DNA from: Methanomicrobiales archaeon | GTDB taxonomy: Archaea; Halobacteriota; Methanomicrobia; Methanomicrobiales; JACTUA01 | Length of the DNA: 61,181 bases | Direction: 5' to 3' | NCBI GenBank assembly: GCA_030019205.1 | Contig: JASEFH010000017.1 | Location: 1 to 61,181, forward strand | Shown here: in pieces, positions 1-61,181 of the stretch | Position numbering within the stretch: position 1 is the first letter of the stretch | Layout: each line of letters starts with the position of its first letter | Translations under genes and position numbers: made by a program | Notes under the pieces: generated by a model | What the model saw: only the letters and a program-made list of their open reading frames with translations | Databases searched by the model: none | What the model was told of the DNA's origin: nothing

Positions 1-536
1 GCCCCCTCCCCCTCAAAGGCCCCCTCCCTCCTTGATGCGATAGGCCTGTAATATCCGGTCCCACATACGGGATATCTTGTGCGAACACCTATTCCCACAC
101 TATCGTTCCCCTGCACTGACCGGTGGAATTCAAAATCTACCTCCGGCCGGATCGAACGACAGAGTTGCCTTCGCGAGATGCGAGATGATCCCTCTCCGCT
201 GGAGTGCGACAGATATGGAAACCAGGGGAGGGGCTGGCAACGGTTCCGGTCCGTCCCCCTTTTTAGATCCTCATATCGCGGGTGGGGACGCGCCCGTCCC
301 TTCCAACTCCTCCTTTCCGTATTGTGGTGAGACATTTCAGAGACAGGAGAACCGGCCAGCAGGAGAAGCAGAATGCGCAGACCATGTTTTTCCCCTCCAC
401 GAGCAGGGGCATAATCCCCCCACACCTCCGCGAACGTCCGGCGAACGGCAGAGCCGGTGCGGGATCGCCGAACCCCTCTGCCGGCAGCGGTCGGATTTTT
501 ATGCCTCCCCGCCCATCCGTCCCGGCAGGGAAGAAG

Positions 537-1469
537 ATGAATCAGCCTGCCATAGCCGTCGACGTCGGCGCGACGAACACCCGCGTGGCCCTGGTCTCGC
601 CGCAGGGGGAGGTCCTGAAGAAGGTGACCGCGAGGACCCCCGTCGGGGATCCCGACCCGATGGCGATCGCCCTCGATGTGATCGCCCGGATCCATGCGAT
701 CGCGGACGCAGGGGAGCTGGCGGCGGTGGCGGGGATCGGGATCTGCACCGCCGGACCCGTGGACCTGCGGAGCGGCGCCATCGTCAACCCCCCCAACATG
801 CCCTACTCCCGCGTCCCGCTGGTCCGCCCCCTCTCCGAGCACTTCGGGCTGCCCGTGCGGCTGGTGAACGACGCCCGCGCCGGGGTGCTCGGGGAGGTGC
901 GGTTCGGGGCGGGAAGGGGCTGCCGCAACGTGGTCTACATCACCATCTCCACCGGCATCGGCGGCGGGGCATACGTGAACGGGCGGCTGCTGCTCGGCGC
1001 GGACGGCAACGCGGCGGAGGTGGGGCACCTGATCGTGGATACCTGCTACAACCTGGGCTGCGGCTGCGGGCTCTGCGGCCACTGGGAGGGGTATGCCTCG
1101 GGGAGGAACCTGCCGGCCTTCTTCCGGGCCTGGTGCGGGGGCGAGGGATTCGCCCCCGCGGGGATGGAGACGGCGCGGGCCATCTTCGACGCGGCGCGGC
1201 GGGACGATCCGCTGGCGCTCCGATTCATGGAGGAGCTCGGGCGGATCAACGGACGGGGCGTCTCGAACGTGATCGTCGCCTACAACCCGGAGGTGATCGT
1301 CCTCGACGGCGCCGTGGTCCAGAACAACCCGGACCTGATCGTTCCCTGCCTGGAGAGGCACATCGACCGCTACCTGCGCATTCCCGCGATCCGGGTGAGT
1401 CCGCTGCGGGGGGAGGCGCCCCTGCTGGGCGCGGCGGTGCTCGCCGGCACGGGCGGCGGGGAGTACTGA
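537..1469 (+). CDS. ROK-family glucokinase (sugar kinase)
   Basis: The translation from the internal ATG at 537 reads MNQPAIAVDVGATNTRVALV, the N-terminal ATP-binding motif of ROK kinases. The Cys-rich zinc motif CGCGLCGHWE is present. The long N-terminal extension of the listed ORF 282..1469 is low-complexity and not used. Confidence 0.8.
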   Translation: MNQPAIAVDVGATNTRVALVSPQGEVLKKVTARTPVGDPDPMAIALDVIARIHAIADAGELAAVAGIGICTAGPVDLRSGAIVNPPNMPYSRVPLVRPLSEHFGLPVRLVNDARAGVLGEVRFGAGRGCRNVVYITISTGIGGGAYVNGRLLLGADGNAAEVGHLIVDTCYNLGCGCGLCGHWEGYASGRNLPAFFRAWCGGEGFAPAGMETARAIFDAARRDDPLALRFMEELGRINGRGVSNVIVAYNPEVIVLDGAVVQNNPDLIVPCLERHIDRYLRIPAIRVSPLRGEAPLLGAAVLAGTGGGEY

Positions 1470-1551
1470 GGCATCGGAGCGCCGCCGGCCGCCGGGATTC
1501 CCGCCCATACCCTTATGTATCTGCCACGTCATGGACACACGGAGAACGATC

Positions 1552-3051
1552 ATGAAGACCCGACGAAGCGGTATCTTTTTGCATATCGCCTCCCTCCCCT
1601 CCCCGTTCGGCATCGGGGATCTGGGATCCGGGGCGTACCGGTTCGCAGATTTCCTCAAGGAAAGCGGTCAGACCTACTGGCAGATCCTCCCCCTGAACCC
1701 GACCCGGGAGCCCTGCGGGAACTCCCCCTACGACAGCCCCTCGGGGTTCGCCTACAACACCCTGTTCATCAGCCCGGAGCGGATGGTGCAGGAGGGGCTG
1801 CTGGACCAGAGCAGCCTGGAGATCGTGGCGGAGTATCCCGAGAGCCGCATCGACTACGGCTCGGTCTGCGCCCACAAGGCGCACATCTCCCATGTCGCGT
1901 ACGAGGAGTTCCGCACCTCCGCTCTCTCCTGCGAGTTCCAGTCGTTCTGCGCCCGGAACGCCTACTGGCTCGACGATTACGCCCTGTTCGCCGCGCTCAC
2001 CGCCCACTACGAGGAGCAGCCCTGGACCGCCTGGCCCCCCGAGATCCGGGACCGGGAGCCGGGGGCGCTCGCCGCCGTGCGGGAGGAGCTGCGCGACCGC
2101 ATCGAGCAGGAGAAGTTCCTGCAGTTCGTCTTCCACAGGCAGTGGACCGACCTGAAGGACTACTGCCACCGCCGGGGCATCTACATCGTCGGGGATATCC
2201 CCATCTACGTCAGCTACAACAGCGTCGACGTCTGGACTCTCCCCCACCTCTTCCAGCTCGACGGGGAGAAACGGATGACCAGGGTCTCCGGGACGCCGCC
2301 TGACATCTTCAGCGCCACCGGCCAGCTCTGGGGCAGCCCGGTCTACCGCTGGGACGCCATGCGGGAGGAGGGCTATGCCTGGTGGAAGCAGCGGATCCGC
2401 CGCACGCTGGAGATGTACGACTACGTCCGCATCGACCACTTCCGGGGATTCTTCCAGTACTGGGAGGTTCCGGCGGGAGATGCGACCGCGGAGCACGGGC
2501 AGTGGGTCGACGGGCCGGGAGAGGAGTTCTTCCGCGCTCTCGAGCAGGACATCCCCTCCCTTCCGCTGATCGTCGAGGATCCCGGCGCCAACCCCCCCGA
2601 CATCCAGCAGACCATCGACCATTTCGGCTTCCCGGGCATGCGGGTTCTCGTCTTCGCCTTCGGCGAGGATCTCCCGCGGAACCCCTTCATCCCCCACAAC
2701 TACGACAGAAACCTGATCGTCTACACCTCGACCCACGACACCAACACCGCGCGGGGCTGGTTCGAGCAGGAGGCGGCCCCGGAGGACAGGGAGAGGCTCT
2801 TCCGCTACCTCGGGCGGGAGATAGATGCGGACGAGGTCAGCGGGGAACTCGTGCGGCTGGCGATGCAGTCGGTTGCGAACACCGCGATCCTGCCCATGCA
2901 GGATCTCCTGGGGCTCGGCGCGGAGGCGCGCATCAACCGCCCCGCGACCACCTCGGGGAACTGGAGGTGGCGCCTCACGCCCGAACAGCTGGCGTCGGCC
3001 CCGAAGGAGCGGCTGCGGGAGATGACGGAGTTCTGCAGACGGATCGGGTGA
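1552..3051 (+). CDS. malQ: 4-alpha-glucanotransferase (amylomaltase, GH77)
   Basis: MKTRRSGIFLHIASLPSPFGIGDLG...YWQILPLNP is the canonical GH77 N-terminus, and the GH77 architecture continues to the TGA stop. Start chosen at the internal ATG at 1552. Confidence 0.88.
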   Translation: MKTRRSGIFLHIASLPSPFGIGDLGSGAYRFADFLKESGQTYWQILPLNPTREPCGNSPYDSPSGFAYNTLFISPERMVQEGLLDQSSLEIVAEYPESRIDYGSVCAHKAHISHVAYEEFRTSALSCEFQSFCARNAYWLDDYALFAALTAHYEEQPWTAWPPEIRDREPGALAAVREELRDRIEQEKFLQFVFHRQWTDLKDYCHRRGIYIVGDIPIYVSYNSVDVWTLPHLFQLDGEKRMTRVSGTPPDIFSATGQLWGSPVYRWDAMREEGYAWWKQRIRRTLEMYDYVRIDHFRGFFQYWEVPAGDATAEHGQWVDGPGEEFFRALEQDIPSLPLIVEDPGANPPDIQQTIDHFGFPGMRVLVFAFGEDLPRNPFIPHNYDRNLIVYTSTHDTNTARGWFEQEAAPEDRERLFRYLGREIDADEVSGELVRLAMQSVANTAILPMQDLLGLGAEARINRPATTSGNWRWRLTPEQLASAPKERLREMTEFCRRIG

Positions 3052-3104
3052 GCCGGCAGGCGAGGCGGCAATCCCGCAAAGGTGTTATTAGGGGGAGGGA
3101 GCTT

Positions 3105-5345
3105 ATGCAGAGAATCATGGACGAGGTACGAAAAGAGCTGCATGAGCGGGTGCCGGAGCGGATCGCGGGCCTGATCGACCTGGCCTACAACCTCTGGTGG
3201 AGCTGGCATCCGCAGGCGCGGAACCTCTTCCGGCTCCTGAATCCGCAGGGGTGGCGGGTCACCAACGACAACCCGGTGATGATGCTGCGGATCACCCCGC
3301 GGTATTTCCTGGAGAAGGCGGCAAAGGACCCGAACTATCTCCACTACTACGACATCCTCATGTACCGCTGGAGGGGCTACATGGAGCGGCGGAGCCGCTG
3401 GTTCGCCGAACAGTTCCCCGCCCAGCAGCTCCTCACCATCGCCTACTTCTCGGCCGAGTACGGGCTGCACCACTCCCTCCCCTTCTACTCGGGGGGGCTC
3501 GGCATCCTGGCGGGCGACCACCTGAAGGAGTGCAGCGATCTCGGGGTGCCGCTGGTGGGCGTCGGGTTCATGTACGGGCAGGGTTACCTCGCCCAGCACA
3601 TCAACGCGGAGGGCTGGCAGGAGAACATCTGCGAGCCCATCGAGCGGGACAACGCTCCGGTCAGCCGGGTGCGGGACGAGCACGGCAGGCAGCTGATCGT
3701 GCGGGTGCCCTACTTCGAACCGCCCATCCACGTCGCGGTCTGGAAGGTCGACGTGGGCAAGGTCCCCCTCTACCTGCTGGACACCAACATCGAGGAGAAC
3801 GATCCCTGGAACCGCCCCATCTCCTCGCGCCTCTACACGGCGGACAAGGAGATGCGGCTGCGGCAGGAGATCATCCTGGGGATCGGCGGGCGCAAGGTGC
3901 TGCACACGCTGGGCGTGGACTACCACGCCGTGCACCTGAACGAGGGGCACTCCGCATTCGCCCTGCTGGAGCGGATCCGGGAGAGGGTGGAGAGCGGCGT
4001 CGAGTTCAAGCAGGCGCTGGAGCAGGTGCGGGGGACCTCGGTCTTCACCACCCACACCCCGGTGCCCGCCGGGCACGACTACTTCCCCTTCGATCTGATG
4101 GAGAAGTACTTCGGGACCTACTACCCGAAGCTCGGGATCGACTGGGACACCTTCCTCGCGCTGGGAAACCCCCCCGGGAACACGATGGACGGGTTCGTGA
4201 TGACCGCGCTCGCCCTCCAGGCGTCCCGCTACCACAACGCGGTGAGCGTCATCAACGCCCGCGTGGCACGGGAGATGTGGCGTCACCTCTGGCCGGATCG
4301 CCCCGTCGATCAGGTCCCCATCGACGCGATCACGAACGGCGTGCACATGCCGACCTGGCTGGCGCCGGCGATGGAGAAGGTGATCGACAAGTACCTCTCC
4401 CCGGTATTCCCGCACTGGCAGACGGGCCACGACAATCCCGCCGTCTGGGACTTCATCCGGGATATCCCGGCGGCCGAGCTCTGGTACACGCACCTGCGGC
4501 TGAAGACGCAGATGATCAACCACATCCGCGAGGCAAAGAGGATGACCTGGGAGAAGCGGCGGGACGAACCGGTCAACCTGGCCGCCGGCGGGCTGATGCT
4601 GAACCCGGACATACTCACCATCGGGTTCGCGCGGCGGTTTGCCACCTACAAGCGCCCCGACCTGATCTTCTCCGATATGGAGCGGATCAGGTCCATCGTG
4701 AACAACCCCTGGGCGCCGGTCCAGATCGTCTACGCGGGCAAGGCCCACCCTGCCGACGAGGAGGGCAAGGCGGTGCTCCGCGGCATCTACATGCACGCCG
4801 AGAATCCGGACTTCGGCGGAAGGGTGGCCTTCATCGAGGACTACGGCGAGCAGATCGCGCACTGGCTGGTTCAGGGCGTGGACGTCTGGCTGAACAACCC
4901 CATTCCCCCGATGGAGGCCTCCGGGACGAGCGGCATGAAGGCCGGCATGAACGGCGCCCTGAACCTGAGTATCCTGGACGGCTGGTGGGCGGAGGGCTAC
5001 AACGGGCGGAACGGATGGACCTTCGGCGCGGAGGAGGGCACGCCCCCGGAGAAGCGGGACGAGGCGGACGCGCAGTCGCTCTACGATGTCCTGGAGAACC
5101 AGGTGATCCCGCTCTACTACAGCCGGGAGCTCGACGGGATCCCCCACGCCTGGGTCGAGATGATGAAAGAGTCGATACGGAGCGTCGCTCCGCAGTTCTC
5201 GGCCCGGCGGATGATCAAAGATTACGTGCGGAAATATTACCCCTCGCTCCTGCTGGGCGCAGAGGCCTGCTACGTTCCCCCGCAGCCCGCAGGCGAGGCC
5301 AGACCCGCGCGGGTTCCCGCACGGAACGCCGGGTCGGAGCGCTGA
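3105..5345 (+). CDS. glgP: alpha-glucan phosphorylase (GT35, glycogen/maltodextrin phosphorylase family)
   Basis: MQRIMDEVRKELHERVPERIAGLIDLAYNLWWSWHPQARNLF is the typical DUF3417 N-terminus of alpha-glucan phosphorylases, followed by a long GT35 body. GGGAGGGAGCTT precedes the ATG and looks like an RBS. The part of ORF 2382..5345 upstream of 3105 overlaps malQ out of frame and is rejected. Confidence 0.88.
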   Translation: MQRIMDEVRKELHERVPERIAGLIDLAYNLWWSWHPQARNLFRLLNPQGWRVTNDNPVMMLRITPRYFLEKAAKDPNYLHYYDILMYRWRGYMERRSRWFAEQFPAQQLLTIAYFSAEYGLHHSLPFYSGGLGILAGDHLKECSDLGVPLVGVGFMYGQGYLAQHINAEGWQENICEPIERDNAPVSRVRDEHGRQLIVRVPYFEPPIHVAVWKVDVGKVPLYLLDTNIEENDPWNRPISSRLYTADKEMRLRQEIILGIGGRKVLHTLGVDYHAVHLNEGHSAFALLERIRERVESGVEFKQALEQVRGTSVFTTHTPVPAGHDYFPFDLMEKYFGTYYPKLGIDWDTFLALGNPPGNTMDGFVMTALALQASRYHNAVSVINARVAREMWRHLWPDRPVDQVPIDAITNGVHMPTWLAPAMEKVIDKYLSPVFPHWQTGHDNPAVWDFIRDIPAAELWYTHLRLKTQMINHIREAKRMTWEKRRDEPVNLAAGGLMLNPDILTIGFARRFATYKRPDLIFSDMERIRSIVNNPWAPVQIVYAGKAHPADEEGKAVLRGIYMHAENPDFGGRVAFIEDYGEQIAHWLVQGVDVWLNNPIPPMEASGTSGMKAGMNGALNLSILDGWWAEGYNGRNGWTFGAEEGTPPEKRDEADAQSLYDVLENQVIPLYYSRELDGIPHAWVEMMKESIRSVAPQFSARRMIKDYVRKYYPSLLLGAEACYVPPQPAGEARPARVPARNAGSER

Positions 5346-5361
5346 TCCCGCCTCCGACCCG

Positions 5362-6096
5362 TCACACCGGGGCGCCCAGCTGCTCCCGGTGGCGTTCCGG
5401 GTGGTTCAGGAAGTCCAGGCATTCTTCGCAGCCCACCAGGCGGTAGATGCTGCCGCCGCCGCAGAGATCGGGCATCGCGGGCGGGCTGGCGAAGCGGAGC
5501 GCCGGCACCACCCCGTACCGCGGGTTCTTCCGCCACTCGCCGCCGGCGCACGCGTAGTAGGCCGCCCCCTGCATCCGCTCGAAGAAGTCGTAGTCGCTGG
5601 CGAACCGTGACGAGACCAGGTTTGCCATGACGATCGCCTCGCTCCCGGGGTTGATGGTCACGTGGCCGTATCCCGGCGGCACCAGCACCCCCTCGCCGGC
5701 CCGGGCGTTCACGACCACCAGATCCGTGAGATCGCGGTGCTGGAGGAGGAAGTGCGCCTCCCCCGCGAGCACCTGGTAGAGTTCGGGATACTCCGTGCCC
5801 GCCTCGTTCTGCGGGTGATGGTGCCCCTTCGTCTTGACGTGCTCGCCGCAGAGCGCGGCCGGCGGGATGATCGTCATGTCGTAGCGGATGCTGTGCGCTT
5901 CCAGCCAGAGCCGGTCGGCGTCGGTCCGCGCCAGGTCGCGGTACATGTAGTAGAGGGGCTTGCCGAGGGCATCGCACTCCGGCTCCGCCAGCACGCTGCG
6001 CATGTCCTCCGTCGTGCGAAGGTCCGGTTCCGGGATGGGGCCGTCCCAGTACTGGCGCATCAGCTGGTACATGGTCCTTTCAGGGTATCCTTTCAT
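5362..6096 (-). CDS. pgiA: cupin-type glucose-6-phosphate isomerase (archaeal cPGI)
   Basis: KTKGHHHPQNEAGTEYPELYQVLAGEAHFLLQ...VLVPPGYGHVTINPGSEAIVMANL parallels the Pyrococcus cPGI metal-binding cupin motifs (TKGHFH...EVY...PPYWAHRT). Alternative starts lie at 6114 and 6072. Confidence 0.8.
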   Translation of the reverse strand: MKGYPERTMYQLMRQYWDGPIPEPDLRTTEDMRSVLAEPECDALGKPLYYMYRDLARTDADRLWLEAHSIRYDMTIIPPAALCGEHVKTKGHHHPQNEAGTEYPELYQVLAGEAHFLLQHRDLTDLVVVNARAGEGVLVPPGYGHVTINPGSEAIVMANLVSSRFASDYDFFERMQGAAYYACAGGEWRKNPRYGVVPALRFASPPAMPDLCGGGSIYRLVGCEECLDFLNHPERHREQLGAPV

Positions 6097-6153
6097 CCTA
6101 TAAGAAGGCAGCACACGCCCGGACCCGCAGTCCGCCCCCGGGACGGGAGGGAT

Positions 6154-6393
6154 TCAGGTCCCCTTCTCCACGACCTCCGCTTCCGCTTCGATCACGCCCG
6201 GGGCCTCCCCCTCTTCGGGGACGATCAGCCAGGCGAGGATGTATGCCACGATGCCCGGGATAAAGCCCGTGATCACCGTCAGAACGACCCATGCCAGGCG
6301 GATGAGCGTCGGGTCGATCTCGTAGTACTCTCCGATGCCCCCCGCGACACCGGCGATGATCCTGTCGTCGATCGATCGGTAGAGTCTCTTCAC
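6154..6393 (-). CDS. PspC-domain membrane protein
   Basis: RLYRSIDDRIIAGVAGGIGEYYEIDPTLIRLAWVVLTVITG is a PspC signature. GTG start is preceded by GGAGGTGA. Confidence 0.75.
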   Translation of the reverse strand: MKRLYRSIDDRIIAGVAGGIGEYYEIDPTLIRLAWVVLTVITGFIPGIVAYILAWLIVPEEGEAPGVIEAEAEVVEKGT

Positions 6394-6548
6394 CGTTTCA
6401 CCTCCGGATACTGGACTCCGACCATCCTTAAAAACCTTTCCTCATCTTCGGGTGGATCCGGGCATATCTTCAGAAATGCGCCCTCTTGAGCCCTCCGGTG
6501 CCGGGTGGGGCGGAATGCCGCGAGTCAGGTTCTGGGGGGGGAATCCCC

Positions 6549-7817
6549 TCAGGCAGTGAAGGGATCCGACAGGGCTTCGGCGGGCTGGAAGTTGTCGCCG
6601 TAGACCACGCAGCGGATCCGGGCGGTCTCCCCTCGCGGGATCTTCAGAGTCGCTTCGGCCCTCCCCCGGGCGCCCTCGGGATAGTCCCCGAGATCGAGCG
6701 TGCAGTCGGGGGGCCAGACCATCCCCTCCCCCTGCGCGAGGGCGAGGGCGGCGAGATGCACCTTCAGACCGGCTGCCGCCCCCGGCCCGAGATTCTCGAT
6801 CTCGCAGCGGACCCGGTAGTACGCGAAGCGGAGATCGGTGCGCTCCAGCTCCGCCGTGAACTGCAGGTCGATCCTTGGAGCCCGCACCATGGGGTGGACG
6901 ATGGCGGTCCGGGATCCCGCCTGGAAGTCGGGAGGCACCTCCCCGATCGTCCAGCCGCGGCCGGTGGTCTCCAGGTAGCAGTACCGGGACCCCTCGAACT
7001 CGTAGCAGGTGCCGGCGGGGGGCTCCGGGCAGGCCACGCCGACGGCCATGTGGTCGGGGAGCTGGAGCAGGACCGCGCCGTAGCCCATCTCGTTCAGGAG
7101 CGCCGCCGCGAGGATGGCGGTATCCTCGCAGTCTCCCCCGTTGTCCACCAGCGTCTCCAGCGGGTAGCGGGGGTACTCGTCATAGCCGGTGGTCAGGTTG
7201 TCCGAGGTGTAGGGAAGCGACTGGACAAAGGAGATCAGGTGTTCGACGACCTCCCGCTCCGAGCGGTCCTCGCCGCTCTCCCGGAACTTCTGCACGATCC
7301 CCTGCAGGTATGGCCGATCGTACTCCGAGAGCGCATACTGGGCGTAATCCCGTTCCCGGTCGTGGGGGCGGCTGCGGTAATAGTCGTATACGGCTTGCGG
7401 GAGGGAGAGGGTGAATGTCGACTCCCTCCCTCCGTACTCCCAGCGGTAGGTGCGGGTATGGCGGGAGCCGCCGTCCGGCGGTGCAGGTGTGGCCGACGGG
7501 TCCGATGGGCCCGGATCCGGTGGGCGGTTCACGACGATGGGGGAGAGGTTGGCCTGCACCGGGAGGTGGACGAGAGGGAGCACGCTGACCGTATCCGACC
7601 AGGCGCCGAAGCCGCCATGGCGGAGCTCGAGGGCATGTTCGCCCGCGGCTACGCCCTCCAGGAGGAGCGGCGTCTCTCCCCGCAGGAGTCCGTCGAGGTA
7701 GACGTCCGCCCCGGCAGGGTCCGAGGCGACCGCGATCGAACCCGGGGGGAGGGGTTCCGTGCATCCGCCGGTGAGGGCGAGCGCCGCCAGCAGGGCGAGG
7801 ATGCCCCATCTCTGCAT
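6549..7817 (-). CDS. PEGA-domain lipoprotein with C-terminal transglutaminase-like (Cys-protease-fold) domain
   Basis: From the internal ATG the product begins MQRWGILALLAALALTGGC (lipobox). A PEGA motif follows (SDPAGADVYLDGLLRGETPLLLEGVAAGEHALELRHGGF), then DNGGDCEDTAILAAALL, which is transglutaminase-like. The upstream 119 codons of ORF 6549..8174 are rejected. Confidence 0.6.
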   Translation of the reverse strand: MQRWGILALLAALALTGGCTEPLPPGSIAVASDPAGADVYLDGLLRGETPLLLEGVAAGEHALELRHGGFGAWSDTVSVLPLVHLPVQANLSPIVVNRPPDPGPSDPSATPAPPDGGSRHTRTYRWEYGGRESTFTLSLPQAVYDYYRSRPHDRERDYAQYALSEYDRPYLQGIVQKFRESGEDRSEREVVEHLISFVQSLPYTSDNLTTGYDEYPRYPLETLVDNGGDCEDTAILAAALLNEMGYGAVLLQLPDHMAVGVACPEPPAGTCYEFEGSRYCYLETTGRGWTIGEVPPDFQAGSRTAIVHPMVRAPRIDLQFTAELERTDLRFAYYRVRCEIENLGPGAAAGLKVHLAALALAQGEGMVWPPDCTLDLGDYPEGARGRAEATLKIPRGETARIRCVVYGDNFQPAEALSDPFTA

Positions 7818-7932
7818 ACGGTCTGTACTGAATCCCTGGTCTATAGGAGCCTTGCGAAACGATCCGGGGCGAAGATCTGGAGCCGGGCGCTTCATCCAAA
7901 AGTATATCGTGCCGGGATGGATAGGCACTTGC

Positions 7933-8877
7933 ATGAAACAACCCAATGCGCTGCAGTTCCTGATCTTCTTCCTGATCTTCCTGCCGGGTGCCTGGTTCGC
8001 GATCTCCGGTCTGCTGGAGACGGGTGCGCTCGCGTTCCTCTGGGCTGCCGCGATCTCTGCCGCCGTCGGGCTGCTCGCCGCCATGTCGTTCCGCGTGGCG
8101 GAACAGTGGGAGAAGGCGGTCGTTCTCCGCCTGGGGCGGTTCAAGGGGCTGAAGGGTCCGGGACCCTTCTTCATCGTACCGCTGCTGGAGACCGTCCCCT
8201 ACTGGATCGACCTGCGGGTGATCACCACCTCGTTCCGGGCGGAGAAGACCCTGACCCGCGACACCGTTCCCGTGGACGTGGAGGCGGTGCTCTTCTGGAA
8301 GGTGGTGAACCCCCAGAAGGCGGCTCTCGAGGTGGAGGACTACCGCTCGGCGATCAGCTGGGCCTCCCAGACGGCGCTCCGCGAGGTCATCGGCAAATCG
8401 CTCCTCTCGGATATGCTGGAGGCCCGGGAGAAGCTGGACGCCGAGCTCCAGACGATCATCGACCTGCGCACCGAGCAGTGGGGCGTGCACATCAGCTCTG
8501 TCGAGATCCGCGACATTCTCATCCCGACCGAACTCCAGGACGCGATGTCCATGCAGGCCCAGGCCGAGCGGGAGCGCCAGGCACGGGTGATCCTGGGGGA
8601 CTCCGAGCGCCAGGTGGCCCAGAAGTTCGAGGAGGCGGCCCGCACCTACCGCGACAACCCCACCGCCCTCCACCTGCGGGCGATGAACATGCTGTACGAG
8701 GGCCTGAAAGAGCGGGGCGCCCTGATCATCGTCCCCGCCTCCGTGCTCGACACCATGAACCTGGGAACGACCGCCGGGCTGGTGTCGCTCGGGCGGATGG
8801 CGGAGGAGGGGCGGGAGGAGAAGGTCCCAAGCGACAACGGGGGCAGCGCACCGTCAGCGGAGCGGACGGCGGCCTGA
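7933..8877 (+). CDS. SPFH/band-7 (stomatin-like) membrane protein
   Basis: N-terminal TM helix followed by an SPFH core (LRVITTSFRAEKTLTRDTVPVDVEAVLFWKVV...) and a coiled-coil Ala/Glu-rich tail. Internal ATG chosen in frame with ORF 7759..8877. Confidence 0.8.
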   Translation: MKQPNALQFLIFFLIFLPGAWFAISGLLETGALAFLWAAAISAAVGLLAAMSFRVAEQWEKAVVLRLGRFKGLKGPGPFFIVPLLETVPYWIDLRVITTSFRAEKTLTRDTVPVDVEAVLFWKVVNPQKAALEVEDYRSAISWASQTALREVIGKSLLSDMLEAREKLDAELQTIIDLRTEQWGVHISSVEIRDILIPTELQDAMSMQAQAERERQARVILGDSERQVAQKFEEAARTYRDNPTALHLRAMNMLYEGLKERGALIIVPASVLDTMNLGTTAGLVSLGRMAEEGREEKVPSDNGGSAPSAERTAA

Positions 8878-8982
8878 ACTCTGTCTCCTCGGGCAGGCGT
8901 GCGGATCCCGCCGGGGGCGCTCCGTGCGGTTCCGGCAACCTCTTATGCCGGAACCTCCATATCGGGGTGAAGAGGAGGAGCC

Positions 8983-9549
8983 ATGAAGAAGTCGCTGGGT
9001 GCAAAAGCTCTGCTCTACCCCACGCCCGTCCTGGTGGTGGGGACGTACGATCCGGGGGGGAGGCCCAACGTCATGACGGCGGCCTGGGGCGGGATCTGCA
9101 GTTCCGATCCGCCCTGCATCGCGGTCGCGCTGCGGAAGGCGACCCACACCTACGGGAACATCGTCGAGAGCCGGGCGTTTACGATCAGCATACCGTCGGA
9201 GGATCACGTCCGGGAGGTGGACTACTTCGGGATCGCCAGCGGGCGTGACCGGGACAAGTTCGCCGCCACGGGGCTGACGGAGGTGCGGGGGGACCGCGTG
9301 GATGCCCCCTACGTGGGAGAGTTCCCCATCGTCCTCGAGTGCCGCCTGCGCGACATCGTGGAGGTCGGGCTGCACACCCTGTTCATCGGGGAGATCCTGG
9401 ACGTCAAGGCGGAGGAGGCGGTGCTGACCGGTACGGGGTTCCCGGACATGAAAAAGGTGATGCCCCTGGTATTCGACCCCGGCGTCCGGGGCTACTACGG
9501 GGTGGGGGAGTACCGGGGGAAGGCCTTCCACATCGGAAGGCTGCGCTGA
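8983..9549 (+). CDS. flavin reductase-like (NADH:FMN oxidoreductase family) protein
   Basis: [35 protein letters not shown] is a flavin-reductase-like FMN-binding fold. Confidence 0.8.
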
Positions 9550-10599
9550 TCAGAGGCTCGGGGCGGCCTCGCTCGGGACGACGGTGATCCGCAGCCTCTG
9601 GACGCCGCGGATGACGTCCAGGTGCAGCGGTTTGCCGATGGCGCACTCCGCCAGGTGGCGGTGCAGGTCGTCCACGCTCTGCACGCATTCGCTCTCGATC
9701 CCGACGATCAGGTCGCCCTCCCGGATGCCGCCCCTTCCCGCCGGGCTCTGGCGGTCCACGGCGGCCACCTCGACGGCATGCCGGCTCTCCAGGCGGTGGA
9801 AGCGGGAGAGGCGGGGATCGAGGGGGCGGCTCTGCGCGGTGATCCCCAGGTAGCCCCGCCGCACCCGCCCGTGGGCCAGGACCTGGTCGAGCACGAAGCG
9901 GGCCGTATTCACGGGGATGGCGAACCCGATCCCCTGCGCCATCGCGATGATGGCGGTGTTGATGCCGATGATCCGCCCGCGGGAGTCCACGAGGGGACCC
10001 CCGGAGTTCCCCGGGTTGAGGGGGGCCGTGTGCTGGATGATGTTCTCGATCCGCCGCCCGTCCCGGCTGCGGAGGGCCCGCCCGAGGGCGCTCAGCACGC
10101 CGGTGGAGACGGTGGACTGGAACCCGAAGGGGTTCCCGATGGCGATGGCGAGCTGCCCCACGGACAGGGCGTCCGAGTCTCCCAGGGGTGCATGGGGCAG
10201 ATCGGTCGCCTCGGCCTGCAGGACCGCCAGGTCCGTCGCCGGATCCGTGCCGACGAGCCGCGTCGGGATGGTCGTCCCGTCGGCCATCCGCACCTCGAGC
10301 GCGGTCGCACCGTGGACCACGTGGTCGTTTGTCAGGATCCGTCCGTCGGCCGAGACGATCACGCCCGAGCCGGCGCCGACCTGCTCGGAGCGGTAGCCCG
10401 GCATCCGCTTCCCCACGAGGATGTTCACGACCGCCGGCCCGACGGCGTTCACCACGCCGACGACCGCCTTCGAGTAGGCGTCGAGCAGATCCGCGTCCGC
10501 AGGCGGGGAGGGATCCGCTTCGACAGACGGCTCCGGCAGCGTGCCGGCGGCCGCCGCCCCGCCGATCATCCCGATTGGCTCTGCTGCTGCTGAATCCAT
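9550..10599 (-). CDS. HtrA/DegP-family trypsin-like serine protease with PDZ domain
   Basis: TNDHVV (His), D and GNSGGPL (Ser) form the catalytic triad context, and a C-terminal PDZ is present. Start taken at MDSAAAEP (10599); the ORF extends to 10644. Confidence 0.82.
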   Translation of the reverse strand: MDSAAAEPIGMIGGAAAAGTLPEPSVEADPSPPADADLLDAYSKAVVGVVNAVGPAVVNILVGKRMPGYRSEQVGAGSGVIVSADGRILTNDHVVHGATALEVRMADGTTIPTRLVGTDPATDLAVLQAEATDLPHAPLGDSDALSVGQLAIAIGNPFGFQSTVSTGVLSALGRALRSRDGRRIENIIQHTAPLNPGNSGGPLVDSRGRIIGINTAIIAMAQGIGFAIPVNTARFVLDQVLAHGRVRRGYLGITAQSRPLDPRLSRFHRLESRHAVEVAAVDRQSPAGRGGIREGDLIVGIESECVQSVDDLHRHLAECAIGKPLHLDVIRGVQRLRITVVPSEAAPSL

Positions 10600-10887
10600 G
10601 ATGTGAACAGTATATATGCGCGAGCGGTAATCTATTTTATGCATATATTTTTATATATTAAAATTCGGTTGCCTGCGCGAATCGGAGCATTCTGCCGTCG
10701 GGAACGAGCGAGGATCGCACTGCCGGGAACGCGGCGCACAGAAATACGGGAGATGACATTATCTATTGGGATTTATGACTCATAACTCCTATAATTTACA
10801 AAAAAAATTTCTATATCAGAAAATGTTAAAATAAAAATATTTAAATACTTACATCGATTGATCTTATTAATCCTGTCTGGTTGTTGT
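10600..10887. promoter_or_regulatory. AT-rich divergent intergenic island (bidirectional promoter region; possible small RNA)
   Basis: About 290 bp of markedly AT-rich sequence with several TATA-like elements (tatatatg, ttttatatatt, ctataattt, aaatattta) sits between the divergent htrA-like and HK genes in an otherwise GC-rich window. Confidence 0.5.
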
Positions 10888-12633
10888 ATGCTCGCGCGCC
10901 CGCACTCCGATACGGCCTGGATCGTCCTGATCGTGCTCACATCGCTGGCAACGGTCGGGATCACCGTTGTCAGCCTCTCCCGGGGGGTCTACGACGTCTT
11001 CCCCTACCTCTACCTGATCCCCATCGTCATGGTCACCTTCGCCTTCCCGCACCGCGGCGTCCTCTGCTCGATCCTCCTGGGCGGGGTGTACATGGCGCTC
11101 GTCTACGCCTTCGGGCTCTTCAACCTGGCGCTGCTCACCATCAGCACGGCCTGGTTCTACGTCTTTGTCTCCGTGGGCGTGGTGATGTCCTCTCTCTCCG
11201 AGGGCATGAAGCGCGAGGAGAGGCGGTTCCGCGGGATCTTCGAGAACTCGCAGGCCGGGATCTTCACGATCGATCTCCCCTCCCGGACCATTGCGGAGGC
11301 GAACCGCCAATGCTCCGCTCTCCTGAACTACGAACCCGGCGAACTGGCGGGGAAGGATGTGGCCGTCATCTGGCCGGAGGTGGAGAACGGCCCGTTCCTC
11401 ACCCGGGTCACCAGCCGGTACACCGTGATCGACTCCGAGGTGTGCCTGAAGAACCGGAAGGGGGAGATTCGCTGGGCCCTGATGTCCCTCGCGCCCACCG
11501 CGGATCGCCAGCTCGTCTGCTCCTTCGTGGACATCACGGAGCGGAAGCGGATCGAGCAGGCGCTCCTGGAGTCGGAGATCAAGTACCGCAGCATCGTAGA
11601 ACGCTCGCTTGCAGGCGTCTACCTGATCCAGGACGGCCTCTTCCGCTACGTCAATCCCCGGTTCGCGGAGATCTGCGGTTACCGTCCCGAGGAGATGATC
11701 GACTGTATCGGGCTGCGGGATCTGGTGGTCCCCGAGGACTGGCCGATGGTGGAGGCGACCCTCGAGGGGCGGATTGCGGGCGAGCTCGAGGCCGTCCGCT
11801 ACGAGTGCCGCTGCCGCACCCGGGAGCAGGAGATCATCCTCCTGGAGGTTCACGGCTCCCGGATCTCCTACGAGGGGCGGACCGCCGTCGTGGGCACCGC
11901 GCTGGACATCACGGACCGGCGGCAGGCTTCCGATGCCCTCCGCCGGGCGAACGAGAAGCTGAACCTGCTCGGGTCCGTCACCCGCCACGATCTCCTGAAC
12001 CAGCTGACCGCCGTGCAGGGCTACATCGGGCTCGCCGAGGAGACTGCCCGGGAGGAGACGGTGCGGAAGTACCTCGCCAGCGCCGGGGGGGTGACCGGCA
12101 AGATGGAGACCCTCCTCCAGTTCACCCGGGACTACCAGAACATGGGTCTCCGCGAGCCCGAGTGGCAGATGGTGCGTGACGTGGCGCTCCAGGCCGTTCC
12201 GGCGCTGGACCAGGGCGGGATCCGGGTCGCCATCGCGACGGACGGGCTGGAGGTCTACGCGGACCCCCTCTTCGAGAAGGTCTTCTACAACCTGATGGAC
12301 AACACCCTCCGCCACGGCAAGCGGGCGACCGAGGTGCGGATCTACCACCAGATCTCCGCGGACGGGCTCTTCCTGATCTACGAGGACAACGGGGAGGGCA
12401 TCCTGGACATCGAGAAGGAGCTGATCTTCCGGCGGGGCTACGGCAGGAACACCGGGTTCGGGCTCTTCCTGATCCGCGAGATCCTGGCCCTCACCGGTAT
12501 GACCATCCGCGAGAACGGCGATCACGGGAAGGGAGCCCGGTTCGAGATCTTCGTACCCCGGGGTAACTACCGGTTCGCTCCTGCGGCCCGGCAGAGCGAA
12601 GGTGAGATTGCACCGCTGGAGAGGAAGGCATGA
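10888..12633 (+). CDS. membrane-anchored PAS sensor histidine kinase
   Basis: N-terminal multi-TM region, PAS domains ([12 protein letters not shown]), an H-box (RHDLLNQLTAVQGYIGLAEE) and a HATPase_c (GFGLFLIREI). Its stop overlaps the next start (ATGA). Confidence 0.85.
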   Translation: MLARPHSDTAWIVLIVLTSLATVGITVVSLSRGVYDVFPYLYLIPIVMVTFAFPHRGVLCSILLGGVYMALVYAFGLFNLALLTISTAWFYVFVSVGVVMSSLSEGMKREERRFRGIFENSQAGIFTIDLPSRTIAEANRQCSALLNYEPGELAGKDVAVIWPEVENGPFLTRVTSRYTVIDSEVCLKNRKGEIRWALMSLAPTADRQLVCSFVDITERKRIEQALLESEIKYRSIVERSLAGVYLIQDGLFRYVNPRFAEICGYRPEEMIDCIGLRDLVVPEDWPMVEATLEGRIAGELEAVRYECRCRTREQEIILLEVHGSRISYEGRTAVVGTALDITDRRQASDALRRANEKLNLLGSVTRHDLLNQLTAVQGYIGLAEETAREETVRKYLASAGGVTGKMETLLQFTRDYQNMGLREPEWQMVRDVALQAVPALDQGGIRVAIATDGLEVYADPLFEKVFYNLMDNTLRHGKRATEVRIYHQISADGLFLIYEDNGEGILDIEKELIFRRGYGRNTGFGLFLIREILALTGMTIRENGDHGKGARFEIFVPRGNYRFAPAARQSEGEIAPLERKA

Positions 12634-14798
12634 TCTCGGTTCTCTGCGTCGACGAGGAGAGCGGCCTGCTCGAAGTCGCCCGCATCTACCTGGAGCGGGA
12701 GGGGGACATGCAGGTGGATACCGCGCCATCCGGCATCCATGCCCTCGAGATGCTGAAGACCCGCCGCTACGATGCGATCGTCTCGGACTACCACATGGCC
12801 GGCGTCGACGGGATCGATCTCCTCAAGACCCTCCGCGCCCGGGGGGACAAGACCCCGTTCATCCTCTTCACGGGGAGAGGGAGGGAGGAGGTGGTGATCG
12901 AGGCGCTGAACCACGGGGCGTCCTTCTATCTCCAGAAGGGCGGCAACCCGAAGTTGCAGTTCGCGGAGCTCCGCCACATGATCCTCCAGGCGGTGCAGAG
13001 GCGGCGGATGGAGGTCTCCCTGCAGGTCACCCAGTTCGCCGTCGACCACGCCTCCGACGAGCTCTTCTGGATGGATCGGGATGGGCGGTTCCTGGCGGTG
13101 AACCACGCTGCCTGCCGGGCGCTGGGATACGACCGCGGGGACCTCCTGGGGATGACGATTGCGGACATCGATCCGTCGTATTCCGCCGATGCCTGGTCGG
13201 CCCTCATCCGGGAGCTGGCGGAGAAGGGATCCCTCGTCTTCGAGGGGAGGCACCGCCGAAAGAACGGAACCGTCTACCCCGTGGAGATCACGGCCAACTA
13301 CCTCAACCTCGAGGGGAACGATTACCTGTTCGCGTTCGTCCGGGATATCACGGAGCGGAAGCGGGTCGAGGAGGTTGCACGGGCGTCGCGGCAGCAGCTG
13401 GCCGATATCATCGATTTCCTGCCCGATGCCACCTTCGTGATCGACCGGGACCGCCGGGTGATCGCCTGGAACAAGGCGATCGAACGGATGACCGGTGTCT
13501 CCAAGGCGGAGATCCTGGGGCAGGGGGATTACGCCTACGCGGTGCCGTTCTACGGGTCCAAACGCCCGATCCTGATCGACATGATCGGGCGGGGGGATGC
13601 GGAGGTCGCATCGCAGTACCAGTCCCTCCGGAGAGACGGGGAGACCCTCTTCGCCGAGACCTTCGTGCCCTCGATCTGCGGAGGGCGGGGAGCCTATGTC
13701 TAGGCGAAGGCGTCGCCCCTCTACGACCAGCGCGGCAACCTGGCGGGCGCCATCGAGGCCGTTCGGGACGTCACCGAGCAGAAGAAGGCGGAGGAGGCGC
13801 TCCGGGAGAGCGAGGAGCTCTTCCGCACCCTGGTGGACAGCATGGTGGACGCCACGCTGATCATCGACTGGTCGGGCACCGTGCTCTTCGCCAACCGTGC
13901 GGCGATCCGGCTCGTGGGGCTGACGTCTTCCGAGGAGAGCGTGGGGCGCAGTGTGATGGAGTTTCTGGCGCCGGAGAGCCGCGGAGCGGTCGCCCGCGAT
14001 CTCGCCCTGGTGAGCCAGGGCCGGGGCGGATTCCTGGCGGAATACCGGATTCTGACGGCGGATGGCAGGATCCGCTGGGTGGAGTCCCTCGGGACCCGGA
14101 TCCGGTTCCGGGGATCCACCGCCGACCTCGTCTCTCTCCGGGACATCACCGAGCGGAAGGTGGCGGAGGAGGCGCTCCGCACCAGCGAGGAGAAGTTCCG
14201 GGCGGTCTTCCACAACGCCAACGATGCGATCGTCCTGAACGAGCTCACTCCGGACGGGATGCCGGGGAGGTTCATCGAGGTGAACGATCTCGCCTGCACG
14301 CGGCTCGGATACTCGAGGGAGGAGTTCCTGGAGATGACGCCGGCGGACATCGGTCTTCGGGAGTTCATCGACCGGCACCCTGAACTGCTCCAGGATCTCC
14401 GTTCGGGGAAGGCGATCACGTTCGAGATAACGCTCGTCTCGCGGGGAGGCGTGCAGATTCCGACGGAGATCAGCTCTCACGTCTTCAGCCTGGCCAACCG
14501 CCCGGTGATCCTTTCCATCGCGCGGGACATCACGGAGCAGAAGCTGAACGAGCACGTGGAGAAGAAGGCCTTCGAGCAGATCGAGAAGAACATCAGCCAG
14601 CTGGCGATCCTGGGCGATCACATCCGCAACCCCCTGGCGGTGATCGTCGCCCTGGCGGACATGGACGAGACGGAGCACGGGAAGCAGATCGTGGAGCAGT
14701 GCGCCATCATCGACGACCTGATCACCCGTCTCGACAAGGGCTGGATCGAGTCGGAGAACGTGCGGAACTTCATCCGCAAACACTACAGGTTGAGCTAA
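12630..14798 (+). pseudogene. REC + multi-PAS response-regulator protein interrupted by an in-frame TAG at 13701-13703
   Basis: CheY-like REC (ILFTGRGREEVVIEALNHGASFYLQKG) is followed by PAS domains. The reading frame continues unbroken across the TAG (…ICGGRGAYV*AKASPLYDQRGNLAGAIEAVRDVTEQKKAEEAL…), with two more PAS domains and a C-terminal output domain up to the TAA at 14798. Confidence 0.75.
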
Positions 14799-14804
14799 AA
14801 GCCG

Positions 14805-15488
14805 TCAGTCCGCCCCGTACGGCAGGGGGTCCCGGGCTCCGGCGTCGCGGAAGGCCTCCAGCCGCTCGACGCAGGCTCCGCACCGTCCGCAGGCGAGTTC
14901 CTCCCCGCGGTAGCAGGTCCAGGTGTCGGCGTAGTCCACGCCGAGTTCGAGGCCGATCCGCACGATGTCCCCCTTGGTGAGGTAGAGGTAGGGGGCCTCC
15001 AGGATCAGGTCGCTCCAGTCCGCCAGGTGAAAGGCGGTCTGCATGGCGGTCACGAAGACCGGGCGGCAGTCCGGGTAGATGGGGTGGTCGCCCGCGTGGG
15101 CTCCGTAGAAGAGGCGCCGTGCCCCGATCCCGATCGCGTAGGCTCCCGCCAGGGAGAGGAAGACCATGTTGCGGTTCGGGACGACCGTCTGCCGCATCAC
15201 GTCCTCGGCGTAGTGGCCCGACGGCACCGCCCGCTCCGCCCGCGTCAGGGCCGAGGGGGCGAGTTCGTTCAGGAGAGGGAGGTCGAGCACGCGGTGGGGC
15301 ACGTGCAGCCTCCGGCACGTCCTCTCCGCGCATGCGATCTCGCGGCGGTGCTTCTGGCCGTAGTCGAAGGTGACGGCGTGGACCTCGTAGCCCCGCCGCA
15401 CCAGATCGTAGAGGAGCGTGGTGCTGTCCAGACCCCCGGAGACGATCGCCACCGCGTTCCCGGAACCGTGCGGCGGGAGGCGCGGCAT
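14805..15488 (-). CDS. queC: 7-cyano-7-deazaguanine synthase
   Basis: VAIVSGGLDSTTLLYDL (PP-loop) and a C-terminal zinc motif (CGRCGACVERLEAF). Confidence 0.88.
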   Translation of the reverse strand: MPRLPPHGSGNAVAIVSGGLDSTTLLYDLVRRGYEVHAVTFDYGQKHRREIACAERTCRRLHVPHRVLDLPLLNELAPSALTRAERAVPSGHYAEDVMRQTVVPNRNMVFLSLAGAYAIGIGARRLFYGAHAGDHPIYPDCRPVFVTAMQTAFHLADWSDLILEAPYLYLTKGDIVRIGLELGVDYADTWTCYRGEELACGRCGACVERLEAFRDAGARDPLPYGAD

Positions 15489-15603
15489 GTCTTCACGCTG
15501 CATACTCCGGAAGGTGTTGGCGCGGACGGCACATTATACTTCACCCCCGGTCCCTGCCCGGGCGGCAGAAACGATTATCAGAAGGGCGGAGGGATGGGCA
15601 TCC

Positions 15604-16590
15604 ATGCGCTGCCGGCAGGTGATCGTTCTCCTGGCCGTCCTTGCCGTCCTCGTGTCGCCCGCCCCGGCTCACGTGCCCCTGGAGGCGGGGGACAACGGGA
15701 GCCTGGCGTCTGCGACACGGATCAGCGATCCGACCCGATCCTACGCGATCTACGCTCGACTGCACGAGGGCAGCGAGGCGCAGTACTACGCCCTCGCGAT
15801 GGAGGGCGGCGAGGAGCTCCGCCTCTCGCTGATGGTGCCGCGTGCCGGGGTCGATGCTCCCGATCTCGTGGTCATGGGCCCCGGCATCGAGTCCTCCGGA
15901 AGCGTGCCCTCCTCCGTGGAGGTTCCGCCCGGCTACGGGGCGGTCGTCGTGCGGGGAGTTTCCCCGGAGCAGGCGGAGTACGAACCCTTCACCCCCTCCG
16001 CCATCTACGAGGCGGCCGCCTTCTCGCGGGAGATCGAAGTTCCCGGCACCTACTACGCAGTCGTTCTCAACCCCGGCGGGAGCGGGGAGTACAGCCTTGC
16101 CGTGGGATACCGCGAGGAGTTCACGCCCCTCGAGTGGCTGTCGATCCCGTTCGACCAGATCCGCATTCACCTCTGGGAGGGCCAGCCCCTCTGGCTCATC
16201 CTCTCGCCCCTGATCCTGGTCCTCCTGGGGGGCATCGGGTTCGCCCTGGTGCGGCGGCGGGGAGGTCTCACCCCCTTCTCCCTCCTGGCGGGGCTGGCCG
16301 GGCTGCTCTACATCGGGACGGGCGGTATGACGCTTCTCCAGATGGGGATTGCCCTCTCCCGCACCGGCTTCGCGGGTTCAGCCCTGCTCACTCTCGTCTT
16401 TGCGGCAGTTCCCATCCTGCTGGGTGCTGCCGTCCTCCGCCTCGCCCGGAAGGAGCGGCCCCGTTCCTGCGCCCGGGAGCGGGTGTATCTGGCGGTCGCC
16501 GGGCTCCTGGGACTCCTCTCGTGGGCCGGGCTCGTTATCGGGCCTATCCTGGCCCTTATCGCCGGCGGCCTTCCCCGGCGGTTCTCCTGA
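15604..16590 (+). CDS. secreted/membrane protein of unknown function (signal peptide plus C-terminal multi-TM)
   Basis: Begins MRCRQVIVLLAVLAVLVSPAPAH (signal peptide). The rest is a soluble domain followed by three to four hydrophobic helices. No recognisable family. Confidence 0.5.
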   Translation: MRCRQVIVLLAVLAVLVSPAPAHVPLEAGDNGSLASATRISDPTRSYAIYARLHEGSEAQYYALAMEGGEELRLSLMVPRAGVDAPDLVVMGPGIESSGSVPSSVEVPPGYGAVVVRGVSPEQAEYEPFTPSAIYEAAAFSREIEVPGTYYAVVLNPGGSGEYSLAVGYREEFTPLEWLSIPFDQIRIHLWEGQPLWLILSPLILVLLGGIGFALVRRRGGLTPFSLLAGLAGLLYIGTGGMTLLQMGIALSRTGFAGSALLTLVFAAVPILLGAAVLRLARKERPRSCARERVYLAVAGLLGLLSWAGLVIGPILALIAGGLPRRFS

Positions 16591-16604
16591 CGGCGGATCG
16601 GGGA

Positions 16605-17372
16605 TCACCGCCGCTCGGGAAACGCCACATGAGGCCGCTTCCCGATGAACGAGCGGTCGATGTTCGCGGCCATGCGCAGCGCCGTGAGAATGGGGATGCC
16701 GATCGCCAGGTAGTCGGGCGGGATCGCCCAGTTGGTGGTGGGATCCTGCGGACCCAGGAAGACGGTCTCCTTCGGCGCCTTCTCCGCCATGCCGGCGGGG
16801 TAGGTGACGAGGGTGGCGCACGACGGGCCCCAGGGGACGATCACGGGGGAGAAGAGGTCCTCGCGGTCGAAGTGCGCCAGCGCCGCCAGGTTGCGGATCG
16901 TCTGGGCGTCCCCGAAGCAGCAGAGGGAGCGGATGCCGGGGTGCCGTTCTCCGAGCGCCTCGCAGTGCTGGATCACGGTGTACTTCCCCGGCGGCGTGAT
17001 CGTTCCCACTGCCCGGAAGTTCCTGTCGACCAGTTCGGGGCTCTCCTTGAGGTATTCCGCCGCCCCGCCGCGGATGTCCGCCCTCCCCGTGGAGACGAAG
17101 TAGCGGATGTATTCCGGAGCCTCGCCGTAGCCCATGTGGGTGATCCCGCCGGGACAGCACCCCTCCCGCTCCTCGCCGCCCAGGTAGACGGCGGGGATAT
17201 CGGCGGCGGTCGCCATCCGGTACATCGCCGCCGCGATGCAGCGGTGCACGCGGGAGAGGTGCACGGCCCCTTCGGGCACGTTCCCGGAGCCGTAGATGCA
17301 GAGGGGTTTTGCGGTGAGGCGGAACGCCGACGCCAGGCGCCGCCCCACCTCCTGAATGGTCGTTCTGCTCAT
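16605..17372 (-). CDS. DUF169-family protein
   Basis: Cys-rich conserved core (GSGNVPEGAVHLSRVHRCIAAAMY…CCPGGITHMGYGE) typical of DUF169. Start taken at MSRTTIQE. Confidence 0.6.
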   Translation of the reverse strand: MSRTTIQEVGRRLASAFRLTAKPLCIYGSGNVPEGAVHLSRVHRCIAAAMYRMATAADIPAVYLGGEEREGCCPGGITHMGYGEAPEYIRYFVSTGRADIRGGAAEYLKESPELVDRNFRAVGTITPPGKYTVIQHCEALGERHPGIRSLCCFGDAQTIRNLAALAHFDREDLFSPVIVPWGPSCATLVTYPAGMAEKAPKETVFLGPQDPTTNWAIPPDYLAIGIPILTALRMAANIDRSFIGKRPHVAFPERR

Positions 17373-17689
17373 GCCGGATAACCCTGGACCGCGATGGGGA
17401 AAAATGCTTGCGGATATGCGGGGCGGGGATGAACGTACCTCTCCCCGCCCGTGCACGGTCTCTGTACGACGCGTCTCTGCCGGTGCGGGCACGGTTCCCG
17501 CGGGGCAGTGGCGGAGGGGGTCCGGGCCGCCCTCCGGTGGAGCGGGGGAGGTACAGCCTCTTCCAGCACGTCCGGGCCCGTCGGCAACGGCGATTGCGCC
17601 ATCGTGCGCACCGCCGCACCGGGATCGGCGGGCCGCACGGGATCCAGATATGCGTTTCGGTTATGGAATAGGTGCGGAATACGCACATC

Positions 17690-17824
17690 GGAAAAAAAAT
17701 GTATATTTTTCGTTCTTTATTCCATCAATTAATATTAATGCATTTTTATTAATTTTTGGTAATATTTATAACTCCCCGGGCGAAACACCTGTGCAACGCA
17801 CTACGATACCGGGGAGAGACGAAC
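17690..17824. promoter_or_regulatory. AT-rich promoter region upstream of the GT4 gene
   Basis: ggaaaaaaaatgtatatttttcgttctttattccatcaattaatattaatgcatttttattaatttttggtaatatttata contains multiple TATA-like boxes. Confidence 0.45.
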
Positions 17825-19093
17825 ATGGCGTTCCTGGAAGGCATCACCTGCATCTGCGACAACGGAAAGAGGCTCGAAGACCACCGCCCCATCGTGGGGG
17901 ATGCGGTGATGGCGGAGATCTACCGCAAGGCGGAATCCCTCCGCGGCAGGAGCATCATCCACGTCAACTCCACCTACCAGAGCGGCGGGGTGGCGGAGAT
18001 GATCCTCTCCCTCGTTCCCCTCCTGAACGATGCCGGGATCCGCACCGAGTGGAAGATCCTGACCGGCAGCGGGGACTTCTTCACCGTCACCAAGAGCTTC
18101 CACAACGGGCTGCAGGGCGAGGCGATCCCGCTCACGGATGCGGATAAAAGGCTCTACCTCCGCACGAACGAGGAGTTCTCCCGCCTTCTTCCGATCGACT
18201 GCGACTGCGTGGTGGTCCACGATCCCCAGCCCCTGCCCCTGATCCAGTTCTACGAGAAGAGGCAGCCCTGGATCTGGCGCTGCCATGTGGATCTCTCCCA
18301 TCCCCAGATGCACCTCTGGGAATTTCTGCAGGAGTTTGTCATGAAGTACGACCGGATGGTGGTCTCCCACGAGCAGTACCGCCGCGACAACCTGCCGCTC
18401 CCGCAGCGGATCTGCCATCCGGCCATCGATCCTCTCTCCGACAAGAACCGCGACCTGACCGACGAGGAGGTGGCGGCGATCCTCCGGGAGTTCGATGTGC
18501 CGACGGACAAACCCCTGATCACCCAGATCTCGCGGTTCGACAAGTGGAAGGATCCCGAAGGCGTGGTCGAGGTCTTCTGCCGCGTGCGGGAAGAGGTGGA
18601 CTGCCGCCTGGTGCTCTGCGGCAGCATGGCGCCCGACGACCCGGAAGGATGGACGATCTACCGCGGCGTCGAGGAGAAGGCCCGGGACCTGCTGGAGAGC
18701 GGGGACGTCCTCCTGATCACCGTCGAGAACAACCTGCTCGTGAACGCCCTCCAGCGGGCGTCCGCCGTGATCCTCCAGAAGTCCCTGCGGGAGGGGTTCG
18801 GGCTCACGGTCACCGAGGCGCTCTGGAAGGGCAGGGCGGTCGTCAGCTCCCGCGTGGGCGGCATCCGCCTCCAGATCCAGGACGGCGTGAGCGGGTTCCT
18901 GCTGGAGCCGACGGATACGGAGGGGTTTGCGGCGAGGGTCGTGCAGATCCTCCGGGATCCGGCGCTCGCGGAGCGGCTCGGGCGGAACGGGAAGGAGTAC
19001 GTGCGGGAGCACTTCCTCATCACCCGCAAGCTCCTGGACTACCTGGACATGCTGAACGAGGAGCTCGGGCGGACGCAGGAAGCCTGCACCTGA
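17825..19093 (+). CDS. GT4 glycosyltransferase, trehalose synthase (TreT)-like
   Basis: IIHVNSTYQSGGVAEMILSLVP resembles the TreT N-terminal motif and the body is GT-B fold. Start at MAFLEG. Confidence 0.7.
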   Translation: MAFLEGITCICDNGKRLEDHRPIVGDAVMAEIYRKAESLRGRSIIHVNSTYQSGGVAEMILSLVPLLNDAGIRTEWKILTGSGDFFTVTKSFHNGLQGEAIPLTDADKRLYLRTNEEFSRLLPIDCDCVVVHDPQPLPLIQFYEKRQPWIWRCHVDLSHPQMHLWEFLQEFVMKYDRMVVSHEQYRRDNLPLPQRICHPAIDPLSDKNRDLTDEEVAAILREFDVPTDKPLITQISRFDKWKDPEGVVEVFCRVREEVDCRLVLCGSMAPDDPEGWTIYRGVEEKARDLLESGDVLLITVENNLLVNALQRASAVILQKSLREGFGLTVTEALWKGRAVVSSRVGGIRLQIQDGVSGFLLEPTDTEGFAARVVQILRDPALAERLGRNGKEYVREHFLITRKLLDYLDMLNEELGRTQEACT

Positions 19094-19784
19094 CGCTCTC
19101 GCCAATTTTTTTCCTCCGTATCGCGATCAGACGGCCATTCGACCAACCGTTTATTCTCTCACGCCCGACAGGCGGTGGAAGGATGCGGTGCAGGTTCGTC
19201 CCGCCACACCTGCCTTCCTTCGACGCGCAGCCTCGATTGCCGCAGCGGATCAGGAGAGATCTGGGCGGAGACACGCAGCCGAACGCCCGGGCATAGAGAC
19301 GAGAAGTTCGGCCAGCAGTTCCGCCGCAGGGGCGGGAGCACGGCAGAGAATTCCGCGGCTCCACTGTCTCTGGAGGCTGTCGCGGCAACGGGGTGGGGGC
19401 AGTTGGGGGGGAGCGCCCCCCTCCGGCGCGATAAACCCATGGATGTCCTGCGGAGAGCATGGATTCCCCGCGGAGAGGGCGATTCCGTCCCCGTTCTGGG
19501 TGGCATCCCGTTGTCCGTGCTATCCTGCCCGCTCCTGCCGCACCAGCAGGAGAGGGGCACCGGGGGAGGGAGCAGGAGATCCCCTCCCCGCCGCTGGGCG
19601 TGCTCCGGGCGGGAGGGTGATGGCAGCGCCTGCAGACCGCATCGCCCCCCCTTCCTCCGCATGTTCGCCGCGCACTGCAGCCTCATCCTCCGGGATGCCG
19701 CCAGGAATGCGCTCTCCGTCCCCTACGTTCTCCGGAGGCAGCACGGGAAACCTTCTTTACCCGGCCGCCCTCCAGGGAATATGT

Positions 19785-20555
19785 ATGCCCTCCGACGGGA
19801 TCCTCCTTGTTCTCGGCGCCGTCATCGCGGTGGGATTCGCCTACATCCTCCTCTGCTGGGTGCGGGGCATGGAGATCTACCGCCGGGAGACCTGCCCCGA
19901 CGTGATGAAGGCTTTTCTATACGGGGGGATCGTCGCCGTCCTGGGCGCCCTCGTCCTCTCCAGCATCCTGCTCTTTCCCCTGCAGGGGTTCGGGGATGCG
20001 ATGCCCTTCGACATGACTGTCGTCGGGGTCGTCGGGGCGGTCGTCGTGGCGCCGATCTCGGAGGAGCTCGTCAAGGCGACGGGCATCCTGGCGATGCGGT
20101 CCCGCCTCACGGAGGTGGAGAACGGGATCGTCTACGGCGCCGCCGTGGGTCTCGGGTTCGCCGCGACGGAGAACATCCTCTACTTCTCCGCCGCCATCGC
20201 CGCCGCCGGGGCGCTGGGGCTCGTCGTGACGGCGATCGTGCGGTCCCTCACCTCCACGTTCCTCCACCTGGGGGCGACGGGGCTCGCGGGCTACGGCATC
20301 GGGCTCTACTACGGGGCGGGAGGAAGGGCACGGACCTGGGGCGTCTACCTCCTGGGCGCCATGGCGGTGCATGCGGCTTTCAACCTCTTCGCCAGCGCCC
20401 AGGCCTTCGCCGCGACGCTCGAGGGGCAGCTGATCATCGCCCTGCTGGGTCTCCTCGCCGCTCTCGTCCTGACCTGGTCGATCTTCGGCTGGCTGCGGCG
20501 GAAGATCCACACGCTGGACCGGGCATCGGCGCCGCCCGCCCTCCAGGGGAGCTGA
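19785..20555 (+). CDS. PrsW-family intramembrane metalloprotease
   Basis: Carries the EELVK, ATENILYF, STFLHLGATG and VHAAFN motifs in a multi-TM protein. Confidence 0.72.
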   Translation: MPSDGILLVLGAVIAVGFAYILLCWVRGMEIYRRETCPDVMKAFLYGGIVAVLGALVLSSILLFPLQGFGDAMPFDMTVVGVVGAVVVAPISEELVKATGILAMRSRLTEVENGIVYGAAVGLGFAATENILYFSAAIAAAGALGLVVTAIVRSLTSTFLHLGATGLAGYGIGLYYGAGGRARTWGVYLLGAMAVHAAFNLFASAQAFAATLEGQLIIALLGLLAALVLTWSIFGWLRRKIHTLDRASAPPALQGS

Positions 20556-20587
20556 ACGATACAGCATCCCGCGCATCGCGCACCGAC

Positions 20588-21763
20588 TCAGGCGGGGATC
20601 CCCAGCACCAGCATGCAGAGGAGCCAGGAGATGAGAGCGGCGAGGGGAATTGTGACGATCCAGGCAGCAACGATCCCGCGGACCACGCTCCACTGAACGG
20701 CATCCACGCCCCGTGTCGCCCCGACGCCGATGATCGAACCGCTGATCACCTGCATCGAGGAGAGCGGCATCCCGATCAGCGTCGCTCCCACGATCACCGC
20801 CCCGCCGGCGGCCGAGGCGGCGAATCCCTGGTATGGTCGGATACGGGTGATCTCCATCGCCAGCCTCTTCACCACCCGCCAGCCTCCGAAAAGCGTCCCG
20901 AGTGCGATCACCGCCGCCGACGCGGCGATCGCGCCGGTCGATACGGTGAATGCGGGGACGAAGCCTGCCGAGAGGAGGAGCGCCGAGATCATGCCCGCCG
21001 CGATCTGGCCGTCATGGGAGCCGTGCCCGACCCCCTGAAAGGCTGCGGCCAGGATCTGAAGCGGCTGGAAGATTCTCCGCGTCTTCGTTCTGGAGGAATG
21101 GCGGAAGAGATGGGAGATGAGGATATTGAAGAGGCAGGCCGCCAGGAATCCCAGGACAGGGGAGATCAGGATGAAGACGACAATGGCCAGGAGCCCTGTG
21201 ATCTCGCCCCTGTCCCGGAGAAGCAGCGCGGTGATGGCGATAGAGATGCCAAACGCCATTCCGGCAAGGACGGGAATCCGGACCGGCATTTTCAGGGAGA
21301 GGGCGACCGCCCCGAGGAGCATGCCGCCGGCGAAGGCCCCCAGCAGGGCGTAACCCGTCAGGGTCTGCAGGGCTGCGGGATCGGGGAGGATCAGGGCCGT
21401 CAGTCCTCCGGAGGCGATCGCGGCCCCGATCAGTCCGCCAATCAGGGACTGGTTGGCCGAGACGGGGAATCCCAGGGATGCGGAGAGGAGGAGAAGAGCG
21501 AGCGCGGTCGCGAGAGCGGTCGTCAGGATCAGCGGGGTCAGGCTGTCGGGGTTCACGATGCCGGTCCCGATGGTGCGGGCCACCGCGGTTGCGAGGACGA
21601 AGGGCCCGACGAAATTGGCGGCGGCGGCGAGCACCACCGCCCTCTCGGGAGAGAGACTGCGTGTGGCGACAGGGGTGGCGATGGCGGTTCCGGCATTGAC
21701 GAGTCCGTTGGCGAACGTGAAGAGGAGGGCGAGGACGATGCCAGCGAGAACGAGGGCGTCCAT
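20588..21763 (-). CDS. PiT-family inorganic phosphate transporter
   Basis: FANGLVNAGTAIATPV plus a second half-repeat (GHGSHDGQ), 10-12 TM. Confidence 0.85.
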   Translation of the reverse strand: MDALVLAGIVLALLFTFANGLVNAGTAIATPVATRSLSPERAVVLAAAANFVGPFVLATAVARTIGTGIVNPDSLTPLILTTALATALALLLLSASLGFPVSANQSLIGGLIGAAIASGGLTALILPDPAALQTLTGYALLGAFAGGMLLGAVALSLKMPVRIPVLAGMAFGISIAITALLLRDRGEITGLLAIVVFILISPVLGFLAACLFNILISHLFRHSSRTKTRRIFQPLQILAAAFQGVGHGSHDGQIAAGMISALLLSAGFVPAFTVSTGAIAASAAVIALGTLFGGWRVVKRLAMEITRIRPYQGFAASAAGGAVIVGATLIGMPLSSMQVISGSIIGVGATRGVDAVQWSVVRGIVAAWIVTIPLAALISWLLCMLVLGIPA

Positions 21764-21769
21764 ATGCGG

Positions 21770-22411
21770 TCAGGCATAGGATCGGGATATCTCGAAGAGC
21801 ACGTGCCCGAGGTCGTTGCACTTCTCCAGTACCGACGCCATGCTCTCGTAGATGTCTTTCAGCTTGATGATCCGGACCGGGTCCCGCGTCTTGAACAGCT
21901 CGGGGGTGGCACGGGAGAGGAGATCGCTGCCCTGGTTCCAGAGGCGGTTGATCTCAACGCTGCGCGTCTGGAGTTCGGCGGGCCGCCTGACGATCCTGAG
22001 GACCTGAATGCCGTTCTGGATCTCGCGGGCGCTCGATGCGATCAGGAGAGAGAATTCTTTTAGAGGTGCATTCGGCTCATCGATATCGTAGTTGCAGATC
22101 TGATGCCCGACCCAGTCGATGCGGTCCAGAACGTCGTCGAGCGCCGACGCCAGACGCGCGATCTCTTCGGGTTCGAGCGGCGTGATGAGGGAGCGGTTGA
22201 GGCTCTCGAAGATCTGGCGGGTGATCCCGTCACCGTTGTGCTCCAGCACCCGGAGCCGCCGGCAGCTCGTCTGGTCCGGTGCGAGATCCGTCGTCAGAGC
22301 AACGAGGATATCCGCCGCCTCCACGATGGTCGTGGCCATCTCCTCGAAGAGCGAGAAGAAAACCTTCTCCTCGGGAAGGATGATGTCGCGCAGGTTGCCG
22401 GGAATGTGCAT
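21770..22411 (-). CDS. DUF47 (PhoU-like) phosphate-transport regulator
   Basis: All-helical DUF47 pattern. It is immediately upstream of, and co-oriented with, the PiT gene. Confidence 0.8.
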   Translation of the reverse strand: MHIPGNLRDIILPEEKVFFSLFEEMATTIVEAADILVALTTDLAPDQTSCRRLRVLEHNGDGITRQIFESLNRSLITPLEPEEIARLASALDDVLDRIDWVGHQICNYDIDEPNAPLKEFSLLIASSAREIQNGIQVLRIVRRPAELQTRSVEINRLWNQGSDLLSRATPELFKTRDPVRIIKLKDIYESMASVLEKCNDLGHVLFEISRSYA

Positions 22412-23422
22412 GGGGGTTTCGGATCTCAGGTTGTACGGCTACGGGAAAAGCAATGCTATTTGGTCATGCCATCGATGCCGAACCGATACCCTCCCGGATC
22501 CCGGAGAAGGGGGAATGATCCTCCCTGCGCCTCTCCGCTGCCGGAGATGCGGTCGATGCGGCGATTCCGCCGGAGGAGTGTATCGGAATGCGGAAGGCAA
22601 TCCTGCAGGATCGGATGGGGAGCCCCGTTCGGGCGGCGTGGCGGCAGCGGATCCTGTGCAGCCGAGCGCGGAACCCGTCGCGGCGGAGGCATTGTCGCTC
22701 GCTGGAGGGGAAAAGGTATGCGGAACCGGCCCTGTCGAAATCCTCATCGAGAGCCTGGTGACGGCTCTTCGGTATGCGCCGGGAGCGGGCTTCGCCCCTC
22801 CTTCGTGCGATGGAGAGGCTTCTCCCCGGTACTCGCCGTGCGGGCAGGTCGTCGATGGGTTCTCCGGGGGATCGGTGCGGGAACATGCCGGGAGATTCTC
22901 TGCAGAGCCGCGGGGCTCCCTCCTGCGCAGATCGGATGCCGCGGACGATCCGTTCTCTGCACCGCCCCGGCATCCTGTCGTGCAGCGGGAACGCTCCCTC
23001 CCCCCTCACCGCTTTCGCCCCGATCCTCCGCCCCGCTCCTGCACGGCGGGGACCGGCGGAATGCAGGGGCGCATGAGAAGGATCGAGCCACTCCCCCCCC
23101 ACCTCTTCGCGGATGGCGGATGGGCTGATCGGACTCCCCTTCGTCCCCTGCCTCTCCGTCCGCATCGTGCGGAACTGCCGGAAGAACGCCTCTCCCTCCG
23201 CCTTCTCCGCCACCCTTCTCCGGCTGCGGGGAGACCTGGCAGAGCATCTTCGCCAGCCTGGAACGGAAGTTCCTGCGGCGGGAGGAGGTCTTGGCAGCAC
23301 GCTCGCCACCCCCCTCTGCCCGGCTCCGCTGCTTTCGCGGATCACCGCCCCGATCGTCGCCGGGAACATCGTCGGGCGCCTGGTCCAAGGGGCATGCTGC
23401 GGGAGGGGGAGGTGAAGCGCTC

Positions 23423-24629
23423 CTAGGCGCTTTCGATCGCTTCCAGCGCGCCCTCCAGGATGGCGAGCCCCTCCTCCACCTCGCGGCGGGTGATGTTCAG
23501 GGCGGGGGAGAGCCGCACGATGCGGTCCTGGATCAGGTTGACGATCAGCCCGCGGTGCAGGCATTCCTGCAGGAGCCGCTCGGCCGCCCCGGGATCGGCG
23601 AGTTCCATCGCGGCGAGCAGCCCCCGCCCCCGGACGCCCCGGATCCTGTCGGGATCCTCAGCATGCCAGCGGCGCATGCGATCGAGGATGACCGATCCCA
23701 TCGCCTCCACGTTCCGGGGGATATCCTTCTCCAGGAGTTCGTTCAGGACCGCATGGGCGACGGCGCAGCCCAGCGGGTTGCCGCAGTAGGTGCCTCCGTG
23801 GTCGCCCCTCCCGAGCCGGGCGGCCACCCCCTCGGTGAGGGCAAAGGCCGCGAAGGGGAACCCGCCGGCGATCCCCTTGCCCATGGTCAGGAAGTCCGGC
23901 TCCACGTCGTGCCCGCTGATGGCAAAGAGGGGGCCCGTGCGGCAGAACCCCGTCTGGATCTCGTCCACGATCAGCAGGCTCCCGTTCTCGTGGCAGAGCA
24001 CCGACATCTCCTCCAGGCAGCCTTCCGAGGGGACGTTCACCCCGCCCTCCCCCTGGATGGGCTCGACGATCACCGCCGCGACGTCCCCGTCGAGCGCCTC
24101 CGCCAGAGCGGCCGGATCGTCGTAGGGGATGAAGCGGAAGTTCGGCATCCGCGGCTGGTACCTGTCGCGGTGCTTCGGCTGGCCGGTCGCGGACGCGGTG
24201 CCGATCGTCCGTCCGTGGAAGCCTCTGCAGGGTGGAGATGACGTCGGTCCTGGCAGTGACCTTGCGGGCCAGCTTGATGGCGGCGTCGTTCGCCTCCGCT
24301 CCGCTGTTGCAGAAGAAGACGCGGGTGAGGGGCGGCGGCAGCAGAGGCACCAGGCGGGAGAGGAGCCGGGCCCGCACTGGGGAGTAGGTGAGCCCGGAGT
24401 TGGGGTTCTGGAGGATCTTCTTCCCCTGCTCCACGAGAGCGGCATAGACCGGCGGCGCGGCGTGCCCGAGGCAGGTGACGCCCCAGCCGGCGGTGAAGTC
24501 CAGATACCGTCTCCCGTTCTCGTCCCAGACGTAGACCCCTTCCCCCCGCTCGATCGCGATCGGGAGCCTGGCGGCGAAGGGCGGCATGTGGCGATCCTCG
24601 ATCGCCATGGTGGATGCGGCATCGTCCAT
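23423..24629 (-). pseudogene. class-III (acetylornithine/ornithine-type) aminotransferase with a 1-nt frameshift near 24205
   Basis: The N-terminal half (…DFTAGWGVTCLGH…FFCNSGAEANDAAIKLARKVTARTDVISTLQ) is in one frame. The PLP-lysine half (GFHGRTIGTASATGQP…DEIQTGFCRTG…LTMGKGIAGGFP…) is in another. On the minus strand the join reads ctgcag-a-ggcttccac where ctgcagggcttccac is expected. Confidence 0.75.
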
Positions 24630-25546
24630 ACTGCGTCCCGTTCTCCCTGCACCCGGGCGGATCGCTGCGGCTGCCCGTCGGGATGTCCGCGGGACCCGGA
24701 TCCCGTGCAGGATCGTACTGTCGACCTGCAGGTATTTAAGGCCCTATCGAACTCCCGCGGGAAGACGGACGGGCCGTCTCCCGGGCGGGTTCCGCCCCGG
24801 AGAGGGCGATAGCCGGGAGCGCCGGGTCGGACCGCGCTCCGCATGGAAAAACCGCCGATCCGCCCAACGCACGGGAGAAGAGGGCGCGGGCGGATCGATG
24901 GCAGGCGAACGGGAGGAACCTCGAACCCGCCTCTCCCCCACCACGGTGGCGGGGAGACGAATCCCGGCTCCCGCAGTGCGGTCCTGCACCCTCCGGGGGA
25001 GACGCCTCCTTCTCCCGGGGCCGGCCCGTCCGCCGGCAGCATTGCCATGCGCGACTGCTGCAGCTCCTTTCCCTGATTCGAATCGCTCCTGCCGTATTTT
25101 CGAGAGAATCGAAATCTGGAAAGTATTTATGCAGATATGGCAGAGTTCATGTACCTTTGGGGATGGGGATCGGGAAGACCCCGATCCGGGACGGATCTCC
25201 AGACGCAGTTCAAGGTCAACAGGACGAGAGTGTGAACCGATGCCGACATTTACATGCAACCACGAGGGTACAGGATTTGCATCCGCCAGACCGTACGTGC
25301 TCCAGATGCGGAAGATGGACTGCTCAACGCCGCTCTGCTTCGTCTGCGGGCGCATCATGATGCGCGTGGCGGACGAACAGGCTCCCCAGACGAGGATCAT
25401 CGTGCAGTAACCGACAGAGGCACGCAGCCGGAGAGTGCCCGGGCAGCGCCGGACCGCACGGCTCTCCGCTTTTTTTCCCGGGGCATCCGCCCCCTCTTCT
25501 CCCCTGCCGCTCCTGCACGGGCGGCAGCGAGCGAGCGCCGCCTGCA

Positions 25547-25753
25547 CTACTCGATCAGGCGATCGTGGTCTGCACCGCGGTAAAAGGTCACCCTGCCGCA
25601 CTTCTCGCAGTCGACGGGGATGGTCTGGATCCTTCGAACGCAGCGATCGACGACGGACTTCCGGACCGCCCGGGAAGAGCGGCAGAACCGGCAGGTGGCA
25701 ATGTAACCAGCGTGATTGTCCAATTGGCCTCCCTCCCTGCAGAGATGCGCCAC
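25547..25753 (-). CDS. small zinc-ribbon protein (two CxxC pairs)
   Basis: CRFC…CEKC in a 68-aa ORF, with an AT-rich promoter directly upstream (25760-25830). Confidence 0.4.
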   Translation of the reverse strand: MAHLCREGGQLDNHAGYIATCRFCRSSRAVRKSVVDRCVRRIQTIPVDCEKCGRVTFYRGADHDRLIE

Positions 25754-26017
25754 GCACTCTCGCTGACCGGGATCTGGGTCGGGATTATTGAAATATCTTT
25801 ACAATTATATTTTACCCGTTATAATCCGAGTTCATCAGCAGTCTGCCCCGCATGCTCTCCGTGCATGCCCGTTGGGAATGGCGCCGACCCGTCCCGCACC
25901 GGGACTCGGGGTTGCGCGGCACCCTCCCCCGATCCGTCCAGCGCGGCATCCGGTTTTTATCTGCGGCATGCACCCGGAGGGAAGTTACTTCCCGTAAGGG
26001 CGGCAAAACAGTACAGA

Positions 26018-26278
26018 ATGGAAGATCGGTTGAAGTCGATCCTGTTCGTGGCGGCGGGGGCGGGGATCATCCTGCTGGCGGGCATAAATCCGGCTGGGTA
26101 TTTTCTCATCCTGATGGGCCTTGGGGCCCTGCTGGGCCTCTACCGCATGGACGAGCTCCGCCTGCGTTCCCGTGCCGGGTTGTCGTGGATCGCCCTCGGG
26201 ATCGCGGGGGCGGTTCTGCTCTATGCAGTCTCGATCGGTGTTATCCTGACGATCGCGGGCGGGACGCCGTTACCCTGA
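26018..26278 (+). CDS. small membrane protein (two TM)
   Basis: Hydrophobic 86-aa ORF with high third-position GC and an AT-rich promoter upstream. Confidence 0.4.
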   Translation: MEDRLKSILFVAAGAGIILLAGINPAGYFLILMGLGALLGLYRMDELRLRSRAGLSWIALGIAGAVLLYAVSIGVILTIAGGTPLP

Positions 26279-26344
26279 GGCGGATGCGGTGCTGCACCCG
26301 CTCCGGGCATACGTGCGGGGGGCCCTTGGGGAGGGGTCCGCGCC

Positions 26345-26779
26345 CTATTTTCTTGTATCGAAGAACTCCAGGAACCAGCGGACGAACTCCATCAGCTGGC
26401 GCATGTCGGCGGGTTTGGTGATATAGTAGGTCGTGGGATACTGGGTTGCCTGGCTGTAATCCATCTCGTCTTTGGATCCGGTCAGCACCACCACCGGTAT
26501 CTTCTTCAGGCGGGCGCTCGTCTTGATCTCATGGAGCACCTCCCGCCCGTCCTTTCGGGGAAGGTTGAGGTCGAGGAGGATCACATCCGGGGCGGAGACG
26601 GAGGCGTATTTCCCCTTCCTCTCCAGGAACTCCATCGCCTCCACCCCGTCCCCGACGGTGCTGAGGTGGTAGTGCATCCTCGACTCGCGGAACGCCTCCT
26701 CGATGGATCGCACGTCACCGGGGTTGTCTTCGACGAGAAGGATCCTCTTGGGCATCTCGAGTTGTCCTTCGTTCTTCAT
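26345..26779 (-). CDS. stand-alone CheY-like response regulator (REC domain)
   Basis: KRILLVEDNPGDVR…ILLDLNLPRKDG…PVVVLTGS…K. TAG stop. Confidence 0.85.
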   Translation of the reverse strand: MKNEGQLEMPKRILLVEDNPGDVRSIEEAFRESRMHYHLSTVGDGVEAMEFLERKGKYASVSAPDVILLDLNLPRKDGREVLHEIKTSARLKKIPVVVLTGSKDEMDYSQATQYPTTYYITKPADMRQLMEFVRWFLEFFDTRK

Positions 26780-27005
26780 GATAGCCTCTAATGGGGCGGT
26801 GCAGAATAAAAAGATTCAGCCCGCACGCCTCCGCGGCGGGCGGGCGCCCCCGTCCCGGTGCGCGCCGGGTGAAGGGGATCGTCCCTTCCCGGGCTCCGGC
26901 CCGCCGCGGCGGTCGATGATCCGTTTGACGACGGGATACAGACGGCGACTCTGCGGCGTTATGCACGGCGGGCGGGAGGGGGGGCACCGCATCTGCCGCC
27001 GCTCC

Positions 27006-27566
27006 TCACCGTTCCGCCTCGATGCACCGCTCTGCGTTCAGCAACCCGGCTCGCGCGGAGGGGTAATCGGGTTCGAGCCGCAGTGCCTCGGCGTATGCCT
27101 TCTGCGCCTCATGGCACCGCTTCTGCGCCATGAGGAGATCGCCTTTGTTCTGCCAGGCGACGGCGAAGTCGGGGCGGATCTGCAGCGCCCGATCGTAGGA
27201 CTCCATCGCCTCCTCGTAGCGCTTCAGGTTGAAGAGCGCCAGGCCCCGGTTGCACCACAGGGCCGGATCGTTGTCGCAGCCGTAGCGCAGCGCGGTATCG
27301 AACGTCTCGACGGCGCGGTCGTACTCTTTCCGGAGACCGAATACGACTCCTTTGTTGTTCCACGTCGCGCAGTGCTGCGGGCTGATCTCGAGCGCCTTGT
27401 TGAAGGCCAGAATGGCGCTTCCATAGTCCCCGCGTGAGGCAAGCGCCCTGCCCCGCTCGTTCCAGAGCGAGATCTCGTCGGGGGTTTCGGATCGGGGGAT
27501 GGGCCAGGGCCAGACAAATACCGCCGGCAGGCATTTCAGCAGGGTCCAGGGTTGCTTGAGCACCAT
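27006..27566 (-). CDS. tetratricopeptide-repeat protein
   Basis: Four or five TPR units (W..G..L…Y.EA…Y..AL.I.P). Confidence 0.8.
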   Translation of the reverse strand: MVLKQPWTLLKCLPAVFVWPWPIPRSETPDEISLWNERGRALASRGDYGSAILAFNKALEISPQHCATWNNKGVVFGLRKEYDRAVETFDTALRYGCDNDPALWCNRGLALFNLKRYEEAMESYDRALQIRPDFAVAWQNKGDLLMAQKRCHEAQKAYAEALRLEPDYPSARAGLLNAERCIEAER

Positions 27567-28340
27567 GCGGTGCGGAGTACTCGGTGCAGGGATAAAAACT
27601 GTTGGGGGCTATTGCCATGGCGCGGCCGTCCAGGCAGCGAAGGATCCTGCCCCGCACTCGCAGTTCCCGTCCGATTTCCGCCCGGAACGGGGAGGTGGGG
27701 CGGCCGTCTGCCCGAAGGAGGGGAACGGCATCGGCAGGGATGGCCCCACCCGTGCGGGGCGCCGCCACGGTCTCCGCCAGCACTGCCGGAACACTTCGGG
27801 GAGGCGGACAGCACGCCTCTCCGCACCCTGCGCCCGGGGCGGAAGATGCCCGGAGCCGCCTGCCAGCACCGCAGGGAGATCGCCCCGGTCCGGGGGAACG
27901 GTCGCCGTCTCCGGTTGCCCGCAGCGGCCGGCCGGGGAGCGTGGGGCGCACACGATCGACCGGTCTCGTCGAAGACCCGGCTGGGGGGGGGGCGGCTCGA
28001 ACCGAACTCCGGATGTCCGGTTCAAAATCCTCGGTGTGAGGGATCCCGGGATTGCGGTGACGGGGGACACGTCCTGCCGTGCGGAGCGCCGGCGGAGAAC
28101 GAGCCGGGGCAGCCTGCCGGCAGTCACCCCCGGTTGCCGAAGGGGTCCCGATGCTCCCTGTCCCGGTCGTGGTTGCCACCGGCGGGGGAAAACGGCTTCG
28201 CTCCCGCACGCGACCGCGGCGCCTACCGGAGCGAGGGATGCGGCCTCGTTCATGCGGGACGGCATCGATGGGAGGGAGGGCACGGCGCCGGCAGGGGGCG
28301 GGGACCGGGGATCGAAGCCCGCCGGCAGGGCTTCATGCGG

Positions 28341-30794
28341 TCACTGTTCGTCCGCGAGCGGCAGCGTGAAGAAGAAGGTGGTCCCCTTCCCGGGCTCGGA
28401 CTCGACCCGGATGGCGCCCCCGTGCCGCTCCACGATCCGCTTGCAGATGGCGAGCCCGATCCCGGTGCCGGGATACCGATCCCGCCCGTGGAGCCGCTGG
28501 AAGATGACGAAGATGCGGTCGAAGTACTGCGGCTCGATCCCGATCCCGTTGTCGGCGACGGAGAACTCCGCCATCCCCTGCTGCCTCGCTGCCGATACCC
28601 GGATCCGCGGGGGTTCGTCCTCCCGCCGGAACTTGATCGCGTTGCTGATCAGGTTCGAGAAGACCTGGCGGATCTGGGACGGATCCCCCTTCACGCAGGG
28701 GAGGGGATCGCAGGTGACGGAGGCTTGGGACACCTCGATCTGAATCTGGAGGCTGGCGAGCACCTCCCTGAGCACCAGCTCCGCGTTCACCCTCCCGGGT
28801 GGACGCGCCCGTGTCGAGATGCGGGAGTATTCCAGCAGGTCGTTGATCAGCGCCTGCATCTGTTTGCCCGCATCCACGATGTAGTCGATGTACTCGTCCG
28901 CCTCCCTCCCCATCTGCCCCTTGTACCGCCGCTCCAGCAGCTGGGTGAAGGTCACGATGGTGCGGAGCGGCTCCTGCAGGTCGTGGCTGGAGACGTAGGC
29001 GAACCGCTCCAGGTCCTCGTTGGACCGCTTCAGGTTCCGGGCGTACTCCCGCAGGGCCTCCTCGGCCTGCTTGCGATCCGAGATATCGCGGAAGAAGACC
29101 TGGATCGCCGGTCGTCCGTCCGCGAGCGTGCGGGTGCCGCGCCCCTCGACCCAGGTGGACGTCCCGTCCAGGCGGAGGATGCGGAGCTGCTGCGGCGGCG
29201 TCTCCGCGCCTTCCAGGTCCCGCCCGATATTCCCCCGGACGATCTCCCTGTACGCCGGATGGACGATGCTCAGGATCTCCCGTCCGACGATTTCGGCAGG
29301 ATCCGACGCCCGCAGCAGCTGCACCCCCGCGGGGTTGACGTACACGATCGTGCCATCGCGGTGGATCAGGATGGTATCCGCGGCGAGCTCCACCAGTTTG
29401 CGGTACTTCTCCTCGCTCTCCCGCAGCGCCTGCTCGATCCGTTTCCGCTCGGTGATGTCGCGGGCATTCACCACGAATCCCTGGATCTCGTCCCCCTGCA
29501 GGAGGCTCGCCCCCGTGACCTCCAGGAGGTGCCAGGTGCCGGAGGCGTCGGCGATCCGCACCTCGAGGTTCAGCTGCAGCAACGGCTGCGCCACCGCCTT
29601 CACGAACGCATCAACGACGGCCGGCACGTCCTCGGGATGCGTCATCTCCAGGATGTGCCGCCCGATCAGGCTCTCGGGCGCGTAGCCCCCGATGCGCCGC
29701 ACCGAGGGGCTGGCGTAGGTGAGATGCCCGTCCGTGTCGAGGAGGACGATGATGTCGGAGGTGCGCTCGATGAGCATGCGGAACTGCTCCTCCCTCTCCC
29801 GCAGTGCCCCCTCCGCACGGTTGCGCTCCAGGGCGTGGGTGAAGAGCTCGGCGGCGACGCGGATGAGAACGATCTCCTCTTCCGTCCAGCGGCGGGGGTG
29901 CCGCACGGACTCGAGCCCGACCTGCCCCCGCACCACGCCGCCGGAGACGAGGGGCGCCGCCAGGATGGCCCGGATCCCGCCGCCCTCAAGGACTTCCCTC
30001 TCCGCCCCGGCCGCCGGCGGCAGCGCGGCGGCGCTCGGAACCCGGACCACCTCCCCCCTCCGCATCCGCTCCCTCCACCAGGGGCAGCGGTCGGAGGCCA
30101 GCGCCTCCGGGACGGCCCTGCGGGGCTCGATCCCCGAAGCGCACCACTCGTGGATGCAGGGGTGCGGATCGCCCCTCTCGCCCCCGACCTGCAGGTAGGC
30201 GCGGTCCGCCCCGCTGATGGCGCCCAGGGAGGCGACGGCATCCCGGATCTCACCGTGTGCGTTCTCCGCCGTCAGGTGGAGGAGGCGGTTCGAGAGCGTC
30301 ACGATGTACTCGATCGCGCCGATCCTGCGGGTCGGCCCCGTCCGATCGGGGAGCCCCGTCGACTGCGCCAGCCCGCTCTGCCGTTCGGCATGTTTCCGCC
30401 GCGTGATATCGCGGAACGTGACCAGGATGGCGGTGCCGCCGCTGTAGACGATCTCTCCCGCCAGCCCCTCGGCCCACCGCTCCTCGCCACGGACGGTGCG
30501 GATGCGGTATTCGACCGGGACGCCGCCCCACCGCAGCCGTACCAGGGGAGGAACGCCGGAGTCCGCCGGATCGGAGAGAAACTCCCGCATGTTCCGCCCG
30601 ATCAGCCCGGCGGGACTCTCCAGGCCCGCCAGGGTGGCCCCGGCCGGGTTCGAGAAGAGGATCGTGCCGTCGGGGGAGAGGACGAGCGTCGCGTCGATGA
30701 GGCTGTCCAGGAGGAACCGCGAGGGATCTCCGTCCCGGGGGTCTGCCGGAGGAGCCGGCGGTCCGCGGCGATCCTCTTCGGGTGGGAACGTCAT
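28341..30794 (-). CDS. PAS/GAF/PAS multi-sensor histidine kinase (His[11 protein letters not shown] type)
   Basis: Multiple PAS domains, one GAF-like domain, an H-box ([16 protein letters not shown]) and a HATPase_c ([18 protein letters not shown]). Confidence 0.9.
28350..29080. repeat. inverted repeat copy A (HisKA/HATPase-coding segment) matching 33758..34500
   Basis: About 255 bp (28813-29080) is nearly identical (about 3 mismatches) to the reverse complement of 33758-34020. Weaker similarity continues across the ATPase region. Confidence 0.7.
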
Positions 30795-31379
30795 GGCCGT
30801 GTTCGGACCGGGATATTTATAAAGATACTACTATGGGACCTTCGATAAAGGTTGCCCCTCCCGCGGATCGCCACCGCTGCCTCGCGGGGTCGGGCGGTAT
30901 TCCTGGCGGCGCCGTCAGGGGCAGCCGTCGCCGCTCTCCTGCCGGGCGGTGGGGCGGGGCTCCGGGGGTGGACCGCTGCGGGTGCCCTGCCGGCGAGGAG
31001 GGGAAGAACGTTCCGGTTTTCCGGTGCGGCTATCCGGTGCGAAGGTCCGGACATCGGGCGATCCCCGCCGGCGGGCCGAACCCCGGGAACCCACGACGCC
31101 GATCAGGACGGACAGCGTTCCTGCACCCCCGGAGGGCTGTACGGGAAGGGCATCCTCCGTTGTCAACGCCGGCAGGGGTTCCGGCAGAGCGGACAGCCGG
31201 GGCATGGACCTCTCCCGGTATTCGGGTGCCCCATCCCGCCGGGGAGGGGGCAGCAACCTGGATATAGCCGTTCGATATACTCCCGGGCCGAGGGAACGCC
31301 GCACGTTTTGCGAGACGGCAGCGGATGCCGGGCGGACAGGTGCGGTCCTGCCGGCGCGCCCGGATCCGCGGAGGGGCCG

Positions 31380-31632
31380 CAGGCTGGTGCGGATCGTGCC
31401 GCCCTGCGTCGTCTTCTCCCTCGTCTACCTCGCCGCCATGGCCGCCTCGGCCTCGCTCCTCCAGGGGATCCGCACCGTCCCCTCCCTCTCGATCCGGGAG
31501 ATCGGCTGCCGTCTCCTCAGCGGCTCCTGCCACGACCACCTCTGGTTCGTCGTCCTGATCGTCGAGCTCTCCCTGATCTACCCGCCCCGCATCCGGCGGG
31601 GCGGGCGGCGGGCAGCGGCATCCGCCTCCTAG
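31380..31632 (+). pseudogene. remnant of an acyltransferase-3-family membrane protein (fragment)
   Basis: The frame reading …VPPCVVFSLVYLAAMAASASLL…GSCHDHLWFVVLIVELSLIYPP has third-codon-position GC above 90% and an HLWF-type motif. It lies inside an otherwise frame-less 830-bp stretch with no plausible start or upstream partner. Confidence 0.35.
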
Positions 31633-31886
31633 ATCTCCAGGGATATGCCGGCGAAGTAGAGGAGAAGGATGAGCGCCACGCCCACGATGCCGCCGATCGC
31701 GCTGATCAGGACCGTGATGATGTTGATGGGGATATCCGGCTGGAGAAAGATGTTGGCGATGAACAGCAGGAGCACGCCGACGATCGCGTTGACGACGAGG
31801 GATATGGCGTTGCGCAGGAACCAGTAGAGCACGACTGCGACGATGACGGCCAGAATGAGGATGACGATCCCTTCCAGGAGAGCCAT
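31629..31886 (-). CDS. BofA-family (pro-sigmaK processing inhibitor-like) small membrane protein
   Basis: 85 aa with two TM helices; the length and hydrophobic pattern fit BofA. TAG stop. Confidence 0.55.
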   Translation of the reverse strand: MALLEGIVILILAVIVAVVLYWFLRNAISLVVNAIVGVLLLFIANIFLQPDIPINIITVLISAIGGIVGVALILLLYFAGISLEI

Positions 31887-31938
31887 GGAGGGCAGATGGC
31901 CGCCCTCCTATTAAAACATGGCGGAGGACCCGCCGCCT

Positions 31939-32679
31939 CTATCCCAGTTCCACCGCCGCCCGTGCGTCGAAGGGGTTCGTCCGCATGGCGAGCGAGAAGA
32001 GGTAGGGGTAGTTGTTCTTCAGGTGCTCCATGTAGTTCAGCCACTCGCGGATCAGGCAGCCGTAGACCCGTTCGATGTCGGTGCAGACGTGCGTCCGATC
32101 CGCACCGCTGCACTGCCCGAGGTCCTTTCTCCGCTGGAGCTCCTCGGCCAGGTGGAAGGTGGCCCGGAGGAGCTCCGTGAAGGACTCGTGCTCCAGGAGG
32201 AGCGGGTTCTCGAGCATGCGGACGAGGATGTCCTCCCTGCCGGCAAGATAATCCCGGAGGGCGACCAGATCCAGATCCTCCCCCCGGACCTGGGGCGGGT
32301 GCTCCGCGATTAGGTTCCGCACGCGGTCGAACTCCGCCGCCGTCCAGGTTCCCCGCACCACCAGCCGCCCGCGGATGTTCTCGAGCCCGGGATCGTGGTC
32401 CGATAGGAGGGCCAGAAGGTGCGTCCCCACGGCGCTGAAGAACACCCCGATGATCATGTTCAGCTTCTCCAGTCTCCGCCGTAGGTCCCGGCGCTCCAGG
32501 AGGCGGTGGATCACCAGCGTGACGAGCAGCACCTCGACCGGGAGGAACGCGATGTCTCCCAGGGTGTAGATGGCGATGTGGTGGAGATCGAGGAAGACCA
32601 GGTAGTGGGCGGTGTAGAGGAGGACCGACGCGACGATCAGCGCAGCGGCCAGGTAGAGCTCCCATGTGCGGATCTTCAT
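31939..32679 (-). CDS. membrane protein of unknown function (two N-terminal TM plus cytoplasmic helical domain)
   Basis: Start at MKIRTWELYLAAALIVASVLLY; no recognisable family. TAG stop. Confidence 0.5.
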   Translation of the reverse strand: MKIRTWELYLAAALIVASVLLYTAHYLVFLDLHHIAIYTLGDIAFLPVEVLLVTLVIHRLLERRDLRRRLEKLNMIIGVFFSAVGTHLLALLSDHDPGLENIRGRLVVRGTWTAAEFDRVRNLIAEHPPQVRGEDLDLVALRDYLAGREDILVRMLENPLLLEHESFTELLRATFHLAEELQRRKDLGQCSGADRTHVCTDIERVYGCLIREWLNYMEHLKNNYPYLFSLAMRTNPFDARAAVELG

Positions 32680-32856
32680 GCTCTCTGCGGCCCCGGAGGG
32701 CGCGGGAGGTCTTCTTCCTTGCGGTGGCGCCCGGGCGGGCAGCCCCCGCACCGCGCTGGACCGCCGGCACGCCGGGGCCCGTCCGTTCACGGGGATCGCC
32801 GCGGACCCGGCGGCCAGCACCTTTCCCAAGGACAATGCTTATCATATAGCGGAGGG

Positions 32857-34524
32857 ATGATCCTACATACCCTGATTTTTGGGCATGGAGCCATGCTGGA
32901 AGGTACGTCACCGGAAGAGCACCTGCGGAATCGCCCCGAAGATAGGGCACAGGAGGCCTCTGCGAAGCTCATGGCGGAGCTGCAGTCCATGCTCCAGGCG
33001 CTGGAATCCGAGAGCAGCCTGCGGAAGAAGGCCGAAGAGGGGCAGAGGGAGAGCGTTCGGAGGTACCGCAGTCTGGTGGAGCAGTCCCCCGACGCCATCA
33101 TCCTCCACCGCGCCGGGACGATGGAGTATCTCAATCCGGCGGCCGTCCGTCTTTTCGGGGCTAAGAAGGCGGGCGATCTGATCGGCACCTCGATTCTGGA
33201 GCGGATCCATCCCGATCACCGCAGCCTCGTCCAGTCCCGCATGAACCGGCTCCTCCAGGGGAAGCGGATCCCGAGGAAGGAGCTGAAGCTCGTCGATATC
33301 CACGGGCGGGAGGTGGACGTGGAGGCCACGGGGGCGCTCGTGGGACCGGGCGGGGCGATCCAGACGATCCTGCGGGACGTCTCGAGACGGAAACGGGCGG
33401 ACGAGGCGCTCCGGAAGAGCGAGGCCCGCTACCGCGAGCTCGTGGAGCTGCTCCACGAGGGCGTCGTGATCGTGGACCCGGAGGAGATCATCACGTTCGC
33501 CAACCCGCGGATGGCGGAGATGTGCGGCTGCCCGCTGCGGGATCTCATCGGGAGATCGTTCCTCAGCCTTGCCGACGCCGAGAACGCGGAGGCCGTGCGG
33601 AAGAGTCTCGGCCGCCGGAAGCGGGGCATGCAGGGGAGGTGCGAGGTGAGCCTGCGCAGGCAGGATGGAAGCCGGCTATACGTCTCCCTGCAGGCGTCGC
33701 CCATGACAGACGGGAGAGGCAGGCACGCCGGCTCTCTCGTCACCCTGGTGGACATGTCGGATCGCAAGCAGGCCGAGGAGGCCCTGCGGGAGTACGCCCG
33801 GAACCTGAAGCGGTCCAACGAGGACCTGGAGCGGTTCGCCTACGTCTCCAGCCACGACCTGCAGGAGCCGCTCCGCACCATCGTCACCTTCACCCAGCTG
33901 CTGGAGCGGCGGTACAAGGGGCAGATGGGGAGGGAGGCGGACGAGTACATCGACTACATCGTGGACGCGGGCAAACGGATGCAGGCGCTGATCAACGACC
34001 TGCTGGAATACTCGCGGGTGACCACCCGCGGAGGGGAGATCACGGAGTCTGACAGCGAGATGGCGCTGGAGCAGGCGATCTCCAACCTCCGCTCCCAGCT
34101 CGAGGAGTCGGGGACGGCGGTCACGCACGATCCGCTGCCCGCGGTGCTGGCGGATCCGCCCCAGCTGGTGCAGGTCTTCCAGAACCTGATCAGCAACGCG
34201 GTGAAGTACCGCCGCGAGGACGAGCCGCCGAAGGTCCACGTCTCGGCAGAGCGCCGCAACGGCTACGTGCAGTTCTCCGTCGCCGACAACGGGATCGGGA
34301 TCGAGCCGCAGTACTTCGACCGCATCTTTGTCATCTTCCAGCGGCTCCACGGGCGGGAGAAGTACTCGGGGACGGGGATCGGGCTCGCCGTCGTGAAGCG
34401 GATCGTGGAGCGGCACGGGGGCGCCATCCGGGTCGAGTCCGAGCCCGGGAAGGGGGCCACGTTCTTCTTCACGCTGCCGGAGCCGCTGCGGACGGAGCCC
34501 GTGCAGAACTATGAGGCGGGGTGA
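32857..34524 (+). CDS. PAS multi-sensor histidine kinase, paralog of 28341..30794
   Basis: Three PAS domains plus HisKA and HATPase_c. The HisKA and ATPase segments are nearly identical at nucleotide level to the gene at 28341..30794. Confidence 0.9.
   Translation: MILHTLIFGHGAMLEGTSPEEHLRNRPEDRAQEASAKLMAELQSMLQALESESSLRKKAEEGQRESVRRYRSLVEQSPDAIILHRAGTMEYLNPAAVRLFGAKKAGDLIGTSILERIHPDHRSLVQSRMNRLLQGKRIPRKELKLVDIHGREVDVEATGALVGPGGAIQTILRDVSRRKRADEALRKSEARYRELVELLHEGVVIVDPEEIITFANPRMAEMCGCPLRDLIGRSFLSLADAENAEAVRKSLGRRKRGMQGRCEVSLRRQDGSRLYVSLQASPMTDGRGRHAGSLVTLVDMSDRKQAEEALREYARNLKRSNEDLERFAYVSSHDLQEPLRTIVTFTQLLERRYKGQMGREADEYIDYIVDAGKRMQALINDLLEYSRVTTRGGEITESDSEMALEQAISNLRSQLEESGTAVTHDPLPAVLADPPQLVQVFQNLISNAVKYRREDEPPKVHVSAERRNGYVQFSVADNGIGIEPQYFDRIFVIFQRLHGREKYSGTGIGLAVVKRIVERHGGAIRVESEPGKGATFFFTLPEPLRTEPVQNYEAG
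33758..34500. repeat. inverted repeat copy B matching 28350..29080
   Basis: See copy A. The encoded peptides [73 protein letters not shown] are identical. Confidence 0.7.
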
Positions 34525-34535
34525 AGGGGAGCCGA

Positions 34536-34799
34536 TCAGCCCCGATCGATCGGCAGGCCCTTCCCGCCGAGTGTGCGTTCGATCTCCTCCAGGAGCCCGG
34601 GATCGGCGAGGGCGTGGTCGAGCGTCGGGATGCCCCCCACGAGCGGGATCGGTTTCAGGATGGCGACGGGAAGTTCCCCGCCGCGCTCGCCGGACTCGCC
34701 GGGGGCGCAGGGGGCCATGGTGCCATCCCGATACACGGCAATGTTGCTGTAGCCCTGGGCATCCCAGAGCGTCCGGATAACATCTCGGGTTGTCGTCAT
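34536..34799 (-). CDS. small hypothetical protein (87 aa)
   Basis: ORF begins MTTTRDVIRTLWDAQGYSNIAVYRDG with a TATA-like box about 28 nt upstream. The longer N-terminal extension in ORF 34536..35414 is not supported. Confidence 0.4.
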   Translation of the reverse strand: MTTTRDVIRTLWDAQGYSNIAVYRDGTMAPCAPGESGERGGELPVAILKPIPLVGGIPTLDHALADPGLLEEIERTLGGKGLPIDRG

Positions 34800-34826
34800 G
34801 CGTGCCGCTGTTGTACTCTCCTGCTG

Positions 34827-34832
34827 CTTATA
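34827..34832 (-). promoter_or_regulatory. TATA-like box (TATAAG) for the 34799 gene
   Basis: The minus strand reads gagaGTATAAGcagcagg…(27 nt)…ATG, the spacing expected for a leaderless archaeal transcript. Confidence 0.35.
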
Positions 34833-35469
34833 CTCTCCCCACGCTCTCCCGCCGGGAGCGGCCGGGACCTCTCCGCGGATCAGCAGCGGAACGATCGCGA
34901 GCGCGCAGCAGACGGCGGCAGCCGGGATGGTGGCGCCGGTGGCATCCGCCAGCACCTGCGGATCGGCTCCCGGCACCGCGCCGCTGCAACCGCGCAGGAG
35001 CCCGGTGCTGCTGGGGCTCTGGAAGAGCGCGTTGCCCATCGCCGGGGAGATGGAGAAGGCCATCGAGGCCCCGGTCGTCGCCTGCAGGATCCGGGTGCCG
35101 ACGATGACCGGCAGCGTGGGCGCCGGGGCGCAGCCGAGGGAGCTGGCCGTGACGATGCCGATCAGGATCGCGGCGGGGACGAGGCGGCGCAGCACCCTCT
35201 CCCCGGATGCGATGGGGTTGCCGTGGAGGGGCGCCGATCGACGCCGTGTGCGGCCTCGATGATCTCCATCTCCTAACGCGCGGGCCCCCTCCAGCATACG
35301 GGCGCTGGTGCGACAGGACACCCGGACGCACGAGGGCTGGAGCAGCGCCGGGTGCGCGGGGCAGGAGATTCCGCGCCATGCCCGCCTGCACCCGGCGGAT
35401 TCGGATGGCTGCATCCGCGGGGAGATGCGGCGGCTGGAGGCGGACGCGGAGGAGCGACGAGATCGGGAT

Positions 35470-38400
35470 TCAGGAGGACGAGCCGTCGTCGTCGCTCCCG
35501 CAGGTGAAGAAGAAGGTGGTGCCCCGATCGATCCCCGACTCCACCCAGATCCGACCGCCGTGGCGGTCGAGGATCCGCTTCACGATGGCGAGCCCCACGC
35601 CGGTCCCCTCGAACTCCTTCTCGCTGTGGAGCCGCTGGAAGACCCCGAAGAGCTTCTCGGCGTACCGGGGATCGAAGCCCACGCCGTTGTCCCGCACGAA
35701 GTAGACCGTTTCACCGTCCTTCGCAAAGGATCCCACCTCGATTCGGGCCATGGCGCGGGGGCGGGTGAACTTCAGCGCGTTGCTGAGCAGGTTGTGGTAG
35801 ACCTGGCTGATCAGGAACGCGTCCGCACGGGAGGGCGGCAGGGGCCCGATGGTGAACTCGACCTGCCGCCCCGCGCACTCGCTGCGGAGATTCTCCCAGA
35901 CCGTCTTCACGACCGCGGTGATGTCCACGGCCTCCTTCGTGAGCGACGAGCGGCTGATGCGGGAGAGATTGAGGAGGGCATCGATCAGGTTCGCCATCTG
36001 CTGGGTGTTCGACCGCACCTTCTCCAGGTAGACCCGGGCCTCGGGCGGCAGGCTCGAGCGGTACTCGGAGAGCAGGATCCCCGAGTAGCCGTCGATCGCC
36101 CGCAGAGGAGATCGGAGATCGTGGGACACGGAGTAGCTGAAGGACTCCAGTTCTCCGATCGCCGACTCCAGTTCGGCGGTCCGTTCGGCGACGCGGCGCT
36201 CCAGCTCCTCGTTCAGGCGGCGGATATCCTCTTCCACCTTCTTCAGGCGGGTGATGTCCACGATGACGCCCCGGATGCCCGCCACGGCGGAGCCGGCGTA
36301 GACGGGGGTGGCATATACCATGACGGGGAAAACGGTTCCATCCTTGCGCACCGCCGTATACTCCATGTCCACCAGGCGGACTCCCTGACCGACCTTCAGC
36401 ATGCTGTCATGCACCCGCTCCCTCTGTTCCGGCAGGACGACAGCATCGAGAGAGATGCCCCGACCCAGATCCTCCGGCGTGTAGCCGAAGGTGTCGAACG
36501 CGTACTGGTTGGCGAAGGTGATGACACCCTGCAGGTTCGCCTCGAATACCCCCTGCGGCAGGAGGCTGACCAGATCGCGGTACTTCTTCTCGCTCTCCCG
36601 CAGCTCCTCCTCGATCCGCTTCCTCTCCGTTATGTCCCGCCCGACCGACTGGTACTCGGTGACCCGCCCGTCGGCATCGAAGAACGCCCGGTCGTTCCAC
36701 TGCTGCCAGCGGATCTCCCCGCCGGGGAGGATCAGGCGGTGCTCGATGTTCGCCGAGGGGTTGTGCGGCGTCAGCGAGCGGAAGTGGGCCTCGACAAGGG
36801 CCCTGTCCGCCTCGGGGATCTGCGGCACGAACCGCCGCCCGACGATCTCGCTGCAGGTCTTCCCGAAGTAGCGGCAGTAGGCATCGTTGGCGAATATGTG
36901 GGTCCCGTCGGGGCGGAAGCGGGCAATGAACTCGCTCTGGGTCTCGACAACGGCCCGGTAGCGCTCCTCGCTGCTCTGCAGCGCCTGCATGCTCGCCTTC
37001 AGCCGCTCCACCATGGTGTTGATGCTCCTCTCCAGCACCGCCAGCTCGCTCGCGCTCGAGGGGGGGACGCGGCGGTCCAGGTCCCCCCGTGCGATGGCTT
37101 CCGCATCCTGCACGATCCGCTGGATCGGGCGGGTGAGCCCCTGCGAGAGGGCCAGGGCTAAAAGGCCGCTCAGGGCGATCGCGCCCAGTGCGACCAGGAC
37201 GTGCGAGAGGAGCAGCCGCTGCAGCTCGGTGTCGACGAGGTTCGTATTGTAGGTGAGCTCCAGGATCCAGCTCGTATCGGAGGCGTAGTCGGGACTGGCG
37301 AGATCGACCAGCAGGTAGCGCACCGTCTTCCCGCTGCCGGGGATCTCGACCGTCCGCCTCTCCTGAATGACGCGATCGAGCGCCGCCGCCTCCTCCGGGG
37401 TGGGAACGTAGCTGAAGTTGCCCATCATGTGCCGGGTGGTGTCGAAGAGGCGGACCGTCTCCAGGTAGGGGTTGCGGGCGGCGATGGCGGTGATGCCCGC
37501 CTCGTAATCCAGGCGATGGTGCTGCTCCTTGAAGAGATCCTCCGCCATTCCGAGCTCGAGGATGTAGCGGTGATCCGGCGTGGGCATGTAGGCGAACTTG
37601 CGGAACATGCCGGTCGCGGTCTCCCGCACGACGCGATCGGGGTAAAATCCGTCCTTCTGGAGAATGTCCATCAGGAATTCGTGGGTATGGTTCCACTGCC
37701 GGAAGTCGAGCCCGAGATCCGGCGCAAAGGTGGTGCGCTCGACCACGGCGGAATCGTTGATGATGTAGAGGTCCATCTCGCCGCCCAGTTCCGTCTTCAC
37801 GCGTTCGAGATCCATCCGCGAGACGTCCCGCCCGGCACGTTCGTACTCGGCCAGGAACTGCATGAATCCCTCCCGCATCCTCGCGTTGAGGGTCTCGTCG
37901 TACAGAAGGTAACCGGTGTCCACCAGGCGGACGGTCTGCCCCAGGTAGCCCTCGGTCCCCTGCCGGGCAAGCGCGGCGGTCTCCTGGAAGTCCCTCTCCG
38001 TCTTGACGTAATCGGCAGCGGTCACGGCGACCACGACGAATCCTACGATCAGAACCATGACGAGGAAGATGGTGTGGGCGAGACGGCGCTCCCCGGGGAG
38101 GGGCCGATACCCCCGGGCGCGGCCGTGCTCTCGCGGCGCGGCGCGATTCGGCTCCCCCCGGGAGATCGCGTCCACATCGGACGCCATCTGCTGGATCGGG
38201 ACGGCGATGCGGCGCGTGAGGAGGACCGCACCCAGAGCGGCGAGGACGAAGGCGGCGGTTGCGGCCAGGAGGTGGTAGAGGATGCCGGTGTCGAGCGTGC
38301 TGCGGAGATTCGCGGTGTCGTAGGTGATCTCCACGATCCGGCTGACGTCCGACCCGTATCTCTCGTCCCGCAGGTCCACGAAGAGGTAGGTGACCTTCCT

Positions 38401-39198
38401 GCCGGTGATCGGATCGTCGATCCGCAGGGTCTCCCGCTGCTGGATCACCCGGTCCAGGATCGCGTCGACCTCGGGTTCGGGTTTGAGACTCGCATTCTCG
38501 CGGAGCTGCTTGCGGCTGTCGAAGATCCGCACCTGCTGGACGTAGGGATTGAGCGACGTTATCTGGCGGATGCTTTCGCTCTCCCCCATGCGGGAGAGCG
38601 GCGTGTTCAGGATCTCCCCCTGCAGCCCCAGCTCGAGGACGTAGCGGTGGTCCGGCGTCGGCATGTAGGCATACTTCCGCAGGATGCCGGTGGCCGGCTC
38701 GGTGACGATGCGGTCGGGGAAGAACCCCTCCGACTGGCGGATGGCGGTCAGGTAGTCGTAGAAGTACGGCACCTTCCGGAAGTCCAGGCCCCGGTCGGGT
38801 GCGAAGGTGGTGTACGCGATAACCCCGGTTTCGTCGATGACGTAGAGATCCATGTCGCCCCCGATCCGCTCCTTGACCCCTTCCAGGTCCATCCGGGCGG
38901 GATCCCGCCCGGCGCGTTCGTACTCCTCCAGGAATAGGCCGAACCCGTTCAGCATCCTCGCGTTGAGCGTGCCGTCGAAGAGCTTCTGCCCGTCATCGAT
39001 GATGCGCAGGTTCTGATCGATGCCGTTCTCGACCTGCTGCTCGAGCAGTTCCGTGCGGGCTGCCAGGTTCCGTTCGGCGAAGGTGTAGTCCACGCAGGTG
39101 GTACCCGCCGTGGCGACGGCGATGAGCAGGAAGAGGGAGATCAGCAGGTAGTGGGAGAAGGGGCGTTTTCCCGTGTCCATCGGAATTCTCGACGGCAT
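35470..39198 (-). CDS. giant sensor histidine kinase with two tandem extracytoplasmic sensor modules, HAMP, two PAS, HisKA and HATPase_c
   Basis: Start at MPSRIPMDTGKRPFSHYLLISLFLLIAVA. It contains two homologous TM-sensor-TM-HAMP units (…FLEEYERAGRDPARMDLEGVKERIGGDMDLYVIDETG… and …FLAEYERAGRDVSRMDLERVKTELGGEMDLYIINDSA…), then PAS, PAS, an H-box (FSYSVSHDLRSPLRAI) and an ATPase. The upstream 216 codons of the ORF are low-complexity and rejected. Confidence 0.85.
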   Translation of the reverse strand: MPSRIPMDTGKRPFSHYLLISLFLLIAVATAGTTCVDYTFAERNLAARTELLEQQVENGIDQNLRIIDDGQKLFDGTLNARMLNGFGLFLEEYERAGRDPARMDLEGVKERIGGDMDLYVIDETGVIAYTTFAPDRGLDFRKVPYFYDYLTAIRQSEGFFPDRIVTEPATGILRKYAYMPTPDHRYVLELGLQGEILNTPLSRMGESESIRQITSLNPYVQQVRIFDSRKQLRENASLKPEPEVDAILDRVIQQRETLRIDDPITGRKVTYLFVDLRDERYGSDVSRIVEITYDTANLRSTLDTGILYHLLAATAAFVLAALGAVLLTRRIAVPIQQMASDVDAISRGEPNRAAPREHGRARGYRPLPGERRLAHTIFLVMVLIVGFVVVAVTAADYVKTERDFQETAALARQGTEGYLGQTVRLVDTGYLLYDETLNARMREGFMQFLAEYERAGRDVSRMDLERVKTELGGEMDLYIINDSAVVERTTFAPDLGLDFRQWNHTHEFLMDILQKDGFYPDRVVRETATGMFRKFAYMPTPDHRYILELGMAEDLFKEQHHRLDYEAGITAIAARNPYLETVRLFDTTRHMMGNFSYVPTPEEAAALDRVIQERRTVEIPGSGKTVRYLLVDLASPDYASDTSWILELTYNTNLVDTELQRLLLSHVLVALGAIALSGLLALALSQGLTRPIQRIVQDAEAIARGDLDRRVPPSSASELAVLERSINTMVERLKASMQALQSSEERYRAVVETQSEFIARFRPDGTHIFANDAYCRYFGKTCSEIVGRRFVPQIPEADRALVEAHFRSLTPHNPSANIEHRLILPGGEIRWQQWNDRAFFDADGRVTEYQSVGRDITERKRIEEELRESEKKYRDLVSLLPQGVFEANLQGVITFANQYAFDTFGYTPEDLGRGISLDAVVLPEQRERVHDSMLKVGQGVRLVDMEYTAVRKDGTVFPVMVYATPVYAGSAVAGIRGVIVDITRLKKVEEDIRRLNEELERRVAERTAELESAIGELESFSYSVSHDLRSPLRAIDGYSGILLSEYRSSLPPEARVYLEKVRSNTQQMANLIDALLNLSRISRSSLTKEAVDITAVVKTVWENLRSECAGRQVEFTIGPLPPSRADAFLISQVYHNLLSNALKFTRPRAMARIEVGSFAKDGETVYFVRDNGVGFDPRYAEKLFGVFQRLHSEKEFEGTGVGLAIVKRILDRHGGRIWVESGIDRGTTFFFTCGSDDDGSSS
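36950..39093 (-). repeat. internal tandem duplication (two units of about 1.08 kb) encoding the two sensor-HAMP modules of the giant kinase
   Basis: Protein units at aa 36-395 and 396-about 750 align collinearly at roughly 50-60% identity. Coordinates are approximate. Confidence 0.6.
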
Positions 39199-39526
39199 GC
39201 TGGCACCCGCACTCCGGTCGGGGGAAGATCCGGATCTCCGGCGATCAGGGGATTGGGTGTTGAGCATGATAATGGCTCCGCAGCCGGGATGGTCATCCGT
39301 GTGCGCCGGAGCCTCCGGGCCCATGAAGGCTCCCGCCGGCGTCCTCCCCGCTGCTTTCGCAAAAAACCCCTCCGTGCGATCCCGAGCGGCGCAGGCCGCC
39401 CCGTCGGGGGCGTCCCGCGGGCGACAGGGGATGGCGGCGATCCGGGCGGGGGAGCCCCGGTCCTCGCACTCCCGCAGAAGGGCAACCCTAAAACCGTGGG
39501 ACCTGCTATCTGATACGGGGAGGCTC

Positions 39527-40543
39527 ATGCTGGAGATGGTGCTCGTCGCTCTGACGTTTGCCTTCGCCTTCACCAATGGCTTCCAGGATGCCAGCACGAT
39601 CGCCGCGACCTTCATCGCGTCCCGCTCGGCGACCCCCCGCCGGGGGATCCTCTTCATCGCCGGGCTGCAGTTCGCGGGGGCGCTGCTGGGCGGGACCGCC
39701 GTCGCCTTCACGCTCTCCTCCCTGCTCGCCTTCGACGCCGGTCCGGCGGCGGTCCCGGTGCTGCTGACCGCCCTGCTGGGGGCGATCGCCTGGAACCTCC
39801 TGACCTGGAGGTATGCCCTTCCCTCCTCCTCCACCCACGCCCTCATCGGGGGTCTGGTCGGAGCCGGCGTCGCCTACGGCGGTCCTGCCGGCATCTTCTG
39901 GGGCGTCGCGGAGTTCCTCGCCCCCCCGCACGAACTCGCCGGTCTCCTGAAGATCCTGGTCTTTCTCGCCGTCTCCCTGGCAGTCGGTCTCCTGGGGGGG
40001 TTTGCCCTGCACCGCACGGCCGCGCTCCTGCTCCGCAACGCCCGGCGGGGAGTCGTGCGGGAGATCGCGCGCAGCAACTGGATCGCCGCGGGGTTCATGG
40101 CGTTCTTCAACGGCGCCAACGACGGCGGGAAGCTGCTGGGAATCGTGCTCCTGGGGCTGGGCGCCTCCGGCACCTGGGCGGGCACGGGGCAGCCGCTCTG
40201 GGCCCGGCTCGGCATCGCCCTGCTCATCACCCTGGGAACGGTCGGGGGCGGGTGGCGCATCATGGCCACCCTGGGGCGGCGCATCTTCAAGATCGAGCCC
40301 CTCCACTCCTTCTCCTCCCAGTTCTCTTCCGGAGCCTCGATCGCCCTCTCCACCCTCGCCGGCGCCCCCATCTCCTCAACCCACGTCATCACCAGCTCGG
40401 TCCTCGGGGTGGGGGCGGCGGAGAACCCGCGGCGGGTCCGGTGGTCGGTGGGGCGCGACATCGTCGCCTCGATGCTGCTCACCCTCCCGGCGACCGCGCT
40501 CCTCACAGCCTTTATGTACTGGCTGATCGCACCCTTCCTCTAG
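39527..40543 (+). CDS. PiT-family inorganic phosphate transporter (second copy)
   Basis: FTNGFQDASTIAATFIASR and FFNGANDGGKLLG half-repeats. Confidence 0.85.
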   Translation: MLEMVLVALTFAFAFTNGFQDASTIAATFIASRSATPRRGILFIAGLQFAGALLGGTAVAFTLSSLLAFDAGPAAVPVLLTALLGAIAWNLLTWRYALPSSSTHALIGGLVGAGVAYGGPAGIFWGVAEFLAPPHELAGLLKILVFLAVSLAVGLLGGFALHRTAALLLRNARRGVVREIARSNWIAAGFMAFFNGANDGGKLLGIVLLGLGASGTWAGTGQPLWARLGIALLITLGTVGGGWRIMATLGRRIFKIEPLHSFSSQFSSGASIALSTLAGAPISSTHVITSSVLGVGAAENPRRVRWSVGRDIVASMLLTLPATALLTAFMYWLIAPFL

Positions 40544-40553
40544 AGCGTGACGG

Positions 40554-41201
40554 ATGGACAGAAAGAGCGGGGATCAGAAGGAGCACAGGGGCCTGTTCGA
40601 CTCCATCTTCCCGAAGGAGTACGACTTCGAGGGCATGCTCGCCGAGCAGGCGGACCGCACGGTGGGCGGCGTCGAGTGCTTCCTGGACTGGCTGCGGGAG
40701 CGCCCCGCCGGGGAGCCGCGGGAGCTGGAGCGGCGGGAGGAGGAGGTGGACGACTTCCGCCACAGGCTGGAGGATCTGCTGACGGAGGCGTTCTTCACGC
40801 CCTTCGACCGCCAGGACCTCTACTACCTCTCGCGGCAGATGGACTACATCCTGAACTTCGCCACCGAGACCGCCCGCGAGATGCACGCCTTTGCAGTGCT
40901 GCCCGATGCGCCCATCCTGGGCATGGCGGAGGCGCTGCTGCGGGGGACGAAAAGCGTCACCGCGGGCGTGAAGGCTCTCCGATCGGACGGCAGGGCGGTC
41001 GAGCGGCGGGTGCAGGAGACCCGCGACGCGATCAACGCGATCGAGAACATCTACATCGCGGGCATGGCGGAACTGCTCCGGGACAGCGATGCGATGGAGG
41101 CGCTCCGCCGGCGGGAGATCTACCACCACCTGCGGGATGCCGGCAGAGCGCTGCGGGACACGGCCGACGTCCTCCACCGGGTGGCGGTCGGTCTCGGGTG
41201 A
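40554..41201 (+). CDS. DUF47 (PhoU-like) protein (second copy)
   Basis: Helical DUF47 pattern, 11 bp downstream of the PiT gene. Confidence 0.82.
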   Translation: MDRKSGDQKEHRGLFDSIFPKEYDFEGMLAEQADRTVGGVECFLDWLRERPAGEPRELERREEEVDDFRHRLEDLLTEAFFTPFDRQDLYYLSRQMDYILNFATETAREMHAFAVLPDAPILGMAEALLRGTKSVTAGVKALRSDGRAVERRVQETRDAINAIENIYIAGMAELLRDSDAMEALRRREIYHHLRDAGRALRDTADVLHRVAVGLG

Positions 41202-41272
41202 GTGCGTCATTTTTGCCCCCCTCTCCGGAACGTTTTTATCCCCCTCCTCCGACGCTTCCCGCGGTGAAAACA

Positions 41273-41728
41273 ATGGGATGCCATCACCATCGTCGAGCCC
41301 CGTCCCAGCGGGTGCTCGGGATCCGGCGGCGCGGGCACTATCGCCTGATCGACGGGTTGCTCCCGCAGATCTTTCAGTACGCGATGGAGAACGGGATCCC
41401 GGTTGCCGGAATGCCGGCCTTTCTCTGCCACGAATGCTCTCCCGAGGCGGCGCAGGAGGCGGACAGGAGCGGCACCGCCGATGTGGAGGTGATCGTCCCG
41501 ATCGCCGGCGATGCCCGCCCGAGCGGCGAGATCCGGGTTTACACGGTCCCCGGCGGCAGGATGGCCCGCGCCGTCCACCGGGGCCCCTGCGAGGGCTGCG
41601 AGTCGACCTTCCTCCGCCTCTTCTCGTGGCTGGCGGAGCGGGGGCCGATCCGGGAGGTCTACCTGAACGATCCCCGCGAGGTGCCGTCGGAGGAGATCGC
41701 GACCGGGATCTGCGTGCCGATCGGCTGA
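41273..41728 (+). CDS. GyrI-like small-molecule-binding domain protein
   Basis: About 150 aa matching the AraC-effector / GyrI-like fold pattern (…EVIVPI…VYTVPGGRMARAVHRGP…). Confidence 0.6.
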   Translation: MGCHHHRRAPSQRVLGIRRRGHYRLIDGLLPQIFQYAMENGIPVAGMPAFLCHECSPEAAQEADRSGTADVEVIVPIAGDARPSGEIRVYTVPGGRMARAVHRGPCEGCESTFLRLFSWLAERGPIREVYLNDPREVPSEEIATGICVPIG

Positions 41729-41752
41729 AACGGGTGACGGGCGATTCCGCAG

Positions 41753-42769
41753 TCACCGCAGTCCGTCCGGCCGCCCGGGGTGCACCCCCCGCCTTCGCAG
41801 GCGATGGTACAGGGACTCCGCCATCCGTCCCCGCAGGTTCCTGCGGGCGACGCGCAGGTACGGCCGCAGGTGCGGGTTGAACTGGCTCTTGAAGGTGCAG
41901 AGCTGGCGGGTGTTGGCGCCCACCAGCTCGAAGCGGGGATAGCCCTCCGCCTTCGCCTCCCGCAGGAGCTCCCAGATGAGCAGCTCGTTGCTGTGGTTCT
42001 CCGAGCGGGGCGTGCCCACCCAGACCTTCGCGTCGTTGTACTTGATCATGAGGACGGCACCGGAGATGGCATCCCCGTGGCGGGCATAGTAGAGGCTGAA
42101 GTTGCGGGGGAACGCGGCGGCGAGCCTCTCCAGGTAGCGCTGGCTCAAAATGCCGTTCGTGAGGCCCTGCTCCCTGTACCTCCGTTCCAGCATCGTGCAC
42201 AGCCGCGAGAGATCCGTGCCGCGGACGATCTCGATGCCGGAGCGGGAGGCCCTGCCGATCTTCTGTCTGCGGTCCTTGGAGAATCCGCTCCAGATCTCGG
42301 ACAGCGGACGGCCCAGGTCGATCTCGTAGGTGTAGGCGATCTCGACGCCGTACCCGCCCCACTGGAAGGGGCGGACGTCGATCACGCACGGCGGATTCGA
42401 GATGATCACGCTGCTCGGGGAGTAAGAGGCGATCTCGGCGATCACCTTCTCCCCGAGACTCCGCAGGACGCTCTCGCGTTTGTGCTGCTTCAGGTCCGCG
42501 AGGGAGGAGTCGAGGAGCAGTCCCAGGTAGGGTATGGCGGTTCTCGGGGGCGGCGAGAGGATGTACCCCAGTCCCGGCAGCGCGCGGTGGAAGAGGGGGA
42601 GGACGCCGATCATCTCCCGCCCCCGGTAGATGGCATACGGGAGCAGGCGGCAGCCGCTCTGCTCCTCCACGATCTTCAGAAAGTCCCAGCGATGGAAGAT
42701 CTCGCTGCCGGGATTCCTCTCCACGAAATCGTCCCACTCACCTCTGCCCCCTGCCAGTACGATCTCCAT
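41753..42769 (-). CDS. FemAB-like / BioF2-like GNAT acyltransferase
   Basis: Architecture fits a GNAT-fold peptidyl/aminoacyl transferase (…FHRWDFLKIVEE…LGANTRQLCTFKSQFNP…). Confidence 0.55.
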   Translation of the reverse strand: MEIVLAGGRGEWDDFVERNPGSEIFHRWDFLKIVEEQSGCRLLPYAIYRGREMIGVLPLFHRALPGLGYILSPPPRTAIPYLGLLLDSSLADLKQHKRESVLRSLGEKVIAEIASYSPSSVIISNPPCVIDVRPFQWGGYGVEIAYTYEIDLGRPLSEIWSGFSKDRRQKIGRASRSGIEIVRGTDLSRLCTMLERRYREQGLTNGILSQRYLERLAAAFPRNFSLYYARHGDAISGAVLMIKYNDAKVWVGTPRSENHSNELLIWELLREAKAEGYPRFELVGANTRQLCTFKSQFNPHLRPYLRVARRNLRGRMAESLYHRLRRRGVHPGRPDGLR

Positions 42770-42956
42770 TGTCCCCTCCAGCAGTCGCCGGATTCTAAAA
42801 GCAGAGGTTATTCTGCAGCATCTTCGCGACGGCGCATCGCGCTAGCACCATGCCGTAGGGGTTATATAAACGTATCTGCCCCGGAAGGGAGGCTGAATCC
42901 CTCCGTGAGACCTCTCGGACCCCCGACGGGCCCGAAGAGGCGGCAGCGATCCCCGT

Positions 42957-43985
42957 TCACCCGGAGACGGGGCGGAAAGTCTCCCAGAGGAGGAACACGA
43001 TCTCGATCGCGATCAGGAGGATGATGACGATCTCCAGGAAGTGGGAGTACTGGATGTTCACCTCGTCGGAGAGCATGCCGTAGTTCTCGCGGATCACGTC
43101 GATCCGCCGCTTCACGCTGGCGCGCCACTGGGAGATCCGCAGCACGTCGAGGGCGGCGGAGTAGACCCGCGCGTAGTAGACGTCCTCGGTGATCTTGATC
43201 AGGTTCTCCGCCTTCTCCGTGATCTCCGAGATGTCCGCCTGCGTCTCCAGGAGACGGGTCATGATGGAGTGGTACTGCCGCAGCCGCCGCCAGCGGGACG
43301 AGCGGTCCACGGACTCGATGTCGTCGTACATCCGCTCCATCTGCGCGGTCAGCACCCGGTCGTAGTGGCGCAGCTCCAGCGCCTCCACGTTGGCGAACTC
43401 GATCAGATCGGTCAGGTCCCCCACCGGCTCCGTGTCGATCAGCAGCGCGGTGTCCCAGGAGAGGATGGTCAGATCGCTGTCCCCGTAGGAGAGGGAGTGG
43501 CGGAGACTGTCGGCCCGGGTCTGGGGGCTGAACGTCCGCTCCTCTCCGAGCAGCAGCACCACCGGGTCGAGTGCCGGATCGGCGCGGTCGGCGATCAGGA
43601 TGGTATAGTCCTCGTAGAAGTCGGGATCGACCGGCAGTTCTCCCAGGTGGGGGCGCAGGATCTGGCGGATCTCCTCGAGCGATCGCAGGAACAGGGAGTC
43701 GAGGCCCCGCTGCCCCGCGAACGCCAGGGCTGCCGGGCGCAGGTCCGCAGCGGGAGCCGCCATATCCTCCAGGATGAAGCAGAGGCTGATCGCCCCGATA
43801 TCGTACACCCGCACCACGGCGGCGAGGGCGTACTCCCGCCCGTCCGCGGTCACCCGCGCCGGGGAGAGCCGCAGGAGGAGCGGGGGCACCTCCATCGTGA
43901 TCGATTTGGGCTTCACGCGGCTGAAGCTGGCGCGGGCGGTGGAGTGGTCGGTGTGCAGGGCCTGTTCGAGGCGGTTCAGGTCCAC
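42957..43985 (-). CDS. DUF155 (RMD1/YagE-like) protein with C-terminal TM helix
   Basis: About 340 aa with a conserved central region and the terminal hydrophobic helix IVIILLIAIEIVFLLW. Confidence 0.45.
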   Translation of the reverse strand: MDLNRLEQALHTDHSTARASFSRVKPKSITMEVPPLLLRLSPARVTADGREYALAAVVRVYDIGAISLCFILEDMAAPAADLRPAALAFAGQRGLDSLFLRSLEEIRQILRPHLGELPVDPDFYEDYTILIADRADPALDPVVLLLGEERTFSPQTRADSLRHSLSYGDSDLTILSWDTALLIDTEPVGDLTDLIEFANVEALELRHYDRVLTAQMERMYDDIESVDRSSRWRRLRQYHSIMTRLLETQADISEITEKAENLIKITEDVYYARVYSAALDVLRISQWRASVKRRIDVIRENYGMLSDEVNIQYSHFLEIVIILLIAIEIVFLLWETFRPVSG

Positions 43986-44361
43986 CTCGTCCCCTGCGTC
44001 GAAGATGCGGTAGAACCGTATGGCGTACGTCGTCGATCACCTGTTCTCCCCCCGGGGCGCTGCCGCCCGCAGGCGGGGACGATCACTCCGGTATGCCCGC
44101 CGGTCCTTAATGAGCGTTGTGCATCGCGTCCGGGGTCCGGCATGCAGGTTCCGCCTCCCCGGGCCCCTGAAGGATATTTATACGAGGATGCGACAGGGAG
44201 GGGCATGCACACCCTGCCACCCCCTCACAGGAGAGCCGCTCCCGAACCGCACGGATCGGTCCCGCCGCAGTTCCTGGAGCGGTTCCACACGGGGAACCCC
44301 CCGGAGGAGATTCCCGGAAACGACGCGCGAGTGTTCAGTGTGTCCAGGGCATGGGGCCGCG

Positions 44362-44853
44362 ATGGACGTCCATGACAGGATCAAGGTGTTTCTGGACATC
44401 CTGGACGATGAAGTCTTGAAGGACTTCCGGGAGGGGGATACCTGGGAGATCATCGTGAAGCGGGGGTATTTCATCGTCTCCCTCCGCCACAGGAAGGATA
44501 TGCCCTACGTCGACGTGGTCTTTCCGTCCCCCTTCAAGGAAGAGGAGTCCCTGCAGAAGCTGAACCTCTTCTTCTCCAACCCCCGGAACATGATCCGCCT
44601 GCTCTCCTACCTGACATCGCCCTACACCTCGTTCAACCTGATCAGGCGGGACGGGCGGTTCGGCGGGTTCACGGTGTCGACGAAGCTCTTCCCCTACGAG
44701 GAGGGCTTCTCGATCCAGAACCTGGACCACGCGATCAAGGCGGTCGTCAGCGCCGGGGCGCTGGGGTTCATGTACATCCAGATCTGCGCGGGGGACATCC
44801 CGATCGAGCAGCGGATCGTGGCCGAGGAGACGGCCGACCGCATGTTCCGGTAG
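44362..44853 (+). CDS. hypothetical protein (163 aa)
   Basis: ORF from MDVHDRIKVFLDILDDEV with good codon bias; no family recognised. Confidence 0.45.
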   Translation: MDVHDRIKVFLDILDDEVLKDFREGDTWEIIVKRGYFIVSLRHRKDMPYVDVVFPSPFKEEESLQKLNLFFSNPRNMIRLLSYLTSPYTSFNLIRRDGRFGGFTVSTKLFPYEEGFSIQNLDHAIKAVVSAGALGFMYIQICAGDIPIEQRIVAEETADRMFR

Positions 44854-45031
44854 CAGTCCGGGTGTGCCCCGCATCGGGGCACCGCGGCAGCGCGGGTATC
44901 CGCCCGCAAGTCCGGGATCCGCAACGCTTTTTCCCGAGGGTGCCCCAGAGGTATGGAAGCAGAGGACGGCAGGCGTTGGCATGCCCCCTCTCCGGGTTCC
45001 GCCCGCGCCTGCCGCAACGGAGACGGTCACC

Positions 45032-45505
45032 ATGGCACAACCAACCGAAGGAACGAACGTGCGGCTCGAGACCACGATGGGGAACATCACCGTCCGCCTC
45101 TATGCGGACATGCCGATCACCGCGGGCAACTTCGAGAAGCTGGCAAGAGAGGGGTTCTACAACAACACCATCTTCCACCGCGTCATCGACCGCTTCATGA
45201 TCCAGGGCGGGGACCCGACGGGTACCGGGATGGGCGGGCCGGGCTACACCATCCCGGATGAGTTCGGCAGCCGGCACCGCAACACCCGGGGGACCCTGGC
45301 GATGGCCAATACCGGCCGCCCGAACAGCGGCGGCAGCCAGTTCTTCATCAACACGGTGAACAACAGCCACCTGGACGGCAGGCACCCGGTCTTCGGCGAG
45401 GTGATCGAGGGGATGGACGTGGTGGACCGGATCAGCAGGGTGCGAACCGACAGGAACGACCGCCCCCTGCAGGATGTGACCATCGTCCGCGCGACAGTCC
45501 TCTGA
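45032..45505 (+). CDS. cyclophilin-type peptidyl-prolyl cis-trans isomerase
   Basis: FHRVIDRFMIQGGDPTGTGMGGPGY…GTLAMANTGRPNSGGSQFFI is the canonical cyclophilin signature. Start at MAQPTEG. Confidence 0.9.
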   Translation: MAQPTEGTNVRLETTMGNITVRLYADMPITAGNFEKLAREGFYNNTIFHRVIDRFMIQGGDPTGTGMGGPGYTIPDEFGSRHRNTRGTLAMANTGRPNSGGSQFFINTVNNSHLDGRHPVFGEVIEGMDVVDRISRVRTDRNDRPLQDVTIVRATVL

Positions 45506-45715
45506 CGGCGGCCCGGCAGCGCAGCCTCGTGCCCCGGCCTGCGGCGGCGGTCCGGATCCTGCCATCGCTTCCCGTCGGAGCGGGGCGGGAGCGCATCTCT
45601 CCCCCGCGAGGGCGACCCCTCTTCCCCCCGGATCTCGACAATGCTCTGCCGTTCCGTCCCCGTTCGTGAACCGGGCGGCTCCCCCCGCCCGCCGCTCCCC
45701 GCACGGGTGCCGATA

Positions 45716-45792
45716 CACACTTTTTATATATGGCTATCGAGATAGTAACACTGTCATGCTATATCATGGCATAGCGGTATGAGGATGAGTCC
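45716..45792 (+). promoter_or_regulatory. promoter region of the liv substrate-binding-protein gene, with a short inverted repeat
   Basis: cacactttttatatatggctatcgagatagtaacactgtcatgctatatcatggcatagcggtat has a TATA-like ttttatatat and the inverted repeat gctat-N8-atagc. Confidence 0.4.
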
Positions 45793-47106
45793 ATGAAGGC
45801 AAAACTGGCGATTTTGCTCATCTCTTGCATGATGCTCTCCCTCCTGATCGCCGGCTGCACGCAGCAGTCCGCGTCGGCGGAGGAGATCCGGATCGGGGTC
45901 GTGGCGTCCATGACCGGATCGGCGAGCACCACGGGGAAGGATATGTGGCAGTCGGCGGTGGTCGCGGCCGACGCGATCAATGCGGAGGGCGGGGTATTCG
46001 TCCGGGAGCTGAACCGGAAAGTCCCCATCCGCCTGATCCAGGGCGACGACGAGTCCACGCGGGAGGGCGGCATGAAGGCCGTGACCAAACTGATCACCGA
46101 GGACAAAGTCGACCTCCTGGTGGGCGGGTTCTCGAGCGCGGTCACCTCCGCGCACCAGTCGATCGTGGCGGATCACAAGGTCCCCTACATCATCACCGGC
46201 GCCTCGAGCCCGATCATCACCCGCAGGACCGACATCGACACGACCTACATGTTCCACCACTGCCCCACCACGGAGGACTACGGGGAGCAGACCATCCTGT
46301 TCGTCGACGAGGTGATGCGGCCCGCGATCAACCAGAGGTTCAACTTTGCCGACGACCGTCCCCTGCGGCTGGCGATCATCTACCAGGACAGTCCGTACGG
46401 GAAAGGGGTGGACGACGCCGTGAGGAGGACAATCACGGAGAAGAACCTGAACATCCAGATCGTCTCCGAACAGAGCTTCAAGATGGGCGAGAGCGACTTC
46501 CGGACCGTGCTGACCTCGGTAAAGGCGGCAAAACCCGATGTCATCTACCCGGCCGCCTTCATCAACGAGCAGACCGCGCTCGTCACCCAGGCGCGGCGCG
46601 ATGTCGGTCTGGACACGATCTTCCTCGCGGTCGAGTGCAACGATGACCCCGACTACTACAGGGGCGTGGGGAGGCACGGAGAGTACTCGATCATGGAGAG
46701 CCGGTTCAGCCCCTATGTGGTCCCGAAAGGGAACATCACGGACGCCGCCGTCGCGTTCAAGGAGAGTTTCAGGGCGCGGTGGAACGGGTTCCCGGGCATG
46801 ATGGGGGCGTCGACCTACGAGGGGATCTTCATCGCGAAACAGGCGATCGAGACGGCCGGCACGACGAACAAGGAGAAGGTGATGATGGCCCTGAAGGATC
46901 TGGAGATGCCGGAGATCGTGGAGGCGATGGAGGGCAGCACCATCCGCTTCTCGGAGGACTACCGGGAGAGCAAGTTCGCCCTCTACATGGAGCAGCTGAT
47001 CTGGGATCCCGCCCTGAACGAGCTGCGTCCGAAGATCGTCTGGCCCGACAGCCTCAAGGAGGCCGACTTCGTGCTCCCGGAGTGGTACCGCCCCGGGAGC
47101 CCCTGA
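45793..47106 (+). CDS. livK: branched-chain amino-acid ABC transporter substrate-binding lipoprotein (LivK/LivJ family)
   Basis: Lipoprotein signal (LLIAGCT) and a type I periplasmic-binding fold. Confidence 0.88.
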   Translation: MKAKLAILLISCMMLSLLIAGCTQQSASAEEIRIGVVASMTGSASTTGKDMWQSAVVAADAINAEGGVFVRELNRKVPIRLIQGDDESTREGGMKAVTKLITEDKVDLLVGGFSSAVTSAHQSIVADHKVPYIITGASSPIITRRTDIDTTYMFHHCPTTEDYGEQTILFVDEVMRPAINQRFNFADDRPLRLAIIYQDSPYGKGVDDAVRRTITEKNLNIQIVSEQSFKMGESDFRTVLTSVKAAKPDVIYPAAFINEQTALVTQARRDVGLDTIFLAVECNDDPDYYRGVGRHGEYSIMESRFSPYVVPKGNITDAAVAFKESFRARWNGFPGMMGASTYEGIFIAKQAIETAGTTNKEKVMMALKDLEMPEIVEAMEGSTIRFSEDYRESKFALYMEQLIWDPALNELRPKIVWPDSLKEADFVLPEWYRPGSP

Positions 47107-47140
47107 TCTCCCTTTGTAGCGGTTCGGTGGAGCGGCGCCG

Positions 47141-48022
47141 ATGACGAACGAACTCGAGGTCCTGATGCAGGTGCTGTTCTGGGGGGTCTACTCGGGCTGC
47201 ATCTACATCCTCCTGGCGACGGGCCTCAACCTGATCTTCGGGGTGATGAAGACCGTCAACTTCGCCCACGGGGAGTTCCTCATGCTCGGCGCCTACGTCA
47301 CCGCGACCATCTTCGCCCTGACCGGCTTCGATCCCTACAGCATCATCCTCCTCTCGATGGGGGTGCTGGCGCTCGTCGGGATCGCCACGGAGCGGCTCTG
47401 CTTCCGCTGCGTCCTCGGGAAGGGGAAGCTGAACGAGATCTTCCTCTCCCTCGGGCTGATCTACGTGTTCCAGAACGTGGCGGCCCTGATCTGGACGGAC
47501 GAGTGGCAGGGCATCCACAGCCCCTACGAGGCGATCACCATCCCGATAGGGGGTCTGCGGGTGCCGCTCGACTACTTCATCATCGCCGGGGTGACGATCG
47601 CCGTCCTTGCCGCCCTCTACTTCTTCCTGCGGCGGACTCCCACCGGGCGGGCGATGCGGGCGACGAGCCAGAACCGGAGAGGGGCGATGCTCGTCGGGAT
47701 CGACGTGGAGAAGATGGACATGATCAGCTTCGGGATCGGCACCGCCCTGGCGGCCGCGGCGGGAACCCTCTGGGTGGTCAGCGGGCAGGTCTTCAACCCC
47801 TACATGGGCTCGATACCCGCCGTGAAGGCGTTCGCGATCATCATCCTGGGCGGTCTCGGCAGCATCCCCGGGGCGATCATCGGCGGGCTGCTCTACGGGA
47901 TTGCGGAGAACGGGGCCGCCTTCTACCTGGGAGGGCCGTGGAAGGACGCCATCTCCTTCATCGTCCTGATCGTCGTATTGATCGTCCGCCCCACGGGGCT
48001 GTTCGGGGAGTCGGGTGAGTAG
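47141..48022 (+). CDS. livH: branched-chain amino-acid ABC transporter permease
   Basis: LivH-type permease. Confidence 0.88.
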   Translation: MTNELEVLMQVLFWGVYSGCIYILLATGLNLIFGVMKTVNFAHGEFLMLGAYVTATIFALTGFDPYSIILLSMGVLALVGIATERLCFRCVLGKGKLNEIFLSLGLIYVFQNVAALIWTDEWQGIHSPYEAITIPIGGLRVPLDYFIIAGVTIAVLAALYFFLRRTPTGRAMRATSQNRRGAMLVGIDVEKMDMISFGIGTALAAAAGTLWVVSGQVFNPYMGSIPAVKAFAIIILGGLGSIPGAIIGGLLYGIAENGAAFYLGGPWKDAISFIVLIVVLIVRPTGLFGESGE

Positions 48023-49018
48023 ATGCTGGAGAGGCTGCGGGATCCGCGCTGGATGCGGTATGCGCCCCATATCGCCGTGGCCACGGCGATCGCCCTGCCG
48101 TTCCTCTCGGGGATGAACCTCTACCTGATGAATGTCTGGATCCTGATGCTGATCTTCATCATCTTCGCCTCGTCCTGGAACCTCCTCGCCTACTCGGGGC
48201 AGGCGTCGCTCGGGCACGCCGCTTTCTTCGGCATCGGGGGCTACGTCTCGACGCTCGTCGCCCTCAACCTGGGGGTGAGCCCCTATCTCTCCATTCTCGT
48301 CGGCGGCGCGGTCTCGGCGATCGTCGGGGTGCTCCTCGGTCTCACCTGCGTGCGGCTGAAGGAGTGGTTCCTCGCCATGGTCACGTTCGGGTTCGCCATC
48401 ATCGTCCAGACGCTGGTCGTCAGCGTGCTCGCCCCCGTCAGCGGCGGCTGGGACGGGCTCTCGTCGCCCCGTCTGCTGGCGAGCAGCGTCCCCGGCTCCG
48501 CCCTCTTCGAGTACTACGCGATCCTCCTGGTCACCATCGGGTCGATCCTGCTGATCCACTTCATCTTCCGGTCCCGCCTGGGGCTCGCCTTTGCTGCGAT
48601 TCGCGAGAACGAGCTCGAGGCGCGGGTCTCCGGCGTGGATCCGGTGCGCTACAAACTGCTGGCGTTCGCCATCAGCGCCTTCCTGGCGGGCATCGCCGGC
48701 GCTCTCGAGATCCACCACTTCGGCTACGTCACCCCGGAGATCTACGGTGTGGATCTCTCGTTCTGGCCGGTGATCTACACCATCTTCGGGGGGCTCGGCA
48801 CCATTGCCGGACCCATCCTGGGAACGGTGGTCATCACGGTCCTCTGGGACGCCCTGAAGGACCTGGGGCTGACCTACGAGCGCTACATCGTCATCGGCGC
48901 CGTCCTGGTCTTCTCCGTGATATTCCTGCCCAAAGGGCTGGTCTCCCTGCCCGAGGCGATCTCCGCGTGGCGGCGGCGGAGACGGGGGCGGGTCCGCGGC
49001 GATCAGATGCCCAGGTAA
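48023..49018 (+). CDS. livM: branched-chain amino-acid ABC transporter permease
   Basis: LivM-type permease, adjacent to livH (TAG/ATG junction). Confidence 0.88.
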   Translation: MLERLRDPRWMRYAPHIAVATAIALPFLSGMNLYLMNVWILMLIFIIFASSWNLLAYSGQASLGHAAFFGIGGYVSTLVALNLGVSPYLSILVGGAVSAIVGVLLGLTCVRLKEWFLAMVTFGFAIIVQTLVVSVLAPVSGGWDGLSSPRLLASSVPGSALFEYYAILLVTIGSILLIHFIFRSRLGLAFAAIRENELEARVSGVDPVRYKLLAFAISAFLAGIAGALEIHHFGYVTPEIYGVDLSFWPVIYTIFGGLGTIAGPILGTVVITVLWDALKDLGLTYERYIVIGAVLVFSVIFLPKGLVSLPEAISAWRRRRRGRVRGDQMPR

Positions 49019-49698
49019 GCCCGCTGCACGTGCTCGTCGTGGAAGAGCTCCTTTGCCTTCCCCTCCAGGACGATCCTGCCGTTCTCCATCACGTAGCCGC
49101 GGTGGCAGAGGTCGAGCGCGTTCCGCACGTTCTGCTCGAGCAGCAGGATGGTCATGCCCTTCCGCCCCAGGCGCTCCAGCGAGCGGAAGACCTCCCCGAC
49201 GAGCCGGGGGGAGAGCCCCGTCGACGGTTCGTCCAGGACGAGCAGTCTGGGATTCGACATGAGCGCACGGGCGATCGCGAGCATCTGCTGCTCCCCGCCG
49301 CTCAGGGTGCCGGCCAGCTGACTCTCCCGCTCGCGCAGAACGGGAAAGAGCGCGTGGATGCTCTCGAGATCCCCGTCCCGCCCCCGACGGTCGATCGCCC
49401 CCAGGCGCAGGTTCTCGAGAACGGTCATCTTCGGGAATATCTCCCGTTTTTCGGGGACCAGGGCGAGCCCTTTCCGGAAGATGGCATGGGGGGGTTGTCC
49501 GAGGATCTCCTCGCCCAGGAACGTGACGCTCCCGGAGGCCTGCGGGTTCAGCCCGAAGATGGTCTCGACAAGGGTGGTCTTCCCGGCGCCGTTCGGCCCG
49601 AGGAGGGCCACGATCTCCCCCTCGTCGATGTGCAGGGCGAGATCCCAGAGGATCTGGAGACTGCCCCGGAACACGTTCAGACGGTCGAGCTCCAGCAC
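49003..49698 (-). CDS. livF: branched-chain amino-acid ABC transporter ATP-binding protein
   Basis: Walker A (GPNGAGKTT), signature (LSGGEQQ) and Walker B (LLVLDEP). Confidence 0.9.
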   Translation of the reverse strand: MLELDRLNVFRGSLQILWDLALHIDEGEIVALLGPNGAGKTTLVETIFGLNPQASGSVTFLGEEILGQPPHAIFRKGLALVPEKREIFPKMTVLENLRLGAIDRRGRDGDLESIHALFPVLRERESQLAGTLSGGEQQMLAIARALMSNPRLLVLDEPSTGLSPRLVGEVFRSLERLGRKGMTILLLEQNVRNALDLCHRGYVMENGRIVLEGKAKELFHDEHVQRAYLGI

Positions 49699-49708
49699 GC
49701 GAGACCCC

Positions 49709-50446
49709 CTACATGGCGTCCAGTTCGCCGAGGTAGGTCTCGATCACGCGCCGGTTGTTGATCACGTCGTGCGGCCGCCCTTCGGCGATCTTCTCCCCGT
49801 GGTCCAGGACCACGATCCTGTCGGAGACGCCCATGATCACCTGCATGACGTGCTCGATGATCAGGATCGAGGTCCCTGCGTCCCGGATCTCCCGGATGAG
49901 CTGGACCGCGTCCGCGCTCTCTCTGGGCGTCAGCCCGGTGGTCAGCTCGTCCAGGAGGAGGAGCCGGGGCTTCGAGGCCAGGGCGCGGGCGAGCTGCACC
50001 CTCTTCAGCTCCACGACGTTGAGGTGGCGGATCAGCGTCTCGTGCTTCTCGGGCGGCAGTCCGATCCGCTCGAGCAGTTCCTCCGCCTCCCGCCGCGCCT
50101 CCCCCATGCCGGGCGCCCTCGAGTTCCCGAAGAGGGAGCCGAGCATCACGCACTGCTTCGCGGAGAGCTCGGGAAAGAGGTGGACGAGCTGGAACGTCTT
50201 GGTGATGCCCTTCCGGCAGATCTGCTCGGGTTTCCAGCCGGTGAGGTCTTCGCCCTGGAAGATGACGGTCCCCGAGGTCGGCTGCGCGATCCCGGAGATG
50301 ATGTTGAGCAGCGTGGTCTTGCCCGCCCCGTTGGGGCCGACCAGCCCCAGGATCTCGTTCTCGTGCACCTCGAGACTGACGCCGTTCAGGGCGACGAGGC
50401 CGTTGATCTTCTTGGTGATCCCTTCCGCCCGCAGCAAGATCGACAC
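49709..50446 (-). CDS. livG: branched-chain amino-acid ABC transporter ATP-binding protein
   Basis: GPNGAGKTT, LLLDE and a LivG-type C-terminus. GTG start. Confidence 0.9.
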   Translation of the reverse strand: MSILLRAEGITKKINGLVALNGVSLEVHENEILGLVGPNGAGKTTLLNIISGIAQPTSGTVIFQGEDLTGWKPEQICRKGITKTFQLVHLFPELSAKQCVMLGSLFGNSRAPGMGEARREAEELLERIGLPPEKHETLIRHLNVVELKRVQLARALASKPRLLLLDELTTGLTPRESADAVQLIREIRDAGTSILIIEHVMQVIMGVSDRIVVLDHGEKIAEGRPHDVINNRRVIETYLGELDAM

Positions 50447-50457
50447 CGTGCCAGACT

Positions 50458-50469
50458 GTAGCTAGCTAC
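50458..50469. promoter_or_regulatory. 12-bp perfect palindrome GTAGCTAGCTAC in the livGF promoter / 5' region
   Basis: The palindrome sits 11 nt upstream of the livG GTG, and about 25-40 nt downstream of a TATA-like ccTTAATAAcc on the minus strand. Confidence 0.4.
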
Positions 50470-50826
50470 TAATTGACAGTGATGGTTATTAAGGTAACCC
50501 GATTCGGATCCGGGAGGTTTCCGGCGGAATCCCGGGCGGGTCCGCCCCGACCTGCCGCAGCCGTACTCGCGATGAAGGCAGAGTGCCAGGAACCGCTCCC
50601 TGCCGCCGCACCGAAGACGTGCTGACGCCCTCTCGATGTGCGAGGGCAGCCTGCGGCGATCCGTGCCGACGGTTGCACCTCCCTGCAGTACGCGAACCCG
50701 AACGTGCGGGACGGCGGAAGCTGCCTCGAGGGCGGCGGGGCAGGGTGGGGAAAGGGGTCCTCCATCACCCTCTGCTGTCCTCTCGAGCAACCCTGACGCC
50801 CGGGATGGTCCGCGGCAGCGGCGGGA

Positions 50827-51273
50827 CTATGCCGGCGGACTCCCGCCGGGGTTCCGGGCCATCGGGCAGACGTTGCAGCCCTCCATCTCCCCGAAGCAGA
50901 AGAGGAACCGTTCGCGGATGCTCCGCGGTAGGCGGGCCTCGGGGATGGGGTAGAACCCGAAGGTCTTATAGAACGGGATGAGGGGCAGGGTCGAGTGGAT
51001 GTAGATCGTCTCGGCGCCGCAGGTGTCGATGAGGAGTTCGACCGCCTCGCGGGCGTAGCCCTTCCCCCGGTACGCGTCCAGCGTGAAGACGCAGTCCATC
51101 TCCAGGCCGTCGGGGTGGCGGGTGCAGCGGGCGGTGGCGGCGAGGGTGCCGTCTAGGAAGACGCCGAAGATCCTCTCGCGGGCGGGATCGGCCTTCTGGT
51201 TGCGGTACTGCTCCCAGATCTTCTCGGCGAGGGGGAACTCTTCCGGCGTCAGGATGCGGGTCTCGGGTTTCAT
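50827..51273 (-). CDS. GNAT-family N-acetyltransferase
   Basis: …IYIHSTLPLIPFYKTFGF… with an acetyl-CoA pocket (RGKGYAREAVE). Start at MKPETRIL. Confidence 0.78.
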   Translation of the reverse strand: MKPETRILTPEEFPLAEKIWEQYRNQKADPARERIFGVFLDGTLAATARCTRHPDGLEMDCVFTLDAYRGKGYAREAVELLIDTCGAETIYIHSTLPLIPFYKTFGFYPIPEARLPRSIRERFLFCFGEMEGCNVCPMARNPGGSPPA

Positions 51274-51492
51274 CGGTCTCTCCGGTGACGATGGGCGGAT
51301 ACGCTCTCCTCCCTGATATATGCTTGCGGTCTGCGGGGGCAGGGGGCGTCCGCGCCCCGCGGTGCATGCGGAGATTCGGGGGATCCCCCGGGATTCGGTG
51401 CGGACCCCGAGCCTCCCCAGGGGTTCTTCCGCAAAGCCCTTCAGGCAGCAGTTAGTATTATGATCCCGGAGCGCCAAAGGTACTGGTCAGGT

Positions 51493-51563
51493 GCGATAGT
51501 AGTCTAGTGGCAGGACAGGGGCTTCCCAAGCCTCTAGCCCGGGTTCGAATCCCGGCTATCGCA
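51493..51563 (+). tRNA. tRNA-Gly (anticodon CCC)
   Basis: Hand-folded cloverleaf. Acceptor GCGATAG/CTATCGC; D stem GTCT/GGAC; anticodon stem GGGGC/GCCTC with loop TTCCCAA; T arm CCGGG-TTCGAAT-CCCGG; discriminator A. No CCA is encoded. Confidence 0.85.
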
Positions 51564-51899
51564 TCCCTCTTCTCGGTCACCGTTTATGCACACCCGTTCC
51601 GGGTCACCCCTGACCCGCGACTGCCGGGAGATATTTTCTCCACGAGGTCCGGCCGGTGACTGCCGAGCCCGATAGGCTTTGCGCCCGGGAGAACGCGGCC
51701 AAAATCCCGACGGACGCTGCGCATTTCCGCGAATGCATCGCCGAACGTCGGGCGGACCGGCACGATCGTCTCCTGCCCGGTCACCGGGCGGGGCTTCACC
51801 GCTCTCTTCCCGGAGATGCTGGAAGCGGATCTCTGCGGGGTATCGCACGCGCATAGAGTCCTGAGGTCGGCCGTTCACGCAGAACCCCCCGGCGGGGGG

Positions 51900-52350
51900 A
51901 AGGGGTCCTCGAGCAGTGCTGCCGCTGGCTGAACGAGAACGGCTACCCCAGCATCCCGGAGAGTAGACGACCGGGGTGGCCGCCATCTCTCCCGGGGAGA
52001 TCCGCCCCATGGTCCATTCCTCTCGCCGCCTGGTGGACGGGACAGGGATCCCGCCCCCTCTGCGAGGGGGGGATCCGCATCGGCGAGTTCGGGACCCTGA
52101 AGCGGGGCGATCCCGCCTTCGGCGCTGCATCCGCCCGATCATGGCCCGCGAGTGCCTCGCCACGCCCGAGGGTGATGCCCTGCTCTCTGTCACCGTCAGG
52201 GGGAGCCCTTCACCCCCGCCACCATCCCGCGGCTGCAGGTCATCGCGGAGGAGGCGGGTATCACAGGGCATATCGTCCCCGCATCTTACCGGCCTGGTGT
52301 TCCAGACCTATGCCCGCCTGACCGGCGCCGATATCGATGCCGCGATGTGA
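51900..52350 (+). pseudogene. decayed tyrosine recombinase/integrase remnant downstream of tRNA-Gly
   Basis: Integrase-like peptide fragments are scattered over three frames (…GEIRPMVHSSRRLVDGTGI…, …IRIGEFGTLKRGDPAFG…, …LSVTVRGEPFTPATIPRLQVIAEEAGITGHIVP…) with stops and shifts between them. Confidence 0.35.
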
Positions 52351-52737
52351 CAGCCCCACGGCATTGCCGGGACGGTGGAAAAAGCCTCCTCCCGCCGGGA
52401 ACCGATCCTCGGCCCCCTGCAAGACGATCAACTCCCCGCTCTCCAACTACCGATCGAGCTGCGGCTGTTCCTTGACGGCCGGTGTCATCCCGACTCAGGA
52501 GGGGATGCAGAAGGATATCCTCGGTAACCCCGGGGTGCCGCGGGCCCTGTTGACCGGGCTGATCGAGGAGAAGCGGAAGAATGGCAGCCTGCGAGTGTCG
52601 GAGCGACTGTCCCTGATTGTGTATGATTCGTGCACAATTTGGTGATGATCTGTAACCATCCCAGATTACAATCTTATCCGAAGAGCAGGTTTCAATGGAC
52701 CTGGAATGGATCAGCGGAGAAAAGAGGGTATCATGAG

Positions 52738-53142
52738 TTACCCTTGAGACGACTCCTCCATGGAGGTTCTTTTTACTTTGGTGGATAGAGCCTTCTCTTC
52801 ACCCTCGTGTGGCGCATATGTTTCTATCTGACCACCACGATGCACGGCCTCGAGGGTTCTGAGGGTGACCTCTGCCAGTTTTTTAGCTGCTGCATGGGAC
52901 ATGAATATTCGTGTTGCATTGACCAGGACTTTGCCATCTCTCTTGACACCCGGCATTTCAAGAAAATCAATAAACACGTCGCGTGTTGAACAGGTTATAT
53001 AGGCAGTGTTGGAGTAGCGGGTGATGGTAACGTCCGGTACCATGTCTGCCGGGTCGAAGGCATACATCGCCTTTAGATCGATCTCCATAGGTTCGTTATC
53101 CAATGTTCCGGGTTCCTGTTTGTTTGCTTTACTTTTCGCCAT
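52738..53142 (-). CDS. DUF3467-domain protein
   Basis: YSNTAYITCSTRDVFIDFLEMPG…ATRIFMSHAAAKKLAEVL matches the DUF3467 core. The alternative start at 53172 would overlap the upstream gene. Confidence 0.6.
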   Translation of the reverse strand: MAKSKANKQEPGTLDNEPMEIDLKAMYAFDPADMVPDVTITRYSNTAYITCSTRDVFIDFLEMPGVKRDGKVLVNATRIFMSHAAAKKLAEVTLRTLEAVHRGGQIETYAPHEGEEKALSTKVKRTSMEESSQG

Positions 53143-53143
53143 A

Positions 53144-53650
53144 TCATGTACCTGCCGAGCGTGCGATTCCATACTCTCCTTTGATCAAATAGCTCGGTTC
53201 AGAGGTCGAGAGCTGGGAGTTCACGAGTTTGTATTCTCCCACGGTTGCAACAGCGTGGGATGCGACCTCGCTCCCGAGAACCGTCTTGCAATAGTGTTTG
53301 ATTGCCGTATCCATGCACTCCGATCCTTCTCGATCATCCAGGATGGCAAAGGACAGGAACGTGAGTGCCACGAAGCGTTTGCACTCTGTGTTGACGCTGT
53401 ACACGGGATGCTTGTCACCATGCTTGATGAGCAGCCCCAAGTCCGTGAGTGTTTTCAGTGCGTCCCGGATTGTGGGCGCTGTACATCCTGTCAGTTCCAC
53501 TAGATCCTTGGGGCGGTAGAGCGAATGCGGGTCCGCAACAATCTCCTGGACAACCTGAGCGAGTGCCGCATCCCCAAATATGCCCCCAAACGGTGAATCG
53601 ATAAATGTATCATCGACTTCACGTCGGGGATTCACGCCATTCTCTATCAT
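53144..53650 (-). CDS. winged helix-turn-helix transcriptional regulator
   Basis: DLVELTGCTAPTIRDALKTLTDLGLLIKHGDK is a wHTH. It is co-oriented with, and abuts, the DUF3467 gene. Confidence 0.5.
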   Translation of the reverse strand: MIENGVNPRREVDDTFIDSPFGGIFGDAALAQVVQEIVADPHSLYRPKDLVELTGCTAPTIRDALKTLTDLGLLIKHGDKHPVYSVNTECKRFVALTFLSFAILDDREGSECMDTAIKHYCKTVLGSEVASHAVATVGEYKLVNSQLSTSEPSYLIKGEYGIARSAGT

Positions 53651-54105
53651 AGATCGTGATGGTAGATGGTGCAGAATAGATAATAATTTTTCCGTTATGG
53701 AAAAAACATTATTCAAATTTCTGCCAGTGCCGGTGGTGGGGGATCTCCTCTCCGTAGTACTGCATCCACTGGTCCGCCCATACCAGATCGTGGAGTTTCA
53801 CCACCTTATCCCCCGTTGAGCCGTGTCAGTAGATGCCGATGCGGTCCTGCCCGAGGTCATTGATGGTCGTCTCCACTTCAAGGCCCAGATCCTGCCACTT
53901 CCTCTCGCACTTCGTGAGACGCTGCTGTCCTCCTCTCTTTTTCAACCAGGCCAGGAAACGAACTCCGATTGAACCCGGATCCGGATGCGGCGGGTGAGGT
54001 GGGGCGGCCGGCATGTATCCTCAGTCCGTTGTCAATTTTCTGAATGCATAAAGGATAGGCAAGCGCTGTAAATATACTGACAAATAAGTCCCTTTTTACT
54101 AAAAA

Positions 54106-54318
54106 TTAAATGTGAAGTCTGCTTAAGACGCCAAGAACTCCCAGGATTCCCAGGGCAAATCCGATGGCCACACCGCCGACGAGTGCCAGTGTCCCGACAA
54201 TCTCGTTGACCTGGGTGATACAGAGGATGATGCCCGTGGCGATCAATACCCCGACGATACCGCTCCCGCCTAAGCCCATCCCAAAAATCCTTTGAGCCAA
54301 TGCATCACCTCCATTCAT
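54106..54318 (-). CDS. small hydrophobic membrane protein (70 aa)
   Basis: Two predicted TM helices. Its start overlaps the stop of the upstream nuclease-like gene by 1 nt. Confidence 0.4.
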   Translation of the reverse strand: MNGGDALAQRIFGMGLGGSGIVGVLIATGIILCITQVNEIVGTLALVGGVAIGFALGILGVLGVLSRLHI

Positions 54319-54608
54319 CAGAGAGATTTTCTCCTGCTGATCAGCCGTACGTTAGGCCGGAATCTGTCGCGGTACTCGATGGCAGGTCGTGTGAACCCGG
54401 CCTTGCTGTCCACTTCTGACACGCCTTTGTCTCGGATCAGTCTCTGGAGCTCAGGACGGGTGACTTTGGAAGATCGGCATTTGACTTCCCCCTTCACCGA
54501 GCCTCTCTGGTAGTCGTGATTCCCCGGGCCGCCTACATGCCTTGCCCCGTGCTCCTTGGCCTTCCGTTTCTCGTAGTCGAGGCCACGTTTTACATGATTC
54601 CCTGGCAT
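54318..54608 (-). CDS. small PD-(D/E)xK nuclease-fold protein, Hjc (archaeal Holliday-junction resolvase)-like
   Basis: KRGLDYEKRKAKEHGARHVGGPGNHDYQRGSVKGEVKCRS parallels Hjc motifs (KG.ERE…G…R…G…vD…iEVK). Confidence 0.45.
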   Translation of the reverse strand: MPGNHVKRGLDYEKRKAKEHGARHVGGPGNHDYQRGSVKGEVKCRSSKVTRPELQRLIRDKGVSEVDSKAGFTRPAIEYRDRFRPNVRLISRRKSL

Positions 54609-54693
54609 TTGTTTTCACTGTTATATTATTTTCAATAATAAAATTTTGAAATTTTTATTTTAGCATTCATAGCATCCTTACTATGGTTAACAT
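54609..54693. promoter_or_regulatory. AT-rich divergent promoter region
   Basis: ttgttttcactgttatattattttcaataataaaattttgaaatttttattttagc lies between the divergent 54318..54608 and 54694..55494 genes. Confidence 0.45.
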
Positions 54694-55494
54694 ATGCAGG
54701 GCATCGAAAAGACGGTTCACATCATCCCCCTCGGATACGAGATCGATCGGGCCGTAAAACCGTTCGAGAAGACGAAGGCCGACCGTGTATACCTATTGAC
54801 GACGTTGCATCCATCGAACCCGGACGATGTCCGGAGTAAGGATCAGCGGCACTACACGGAGACTGTGAAAAGGATTCTGGAAGATATGGAGATTCAGGTA
54901 CAGTGCGTCCATGTGGATCTCTTCGATCTGCTCGACGTGATGAAAGAGATCTCGAAGATCATCCTTCGGGAGAAGGCCAACAACAATCGAATTTTTGTGA
55001 ACATGTCTGCTAGCGGAAGGCTCACTTCTGTCGCTTCCACCCTTGTTGGAATGGCCCACGATGTCACGGTGTATTATGTCCCTGCCGAGGATTACCCTGT
55101 CGACGAGGTCCTCCGCAGAGATCACGGCTTGAGAATCTGCTCTCCAGATGATGATATCCAGAAGCTGGTGAACTTCCAGTTCGTCATGCCGGATCCCATC
55201 GGCAGACAGATCCTCCTGCACCTGTGCAGCGAGAGAAGGCGGTTGAAGATGAGAGATATTCTGAGTGTCCTGAAGAAAGAGAAGGTTGAGGGGTTCGAGG
55301 AGCTGTTCGATGAGATCCGGGATGGCAACAAAAGAGCGGAGCAGAGTCGCCAGCTCATGAAGCTGGACAGGACCATCCTGGCGAAGCTCGAAAAGAACGG
55401 GTGGATCGCGCGGGAAAAGGTCGGACGGACCGTCTTCATATCCATAACGGAATCCGGGAAATACGCCGCATGTATCAGCGGTTATTTGGACTAG
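54694..55494 (+). CDS. HFX_2341-like archaeal transcriptional regulator (Rossmann-like N-domain plus C-terminal wHTH)
   Basis: VHIIPLGYEIDRAVKPFEK…RVYLLT is a Rossmann-like sensor domain. The C-terminus reads ILSVLKKEKVEGFEELFDEI…TILAKLEKNGWIAREKVGRTVFISITESG (wHTH). Confidence 0.5.
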   Translation: MQGIEKTVHIIPLGYEIDRAVKPFEKTKADRVYLLTTLHPSNPDDVRSKDQRHYTETVKRILEDMEIQVQCVHVDLFDLLDVMKEISKIILREKANNNRIFVNMSASGRLTSVASTLVGMAHDVTVYYVPAEDYPVDEVLRRDHGLRICSPDDDIQKLVNFQFVMPDPIGRQILLHLCSERRRLKMRDILSVLKKEKVEGFEELFDEIRDGNKRAEQSRQLMKLDRTILAKLEKNGWIAREKVGRTVFISITESGKYAACISGYLD

Positions 55495-56399
55495 GGTACA
55501 ATCATGCAGTATTCGGTATCGTGATTGTATTTGAGTGCTGTATTCTCGGCCAATACATTGTCAAATGTGTCTCTACACAATTGAGAAAGGAATATTATTG
55601 ACTGAATGTAAAATCTAAGCCAAATTCTCAGCTTTTCAGTTCTACAAATACAGTTTCGTCTCATTCACTCCTCCACTCTAATAGAATGATCCAACGAAAT
55701 TTCTCCGTGTGGTCATGGGCATCGCGACTGAAAACCCCCCAATATCGCACACCGGGCGCTGAAACGGCAGTCATTCCAGCTTTTCACTCACCGCACGACA
55801 GCATCACCAGCACTATCACCTTTCCATCCCTATGGTGCCTGTCCCATACCCCGAATCCCCCGCAGCGTTCCGCCGCTCCCTGCACCACGCAATCAAAGTG
55901 ATTAACATGGGGAAGTAAAAATTTTCAAGTGAACAAATGGAGGCATAACAATGCTTGAAAAGAGATGTTCCTTCAACAGGGGCATCGTTCGCAAAATGAT
56001 AGTCTTTGGACTGAGTACTTTGGTCGAGCGGAGGGAATGGACGTGCGCAACGGAATAAGCGGCAACTCTCACACTAACTTGCCCCTAATACGTGATAGGA
56101 CTGCCAAAGTGCATTAACTACGCGATGAAAAATTCTGACGGACCAAGAATGGCAGCCCCTCTCTTATTGGATAGATATTGTTCCATGTGGAACAATTTTG
56201 TTATCCAGTTGCATCGGATATTGGACGTATTCGAGTGGAATAGGTGCGACACTGTCGCAACTATTGTTTGCCAGTCTGCTATGCCCTCCAGCATCCATGA
56301 CTCTGACATTCTATCGCCATTAGCCTAAATCGCAACATTATTCTTTTCCGATTTTCGATACTTGCATACAGTAACTATTGCATTTATCAGGAGAAGGCG

Positions 56400-58016
56400 A
56401 TGGCACGGGGGAGCAGGACCGCAAGGAACCAGAGCAAAAGATCCGGAAACGGGGCCAATCTCGGGTTTGAGGCAACGCTCTGGGCCGCTGCTGACAAGAT
56501 GCGCAACAACATGGATGCGGCCGAGTACAAGCACGTGGTCCTCGGCCTCATCTTCCTGAAGTACATCTCCGATGCGTTCGACGAGCGCCACACCCGGCTC
56601 GAGACGGAGCTGGGCGATCCGAAGAGCCTCTGGTACATCCGCGAGCCCCAGGCCCGCTACCGCGCCCTCGAGGATCCGGACGAGTACCGGGCGGAGAACG
56701 TCTTCTGGGTCCCGAAGGAGGCCCGCTGGTCCTACCTGCAGGCGAATGCGAAGCAGCCCACCATTGGAAAGATCCTTGACGAGGCGATGGTCGCGATCGA
56801 GCGGGACAATGTATCGCTCAAGGGTGTGCTCCCGAAGGACTACGCCCGCCCCGCCTTGGACAAACAGCGCCTCGGCGAGCTGATCGATCTCATCGGGACC
56901 ATCGGTCTCGGAGACAAGGAGAACCGTTCAAAGGACATCCTCGGGAGAGTGTACGAGTACTTCCTCTCCCAGTTCGCGAGTGCCGAGGGGAAGAAGGGCG
57001 GCCAGTTCTACACGCCCCGCTGCGTGGTGCGGGTGCTGGTGGAGATGCTCGCGCCGTACAGGGGGCGGGTCTTCGACCCCTGCTGCGGCTCGGGGGGCAT
57101 GTTCGTCCAGAGCGAGAAGTTCGTCGAGGCCCACGGCGGACGGATCGGGGATATCAGCATCTACGGGCAGGAGTCCAACCCGACGACCTGGCGGCTGGCA
57201 AAGATGAACCTGGCCATCCGGGGCATCGACGCCGATCTCGGGAAGGAGCACGCGGACAGCTTCCACCGCGATCTCCACCCGGACCTAAAGGCCGACTACA
57301 TCCTCGCCAACCCGCCGTTCAACATGAGCGACTGGGGTGGTGAGCGGCTCCGGGAAGATGCCCGCTGGAAGTACGGAGTCCCGCCGGTGGGCAACGCCAA
57401 CTTCGCCTGGGTGCAGCACTTTATCCACCACCTGGCCCCGACCGGTCTTGCCGGGTTCGTGCTCGCGAACGGTTCGATGTCCTCGAACCAGTCCGGCGAG
57501 GGGGAGATCCGCCAGAACATCATCGAGGCGGACCTGGTGGACTGCATGGTGGCGATGCCAGGGCAGCTCTTCTACTCGACGCAGATCCCCGTCTGTCTCT
57601 GGTTCCTGGCCCGCGACAAGAAGAACCACCGCTTCCGCGATCGACGGGGGAAGATCCTCTTCATCGATGCCCGCAAGCTGGGCCATATGATCGACCGGGT
57701 GCATCGGGACCTCTCCGAGGAGGATATCGCCCGCATCGCCGGGACCTACCATGCCTGGCGGGGCGATGCCGGGGCGGCGACGTACGAAGACGTGCCGGGT
57801 TTCTGCAAGAGCGCGACCATCGAGGAGGTGCGGCAGAACGGGTATGTGCTCACGCCGGGGAGGTATGTGGGTGCGGAAGTAGTGGAGGACGATGGCGAGC
57901 CGTTCGATGAGAAGATGCAGCGGCTCACTGCGAAATTGAAGGAGCAGTTCGCAGAGTCCGAGCGGCTGGAAGCGGTGATCCGGGAGAACCTGAAGGGGCT
58001 CGGGTTTGAGATTTAA
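56400..58016 (+). CDS. hsdM: type I restriction-modification system DNA methyltransferase subunit
   Basis: HsdM N-terminus ([34 protein letters not shown]), AdoMet motif ([12 protein letters not shown]) and catalytic NPPF ([12 protein letters not shown]). Confidence 0.9.
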
Positions 58017-58035
58017 GAATAAGGGAGCACATTCT

Positions 58036-59757
58036 ATGAGTATTCCCACAAATAGTGAAATAATCGCCCTTTTAAACCAGCTTGAAAATACATCTGCCGA
58101 TAATCTTGAAACCCAGAACCTCGATTTCAAACCCTGGACCGATGCGAAAAATGACTTGAGAATCGCGGTTGAATACGCTGTTTGTTTTGCCAATACGACC
58201 GGTGGAGTTGTCGTCTTTGGTGTGTCCGATAGGATAACAGGACGCTCTCGTGCGATTCACGGTGCACAGGGCTATGATATCGATGTATGGCGCAGAGGGA
58301 TCTTTGATAGTACTCGGCCACATATTCTTGCAGATGTGGAGGAACTTGCCGTTCCCGAGGGCACCGGACATCTTTTAGTGGTACGCGTGCCAAAAGGGGA
58401 TTCCCCACCCTATGGCACGGCTCTGGGAATTTTCAAGCGGAGGGTTGGTAAGAACTGTATGCCGATGGACCCTGCGGAATTCGTATCCTACCGTGTCTCA
58501 ACGGGTGCTGTTGACTGGAGCGGTCAGCCAGCTCACAATGTCTCAATAGATGATCTCGATCCCCTTGAGGTTGCAAGAGCACGTTCCTTCCTGCGAAGTC
58601 GCAATCCCGAGTCCGAGCTTCTTAAAATGCCTGATTATGCATTTCTGCAGGGTCTTGAAGCGATTCGCGACGATGCCGTTACAAATACGGGTTTAATCCT
58701 TTTTGGCAACCCGGACATTATAGAAACCCATTGTCCACAGAACCAGGTGCATTACGTCCACCAGGTCTCCGAAACCAATGTCGCGAGAAATGATCTGTGG
58801 AGGATGAGTCTCCTCCAGATCATTGAGAAACTGGAGGGGATATTTTCGAGTCCAGCCAATCCGGAGGAAGAGATTCCCATGGGCCTTTTCAGGCTTCGGA
58901 TCCCGGCGTATCCCCTCGAGGTAGTGAGAGAAGCAGTACTGAATGCGGTGACGCACCGGGATTATACCAACCCGGGTGAAGTGCTCATCCGGCATTCACC
59001 ATATGAACTTGCAGTAACGAGTCCGGGTGGATTCATCGGCGGAATTAACCTCCAGAATATTCTTCGTCATGAGGCTGTGGCTCGGAACCGGACACTGGCG
59101 AACGCTTTTCTCAAACTCAGACTGGTCGAATCTGCTGGCACTGGACGCCGGAAGATCTTCATTCCCATGCTCGAATACGGGAAGAGAATGCCCCAATATG
59201 AAGCAGATGAGTCCTGTGTTACGCTCCGGATATTCGATGGAACGTTTGATCAAGCAATGGCACGGCTCGTAGCCAGCTGGCATGCGAAAGGGAAGGATAT
59301 CGGGATGGATGGTCTCATGGTCCTCACCTACCTGAAGCGTCATCGTTTTATCACATCTTCCGATGCGGCGGCGTTGCTCCAGCTGGATCGTGAGGAGGCC
59401 ATCAGTGTGCTGGATCGCATGAGCCATCCCAAGAGGGGCCTTCTTGAGCGGAAAGGTCACGTTCGCATGGCGACGTATTACCTCACCAAGTCCGTGGCCA
59501 AGGATTTGATCGGGAAGGTTGCGTATTCCTCTACAAAAGGGATCGATCCCACCCGATACATGGAACTGGTCCGGGAATTTGTGCAAGATCACGGGAGCAT
59601 AACGAATAGAGAGTGCCGCCAGTTATTCGGGCTTGGCGATTCCCCTTCAGCTCAGGTGGAAGTATCCCGATATTTGAGAAAGTGGTCTGGTCCGGACGGG
59701 TTCCTCATCCCCGAGGGCAGGTCCTCCCAAAGAAAATACCGATTACGGAGTTCTTAA
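58036..59757 (+). CDS. AlbA_2 (Schlafen-like 'divergent AAA') plus HATPase_c_4 domain protein (often annotated RecG-like/transcriptional regulator)
   Basis: The N-terminus (…NLDFKPWTDAKNDLRIAVEYAVCFANTTGGVVVFGVSD…) is the Schlafen/AlbA_2 core. A central ATPase-like domain and a C-terminal wHTH-like region follow. It starts 20 bp after the hsdM stop. Confidence 0.7.
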   Translation: MSIPTNSEIIALLNQLENTSADNLETQNLDFKPWTDAKNDLRIAVEYAVCFANTTGGVVVFGVSDRITGRSRAIHGAQGYDIDVWRRGIFDSTRPHILADVEELAVPEGTGHLLVVRVPKGDSPPYGTALGIFKRRVGKNCMPMDPAEFVSYRVSTGAVDWSGQPAHNVSIDDLDPLEVARARSFLRSRNPESELLKMPDYAFLQGLEAIRDDAVTNTGLILFGNPDIIETHCPQNQVHYVHQVSETNVARNDLWRMSLLQIIEKLEGIFSSPANPEEEIPMGLFRLRIPAYPLEVVREAVLNAVTHRDYTNPGEVLIRHSPYELAVTSPGGFIGGINLQNILRHEAVARNRTLANAFLKLRLVESAGTGRRKIFIPMLEYGKRMPQYEADESCVTLRIFDGTFDQAMARLVASWHAKGKDIGMDGLMVLTYLKRHRFITSSDAAALLQLDREEAISVLDRMSHPKRGLLERKGHVRMATYYLTKSVAKDLIGKVAYSSTKGIDPTRYMELVREFVQDHGSITNRECRQLFGLGDSPSAQVEVSRYLRKWSGPDGFLIPEGRSSQRKYRLRSS

Positions 59758-59770
59758 CAGGGGTCTTAAC

Positions 59771-60022
59771 ATGATGGTTGTTCGAATGATTAAATCATTT
59801 TTAATCGGCTTTAATTTGCATAAATGCGCGAAATTGAGCTTATTTGATATCTTAACAGATCTTTTCATCACGGTACATCGCAGTCACCAATACTATGGAG
59901 AATACGTAAGCTATTATGGCTTCTTCAAGCGAGCTATTGACCCTTCCTGTATCTGCTCACACGGATACGTACAAAATTGTCGCGACGCTGTCATGACTAT
60001 TGGCAAGGTGATGATTCGATGA
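59771..60022 (+). CDS. small hypothetical protein (83 aa) in a low-GC cassette
   Basis: ORF in an approximately 40% GC segment. Its TGA overlaps the next ATG (ATGA), which suggests coupling. Confidence 0.35.
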   Translation: MMVVRMIKSFLIGFNLHKCAKLSLFDILTDLFITVHRSHQYYGEYVSYYGFFKRAIDPSCICSHGYVQNCRDAVMTIGKVMIR

Positions 60023-60678
60023 ACTATCCATCAAAAAAAGAACTATTCGCTCAAGGGATGAAGTCTTCGCAAGCGTCTAATTTCCTGATCTTTGCCAGCT
60101 ACAGCACAAAGGATATTGAAAAGGATTTAGAATATAGTGCTGGAGATTATGCTCACGCAGGTTTCAAGGCTGGACTATCACTTGCCCCTGTACTAGGAGG
60201 ATCATTGGCAGAATTTTTCTCCATGGTTATTGCTCCGCCAATAGAGAAAAGACGCGAAGCCTGGTTGGTGGAAATTCACTCGCGATTAAAATTACTGGAA
60301 AATAAGGTTGAAGGCTTCAAAATTGAAAATCTCGCCCAAAATGAACAATTTATCAGTATACTCCTCTATGCAACTCAAGCAGCAATGAGAACACACCAAC
60401 AGGAAAAACTCGACGCTTTTCGCAACATGGTTGTTAATTCAGCATTAAGGCCAACAATTGATGAAAATTTACAATTGGTTTTCCTGAATCTTGTTGATAG
60501 ATATACTCCTTGGCATTTGGTTATCCTCAAATTTGCAGATAATCCTAGACAATATGGGGAAAGTCTAGGAATCAATTATCCAAATTGGGGCATGGGTAGC
60601 TTAGGAGGTCATCCCAAAACCCTCCAGATCATTAGGGCACAGGCCAGGTATATGAGCCCCAGGAATGAGTGTTCATAG
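60019..60678 (+). CDS. hypothetical protein (low-GC), with its 3' end running into IS sequence (probably truncated)
   Basis: ORF from MNYPSKKELF. The last roughly 25 codons are encoded by the antisense of the IS transposase C-terminus, so the native C-terminus is probably lost. Confidence 0.4.
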   Translation: MNYPSKKELFAQGMKSSQASNFLIFASYSTKDIEKDLEYSAGDYAHAGFKAGLSLAPVLGGSLAEFFSMVIAPPIEKRREAWLVEIHSRLKLLENKVEGFKIENLAQNEQFISILLYATQAAMRTHQQEKLDAFRNMVVNSALRPTIDENLQLVFLNLVDRYTPWHLVILKFADNPRQYGESLGINYPNWGMGSLGGHPKTLQIIRAQARYMSPRNECS

Positions 60679-61181
60679 CGTTCGTATCTGGGGACTAGCT
60701 TCTTAAAGGCCTCGATCCAACTGAAGAACCGTTCAACCGCACCCCGTTTCTTGTAGAGATTCTTATCAAACCGAACCGGTCTTCCCCGCTTGGGATATTT
60801 CCGGTTTCTGGGATTGATCGGGATATTGCTTTTTATGCCTCGTTTCCGAGTGTACTGTCGGATCTCCTGGGAATCATAGGCGGCATCGGCGGAGATGACG
60901 GCCGGTTTCTCCGTGGTTCCGGGAATCGTGAATGCTGCAACCGTTGGTTCAAACAGGCGAGAATCATGGATGTTCGCCGGGGCGACCCTGCAGGCCAGCG
61001 GGAGACCCTGCTCATCGACCAGAACGCTCAGTTTGTTTCCTTTCACCTTTTTGTAACCGTCAAAGCCGATGTTTCCCCTTTTTTGGCGGGAATCGATTTG
61101 GTATCGGTGATGCAATGGACCAGGTCGAGTCGCTGGATGTCATAGCCGGACTGCAGCAGGTCGAGGAAGATCGCCTGATAC
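60590..61181 (-). mobile_element. IS5-family insertion sequence (partial; continues beyond the window) with frameshifted DDE transposase
   Basis: Transposase C-terminal part (…GNIGFDGYKKVKGNKLSVLVDEQGLPLACRVAPANIHDSRL…ISADAAYDS…) in ORF 60609..61115. The upstream part (…YQAIFLDLLQSGYDIQRLDLVHCITDTKSIPAKKG) is in the 0 frame, joined at an A6G run (61084-61096). Confidence 0.75.

Follow-up and report, generated by a model that had tools for sequence, protein, structure and literature searches.

Architecture of the locus

Here, we describe two adjoining signalling genes on the forward strand of a 61,181-nucleotide stretch of DNA (the window, a contig of a Methanomicrobiales MAG, analysed over its whole length), the second of which is interrupted by an in-frame stop codon. 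The first (10888..12633, + strand) encodes a PAS histidine kinase of 581 aa, located by mapping the gene call of a sibling strain and matched by NCBIfam and Pfam PAS and HATPase_c models. The second gene, for a multi-PAS response regulator, starts with an ATG that runs into the TGA of the first (4-bp overlap, ATGA, 12630-12633), with GGAGAGGAAGG immediately before, and given this overlap the two genes probably form one operon, co-translated from one transcript. In the deposited sequence, the frame that opens at ATG 12630 meets a TAG at 13701-13703 and stays open past it to a TAA at 14796-14798, giving 722 codons and a terminal stop.

Read through the TAG, the regulator comprises a receiver domain (REC), four PAS domains (PAS1-PAS4) and, at its C-terminus, a short conserved domain. 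The Pfam model Response_reg matches residues 4-107 with 78.3 bits (cut-off 30.2), four stretches match Pfam PAS_9/PAS, and the NCBIfam PAS model TIGR00229 reaches 259.7 bits. Pfam HATPase_c is absent from the regulator, and HisKA, at 16.7 bits, stays below its cut-off of 26.9. The stop leaves an N-terminal fragment of 357 aa (12630..13703, + strand; GenBank MDI6876991.1) with REC, PAS1 and roughly the first 80% of PAS2. The remainder of the ancestral frame (13704..14798, + strand) encodes what is left of PAS2, then PAS3 and PAS4, and lastly the C-terminal domain, which is about 80 aa long and contains an LGDHIRNPL H-box.

PAS2, the interrupted domain, covers residues ~252-381 of the read-through protein (13383..13772, + strand), as delimited with Pfam PAS_4 and the AlphaFold model of an orthologue, P0001 (mean pLDDT 76). 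The model has strands at residues 334-346, 355-365 and 371-380; codon 358, the TAG, falls in the 355-365 strand, the second-last of PAS2. The continuity of frame, third-position GC bias and PAS-domain logic across the TAG, which an earlier note on this DNA had read from the letters, is borne out: GC3 is 0.82-0.98 and GC2 0.28-0.58 in all 150-nt blocks on either side of the codon, and a single Pfam PAS_4 match (residues 264-385) spans it. A six-frame scan for stops flanked on both sides by 60 open codons of coding-like composition returned four, three of them at gene boundaries and only that at 13701 within a gene, which argues that the position of this TAG inside coding sequence is not due to chance.

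Origin of the in-frame TAG

A sibling MAG (GCA_030017635.1, contig L083) is 99.76% identical to the window over 22,172 aligned columns (window 2628-24797). Its regulator gene is intact (722 aa; P0122, MDI6720143.1, in the same 90% cluster as the window's product) and has G at 13702, making codon 358 TGG, Trp. A search of metagenome contigs for a pattern that leaves the codon's middle base open yielded FWPV01008749.1 (L084; GCA_900174595.1), about 99.5% identical to the window and likewise with TGG at codon 358. This contig shares the window's alleles at 13503, 13626, 13678, 13687 and 13744 and has G at 13702, so TAG and TGG are one base apart on the same haplotype.

More distant orthologues agree. 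P0001 (GCA_034679905.1; 90% identity, 100% coverage, 722 aa) and P0003 (partial; 74% identity) both have Trp, reading ...GAYIWAKASPLYD and ...GAFLWAKASPLYD, respectively, within the context ...GAY(I/V)WAKASPLYD, and of 105 homologous PAS domains (from retrieved homologues, aligning across this position) 92 have Trp. The read-through product matches one continuous orthologue in the same frame and at the same length (722 aa in both P0001 and P0122). Among the matches listed from a search of genome contigs with P0001 were PAS paralogues, the best at 37% identity, and no close relatives. The amber at codon 358 is thus not conserved, with TGG or Trp in the sibling, L084, P0001 and P0003, and these comparisons show that the ancestral codon is TGG (Trp). 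The same sense codon in the sibling, in the same-haplotype contig and in distant orthologues is one of those that the earlier note had listed as a single-nucleotide restoration of the frame.

We consider the very probable explanation (probability about 0.85) to be a nonsense mutation that arose very recently at strain level in a gene for a multi-PAS response regulator and truncates its 722-codon product. In one strain, a G>A transition at 13702 would have converted TGG, the codon of the conserved Trp358, into amber TAG, and translation would stop within strand H-beta of PAS2. The predicted 357-aa product comprises REC, PAS1 and an incomplete PAS2, from which most of H-beta and all of I-beta are missing, and has no PAS3, PAS4 or C-terminal domain; these last three parts would be made only with a putative ribosome restart at GTG 13833 or ATG 13842. 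We infer both loss of function and this fate of the two fragments. Between 13745 and 14798 the window and the sibling have zero differences; the gene is otherwise undecayed and near-identical strains keep TGG, which points to a very recent event. With the gene intact in a sister strain, the lesion appears to be an ordinary young disruption and not the mark of an unusual genetic code. A recent nonsense mutation had headed the options of the earlier note, and TGG in the close relatives supports it.

Authenticity of the A at 13702

The TAG is present in a second assembly. In the Logan assembly of SRR23186779, contig L001 (6567 bp) aligns to window 11982-18548 with a single mismatch, at 17362, and encodes the identical 357-aa truncated product. 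SRR23186779 may be the MAG's own library, in which case L001 would exclude an assembler artefact yet would not be a biological replicate. As an independent assembler gives the same TAG, an assembler artefact is unlikely, and the earlier suggestion of an assembly error is weakened accordingly, surviving as the very unlikely reading that the organism has TGG and that the A is an artefact of the MAG consensus. What gives this reading some footing is that all related sequences have TGG and that the same MAG differs from its sibling by a 1-bp indel in another conserved gene. Compared with L083, the window has one C more at 24222, which frameshifts a class-III aminotransferase gene (23423-24629, minus strand), intact in the sibling at 401 aa; this insertion reflects either a second genuine lesion or an imperfect MAG consensus. 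Short-read consensus seldom retains substitution errors, and 13702 lies outside any homopolymer. Against a consensus error, too, the k-mer-based Logan assembly of SRR23186779 independently shows the A, which L001 links to the window-specific G at 13678 and at 13687, within 25 nt.

An exact look-up of a neighbouring 100-aa protein, made to test the 24222 frameshift in Logan data, gave no record. A look-up of the QueC neighbour gave one further sample, SRR31012009, whose contig (L087) ends at 14184, short of codon 358. A 328-aa ORF at 15604-16590 is conserved beside queC in all related contigs and is matched by no Pfam or NCBIfam model.

Strain variation and a second amber allele

All six differences between the window and L083 within the regulator gene lie in a 242-bp stretch (13503..13744, + strand) and consist of five nonsynonymous changes and the nonsense change. 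Special selection in this stretch, where six of six changes alter the protein, was considered and set aside as not significant, since the neighbouring genes also differ mostly by nonsynonymous changes (20 nonsynonymous and 11 synonymous in the 17 other genes compared). None of these 17 genes has a nonsense change.

Contig FWPV01008749.1, intact at codon 358, is disrupted elsewhere in the same gene. The codon for Trp189 (13194..13196, + strand), TGG in the window, is TAG in this contig (TGG>TAG at window 13195; contig positions 2206-2208), a second independent amber allele. The contig has also lost exactly the PAS3 module, in frame (375 bp, 13818..14192, + strand), and the deletion joins at a 9-nt repeat, AGCGAGGAG. 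Copies of this repeat, at 13809-13817 and 14184-14192, lie within conserved inter-PAS linkers, and the junction is near position 2821-2829 of the contig. Collapse of PAS3 during assembly is unlikely, as a shared junction repeat of just 9 nt is too short for k-mer collapse. The Logan contig L087 from SRR31012009 ends exactly at the junction of this deletion, window 14184.

Disrupted alleles are therefore present in two of the three populations seen (the window and FWPV01008749.1, with L083 intact), a hint, from so few populations, that strains can do without the regulator or tolerate losing it; this sensor gene seems to be either dispensable or repeatedly disrupted. A stronger form of the idea is that inactivation is recurrent and possibly selected: the sampled habitats would permit or favour strains without the regulator, and the amber at 13701 would be one of several independent knock-outs. 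We regard this as unlikely. It draws on the third population, with W189>TAG and a precise PAS3 deletion, on the freedom of the 17 other compared genes from nonsense changes, and on the fact that every between-strain change in the regulator alters the protein (mismatches of L084 at 14145-14183 were left out as alignment artefacts of the deletion junction). The sample is small, however, with three populations and two events; the nonsynonymous excess is not significant when set beside the 20 versus 11 elsewhere; and with seven Trp codons in the regulator, about 1.7% of possible transitions create a stop. The strain comparison gives a small glimpse of turnover in multi-PAS sensor genes within a species, by amber mutations, by exact loss of a PAS module through recombination between linker repeats and by clustered amino-acid changes in one PAS domain.

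A separate cluster of differences lies in the histidine kinase gene. At window 11500-11850, there are 10 differences from L083 in 350 bp (five synonymous, five nonsynonymous), a divergence of about 3% against a background of 0.24%, and L083 and L084 have identical alleles there. This segment looks like an imported recombination tract in a PAS region.

TAG usage and recoding

TAG is a normal stop codon in the window. It closes five domain-complete genes, whose Pfam domains finish 4-41 residues before the stop: on the minus strand, a REC protein (26345-26779), a LivG-type ATPase (49709-50446) and a GNAT protein (50827-51477), and besides these a PHO4 transporter (39173-40543, TAG at 40541) and a LivH-type permease (47141-48022). 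In-frame extensions past the TAGs of the REC, PHO4 and GNAT genes are non-coding-like (GC3 0.55-0.88; GC2 0.63-0.92), and the LivG TAG is immediately followed by a second stop. The LivH TAG abuts a LivM-type ATG in the same frame (48020-48025), and a naive screen for TAGs with coding sequence on both sides flags this boundary too. The four TAG terminators on which pyrrolysine decoding had earlier been called unlikely (26345, 31629, 31939 and 40541) are all present, and two of them, at 26345 (REC) and 40541 (PHO4), close genes with complete domains.

Methanomicrobiales are not known to carry a pyl system. Neither ARAGORN nor Rfam detected a tRNA-Pyl in the 61-kb window, both returning tRNA-Gly alone. 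No stimulatory RNA structure was found at the TAG: a 120-nt RNA beginning 3 nt upstream of it folds with z = +1.36, and 187 of 200 shuffled sequences fold at least as well. By a crude GC3-based gene caller, genes in the window end in TGA (23), TAG (7, 13701 included) and TAA (3), so that TAG ends 6 of the 32 other called genes (about 19%), and the six-frame scan revealed no internal stop in any other gene of the window. Constitutive decoders of pyrrolysine (Pyl) are reported to have TAG frequencies of 1.6-5% (PMC4153887).

These observations bear on programmed recoding, in which UAG would be read as pyrrolysine, or by a suppressor or near-cognate tRNA, and the 722-aa protein would still be made. 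The intact downstream frame and the two independent TGG>TAG alleles of one gene in near-identical populations are in keeping with it, as is the ability of new in-frame ambers to persist in organisms that decode Pyl (PMC4153887). Weightiest on the other side is the lack of conservation of the TAG, which is TGG in the sibling and orthologues; the excess of TAG stops over that of constitutive decoders, the five domain-complete genes ending in TAG, an internal TAG unique to 13701 in 61 kb, and the want of a tRNA-Pyl in the window and of a stabilising structure after the codon all point the same way. We hold recoding to be extremely improbable. The pyrrolysine ambers of mtmB, mtbB and mttB in Methanosarcinales and Methanomassiliicoccales resemble the present codon as in-frame TAGs in methanogen genes, past which coding continues. 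Here, by contrast, the TAG is unconserved and a common terminator, the gene is no methylamine methyltransferase, and the window has no pylT.

A further proposition is that ribosomes of this lineage pass UAG at an appreciable rate, for example with near-cognate tRNA-Trp or a suppressor so far unrecognised, or else that knock-out of the regulator has been repeatedly selected in the sampled habitats; we judge it highly improbable. Were the lineage to read through UAG appreciably, amber alleles of non-essential sensors would be nearly neutral, and TGG>TAG changes at two of the seven Trp codons might persist for that reason. Under the preferred reading of a young nonsense mutation, the locus serves as a useful negative control for pyrrolysine and read-through screens of methanogen MAGs: even where coding continuity across it is perfect, an in-frame TAG can be no more than a nonsense allele a few mutations old.

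The downstream fragment and its annotation

In GenBank, the part downstream of the stop is a separate CDS of 348 aa, MDI6876992.1. It starts at ATC 13752-13754, with the deposited M replacing the encoded Ile, and this start looks less like a supported one than like a product of maximising ORF length. The restart that the earlier note had placed at an internal Met at 13833 needs correction, as 13833 carries a GTG and no ATG occurs in frame until 13842. Three annotations thus place the downstream start at 13752, 13833 and 13842, and their disagreement suggests that a strong start signal is lacking.

Were the mutation real and the locus nonetheless working as a functional split, REC-PAS1 would act beside a restarted PAS3-PAS4-H-box protein. 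Members of the family with the order REC-PAS3-PAS4-C-terminal domain (about 483-490 aa) exist, which indicates that PAS1 and PAS2 are optional modules; candidate starts lie about 130 nt past the stop, with GGTGGA 4 nt before ATG 13842; and gene callers do call a second CDS there. The absence of an agreed start among the three positions tells against such a split, as does the presence of REC in all aligned family members except P0003, a fragment without its N-terminus. A restart at 13842 would moreover begin at residue 405 and clip the N-terminal helix of PAS3 (residues 382-403 in the model). On balance, a functional split is quite unlikely.

MDI6876991.1 and MDI6876992.1 are, under the nonsense-mutation reading, best seen as halves of one recently disrupted gene, for which a pseudogene flag would be preferable. 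The case resembles strain-specific nonsense pseudogenes and split genes (the 'internal stop' class of NCBI PGAP) in its one-base stop, in the match of both halves to one orthologue, in the frame that is kept and in the intact state of close relatives. There is no substantive difference from that class, except that here GenBank has two CDSs and no pseudogene flag. The phenomenon is already known in kind and matters little beyond annotation.

Family context and genomic surroundings

The regulator resembles multi-PAS regulators and sensors of Methanomicrobiales and Methanothrix (REC PF00072, PAS TIGR00229) in its N-terminal receiver, tandem PAS domains, RD(I/V)TE(R/Q)K-AEEAL linkers and adjoining PAS histidine kinase gene. 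It differs from them in its end of about 80 aa with LGDHIRNPL, a sub-threshold HisKA match and the absence of HATPase_c. In its own family, REC, PAS3 and PAS4 make up the constant core together with the C-terminal domain, whose LGDHIRNPL motif is invariant; PAS1 and PAS2 are optional, and the number of PAS modules varies within and between species. The C-terminal ~85 residues (14535-14798), which contain the LGDHIRNPL H-box, are common to REC-(PAS)n proteins of Methanomicrobiales. A comparison of this domain with PDB sequences gave no meaningful match (best E = 4.9), and its AlphaFold confidence is low (pLDDT ~41-65); a role in phosphotransfer, or as a DHp-only domain, is a guess.

Farther along the window, a tRNA-Gly(CCC) gene lies at 51492-51566. 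From about 52.5 kb, some 0.9 kb past the tRNA, GC content falls from about 0.66 to 0.40-0.54 and stays low to 61181, except at 56.5-58 kb, where an ORF (56400-58016) resembles a type I restriction-modification methylase. The segment 52500-61181 probably represents an integrated island, and coordinate arithmetic would place the end of the sibling MAG's contig near window position 55131, within this low-GC region.

Follow-up and report, generated by a model that had tools for sequence, protein, structure and literature searches.

Histidine-kinase families expand by duplication, followed by re-assortment of the sensor and transmitter modules. The engineered sensor-kinase chimeras Taz, Cph8 and YF1, which are joined in the linker/DHp region, tolerate such an exchange of modules with signalling kept. 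Natural shuffling has been inferred from domain architectures, in expanded families that combine a conserved kinase core with varied N-terminal PAS/GAF sets, and how the in-frame re-assortment happens was called unclear (Alm, Huang & Arkin 2006, PMC1630713). Recombination between inverted paralogs is known from tufA and tufB on the chromosome of Salmonella enterica; in the sources cited here (Abdulkarim & Hughes 1996 and Hughes 2000 in PMC6735719; Paulsson et al. 2017, PMC5485169), the two genes co-evolve by gene conversion, and general homologous recombination produces contiguous conversion tracts that range from tens to hundreds of bp. Up to 50% of the recombination events invert the DNA that separates the copies, so that the front of one gene is fused to the 3' end and downstream context of the other (PMC6735719 citing Hughes 2000; PMC5485169). 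In shufflons, type I hsdS loci and intragenic invertons, modules are also re-joined in frame through coding inverted repeats, but these repeats are short, are served by a dedicated site-specific recombinase and are reversible in populations (Chanin et al., bioRxiv 10.1101/2023.03.11.532203).

The locus analysed here lies in a stretch of 61,181 nucleotides from a Methanomicrobiales archaeon (contig JASEFH010000017.1; the window) and, as in tufA/tufB, consists of paralogs inverted on the same replicon, which shared a contig in three assemblies. Histidine kinase A (28341..30794, minus strand, 817 aa) contained a sensor of GAF and three PAS domains, HisKA at residues 595-660 and HATPase_c at residues 703-814, and histidine kinase B (32857..34524, plus strand, 555 aa) contained a sensor of two PAS domains, HisKA and HATPase_c; both sets of coordinates, first given in an earlier note on this DNA, agreed with the open reading frame list and with Pfam. 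The 555-aa call for kinase B was likewise present in the gene table of JASEIH010000017.1, a contig from another strain. The matches to HisKA (PF00512; E = 8.5e-13 in A and 5e-13 in B) and HATPase_c (PF02518; E = 1.2e-30 in A and 4.4e-30 in B) lay in intact reading frames, the NLISNA, DNGIGI and GTGIGLA motifs of the N, G1, F and G2 boxes were recognisable in the alignment of both proteins, and a 14-residue motif with the H-box histidine was common to their HisKA/DHp domains. By domain content, both are classified as class I (HisKA-type) sensor histidine kinases, and their architectures resemble the expanded families mentioned above.

The 5' ends of the two genes point toward each other, so the pair is divergent and not convergent as had been claimed. 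With this orientation, the repeat arms, which encode the DHp and catalytic domains, are outermost and both sensor-coding regions lie within the bracketed segment. The same segment holds the remnant of an Acyl_transf_3 gene (31116..31597, plus strand), a BofA-like small membrane protein (31629..31886, minus strand; PF07441, E = 6.7e-13) and a further membrane protein (31939..32835, minus strand), as the earlier note had described and as Pfam and the gene table bore out; the MJ1433_N/MJ1433_C domains of the last came from precomputed Pfam only, and our own Pfam scan of this protein gave no match. On the left, the locus is flanked by a TPR protein gene (27006..27566, minus strand), and on the right, the remnant of a degraded MFS transporter gene (34536..35195, minus strand) flanks the repeat arm. 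The sole transposase of the window, at 60609-61139, lies 26 kb off in an unrelated island.

The repeat consists of two parts of different character. The arms 28822..29087, covering the S-helix linker and entire DHp/HisKA of kinase A, and 33751..34016, covering the DHp of kinase B, were identical at 98% over 266 nt and stood 4663 nt apart, whereas the arms of the older part, 28359..28781 and 34057..34479, which encode the catalytic domains of A and B, were 80% identical over 423 nt, with patches of high identity at the G1-G2 boxes. The pairwise alignment of the arms was a mosaic: the DHp was near-identical, the N-terminal half of the catalytic domain had diverged, and high identity returned in the G1/G2-box region. 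In an alignment of eight sequences, 253 of 256 tract positions were identical between the window arms, and the longest exact run was 128 nt. These values agree with the near-identical tract of about 255 bp and the similarity over about 700 bp noted before (the two parts sum to about 0.73 kb). Elsewhere in the window, no repeat of 80 nt or more reached a similar identity.

The near identity of the tract extends to synonymous sites. Identical codons were used at 82 of the 85 identical amino acids (binomial P = 1.5e-14), against a background of 0.57-0.61 obtained by comparing the domains of A and B with kinase C of the window. Between the window arms, the Nei-Gojobori dS rose from 0.05 in the tract to 0.43 in the catalytic domain next to it, and dN from 0.005 to about 0.27; the DHp domains of A and B differ at one residue. 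For comparison we used the orthologous locus (L001) in a Methanomicrobiales MAG, which represents the closest other species and the sole other species carrying the locus. Over the same tract, the two L001 genes showed a dS of 0.53 and a dN of 0.18, while the dS of orthologous neighbour genes was 0.13-0.36 and the dN/dS of the kinases against their L001 orthologs was about 0.4. The contrast between 0.05 and 0.53 argues for recent gene conversion and not for constraint, and this contiguous tract, with synonymous identity far above the paralog background, has the form expected of concerted evolution. Recent duplication, the other origin that had been proposed for the similarity, is not supported, since the sequence on either side of the tract is old and diverged.

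Strain differences indicate that conversion has continued. FWPV01038173.1, a contig from a third strain that starts in the sensor part of kinase B or before it and runs through the gene as far as the right flank, retains unconverted B-type sequence at 33762-33810. The latest A-to-B conversion patch, 33758..33800 (plus strand), was found in the window and in JASEIH010000017.1 and was absent from FWPV01038173.1, where 12 of the 14 bases were still B-type. In addition, alleles common to both arms occurred among the strains at alignment columns 125, 203, 292, 567 and 629. Together with the partly unconverted strain, these alleles indicate that conversion is still active within the species.

The comparison with L001 also revealed an inversion. 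In blastn alignments, two regions were in forward orientation: the TPR flank (26989-27652), whose TPR gene keeps a collinear position at 90% identity, and the right flank (34480-35162), where the L001 transporter has 626 aa. The whole of 28359-34479 was reversed, and with it the genes for the membrane protein, BofA and the acyltransferase. Among these, the membrane protein was 81% identical to L001 2902-3696, the BofA-like gene had its ortholog at L001 4729-5010, and the acyltransferase was full-length in L001 (691 aa), where it adjoins a UvrD/PD-(D/E)XK helicase-nuclease gene that was not present in the window. The segment inverted between the near-identical arms (29088..33750) takes in the sensor-coding regions and 5' ends of both kinases as well as the three small genes or remnants. 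The recombinational inversion of the intervening block, which had been suggested only as a possibility, has therefore happened: the L001 block is opposite between collinear flanks.

The orthology of the kinases was crosswise. When the identity of the two window kinases to the two L001 kinases was followed in a four-way sliding comparison, the sensors matched like with like (91-98% for A and 63-93% for B), and the catalytic domains and flanks matched the other gene, 73-95% between window A and L001 B and 75-96% between window B and L001 A, with 88-91% in the 3' flank; the remaining pairings reached only 43-76%. Likewise, the catalytic-domain dN was 0.15 and 0.09 for the flank-matched pairs versus 0.30 and 0.31 for the sensor-matched pairs. 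The catalytic part 28359..28781 is orthologous to that of the L001 B-sensor kinase and 34057..34479 to that of the L001 A-sensor kinase, so that relative to L001 kinase A is a chimera of an A-type sensor and the flank-linked left catalytic domain, and kinase B joins a B-type sensor to the right one. Judged by this crosswise orthology, the inversion between the genomes has reciprocally exchanged the catalytic domains of A and B. The exchange of output modules anticipated in the earlier note thus holds for the catalytic ATP-binding domain and the gene tail; it does not hold for the DHp, which was homogenised and not swapped.

Typing of diagnostic sites against L001 placed the breakpoints inside the repeat. 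Kinase A was a-type (13:1) up to alignment column 115 and b-type (61:19) after column 329, and its switch from A-type to B-type fell at 28954..29037 (minus strand; columns 116-199), around the H-box coding sequence. Kinase B was b-type up to about column 280 and a-type (59:12) after column 329, and its switch from B-type to A-type fell at 33966..34013 (plus strand; columns 281-328, mixed), at the end of DHp helix 2. Between the switch zones (columns 200-280; 33885-33965 and 28873-28953), both arms were b-type, and this stretch is best read as the conversion tract that accompanied the crossover. The mosaic was imperfect here, with 5-6 a-type among 15-17 b-type sites and the L001 A gene as an outlier, and the exact crossover points are therefore approximate. 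Collinear flanks, an inverted interior, crosswise orthology and switch points within the DHp together indicate that the block was inverted when the arms underwent homologous recombination, and the difference from L001 may reflect a single event or repeated flips.

An account in which the chromosome was never inverted would need either two large independent gene conversions that exchanged the sensors, or the catalytic domains, or a tract produced by purifying selection together with codon bias. Conversion clearly operates at this locus, and with a GC3 of about 0.9 codon bias does raise synonymous identity, as seen in the background itself. Conversion, however, is unable to reverse gene order and strand, and three non-kinase genes are reversed in both relative to the flanks; constraint, in turn, is at odds with the excess of identical codons, given the synonymous divergence of the L001 tract. 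Such an account is contradicted and scarcely credible.

Since both the window and the related sequences were assembled from metagenomes, the arrangement could also have been created by an assembler that jumped between the arms within the exact repeat, the true genome being L001-like with a non-crossover conversion tract. The 128-nt exact run between the window arms coincides with the inferred crossover zone, so that for the window alone an arm-switching assembler would give an identical picture; Logan contigs 100% identical to the window break about 35 nt into the repeat, and FWPV01008749.1 ends within the left arm. The other assemblies speak against this. JASEIH010000017.1, with 58 differences to the window in 20 kb, covers both arms in the same arrangement despite a longest exact inter-arm run of 88 nt, and within the tract the B arm of FWPV01038173.1 matches the A arm at no more than 92.6%. 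The L001 arms are 79-87% alike, with a longest exact run of 45 nt between them. Three independent assemblies, which agree on the arrangement where they span it, would have to be wrong in one direction, and none of the contigs searched carried the alternative junction. With spanning contigs in two further strains and a lower similarity between the L001 arms, the assembly appears robust, and an artefact is very improbable.

Returning to inversion by homologous recombination, we infer the recombination pathway and the order and polarity of the events as follows. A and B are old paralogs, and their 3' halves make up the inverted repeat at the outer ends of the two divergent genes. Recombination between the arms, presumably by the archaeal RadA-dependent pathway, would have included at least one crossover within the DHp-coding sequence near the H-box, which inverted the block of about 4.7 kb and joined each sensor in frame to the catalytic domain, stop codon and 3' flank of the other gene. 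A conversion tract of about 130-210 bp at the crossover probably made the arms the same in sequence, and recurring non-crossover conversions would since have re-homogenised and extended it, the latest (33758-33800, A to B) being polymorphic in the species. The outcome is two intact kinases with distinct sensors, distinct catalytic domains and a near-identical DHp. General recombination (RecA/RadA) is suggested by the extent and kind of homology, and by the absence of a site-specific recombinase. Taken as a whole, this explanation is in our judgement quite likely correct.

A programmed reversible switch would instead flip the block often in populations and toggle the pairings of sensor and catalytic domain, as in shufflons, hsdS loci and intragenic invertons. 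The locus has the geometry of a domain-swapping inversion system, its arms have demonstrably recombined often on the time scale of a single species, and the inversion occurred at least once. Yet the repeat is a long, decaying coding homology (0.73 kb, down to 79-87% in L001) and not a short conserved recombinase site, and the L001 arms, only about 80% alike, would be ill suited to frequent flipping. A single orientation was seen in all three assemblies of the species: the junction-spanning contigs agreed, and the other short-read contigs break at the repeat. No recombinase, integrase or invertase domain was found by Pfam or precomputed Pfam among the genes between about 21.6 and 41.9 kb. We see no sign of a programmed switch and hold one to be very improbable. 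Flipping independent of a recombinase, with RadA crossovers in the re-homogenised DHp tract inverting the block measurably within populations, is a similarly improbable proposal. If it were true, cells would alternate between two sensor/catalytic pairings, a phase-variable two-component wiring in an archaeon, and gene conversion, by preserving the identical tract, would hold the switch ready.

The mechanism favoured here, crossover and conversion between inverted paralogs, is known from tufA/tufB; the setting is new. As far as the cited accounts of the tuf genes go, these are near-identical throughout, encode the same protein and give equivalent recombinants, whereas the homology of the kinases is confined to the 3' half and a crossover makes two new reciprocal chimeras with different sensors and clearly diverged catalytic domains. 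The kinases are 4.7 kb apart and the tuf genes 760 kb, and the kinase host is an archaeon. Unlike the site-specific inversion systems, the kinase locus has long coding homology and no recombinase, and its documented inversion is limited to a fixed difference between species. Its junction lies in the coiled-coil linker/DHp region, as in Taz, Cph8 and YF1, but the laboratory chimeras place a sensor on a complete DHp and catalytic (CA) core, while the natural event divides that core and swaps its CA part. Compared with the domain-architecture evidence (PMC1630713), the locus resolves one specific event to within about 100 bp; the products are reciprocal, and the mechanism can be identified.

The locus thus offers a natural example of signalling-protein reshuffling and one concrete route of re-assortment, in which the H-box/DHp sequence of inverted paralogs would serve as the recombination substrate, a single crossover would yield two intact reciprocal chimeras together with an inversion, and conversion would homogenise the domain that sets partner specificity. 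Kinase-core phylogenies and orthology calls may accordingly be mosaic inside one domain, and in genome assembly the locus marks a spot at which contigs built from short reads end or might be given the wrong orientation.

The DHp domain encodes partner specificity and dimerisation. The consequences for signalling that we infer from this role and from the near-identical DHp domains are that A and B should share one or more response regulators, two different sensors feeding one regulator, and that they might form heterodimers. A candidate partner is the stand-alone CheY-like receiver response regulator at 26345..26779 (minus strand; PF00072, E = 4.4e-20), which is located downstream of the TPR gene. 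The TPR gene itself is preceded by a conserved TATA-like element of its own.

Three genes for PAS-type histidine kinases were found between 28 and 40 kb of the window, which has a G+C content of 67%. Kinase A (28341..30794, minus strand) contains 817 aa with a GAF domain, three PAS domains, HisKA and HATPase_c; kinase B (32857..34524, plus strand) contains 555 aa with two PAS domains, HisKA and HATPase_c; and kinase C (35470..39846, minus strand) contains 1458 aa. The repeat search recovered two inverted repeats in the 3' halves of A and B, one of 266 nt at 98% identity in the part encoding the HisKA dimerization (DHp) domain (28822-29087 / 33751-34016) and one of 423 nt at 80% identity in the part encoding the catalytic HATPase_c (CA) domain (28359-28781 / 34057-34479). 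The coordinates and sizes of the inverted repeat of about 0.7 kb described in an earlier note were thus correct; the observation as a whole was confirmed, and its interpretation was supported. The genes, which had been called convergent, are divergent: A, on the minus strand, lies to the left of B, on the plus strand. The repeat arms are the outermost parts of the pair, and the 4.66 kb that they bracket contains the sensor-coding regions of A and B. Across the whole window, the repeat search returned no further repeat of at least 80 nt with an identity near that of the kinase arms.

The alignment of arm A with arm B was a mosaic of near-identical, diverged and again very similar parts. The 86-codon tract SDRKQ...LLEYS, which consists of the S-helix linker and the entire DHp/HisKA domain, contained three synonymous differences and one non-synonymous difference. 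The next ~85 codons, from the DHp-CA linker to past the N box, had diverged in amino acids and synonymous sites, and beyond them the G1-G2 region was very similar again. Identical codons were used for 82 of the 85 identical amino acids in the tract (binomial P = 1.5e-14), with the background codon identity of 0.57-0.61 taken from the same domains of A/B and kinase C. By the Nei-Gojobori method, dS was 0.05 and dN 0.005 in the tract, versus 0.43 and 0.27 in the adjacent catalytic domain. These synonymous rates indicate that the tract is a recent sequence exchange between old paralogs and no recent duplication; of the two origins proposed earlier, recent conversion or recent duplication, only the first agreed with them. 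As for a third paralog as the donor, the best database matches to the core were at most 70% identical, and the proteins of the species itself were apparently missing from the database.

When one genome per GTDB species was scanned with the A sensor, the sole syntenic relative was L001, a locus of the MAG Methanomicrobiales archaeon POMEDNA-A03 (JAXDAH010000034.1) with an A sensor 79% identical, and a search of 5.8 billion proteins returned the same single ortholog. The matches L002, L003 and L008 and the remaining GTDB matches (at most 42% identity) had no flanking genes in common with the window. In blastn comparison, the TPR flank (26989-27652) and the right flank (34480-35162) were forward in L001, and all of 28359-34479 was reversed, including kinase B, the membrane protein, the BofA-like gene, the acyltransferase pieces and kinase A. 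The gene order in the window was TPR(-), A(-), acyltransferase remnant(+), BofA(-), membrane protein(-), B(+) and MFS remnant(-); in L001 it was TPR(-), B-sensor kinase(-), membrane protein(+), BofA(+), Acyl_transf_3(-), UvrD/PD-(D/E)XK helicase-nuclease(+), A-sensor kinase(+) and MFS(-). Inversion of the intervening block, previously raised as a possibility, has therefore happened between the species. Gene decay relative to L001 was observed on both sides of the kinase pair (window 30800-31600 and 34536-35195; L001 5090-9874 and 12513-14393): the Acyl_transf_3 gene of 691 aa in L001 was reduced to ~480 nt in the window, the gene of the 1031-aa helicase-nuclease was wholly absent, and the 626-aa MFS transporter gene was left as four collinear fragments.

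The four kinase 3' halves of the window and L001 were aligned, and identity was scanned in 60-nt windows. In the sensor-proximal part, identity between kinases with the same sensor was 91-98% for the A type and 63-93% for the B type. The catalytic domains paired crosswise, with 73-95% between window A and the L001 B-sensor kinase and 75-96% between window B and the L001 A-sensor kinase, and the latter pair shared 88-91% in the 3' flank; the sensor-matched pairs were 43-76% identical in the diverged part. The catalytic-domain dN was 0.15 and 0.09 for the flank-matched pairs versus 0.30 and 0.31 for the sensor-matched pairs. The exchange of output modules between sensors, envisaged in the earlier note, has thus taken place between the species. 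Every site differing between the two L001 kinase genes was then scored as A-type or B-type. Kinase A was A-type (13:1) to alignment column 115 (window 29038); columns 116-199 were uninformative, and from column 200 onward the gene was B-type as far as its stop codon. The pattern of kinase B was clearest in a third strain of the species (FWPV): B-type to about column 280 (33965), a mixture over columns 281-328, and A-type (59:12) beyond, starting at column 329 (34014). Between the two switch zones both arms are B-type, as a crossover with an associated conversion tract would leave them. The crossover zone in kinase A (28954-29037) encodes the H-box, the most conserved sequence of the family, and this coding sequence would be an obvious homology substrate for the crossover. 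The DHp loop region of the L001 A-sensor kinase (L001 11900-12010), encoding ERQYRERLDASADEY, was only 68-70% identical to the other three copies, which resemble one another at this segment; a third paralog in that genome may have been its source.

The orientation of L001 is safe since its arms are 79-87% alike with a longest exact run of 45 nt. The window has a 128-nt exact inter-arm run within the inferred crossover zone, and taken alone it is compatible with a false arm switch in assembly. Such an artefact is very improbable given the other strains. The contig JASEIH010000017.1 (MAG GCA_030017635.1; 99.7-99.8% identical, 58 differences in 20.3 kb) has the window's arrangement across both arms, with no exact inter-arm run longer than 88 nt, and in FWPV01038173.1 (window 36617-31587 at 99.5%), an independent assembly, the B sensor is continuous with the right catalytic domain, the MFS remnant and kinase C. 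None of the collections searched contained a contig with the alternative junction. The other FWPV contig, FWPV01008749.1, covers window 28870-17007 at 99.7%. Logan contigs of SRR23186779 were 100% identical to the window and stop ~35 nt inside each arm, as expected of k-mer graphs at a repeat. The differences between the window and JASEIH010000017.1 were clustered, for example 10 in 22754-22851 and 8 in 37670-37885 inside kinase C, which suggests that strains have also recombined or undergone conversion in patches beyond the kinase repeat. Contigs of the independent assemblies JGI 3300010347, JGI 3300009664 and ENA ERZ795050 all stop exactly at 30725, ~70 nt inside the kinase A 5' end, and a fourth stops at 30763, while the Logan contigs continue across 30725; these ends reflect either a structural difference between strains or a systematic loss of coverage in this 72-75% G+C stretch.

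Conversion between the arms is ongoing among the strains. A cluster of 14 substitutions at 33762-33810 separated FWPV from the window, and in the converted patch (33758-33800) FWPV had the L001 B-type base at 12 of the 14 sites distinguishing the two L001 genes. In both the window and JASEIH010000017.1, the tract therefore owes its 5' part to a later A-to-B conversion that is not yet shared by the whole species. Across the three strains, variants were common to, or swapped between, the arms at several columns: column 125 was A in the JASEIH010000017.1 left arm and the FWPV right arm, column 203 had the left-arm base in the right arm of the window, column 292 had the right-arm base in the FWPV left arm, and columns 567 and 629 showed similar patterns. 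Inter-arm identity of the tract was 98.8% in the window, 97.7% in JASEIH010000017.1, 92.6% for FWPV B against A and 79.3% in L001.

The best explanation for these results is general homologous recombination, presumably RadA-dependent in this archaeon, between the inverted paralogous 3' halves of A and B. In this explanation, non-crossover outcomes leave conversion tracts, and at least one crossover produced the inversion, by which A and B reciprocally traded catalytic domains, C-terminal tails and 3' flanks in frame. The inverted Salmonella genes tufA/tufB have been shown to behave in this way, with concerted evolution of the copies and inversion of the intervening chromosome in up to half of the recombination events (PMC6735719; PMC5485169). 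Active flip-flop of the block is improbable. No recombinase gene was found at the locus with Pfam profiles and gene tables, no short recombination sites were present there, and there was no sign of coexisting orientations; the locus is therefore no member of the programmed inversion systems, among which intragenic invertons (bioRxiv 10.1101/2023.03.11.532203) are the nearest analogue. An outgroup for polarizing the inversion was found neither in the GTDB scan of one genome per species, nor in the metagenome scan, which gave nothing beyond the two FWPV contigs, nor among the best core-domain matches, P0122 and P0127, with neighborhoods unrelated to the window locus. The much fresher tract of the window lineage hints that the inversion occurred there, an argument blurred by repeated conversion. 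As class I sensor kinases A and B are ordinary, and the mechanism of recombination is also a known one. Domain shuffling was described by Alm et al. as the hallmark of kinase family expansion, with its mechanism called unclear (PMC1630713), and the literature searches turned up no earlier case of histidine-kinase paralogs undergoing gene conversion or inversion with each other. As far as the literature was searched, the resolved natural case of this recombination re-assorting signaling-protein modules is new.

Both genes were intact and under purifying selection (dN/dS ~0.4-0.55), and the DHp domains of A and B were one residue apart (Q/R). The DHp domain encodes partner specificity and dimerization. 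Its near identity therefore implies that the A and B sensors are predicted to feed the same receiver protein(s), and A/B heterodimers may form. A stand-alone receiver gene (26345-26779) lies downstream of the TPR gene. The idea that the inversion re-wired a kinase-TPR-response regulator operon was weakened by the conserved TATA-like element that the TPR gene has for itself, ~30 nt upstream of its ATG in both species, and by the 775-nt gap between kinase A and the TPR gene in the window, which make co-transcription with the kinase doubtful. In L001, the distance from the kinase stop to the start of the TPR gene is 150 nt. The G+C-rich segment 27652-28308 (~650 nt) in the gap was present in all strains of the species and absent from L001; it had no Pfam match, no second copy in the window and no coding-type GC3 signal, and is neither a repeat nor a recognizable mobile element. 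A poly-G run within it, at 27983, was polymorphic in length.

Two PHO4 phosphate-transporter / PhoU_div gene pairs flank the kinase cluster on opposite strands (20588-22438 and 39152-41201); the order of the two genes within the pair differs, and the window repeat search detected no DNA-level repeat between them. The tRNA-Gly(CCC) gene at 51492-51566 is followed by a ~9-kb low-G+C region (52000-61181; 45-55% vs 66%), containing an HFX_2341/Csa3-like protein (54691-55494), the type I restriction-modification methylase HsdM (56307-58016), a Schlafen/AlbA_2 protein with a RecG-like C-terminal domain (57994-59757) and, at the window end, a DDE transposase fragment (60609-61139). This region looks like a defence island inserted beside the tRNA gene.

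Follow-up and report, generated by a model that had tools for sequence, protein, structure and literature searches.

A tRNA-Gly(CCC) flank in a Methanomicrobiales archaeon as a probable insertion hotspot holding a decayed integrase element and a broken type I R-M operon

The DNA 3′ of tRNA-Gly(CCC) in a Methanomicrobiales MAG is a mosaic of at least four modules. From a comparison of two lineages, we consider it probable that this flank is an insertion hotspot whose modules were gained independently of one another, as opposed to a single element that decayed. The window analyzed here is an entire 61,181-bp contig, so the right boundary of the island, which a sequence-only reading had placed outside the window, is missing because the contig ends within an IS copy. 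That reading had also described the region as a mosaic, as we find, and had attributed it to a provirus- or ICE-like element that inserted at the tRNA and then decayed. An integrase-associated foreign segment and its decay are borne out by our results; a single provirus/ICE-like element is not. Two other contigs carry much of the argument. L032, from a relative with 87–91% nucleotide identity, shares the Liv–GNAT–tRNA synteny of the window and an identical tRNA-Gly(CCC) sequence, whereas L001 is 98.5% identical to the window. Features are collected in Table 1.

Table 1 Features of the tRNA-Gly(CCC) flank in window coordinates
Feature	Coordinates	Strand	Evidence or remark
tRNA-Gly(CCC), intact	51493..51563 (Rfam) or 51492-51566 (ARAGORN)	+	Landmark where foreign DNA starts
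Tyrosine integrase pseudogene	51600..52594	+	tblastn with intact 409-aa L032 integrase, three frames, E 1e-35
Decayed left copy of 15-bp repeat, GTCACCCCTGACCCG (13/15)	51603..51617	+	Corresponds to integrase codons 2-6
DUF3467 protein	52738..53172	-	PF11950, E 4e-9; kept in L032
168-aa protein, probably winged-helix DNA binder	53144..53650	-	Weak PADLOC matches
62-aa ORF, no assigned function	53826..54014	-	Called in L001-L004
70-aa small membrane protein, two hydrophobic helices	54106..54318	-	Sequence; kept in L032
96-aa minimal PD-(D/E)xK protein (Mrr-like restriction-endonuclease fold)	54318..54608	-	
CARF3 / HFX_2341-like regulator	54694..55494	+	PF19810 2e-38, PF22665 8e-22; PADLOC CARF3--CARF 1e-102
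Decayed right copy of 15-bp repeat, CTTGCCCCTAATACG (11/15)	56078..56092	+	
hsdM, type I R-M methyltransferase, full length, NPPF motif	56400..58016	+	HsdM_N 7e-28, N6_Mtase 7e-112
AlbA_2 (Schlafen-like) + HATPase_c_4 protein, 573 aa	58036..59757	+	SLFN_AlbA_2 8e-16, HATPase_c_4 1e-12
Chimeric 219-aa ORF (p219)	60019..60678	+	BLASTP comparisons; 3′ end cut by IS
IS5-family element, runs off contig end	60607..61181	-	DDE_Tnp_1 PF01609, 7e-22; left boundary +/-10 nt

Results

Base composition shifts beside an intact tRNA-Gly

ARAGORN and Rfam (RF00005, 66.8 bits, E 4e-13) agree on the tRNA-Gly(CCC) that had been proposed as the anchor of the island, and an Rfam and tandem-repeat search of 51–61 kb returned nothing else. 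GC, GC3 and tetranucleotide usage all shift strongly across this region, a non-uniformity for which the sequence-only reading had suggested looking. GC is 0.667 for positions 1–51491 vs 0.536 for 51567–61181, GC3 is 0.90–0.95 in the Liv and GNAT host genes and 0.36–0.71 in island genes, and the tetranucleotide correlation with the background goes from at least 0.90 to 0.25–0.30 in the island. The drop in GC does not lie directly 3′ of the tRNA, as had been claimed. The first 1.1 kb after the tRNA, which holds the integrase pseudogene, has a GC content of 0.68, and GC falls at ~52.65 kb. By module, GC3 is 0.51–0.71 in the core, 0.53 in the AlbA_2 gene and 0.36 in p219; hsdM, at 0.87, is near the host level, unlike its neighbors.

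The integrase is a pseudogene in the window and intact in a relative

An integrase remnant in three frames had been recognized beside the tRNA from the sequence. Pfam searches with its whole-frame translations gave no matches; the remnant is demonstrable only against an intact ortholog. Judged by its alignment with that ortholog, a 409-aa tyrosine integrase in the equivalent position beside the L032 tRNA (PF00589; phrog_1 integrase at 1e-28), it is an integrase pseudogene. In a MAFFT alignment, the start codon has changed from ATG to CGG and the stop codon from TGA to CGA, and 13 deletions remove ~235 nt in total, with one of 80 nt taking out the H-x-x-R (box II) segment. Nucleotide identity to L032 is 81% for the pseudogene vs 87–91% for its flanks, and the differences include 130 AT-to-GC and 64 GC-to-AT changes. 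The same pseudogene is present in the independent assemblies L001, L002 and L004.

The L032 integrase may differ in history from the low-GC core genes; its GC3 of 0.88 is host-like, unlike that of the genes accompanying it. This value would suit a flexible chromosomal region beside the tRNA whose gene content is exchanged through homologous or illegitimate recombination, with a resident Xer-like gene lost in one lineage, as would the best NCBIfam match of the integrase, archaeal XerA, which nevertheless scores far under the cutoff (102 vs 220 bits). A swap of a TIR gene for p239 in the R-M operon, described below, can likewise be read as recombination-driven cassette exchange without an integrase. 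We regard such a region as rather improbable, however, as the integrase lies directly beside the tRNA and near a sharp composition break, bears a C-terminal zinc-ribbon extension that is, to our knowledge, atypical of XerA, and belongs to a block common to both lineages that is bracketed exactly by a perfect 15-bp repeat.

A 15-bp repeat bounds the core, and a larger boundary competes with it

In L032, the direct repeat GTTACCCCTAACCCG occurs at 6667–6681, where it forms codons 2–6 of the integrase, and at 11365–11379, thereby bounding the core element. With a score of 15, it exceeds the best of 300 shuffles (13.5), and it sits at the edge of the homology between L032 and the window, which stops ~55 nt past the right copy (~56150). 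Both copies have decayed counterparts in the window. The repeat is a putative att core for this first module (~51603–56092), offset downstream of the tRNA by 39 nt in the window and 67 nt in L032. If excision at this core is true, the empty site would read tRNA flank, ATG + GTTACCCCTAACCCG + TGGTAGGACTGCC, and the circular junction would read CACACAAA + GTTACCCCTAACCCG + CAACTGATAACGG. A metagenome scan for the empty-site junction CCCGGCTATCGCATCCCTTG gave three chance matches, on unrelated contigs with no tRNA, and we found neither a syntenic relative lacking the island nor an excised circular form of module 1. Its mobility is therefore suggested only by the integrase and by the 15-bp repeat of one relative. 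Candidate empty sites were rejected on both sides: homologues of the PAS gene in the L032 right flank are paralogues in unrelated contexts, and on the left, Methanoculleus GNAT homologues (76–79% identity) have polysaccharide-synthesis surroundings and no Liv genes beside them, so that there is no genus-level synteny.

In L032, 15 nt of the tRNA 3′ end, CCCGGCTATCGCATC, also recur without mismatch at 18455–18469, 11.9 kb downstream (score 15.5 vs a shuffle maximum of 13), with AT-rich DNA ahead of them. In addition, the end of the L032 tRNA is partly duplicated straight after the tRNA, which suggests past recombination at tRNA-Gly. If this competing 11.9-kb outer boundary is true, the tRNA would be joined directly to CCCTTGCACGG in the empty site. 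These two features argue for one large provirus- or ICE-like element in the tRNA-Gly 3′ end that carried all 51.6–61+ kb and then decayed; its attR would be a further copy of that 3′ end, past the end of the contig. We nevertheless consider a single element of this kind unlikely. Over the 9.6 kb between the tRNA and the contig end at 61181, neither a search of the window that allowed as many as 3 mismatches in 23 nt nor local alignment revealed a repeat of the tRNA end, and right of the CARF3 gene no match to the tRNA end rises above chance. In L032, the PAS gene to the right of the candidate attR has a GC3 of 0.76, which is no closer to the host level than the values inside that boundary (0.71–0.80). 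The cargo right of the core is wholly different in the two lineages: the R-M genes fall beyond the 15-bp repeat and are missing from L032, where hcp, HxlR and Fer4 (ferredoxin) genes sit instead. Gene content points the same way. Pfam and PHROGs revealed no capsid, terminase or portal genes in the island, the viral-type matches being confined to the integrase, a ‘DNA helicase’ phrog (the AlbA_2 protein) and phrogs of unknown function. No VirB4/VirD4-type ATPases, relaxase or mating-pair genes were found in the ORFs of 51.5–61.2 kb or of L032 6.6–18.5 kb, and IMG/VR scans with the integrase and the CARF3 protein returned no close relatives of either.

Core genes include a mini-nuclease and a CARF3 regulator

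L032 carries the intact integrase and the same six core genes. At the right edge, p63 of the window and p67 of L032, both small ORFs, are not homologous. A wHTH–DUF3467 pair had been proposed here. The DUF3467 member, which NCBI annotates in a 134-aa form, holds up. Its partner, called at 168 aa in five assemblies, has no Pfam match and shows weak PADLOC similarity to the wHTH segments of Csa3, SoFic and PDC-M05A (E 0.002–0.006), and the wHTH assignment depends on these profiles. The 62-aa ORF matches no family among PADLOC or PHROGs profiles.

The proposal of an Hjc-like nuclease with a membrane protein was correct for the membrane protein and for the nuclease, but not for Hjc. The 96-aa protein has the alpha-beta-beta-beta-alpha-beta core and conserved E ... 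D ... E-x-K residues of the PD-(D/E)xK superfamily and is Mrr-like; we rejected a Holliday-junction resolvase, as neither its sequence nor the closest structure gave an Hjc match. Its family comprises 47 representative clusters and has no Pfam model. One Bub (ubiquitin-like) defence operon ends with a 52%-identical relative, and CARF3 was absent from three other contexts of the family that we examined.

The HFX_2341-like regulator anticipated by the sequence-only reading is present, with an HFX_2341_N CARF-like Rossmann domain (131.8 bits, cutoff 30) and a C-terminal DUF6293_C winged helix (78.1 bits, cutoff 27), and is transcribed divergently from the nuclease operon across an 85-bp putative promoter region (54609–54693). 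An exact-protein look-up of this protein and of hsdM in a gene-position index returned no record. HFX_2341 of Haloferax mediterranei is a Csa3a-like global repressor whose gene is reported to be vertically inherited and chromosomal (PMC11434293). The two proteins have the same domain pair, and both genes are remote from CRISPR-cas loci, but the window gene lies in low-GC foreign DNA and diverges from a mini-nuclease/membrane-protein operon. A speculative reading, which we hold to be quite doubtful, is that the core is a minimal self-integrating element, with its recombination core in the first integrase codons and the gene whole when integrated, whose payload is a defence/addiction module with a CARF3–wHTH sensor-regulator over the divergent mini-nuclease and membrane-protein operon.

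A type I R-M operon is interrupted by a gene swap and an IS

With full-length HsdM_N and N6_Mtase domains and a PADLOC MTase_I match at 1e-237, hsdM encodes a type I R-M methyltransferase. It had been called an orphan, a state that is unproven. In L001, the gene order is hsdM, AlbA_2, a 225-aa TIR_2 protein and hsdS, so that hsdS lies downstream of hsdM with two genes intervening. The L001 hsdS is a 201-aa N-terminal fragment (NCBIfam type I S subunit, E 2e-14), the window has no copy of it, and both contigs end ahead of any possible hsdR. Pfam confirms the Schlafen-like AlbA_2/HATPase_c_4 gene that had been noted after hsdM. Its product, nested in the R-M operon, matches phrog_12156 (the ‘DNA helicase’ phrog) at 3.5e-45 and has homologues within the bacterial type I R-M operons L011 and L013; in a scan of GTDB representative genomes, the best match was to Methanospirillum (73% identity), with no right flank recovered. 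Together with CARF3 and the TIR gene of the sister contig, the methyltransferase and the AlbA_2 protein give the region the accessory, defence-like content that had been ascribed to it. Thoeris was rejected: the similarity of the L001 TIR protein to ThsB is weak (profile E 3e-7), with no ThsA nearby, and the TIR domain is replaced in the window.

What had appeared to be a two-gene cassette of roughly 40% GC is one chimeric gene. Residues 1–35 of p219 correspond to the 5′ end of the L001 TIR gene, from which the window diverges at 60122, and residues 31–203 correspond to residues 5–174 of a 233–240-aa family. We found 88 homologues, and in L044–L047 a 239-aa family member lies between hsdM–Fic and hsdS. 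The IS that cuts the 3′ end of p219 belongs to the IS5 family, as had been proposed (DDE_Tnp_1, 78.6 bits, cutoff 23), and its incompleteness is due solely to the contig ending inside it. Its transposase is probably encoded in two frames joined at an A_AAA_AAG motif, which would allow a −1 frameshift. Neither the window nor the fetched loci contain a second copy of the IS.

Because this IS terminates both the contig and its counterpart in the sister MAG, which is also broken inside the CARF3 gene, the mosaic could be suspected of being an assembly or binning chimera. This is scarcely credible, given that 49716–60122 is covered colinearly at 98.5–100% identity by contigs from independent samples and assemblers (FWPV01016810 from NCBI, two Logan runs, one JGI metagenome and two ENA assemblies) and that the 60122 junction is common to two MAGs. 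The pseudogene and the junctions recur across these assemblies, and the lineage is present in the samples behind GCA_900174595 (FWPV01), SRR23186779 and SRR31012009.

Discussion

The pseudogene, the content and composition of the modules, the L001 and L032 arrangements and the chimera are direct observations. In the multi-module history that we favor, the order of events, the role of the 15-bp repeat as att core and any function in defence are what we infer from them. A small cryptic integrative element (module 1) would have been inserted by its integrase through site-specific recombination at the 15-bp core. Later, decay of the integrase to a pseudogene would have left the element fixed in the window lineage, with both repeat copies drifting and the dead integrase gene moving towards host GC. 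On the right-hand side of this element, a type I R-M operon in which accessory genes are nested (module 2, 56400 onwards) would have been acquired separately. In the window lineage, the body of the TIR gene could have been swapped, through recombination at a short ‘KDI’ stretch common to both genes, for a gene of the 233–240-aa family (module 3), which fills the equivalent position in other type I R-M operons. Finally, an IS5-family element (module 4) would have inserted into the 3′ end of the swapped gene, where the assembly breaks.

The core has parallels with known integrative elements. Archaeal elements with pNOB8-type, non-partitioning integrases combine a tyrosine recombinase beside a tRNA, a composition break, short terminal direct repeats and decay of the integrase after fixation, and these features recur here, the integrase decay in the window lineage. 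In contrast to that type, the candidate att core lies outside the tRNA and over integrase codons 2–6, and the core is only ~4.5 kb long, with no recognizable replication, virus or conjugation genes. In elements with SSV-type integrases, the att site is within the int gene, and integration splits it into int(N) and int(C). Although the candidate recombination core here is also inside the integrase coding sequence, the L032 gene is unsplit, an ATG just upstream of the core keeps the 409-aa ORF, and the core is outside the tRNA gene.

The second module resembles type I R-M operons with nested genes, in which hsdM is likewise followed by AlbA_2/HATPase_c_4, TIR or 239-aa family genes and then by hsdS. 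L011, L013 and L044–L047 share this layout and also carry Fic and Mrr_cat genes. Unlike these operons, the window copy is broken by the cassette swap and the IS, hsdS is seen only in L001 and hsdR in neither contig. The IS has DDE_Tnp_1 in common with the IS5 family; only ~575 nt are visible, with its ends and target duplication out of view.

More broadly, this island adds little that is new and does not overturn current understanding. What it offers is an example, from an uncultured Methanomicrobiales lineage of high GC, of a probable integration hotspot next to tRNA-Gly(CCC), and the comparative data show its stepwise build-up from a fixed, decayed integrase element, an adjacent type I R-M operon, gene exchange upstream of hsdS and IS insertion. 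Three features may interest specialists: the family of 96-aa Mrr-like mini-nucleases, the 233–240-aa family that recurs between hsdM and hsdS, and the candidate att core within the start of an integrase gene.

Composition and setting

The region 3' of tRNA-Gly(CCC) is a real feature. Exact matching of ten encoded proteins (MDI6877022 onward) identifies the window as an entire MAG contig of 61,181 bp, so that 61181 is a true contig end; it falls within an IS copy, at the same IS point where the contig of a sister MAG stops. ARAGORN and Rfam both support the tRNA named in the sequence-only reading. The compositional shift is sharp: GC content is 0.667 upstream of tRNA-Gly versus 0.536 downstream, and over 54-56 kb and 58-60 kb the tetranucleotide correlation with the remaining contig is down to 0.25-0.30 from at least 0.90. 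The drop had been placed right at the tRNA, which is incorrect: the first 1.1 kb downstream is 0.68 GC. The Liv transporter and GNAT genes have a GC3 of 0.90-0.95; values in the island are lower (DUF3467 0.51, wHTH 0.59, 96-aa protein 0.65, CARF3 0.71, AlbA_2 0.53, 219-aa protein 0.36), with hsdM (0.87) the exception. A GC dip to ~0.57 at 10600-10900 is no second island: it is merely intergenic, separating the ORFs of an HtrA-like protease and a PAS histidine kinase.

Pfam matches in the island (DUF3467, HFX_2341_N + DUF6293_C, HsdM_N + N6_Mtase, SLFN_AlbA_2 + HATPase_c_4 and DDE_Tnp_1) uphold most of the initial gene calls, namely DUF3467, the HFX_2341-like regulator, hsdM and the AlbA_2/HATPase_c_4 gene. 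In the proposed wHTH-DUF3467 pair, the DUF3467 half is secure; the wHTH half, 168 aa long, matches winged-helix regions only weakly (PADLOC).

Positions of the features discussed, in the window unless another contig is named
Feature	Position	Strand	Remark
tRNA-Gly(CCC), ARAGORN	51492-51566
tRNA-Gly(CCC), Rfam	51493-51563		66.8 bits
Left repeat copy	51603-51617		13/15 match
Right repeat copy	56078-56092		11/15 match
Repeat copies, L032	6667-6681; 11365-11379		perfect 15 nt
Conserved patch	56070-56150		~80 nt; L032 11357-11432
Integrase pseudogene match	51608-52591		tblastn, three frames
Intact integrase, L032	6664-7893
Inverted repeat	52040-52075		GGATCCCGCCCCCTC / GAGGGGGGGATCC
Extra nucleotides after tRNA, L032	6600-6627		28 nt
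Mrr-like 96-aa protein	54318-54608	-
Truncated copy of 233-240-aa family	60109-60606		compare L044 6001-6720
A_AAA_AAG heptamer	61060-61090	-

A dead integrase and a candidate core element

Three raw frame translations of the putative integrase remnant gave no Pfam match. The contig of a relative, L032 (GCA_034679905.1, JAXDAH010000173.1), shares 87-91% DNA identity with window 45690-55903 and has the same Liv-GNAT-tRNA-Gly order; next to it comes a tyrosine integrase gene that is intact and encodes 409 aa (PF00589; phrog_1 1e-28). Matches of this ortholog in three frames (E 1e-35) substantiate the remnant. Nucleotide alignment shows that the window copy has lost its start (ATG to CGG) and stop (TGA to CGA) and carries 13 deletions within the ORF (23, 1, 10, 2, 34, 6, 46, 24, 1, 3, 80, 3 and 2 nt), the 80-nt one removing the box II segment ...HIFRHSRVTHL.... 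Its identity to L032 is 81%, lower than that of the flanks, and because AT-to-GC substitutions exceed GC-to-AT (130 versus 64), the dead gene is now host-like in GC. The same pseudogene recurs at 98.5-99.96% identity in L001, L002 and L004, contigs from independent samples; it is no assembly error. The intact L032 gene is itself host-like (GC3 0.88; six adjoining genes 0.51-0.67) and bears a C-terminal CxxC...CxxC zinc-ribbon extension; over this C-terminal stretch of 58 aa the window retains 79% identity. Within the pseudogene, a short GC-rich inverted repeat lies at the point where the ancestral frame is disturbed.

Common to window and L032 are the integrase, DUF3467, the 168-aa protein, a short ORF, a membrane protein of 70 aa with two helices, the 96-aa protein and the CARF3 gene. 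Homology fades at ~55905, except for a patch that is ~76% conserved amid diverged DNA on either side; it forms the end of the shared sequence and contains the right copy of a direct repeat. In L032 this repeat, GTTACCCCTAACCCG, is perfect, its first copy being integrase codons 2-6 and its second lying in the patch, where the shared sequence ends; its score is 15, and 300 shuffles reached 13.5 at most. We consider it, from one relative, the best candidate att core: the element would be ~4.5 kb long and inserted downstream of tRNA-Gly, at a distance of 39 nt in the window and 67 nt in L032. A competing boundary is CCCGGCTATCGCATC, made up of the final 13 tRNA nucleotides and 2 more, which recurs at L032 18455 after AT-rich DNA with a score of 15.5, where shuffles reached at most 13. 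GC3 is alike on both sides of that candidate attR (0.71-0.80 for genes at 11.6-17.8 kb, 0.76 for the gene past it), so composition does not corroborate it, and the window contains no repeat of the tRNA end. Among the extra nucleotides directly after the L032 tRNA, its 3' end is partly duplicated (TTCGAATC..GCATCC); this duplicate may be the scar of an earlier recombination at tRNA-Gly.

No empty site was found in any comparison made. As markers for one, homologues of the PAS gene on the right flank of L032 proved to be paralogues and Methanoculleus GNAT homologues were not syntenic; a metagenome scan for the predicted empty junction returned chance matches only. We infer the mobility of the core, its true att site and the right island boundary in the window lineage.

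A restriction-modification operon, probably acquired separately

The hsdM gene is full length with intact motifs. It had been called an orphan, which is not established. In L001 (FWPV01016810.1), which matches window 50969-60122 at 98.5% identity, the AlbA_2 gene precedes one for a TIR_2 protein of 225 aa, and next comes HsdS, represented by its N-terminal 201 aa; hsdM thus probably heads a type I operon with nested genes. AlbA_2 homologues (56-73% identity) occur in Methanospirillum, Methanocalculus and many bacteria, and in two contexts (L011, L013) sit among hsdM, hsdS and hsdR. In several bacterial loci (L014 5352-9242, L020 4484-8152, L024 11896-15606) an ORF of 1,220-1,300 aa that Pfam does not match at E 1e-5 comes after the AlbA_2/HATPase_c_4 homologue and may be a recurrent, uncharacterised partner. 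Because restriction-modification genes are absent from the corresponding L032 position and the operon lies outside the 15-bp repeat, we treat it as a separate acquisition.

Window and L001 part at 60122. The two-gene, ~40% GC cassette described there is instead one chimeric 219-aa protein (MDI6877034 in the NCBI annotation, also present in the sister MAG). Its residues 1-35 match the beginning of the L001 TIR protein at 86% identity. Residues 31-203 share 72% identity with residues 5-174 of a protein of 233 aa, whose family of 233-240-aa proteins (88 members detected, mostly in Methanoregula-like genomes) has no Pfam domain. Family member P0339 occupies the same slot in another type I operon (hsdM, Fic, the 239-aa protein, hsdS, Mrr_cat, a 262-aa protein, hsdR; L044-L047). 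We therefore conclude that the TIR body was swapped for a gene of another restriction-modification operon. The window's family copy is truncated and joined to the ~35 first TIR codons at a shared 'KDI' stretch, and the IS would then have removed the ~60 last codons of the chimeric gene.

The IS transposase matches DDE_Tnp_1; the IS5-family element is 'partial' solely owing to the contig end. Its two minus-strand frames meet at CCAAAAAAGGGG, an A_AAA_AAG motif, so -1 frameshifting is possible and the transposase need not be broken; programmed frameshifting fits better than a broken gene.

Core genes and island assembly

The HFX_2341-like protein belongs to the CARF3 family (PADLOC 1e-102); HFX_2341 of Haloferax mediterranei is a Csa3a-like global repressor able to repress cas genes (PMC11434293). 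The 96-aa protein, an Mrr-like mini-nuclease, represents a small, unannotated family of ~90-130 aa (47 representative clusters) with no Pfam model. Its invariant residues are D32, E41 and K43; further conserved features are E13 and a GGPG turn. A 52%-identical relative (L048 5001-5309) directly follows a Bub-type E1/E2/BubE (E1/E2/JAB-like) operon and adjoins HEPN_RiboL-PSP and HTH_3-Peptidase_M78 genes, a neighbourhood that suggests a defence-island effector. Across three other genomic contexts of the family, the Bub-linked one among them, no CARF3 gene lies nearby.

Neither Pfam nor PHROGs detected replication, virion or conjugation genes, and IMG/VR holds no close relatives of the integrase or CARF3 protein. 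The single decayed provirus or ICE of the sequence-only reading is not borne out, given the operon beyond the repeat and the lack of detected virion and conjugation genes. All components are of known kinds, and the island is better described as the product of stepwise accretion at a tRNA-adjacent hotspot.

Follow-up and report, generated by a model that had tools for sequence, protein, structure and literature searches.

A probable insertion sequence-interrupted type I restriction-modification operon with an embedded Schlafen-type defense gene in a Methanomicrobiales archaeon

RESULTS

An hsdM gene and the Schlafen-like gene behind it most likely form the promoter-proximal part of a type I restriction-modification (RM) operon that carries a passenger Schlafen-type defense gene and is interrupted by an insertion sequence (IS), with the rest of the operon out of sight (probability about 0.8). 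The window, by which we mean the whole 61-kb stretch of DNA analyzed, ends inside the IS, at position 61181. This is why hsdM looks like an orphan, and it also means that "not in view" is not the same as "absent" for hsdS and hsdR. The features of the locus are as follows.

56400..58016, plus strand: hsdM, type I methyltransferase subunit, intact, 538 aa (Pfam, PADLOC; GC 0.637)
58036..59757, plus strand: Schlafen-nuclease/GHKL-ATPase/HTH gene ("Schlatpase-HTH," pSlfn-HisKinase-HTH), intact, 573 aa, assigned as an operon passenger cassette (PF04326 and PF13749; GC 0.515)
58108..58131, plus strand: codons of the Schlafen catalytic motif, E25-x4-D30-x-K32 (ETQNLDFK), from the translation
58930..58944, plus strand: codons of the GHKL N-box, E299...N303 (REAVLNAVTHRDY); E299 and N303 invariant in homologue alignment A1
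59248..59745, plus strand: C-terminal helical region, probable winged-helix domains, aa ~405-570 (AF2 model, Foldseek)
59758..60018, no strand: AT-rich spacer that separates the passenger gene from the following gene of the operon, without homology to L004, L087 or L088
60019..60597, plus strand: 5' part (~193 codons) of the gene for a conserved ~235- to 240-aa helical protein, truncated by the IS (homologues; GC 0.394)
60598..61181, minus strand: one end of an IS5-family insertion sequence that runs off the window; transposase in two frames (orfB 60609-61115, orfA beyond 61181)

The two main open reading frames (ORFs) were verified at 56400-58016 and 58036-59757. They lie on the same strand, and the gap between them is 19 nt, not 20 bp as given in the initial annotation. 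The first product had been described as a complete HsdM with NPPF and AdoMet motifs, and this was confirmed by Pfam (HsdM_N, E value of 7e-28; N6_Mtase, 6.6e-112), by the PADLOC MTase_I profile (1e-237) and by the presence of motif I (DPCCGSGG) and motif IV (NPPF) in the translation. Along the whole protein, it shared 81% amino acid identity with the 534-aa HsdM from the complete operons L004, L087 and L088; an exact-sequence look-up of the window HsdM gave no match. No hsdS or hsdR had been seen initially, and indeed profiles made from 58 HsdS and 38 HsdR sequences matched nothing in the 61-kb window, in which the largest other ORFs encode a phosphorylase-like protein and PAS histidine kinases. 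The GC content changes from 0.64 in hsdM to 0.52 in the Schlafen-like gene and 0.39 in the truncated ORF, versus 0.67 for the host, and this mosaic fits a cassette structure. Neither a duplicated hsdM 3' end nor inverted repeats flanking the passenger gene were found in the window. A duplication of the hsdM 3' end is present at L088.

Complete operons were used for comparison. The closest homologue of the Schlafen-like gene with known context, at L004, encodes a protein with 75% identity and lies in the order hsdM-AlbA2-hsdS-YopA-x-Fic-hsdR. Positions 56435-59690 of the window align without a break to hsdM and AlbA2 of L004, with 74% DNA identity. Relative to L087, which has the same HsdM lineage and lacks the Schlafen-like gene, this gene is a 2.1-kb insertion; at L088, again with the same HsdM lineage, other cassettes occupy the slot. 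Passengers between hsdM and hsdR in related loci encode Fic, YopA, GmrSD and DUF1016/YhcG proteins. Both hsdS and hsdR were present in all collinear relatives.

The Schlafen-like gene is followed by a low-GC ORF (59977/60019..60678, GC of 0.39) and then by an IS. Both had been noted in the initial annotation, but the idea that the low-GC stretch is an inserted cassette did not hold. The ORF encodes the N-terminal ~195 aa of a conserved ~235- to 240-aa helical protein, and the alignments with its 88 homologues stop at residue ~193-197. It is 72% identical to the homologue P0124 over residues 31 to ~195, diverging exactly at the stop codon of the IS transposase, and DNA homology to L087 stops at 60597. 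In all 15 loci with enough downstream DNA (L087, L088/L089 and 12 further metagenome loci, with the gene for the ~240-aa protein between hsdM and hsdS), hsdS lies directly downstream of this gene. These operons are complete, from hsdM through hsdS to hsdR, and their HsdM shows 81% identity to that of the window. Judged by these alignments, the low-GC ORF is a conserved operon gene cut by the IS, not foreign filler. The transposase ORF (60609..61115, minus strand) matched the NCBIfam model IS5_3 (NF033580) with 126.9 bits (cutoff, 110) over model positions 108-258 of 258, and Pfam DDE_Tnp_1 above the cutoff with an E value of 7e-22. We infer that the exact IS terminus is within 60598-60608, and the window holds 0.58 kb of the element.

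Two near-identical contigs stop shortly beyond the same junction, at window positions 60659 and 60647, respectively: L001 (MAG GCA_030017635.1), which carries an identical Schlafen-like protein, and L090, a metagenome contig 100% identical across the query ORF. Three independent assemblies break at most ~0.6 kb from one junction, and the assembly break here is a repeat. No contig reading through the IS was found with L001, L090 or an HsdR-based search. The latter started from HsdR of the closest complete operon and hit another MAG (GCA_040961015.1), which has no DNA match to the window; the GC content of its flanking housekeeping genes is 0.61.

These comparisons point to an operon lineage that is common in Methanomicrobiales and consists of hsdM, a variable passenger slot, the gene for the ~240-aa helical protein, hsdS, further passengers (encoding Fic, YopA, GmrSD and others) and hsdR. 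In the window, the slot after hsdM is filled by the Schlafen-nuclease/GHKL-ATPase/HTH gene, and an IS5-family element has inserted into the conserved gene preceding hsdS, with the window, and probably the contig, ending inside the IS. Because the IS and the end of the sequence intervene, the remainder of the operon is hidden rather than demonstrated to be missing, and hsdS and hsdR presumably lie, or formerly lay, past the IS. An IS-mediated deletion or rearrangement at the locus is possible. The IS may also stop the expression of any distal genes that are present, leaving hsdM functionally an orphan. The initial suggestion of a type I locus disturbed by insertions was thus essentially right, but not the displacement of hsdS and hsdR: it is the gene for the ~240-aa protein that the IS interrupts, and no replacement of hsdS or hsdR is visible.

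Alternatively, the locus could be a decayed remnant, in which the IS insertion was accompanied by a deletion or rearrangement, hsdS and hsdR were truly lost, and the Schlafen-ATPase gene survives alone. Here hsdM would be a nonfunctional orphan, since HsdM needs HsdS for DNA binding. IS elements frequently cause adjacent deletions, nothing is visible past this one, and stand-alone copies of the Schlafen-like gene are common, including those of the close archaeal relatives L002, L010, L011 and L012. However, neither hsdM nor the Schlafen-like gene is shortened or has lost a motif, and the gene for the ~240-aa protein is cut cleanly at a single point, as expected of a simple insertion. The same junction is found in near-identical sequences from two other samples, consistent with a simple, possibly recent, insertion. 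We therefore consider true loss of hsdS and hsdR rather unlikely.

Next, the 573-aa protein was analyzed. Its initial description as an AlbA_2/HATPase_c_4 protein was correct, as both Pfam domains scored above their cutoffs: SLFN_AlbA_2 (PF04326) at aa 25-144 (E value of 8e-16; 59.1 bits; cutoff, 25.3) and HATPase_c_4 (PF13749) at aa 319-397 (E value of 1.3e-12; 48 bits; cutoff, 26). The ATG at 58036 is the correct start, because the homologues are 573 aa long and begin with MSIPT. There are 868 homologues, and the best 120 of the 868 show 59-100% identity and come from archaea and many bacterial phyla. The analogy with Schlafens drawn initially extends to the catalytic motif, defined as E-x4-(E/D)-x-K (PMC13056530) and found here as E25-TQNL-D30-F-K32. 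E25, F31 and K32 are invariant in homologue alignment A1, and ETQNLDFK lines up with ESASIEFK in PDB 5YD0, an entry deposited under the name Schlafen 8. The N-box residues E299 and N303 correspond, matched by motif position, to E314 and N318 of the SLFN-pAgo protein RzAgo, which contact the ATP gamma-phosphate and Mg (bioRxiv 10.64898/2026.05.29.728809). Both the nuclease and the GHKL motifs are kept in 111 of the best 120 of the 868 homologues, and the nuclease motif alone in 6 more.

The AF2 model had a pLDDT of 75-90 in the C-terminal region and a poor one of 40-60 in the nuclease domain. With Foldseek, the C-terminal region gave weak matches to MarR-type winged-helix regulators (probability of 0.98-1.0; E value of ~0.03). 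Pfam found no HTH domain in the 573-aa protein; among Schlatpases, more than 90% of the C-terminal tails are HTH according to published work. PADLOC (PADLOC-DB v2) and NCBIfam have no dedicated model for the Schlafen-like protein, and its weak matches to the PADLOC pAgo/Aga profiles result only from the shared SLFN/GHKL module. PrrC, RloC and ABC-ATPase gave no matches in Pfam, NCBIfam or PADLOC. In the source annotations, homologues are called "putative DNA binding domain-containing protein." This name and the MarR-like C-terminal region would suit a transcription regulator that controls the restriction operon or other genes and is not a nuclease, in keeping with COG2865, an earlier annotation that reads "predicted transcriptional regulator with HTH." Such a role is improbable, given that the nuclease and ATPase catalytic residues are so widely conserved, that the gene moves among unrelated defense contexts (see below) and that related SLFN domains are demonstrated tRNases.

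The genomic context of the gene was then surveyed at 80 species-level loci. About 40% of the homologues (32/80) were found inside type I operons, with the order hsdM-hsdS-AlbA2-hsdR in 18 of these 32, whereas hsdM was absent nearby in the other 48 (~60% away from type I genes). Culturable relatives with the order hsdM-hsdS-AlbA2-hsdR include Paracidovorax cattleyae DSM 17101 (L080), Pseudorhodoferax sp. Leaf265 (L046) and Ideonella aquatica 4Y11 (L058). Wherever hsdM was nearby, the gene lay within a full type I operon. The hsdS stop and the AlbA2 start overlap by 1 or 4 nt at 15 of 26 junctions, and type I-embedded forms occur in at least six separate clades of the protein tree. Other contexts were BREX, MmeI-type and Eco57I-type enzymes, NACHT, TIR and the recC-recB gap. 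Since ~60% of the homologues have no adjacent type I genes, a restriction system is not required for the function of the protein. The contexts were variable and mostly related to defense, and the reading of the AlbA_2 gene as a housekeeping regulator conserved outside RM loci was dropped.

An autonomous module of HsdM and the Schlafen-like ATPase had also been proposed initially; the two would work without HsdS and HsdR and could, for instance, be toxin partners that sense methylation. The 19-nt spacing on one strand and the conservation of the pair at L004-L006 would agree with it. We regard it as very improbable: L004-L006, the only loci besides the window found to have hsdM directly before the gene, all run on into hsdS and hsdR; embedded copies mostly come after hsdS and not after hsdM; 48 of the 80 homologues lack a nearby hsdM; operons with this HsdM lineage can lack the gene (L087) or carry different cassettes in its place (L088); and HsdM has no DNA recognition domain of its own. 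Nor is the arrangement really underdescribed, as had been thought: embedding of defense genes in type I operons is documented (bioRxiv 10.1101/2024.01.29.577857), and for the SLFN-GHKL module, an exchange with type I RM loci has been described (bioRxiv 10.64898/2026.05.29.728809).

DISCUSSION

We suggest annotating the locus as a type I RM operon that is interrupted by an IS and carries an embedded Schlafen-type defense gene. Neither "orphan methyltransferase" nor "new system" would be a suitable label. For the window itself, the significance is minor. The wider lead is that ~40% of the subfamily lies inside type I operons, usually at the position of PrrC, and that this architecture, the commonest among prokaryotic Schlafens, has no known trigger.

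Prokaryotic Schlafen domains cleave tRNA in phage defense (PMC13056530), and in RzAgo, ATP binding by the PF13749 GHKL domain leads to a tetramerization that builds the active nuclease (bioRxiv 10.64898/2026.05.29.728809). By analogy with these published relatives, the embedded protein may be an oligomeric RNase switched by ATP, with tRNA as the most likely substrate. It would provide a separate layer of abortive-infection defense, with the C-terminal HTH region as a putative sensor or regulatory part, and its gene would be cotranscribed and cotransferred with the restriction system. The nuclease motif and the SLFN-GHKL supradomain are shared with RzAgo, which shows ATP-driven tetramerization and tRNA cleavage; the Argonaute sensor of RzAgo is absent from the 573-aa protein. 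Mammalian SLFN11/13 have the same nuclease motif, but their helicase domain and N-lobe are missing here.

Among the closest described systems is Schlatpase, or pSlfn-HisKinase-HTH (bioRxiv 10.64898/2026.05.29.728809; PMC13056530), the commonest prokaryotic Schlafen form, which has the same architecture. It has PF04326 and PF13749 in the same order, both present here, and also shares the HTH tail (short and C terminal; putative here), Ex4(E/D)xK, the GHKL E...N motif and a location in defense islands. The present copy differs in being archaeal (Methanomicrobiales) and in lying after hsdM rather than hsdS. The small SLFN-GHKL-HTH form has no published defense phenotype or trigger, and the HisKinase-fusion constructs tried in Escherichia coli were not among the two that protected (PMC13056530). 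In Poribacteria, Kuzmenko et al. described copies in type I RM operons that either stand alone or are fused to HsdS (bioRxiv 10.64898/2026.05.29.728809). Swappable passenger cassettes like those of the present operon are also known as embedded defense genes in type I RM, BREX and DISARM ("guilt by embedding"; bioRxiv 10.1101/2024.01.29.577857), although the Schlafen-like gene lacks a PADLOC-DB v2 model of its own.

Like PrrC of the EcoprrI type Ic locus (prrA-prrB-prrC-prrD, i.e., hsdM-hsdS-prrC-hsdR), the Schlafen-like protein is predicted to be a tRNA-directed nuclease, has an NTPase regulatory domain and is encoded within a type I operon. The window copy lies directly after hsdM, and relatives at 18 or more loci take the same hsdS-hsdR slot as prrC, in many cases with translational coupling to hsdS. 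The two proteins have unrelated folds: PrrC consists of an ABC-type ATPase and its own nuclease domain, and the 573-aa protein does not belong to the PrrC family, so that any similarity is functional only. Furthermore, PrrC is reported almost exclusively as an embedded protein, whereas ~60% of the Schlafen-like homologues have no type I system. The loci analyzed gave no evidence of two further PrrC traits, namely physical masking within the restriction complex and an anti-restriction peptide as the activator. A tentative idea, which we hold to be possible but doubtful, is that type I-embedded Schlafen-GHKL-HTH genes are functional analogues of PrrC and, like it, guard the restriction system, encoding latent tRNases that are restrained by or sense HsdMSR and are fired once restriction has been disabled by an anti-restriction protein of a phage. 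Such a role would account for the PrrC-like position of the genes between hsdS and hsdR, the 1- to 4-nt overlaps of hsdS and AlbA2, and why HisKinase-type Schlafens are missing from the protecting E. coli constructs. The evidence behind it is genetic linkage, not interaction.

More distant homologues were also found. On an Aeromonas plasmid, a 25%-identical homologue lies directly upstream of an annotated hsdM. Next come a hypothetical gene at the place of hsdS, a Fic gene and, at the place of hsdR, a DEAD/DEAH-box helicase gene. DIP2311 of Corynebacterium diphtheriae (PDB 3LMM, an uncharacterized structural genomics entry) is a full-length homologue with ~25% identity, matched by profile over residues 36-463 (E value of 8e-33) and by Foldseek over ~545 columns (E value of 5e-20).

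An interrupted type I operon

The locus belongs to a known type of operon and is interrupted by an IS. The genes concerned are as follows.

56400-58016 (+): hsdM, 538 aa (HsdM_N, E = 7e-28; N6_Mtase, E = 6.6e-112; PADLOC type I methyltransferase, 1e-237)
58036-59757 (+): Schlafen-like gene, 573 aa (SLFN_AlbA_2, aa 25-144; HATPase_c_4, aa 319-397)
60019-60678: low-GC ORF, a truncated ~240-aa gene (GC 0.39; 88 homologues)
60609-61115 (-): IS5-family transposase, whose N-terminal part is in a different frame and extends beyond 61181, where the window ends

The initial annotation of a complete hsdM with intact NPPF and AdoMet motifs was confirmed by the ORF listing, Pfam and PADLOC, and motifs I (DPCCGSGG) and IV (NPPF) are both intact when read in translation. 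A Pfam profile search also recovered, well over the gathering scores, both domains of the AlbA_2/HATPase_c_4 gene described as lying directly 3' of hsdM. The two genes are closely spaced as claimed, although the gap is 19 nt and not 20 bp. An AT-rich spacer separates the Schlafen-like gene from the low-GC ORF, whose homologues are about 235 to 240 aa long and come in the majority from Methanomicrobiales. The ORF is 72% identical to P0124, one of these homologues. Its alignment to homologues stops at residue ~193-197, corresponding to window ~60597-60609, which coincides with the stop codon of the IS transposase, and beyond this point the frame reads through into IS sequence. Therefore, the ~240-aa gene was truncated by the IS. 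A low-GC cassette and an IS do follow, as first noted; however, the ORF is not mere filler, since it has homologues that lie immediately 5' of hsdS in related loci. The transposase (60609-61181, -) is split over two frames, with orfA leaving the window and orfB at 60609-61115, a layout consistent with programmed frameshifting.

Profiles built from 58 HsdS and 38 HsdR sequences had no match in the entire 61-kb window, in agreement with the earlier statement that neither gene is in view. In related complete type I operons, with an HsdM 81% identical to that of the window, the ~240-aa gene is found immediately 5' of hsdS. The order is hsdM, ~240-aa gene, hsdS, a 302-aa ORF, GmrSD, further genes and hsdR in L087, and hsdM, DUF1016/YhcG, an 84-aa ORF, ~240-aa gene, hsdS, further genes, Fic and hsdR in L088 and L089. 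A metagenome scan with the low-GC ORF gave 34 loci, which were tallied along with L087 to L089. hsdS directly followed the ~240-aa gene in all 15 of the 15 loci having enough downstream DNA and an hsd context; the loci at ≥63% identity without an HsdS match all had <550 bp of DNA remaining. A few distant homologues (≤54% identity) with long flanks showed no hsd genes by the profiles used. Near-identical DNA in two other assemblies stops at window 60659 (L001, a Methanomicrobiales MAG with 99.5% identity to the window across 5.5 kb) and 60647 (L090). With three assemblies ending inside it, the IS evidently has multiple copies, and the shared break points are exactly as expected from a multi-copy IS breaking short-read assemblies. 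We strongly infer that hsdS and hsdR are situated beyond the IS. A decayed remnant from which both genes were truly lost is a less likely reading. The initial interpretation was partly supported, in that a type I RM locus disturbed by insertion is borne out as an interrupted operon.

The Schlafen-like gene as an operon passenger

Window 56435-59690 is collinear with L004, the closest homologue with context (74% identity at the DNA level; protein identity 81% in HsdM and 75% in the Schlafen-like product), where hsdS-YopA-x-Fic-hsdR lies downstream. When compared with L087, DNA homology ends at 57979 and restarts at 60111; the Schlafen-like gene therefore represents ~2.1 kb inserted after hsdM and ahead of the ~240-aa gene. 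The GC content steps from 0.64 in hsdM to 0.52 in the passenger and 0.39 in the ~240-aa gene. Judged from sequence comparison, the type I operon carries the Schlafen-like gene as a passenger.

The same slot in L088 holds another cassette, flanked by a duplicated HsdM C terminus. The 84-aa ORF after the DUF1016/YhcG cassette (L088 7750-8004; L089 5096-5350) is this copy (~50 aa), and it shares 138 bp at 79% identity with the 3' end of the window's hsdM. The duplication, absent from the window, has the look of a scar left when the cassette went in by recombination at the hsdM 3' end. Changing passengers (YopA, Fic, GmrSD, S_4TM, DSPc, DUF6978 and DUF1828/1829) occupy the hsdS-hsdR interval in this lineage, at L004 13347-16868, L087 11076-12845 and L126 195-4552. 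The type I operon of this lineage works as a cassette carrier.

Neighborhoods of homologues

The neighborhood survey proposed in the initial annotation was made with one genome per species and gave 80 loci, with proteins 54 to 75% identical, from Methanomicrobiales and many bacterial phyla. At 32 of them, type I genes lay no more than 8 kb away on the same strand (13/36 among loci with ≥5 kb on each side). The commonest embedded order was hsdM-hsdS-AlbA2-hsdR, where AlbA2 is the Schlafen-like gene (18 loci, besides truncated versions), with hsdR typically ~60-165 nt 3' of AlbA2. The hsdS stop and AlbA2 start overlapped by 1 or 4 nt at 15/26 junctions (L019, L044, L046, L052, L054, L056-L059, L062, L064, L065, L076, L080 and L085), implying translational coupling inside the type I operon. 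In a neighbor-joining tree, embedded and stand-alone copies were intermixed, with at least six embedded clades; in one large betaproteobacterial clade, nearly all copies were embedded. Copies without type I genes were often in other defense or hotspot settings, and a few adjoined ordinary genes.

Contexts of homologues without type I genes
L002: BREX and HicAB
L018: NACHT-LRR protein
L034: TIR protein
L071: MmeI-type enzyme
L078, 6565-15405: recC-recB gap of a Pseudomonas (sp. sp1636)
L084: 1623-aa Eco57I-type methylase

In L078, the carrier is the recBCD operon. On an Aeromonas veronii plasmid (L124; AP021941, 39524-55143), a 25%-identical homologue, annotated as "ATP-dependent DNA helicase," lies directly 5' of an annotated hsdM. 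Next come a hypothetical gene where hsdS would be expected, then Fic, and a DEAD/DEAH-box helicase in place of hsdR. The type I link thus reaches remote family members and plasmids.

The Schlafen-like gene is a mobile defense-island cassette that clearly favors type I operons and is no specific partner of hsdM. An autonomous two-gene module of hsdM and a Schlafen-ATPase, considered initially, was not supported: the pair in L004 runs on into hsdS and hsdR, and embedding is mostly after hsdS. A housekeeping regulator was rejected, the survey showing a mobile cassette in varied, often defense-related contexts.

Motifs, proposed action and known systems

The Schlafen nuclease motif Ex4(E/D)xK, defined in prokaryotic and human Schlafens, is present as E25-TQNL-D30-F-K32, which bears out the proposed counterpart of the Schlafen core. 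This motif and the GHKL N-box (E299...N303) are both retained in 111/120 homologues. The family profile picked out a full-length homologue of known structure, PDB 3LMM (DIP2311, uncharacterized; E = 8e-33), and matched PDB 5YD0 (deposited as Schlafen 8) over the catalytic stretch only. An AF2 model (mean pLDDT 70, nuclease domain poor) again matched 3LMM, and its C-terminal third weakly resembled MarR-type winged helices.

Among 55 prokaryotic Schlafen architectures, fusions to "HisKinase" (34%) and "HisKinase-HTH" (19%) are the most frequent, and 70% of such Schlafen genes have a defense gene no farther than 10 kb away; two other architectures protect Escherichia coli via phage-triggered tRNA cleavage, and the HisKinase fusions tested there were not in the protective set (Perez Taboada et al., PMC13056530). 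[quoted passage not shown] At the sequence level, by domain pair and motifs, the window's protein falls in the Schlatpase/pSlfn-HisKinase-HTH group. By analogy with these published relatives, it would be an oligomeric RNase switched by ATP, with tRNA as the most likely target, and may provide an additional abortive-infection layer, in which the probable HTH tail would likely serve for sensing or regulation. Type I, BREX and DISARM operons often have embedded defense genes, PrrC being the classic case (Payne et al., 10.1101/2024.01.29.577857). The window's protein is outside the PrrC family because its domains differ, but its relatives fill the PrrC slot. The linkage data are compatible with embedded Schlatpases guarding the restriction complex as PrrC does, one modest experimental lead.

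The surrounding island

A tRNA-Gly(CCC) gene lies at 51492-51566, and ~1.1 kb further, at ~52630, the GC content falls sharply from ~0.67, the host value, to ~0.50 across the whole block up to the end of the window, a pattern suggestive of a genomic island beside the tRNA gene; no integrase or att repeat was visible within the window. A gene 0.9 kb 5' of hsdM (54694-55494, +) encodes a CARF/Csa3-like Rossmann domain and a winged helix (HFX_2341_N and DUF6293_C; PADLOC CARF3, 1.4e-102). Its product may be a cyclic-oligonucleotide-responsive regulator in the same island; no CRISPR-Cas or cyclase gene was found among the window ORFs examined. The low-GC stretch starts with a DUF3467 protein (52738-53172) and a slightly overlapping 190-aa ORF with only faint HTH-like PADLOC matches (together 52738-53716, -). 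The biggest other ORFs in the window encode a phosphorylase-like protein and PAS histidine kinases.
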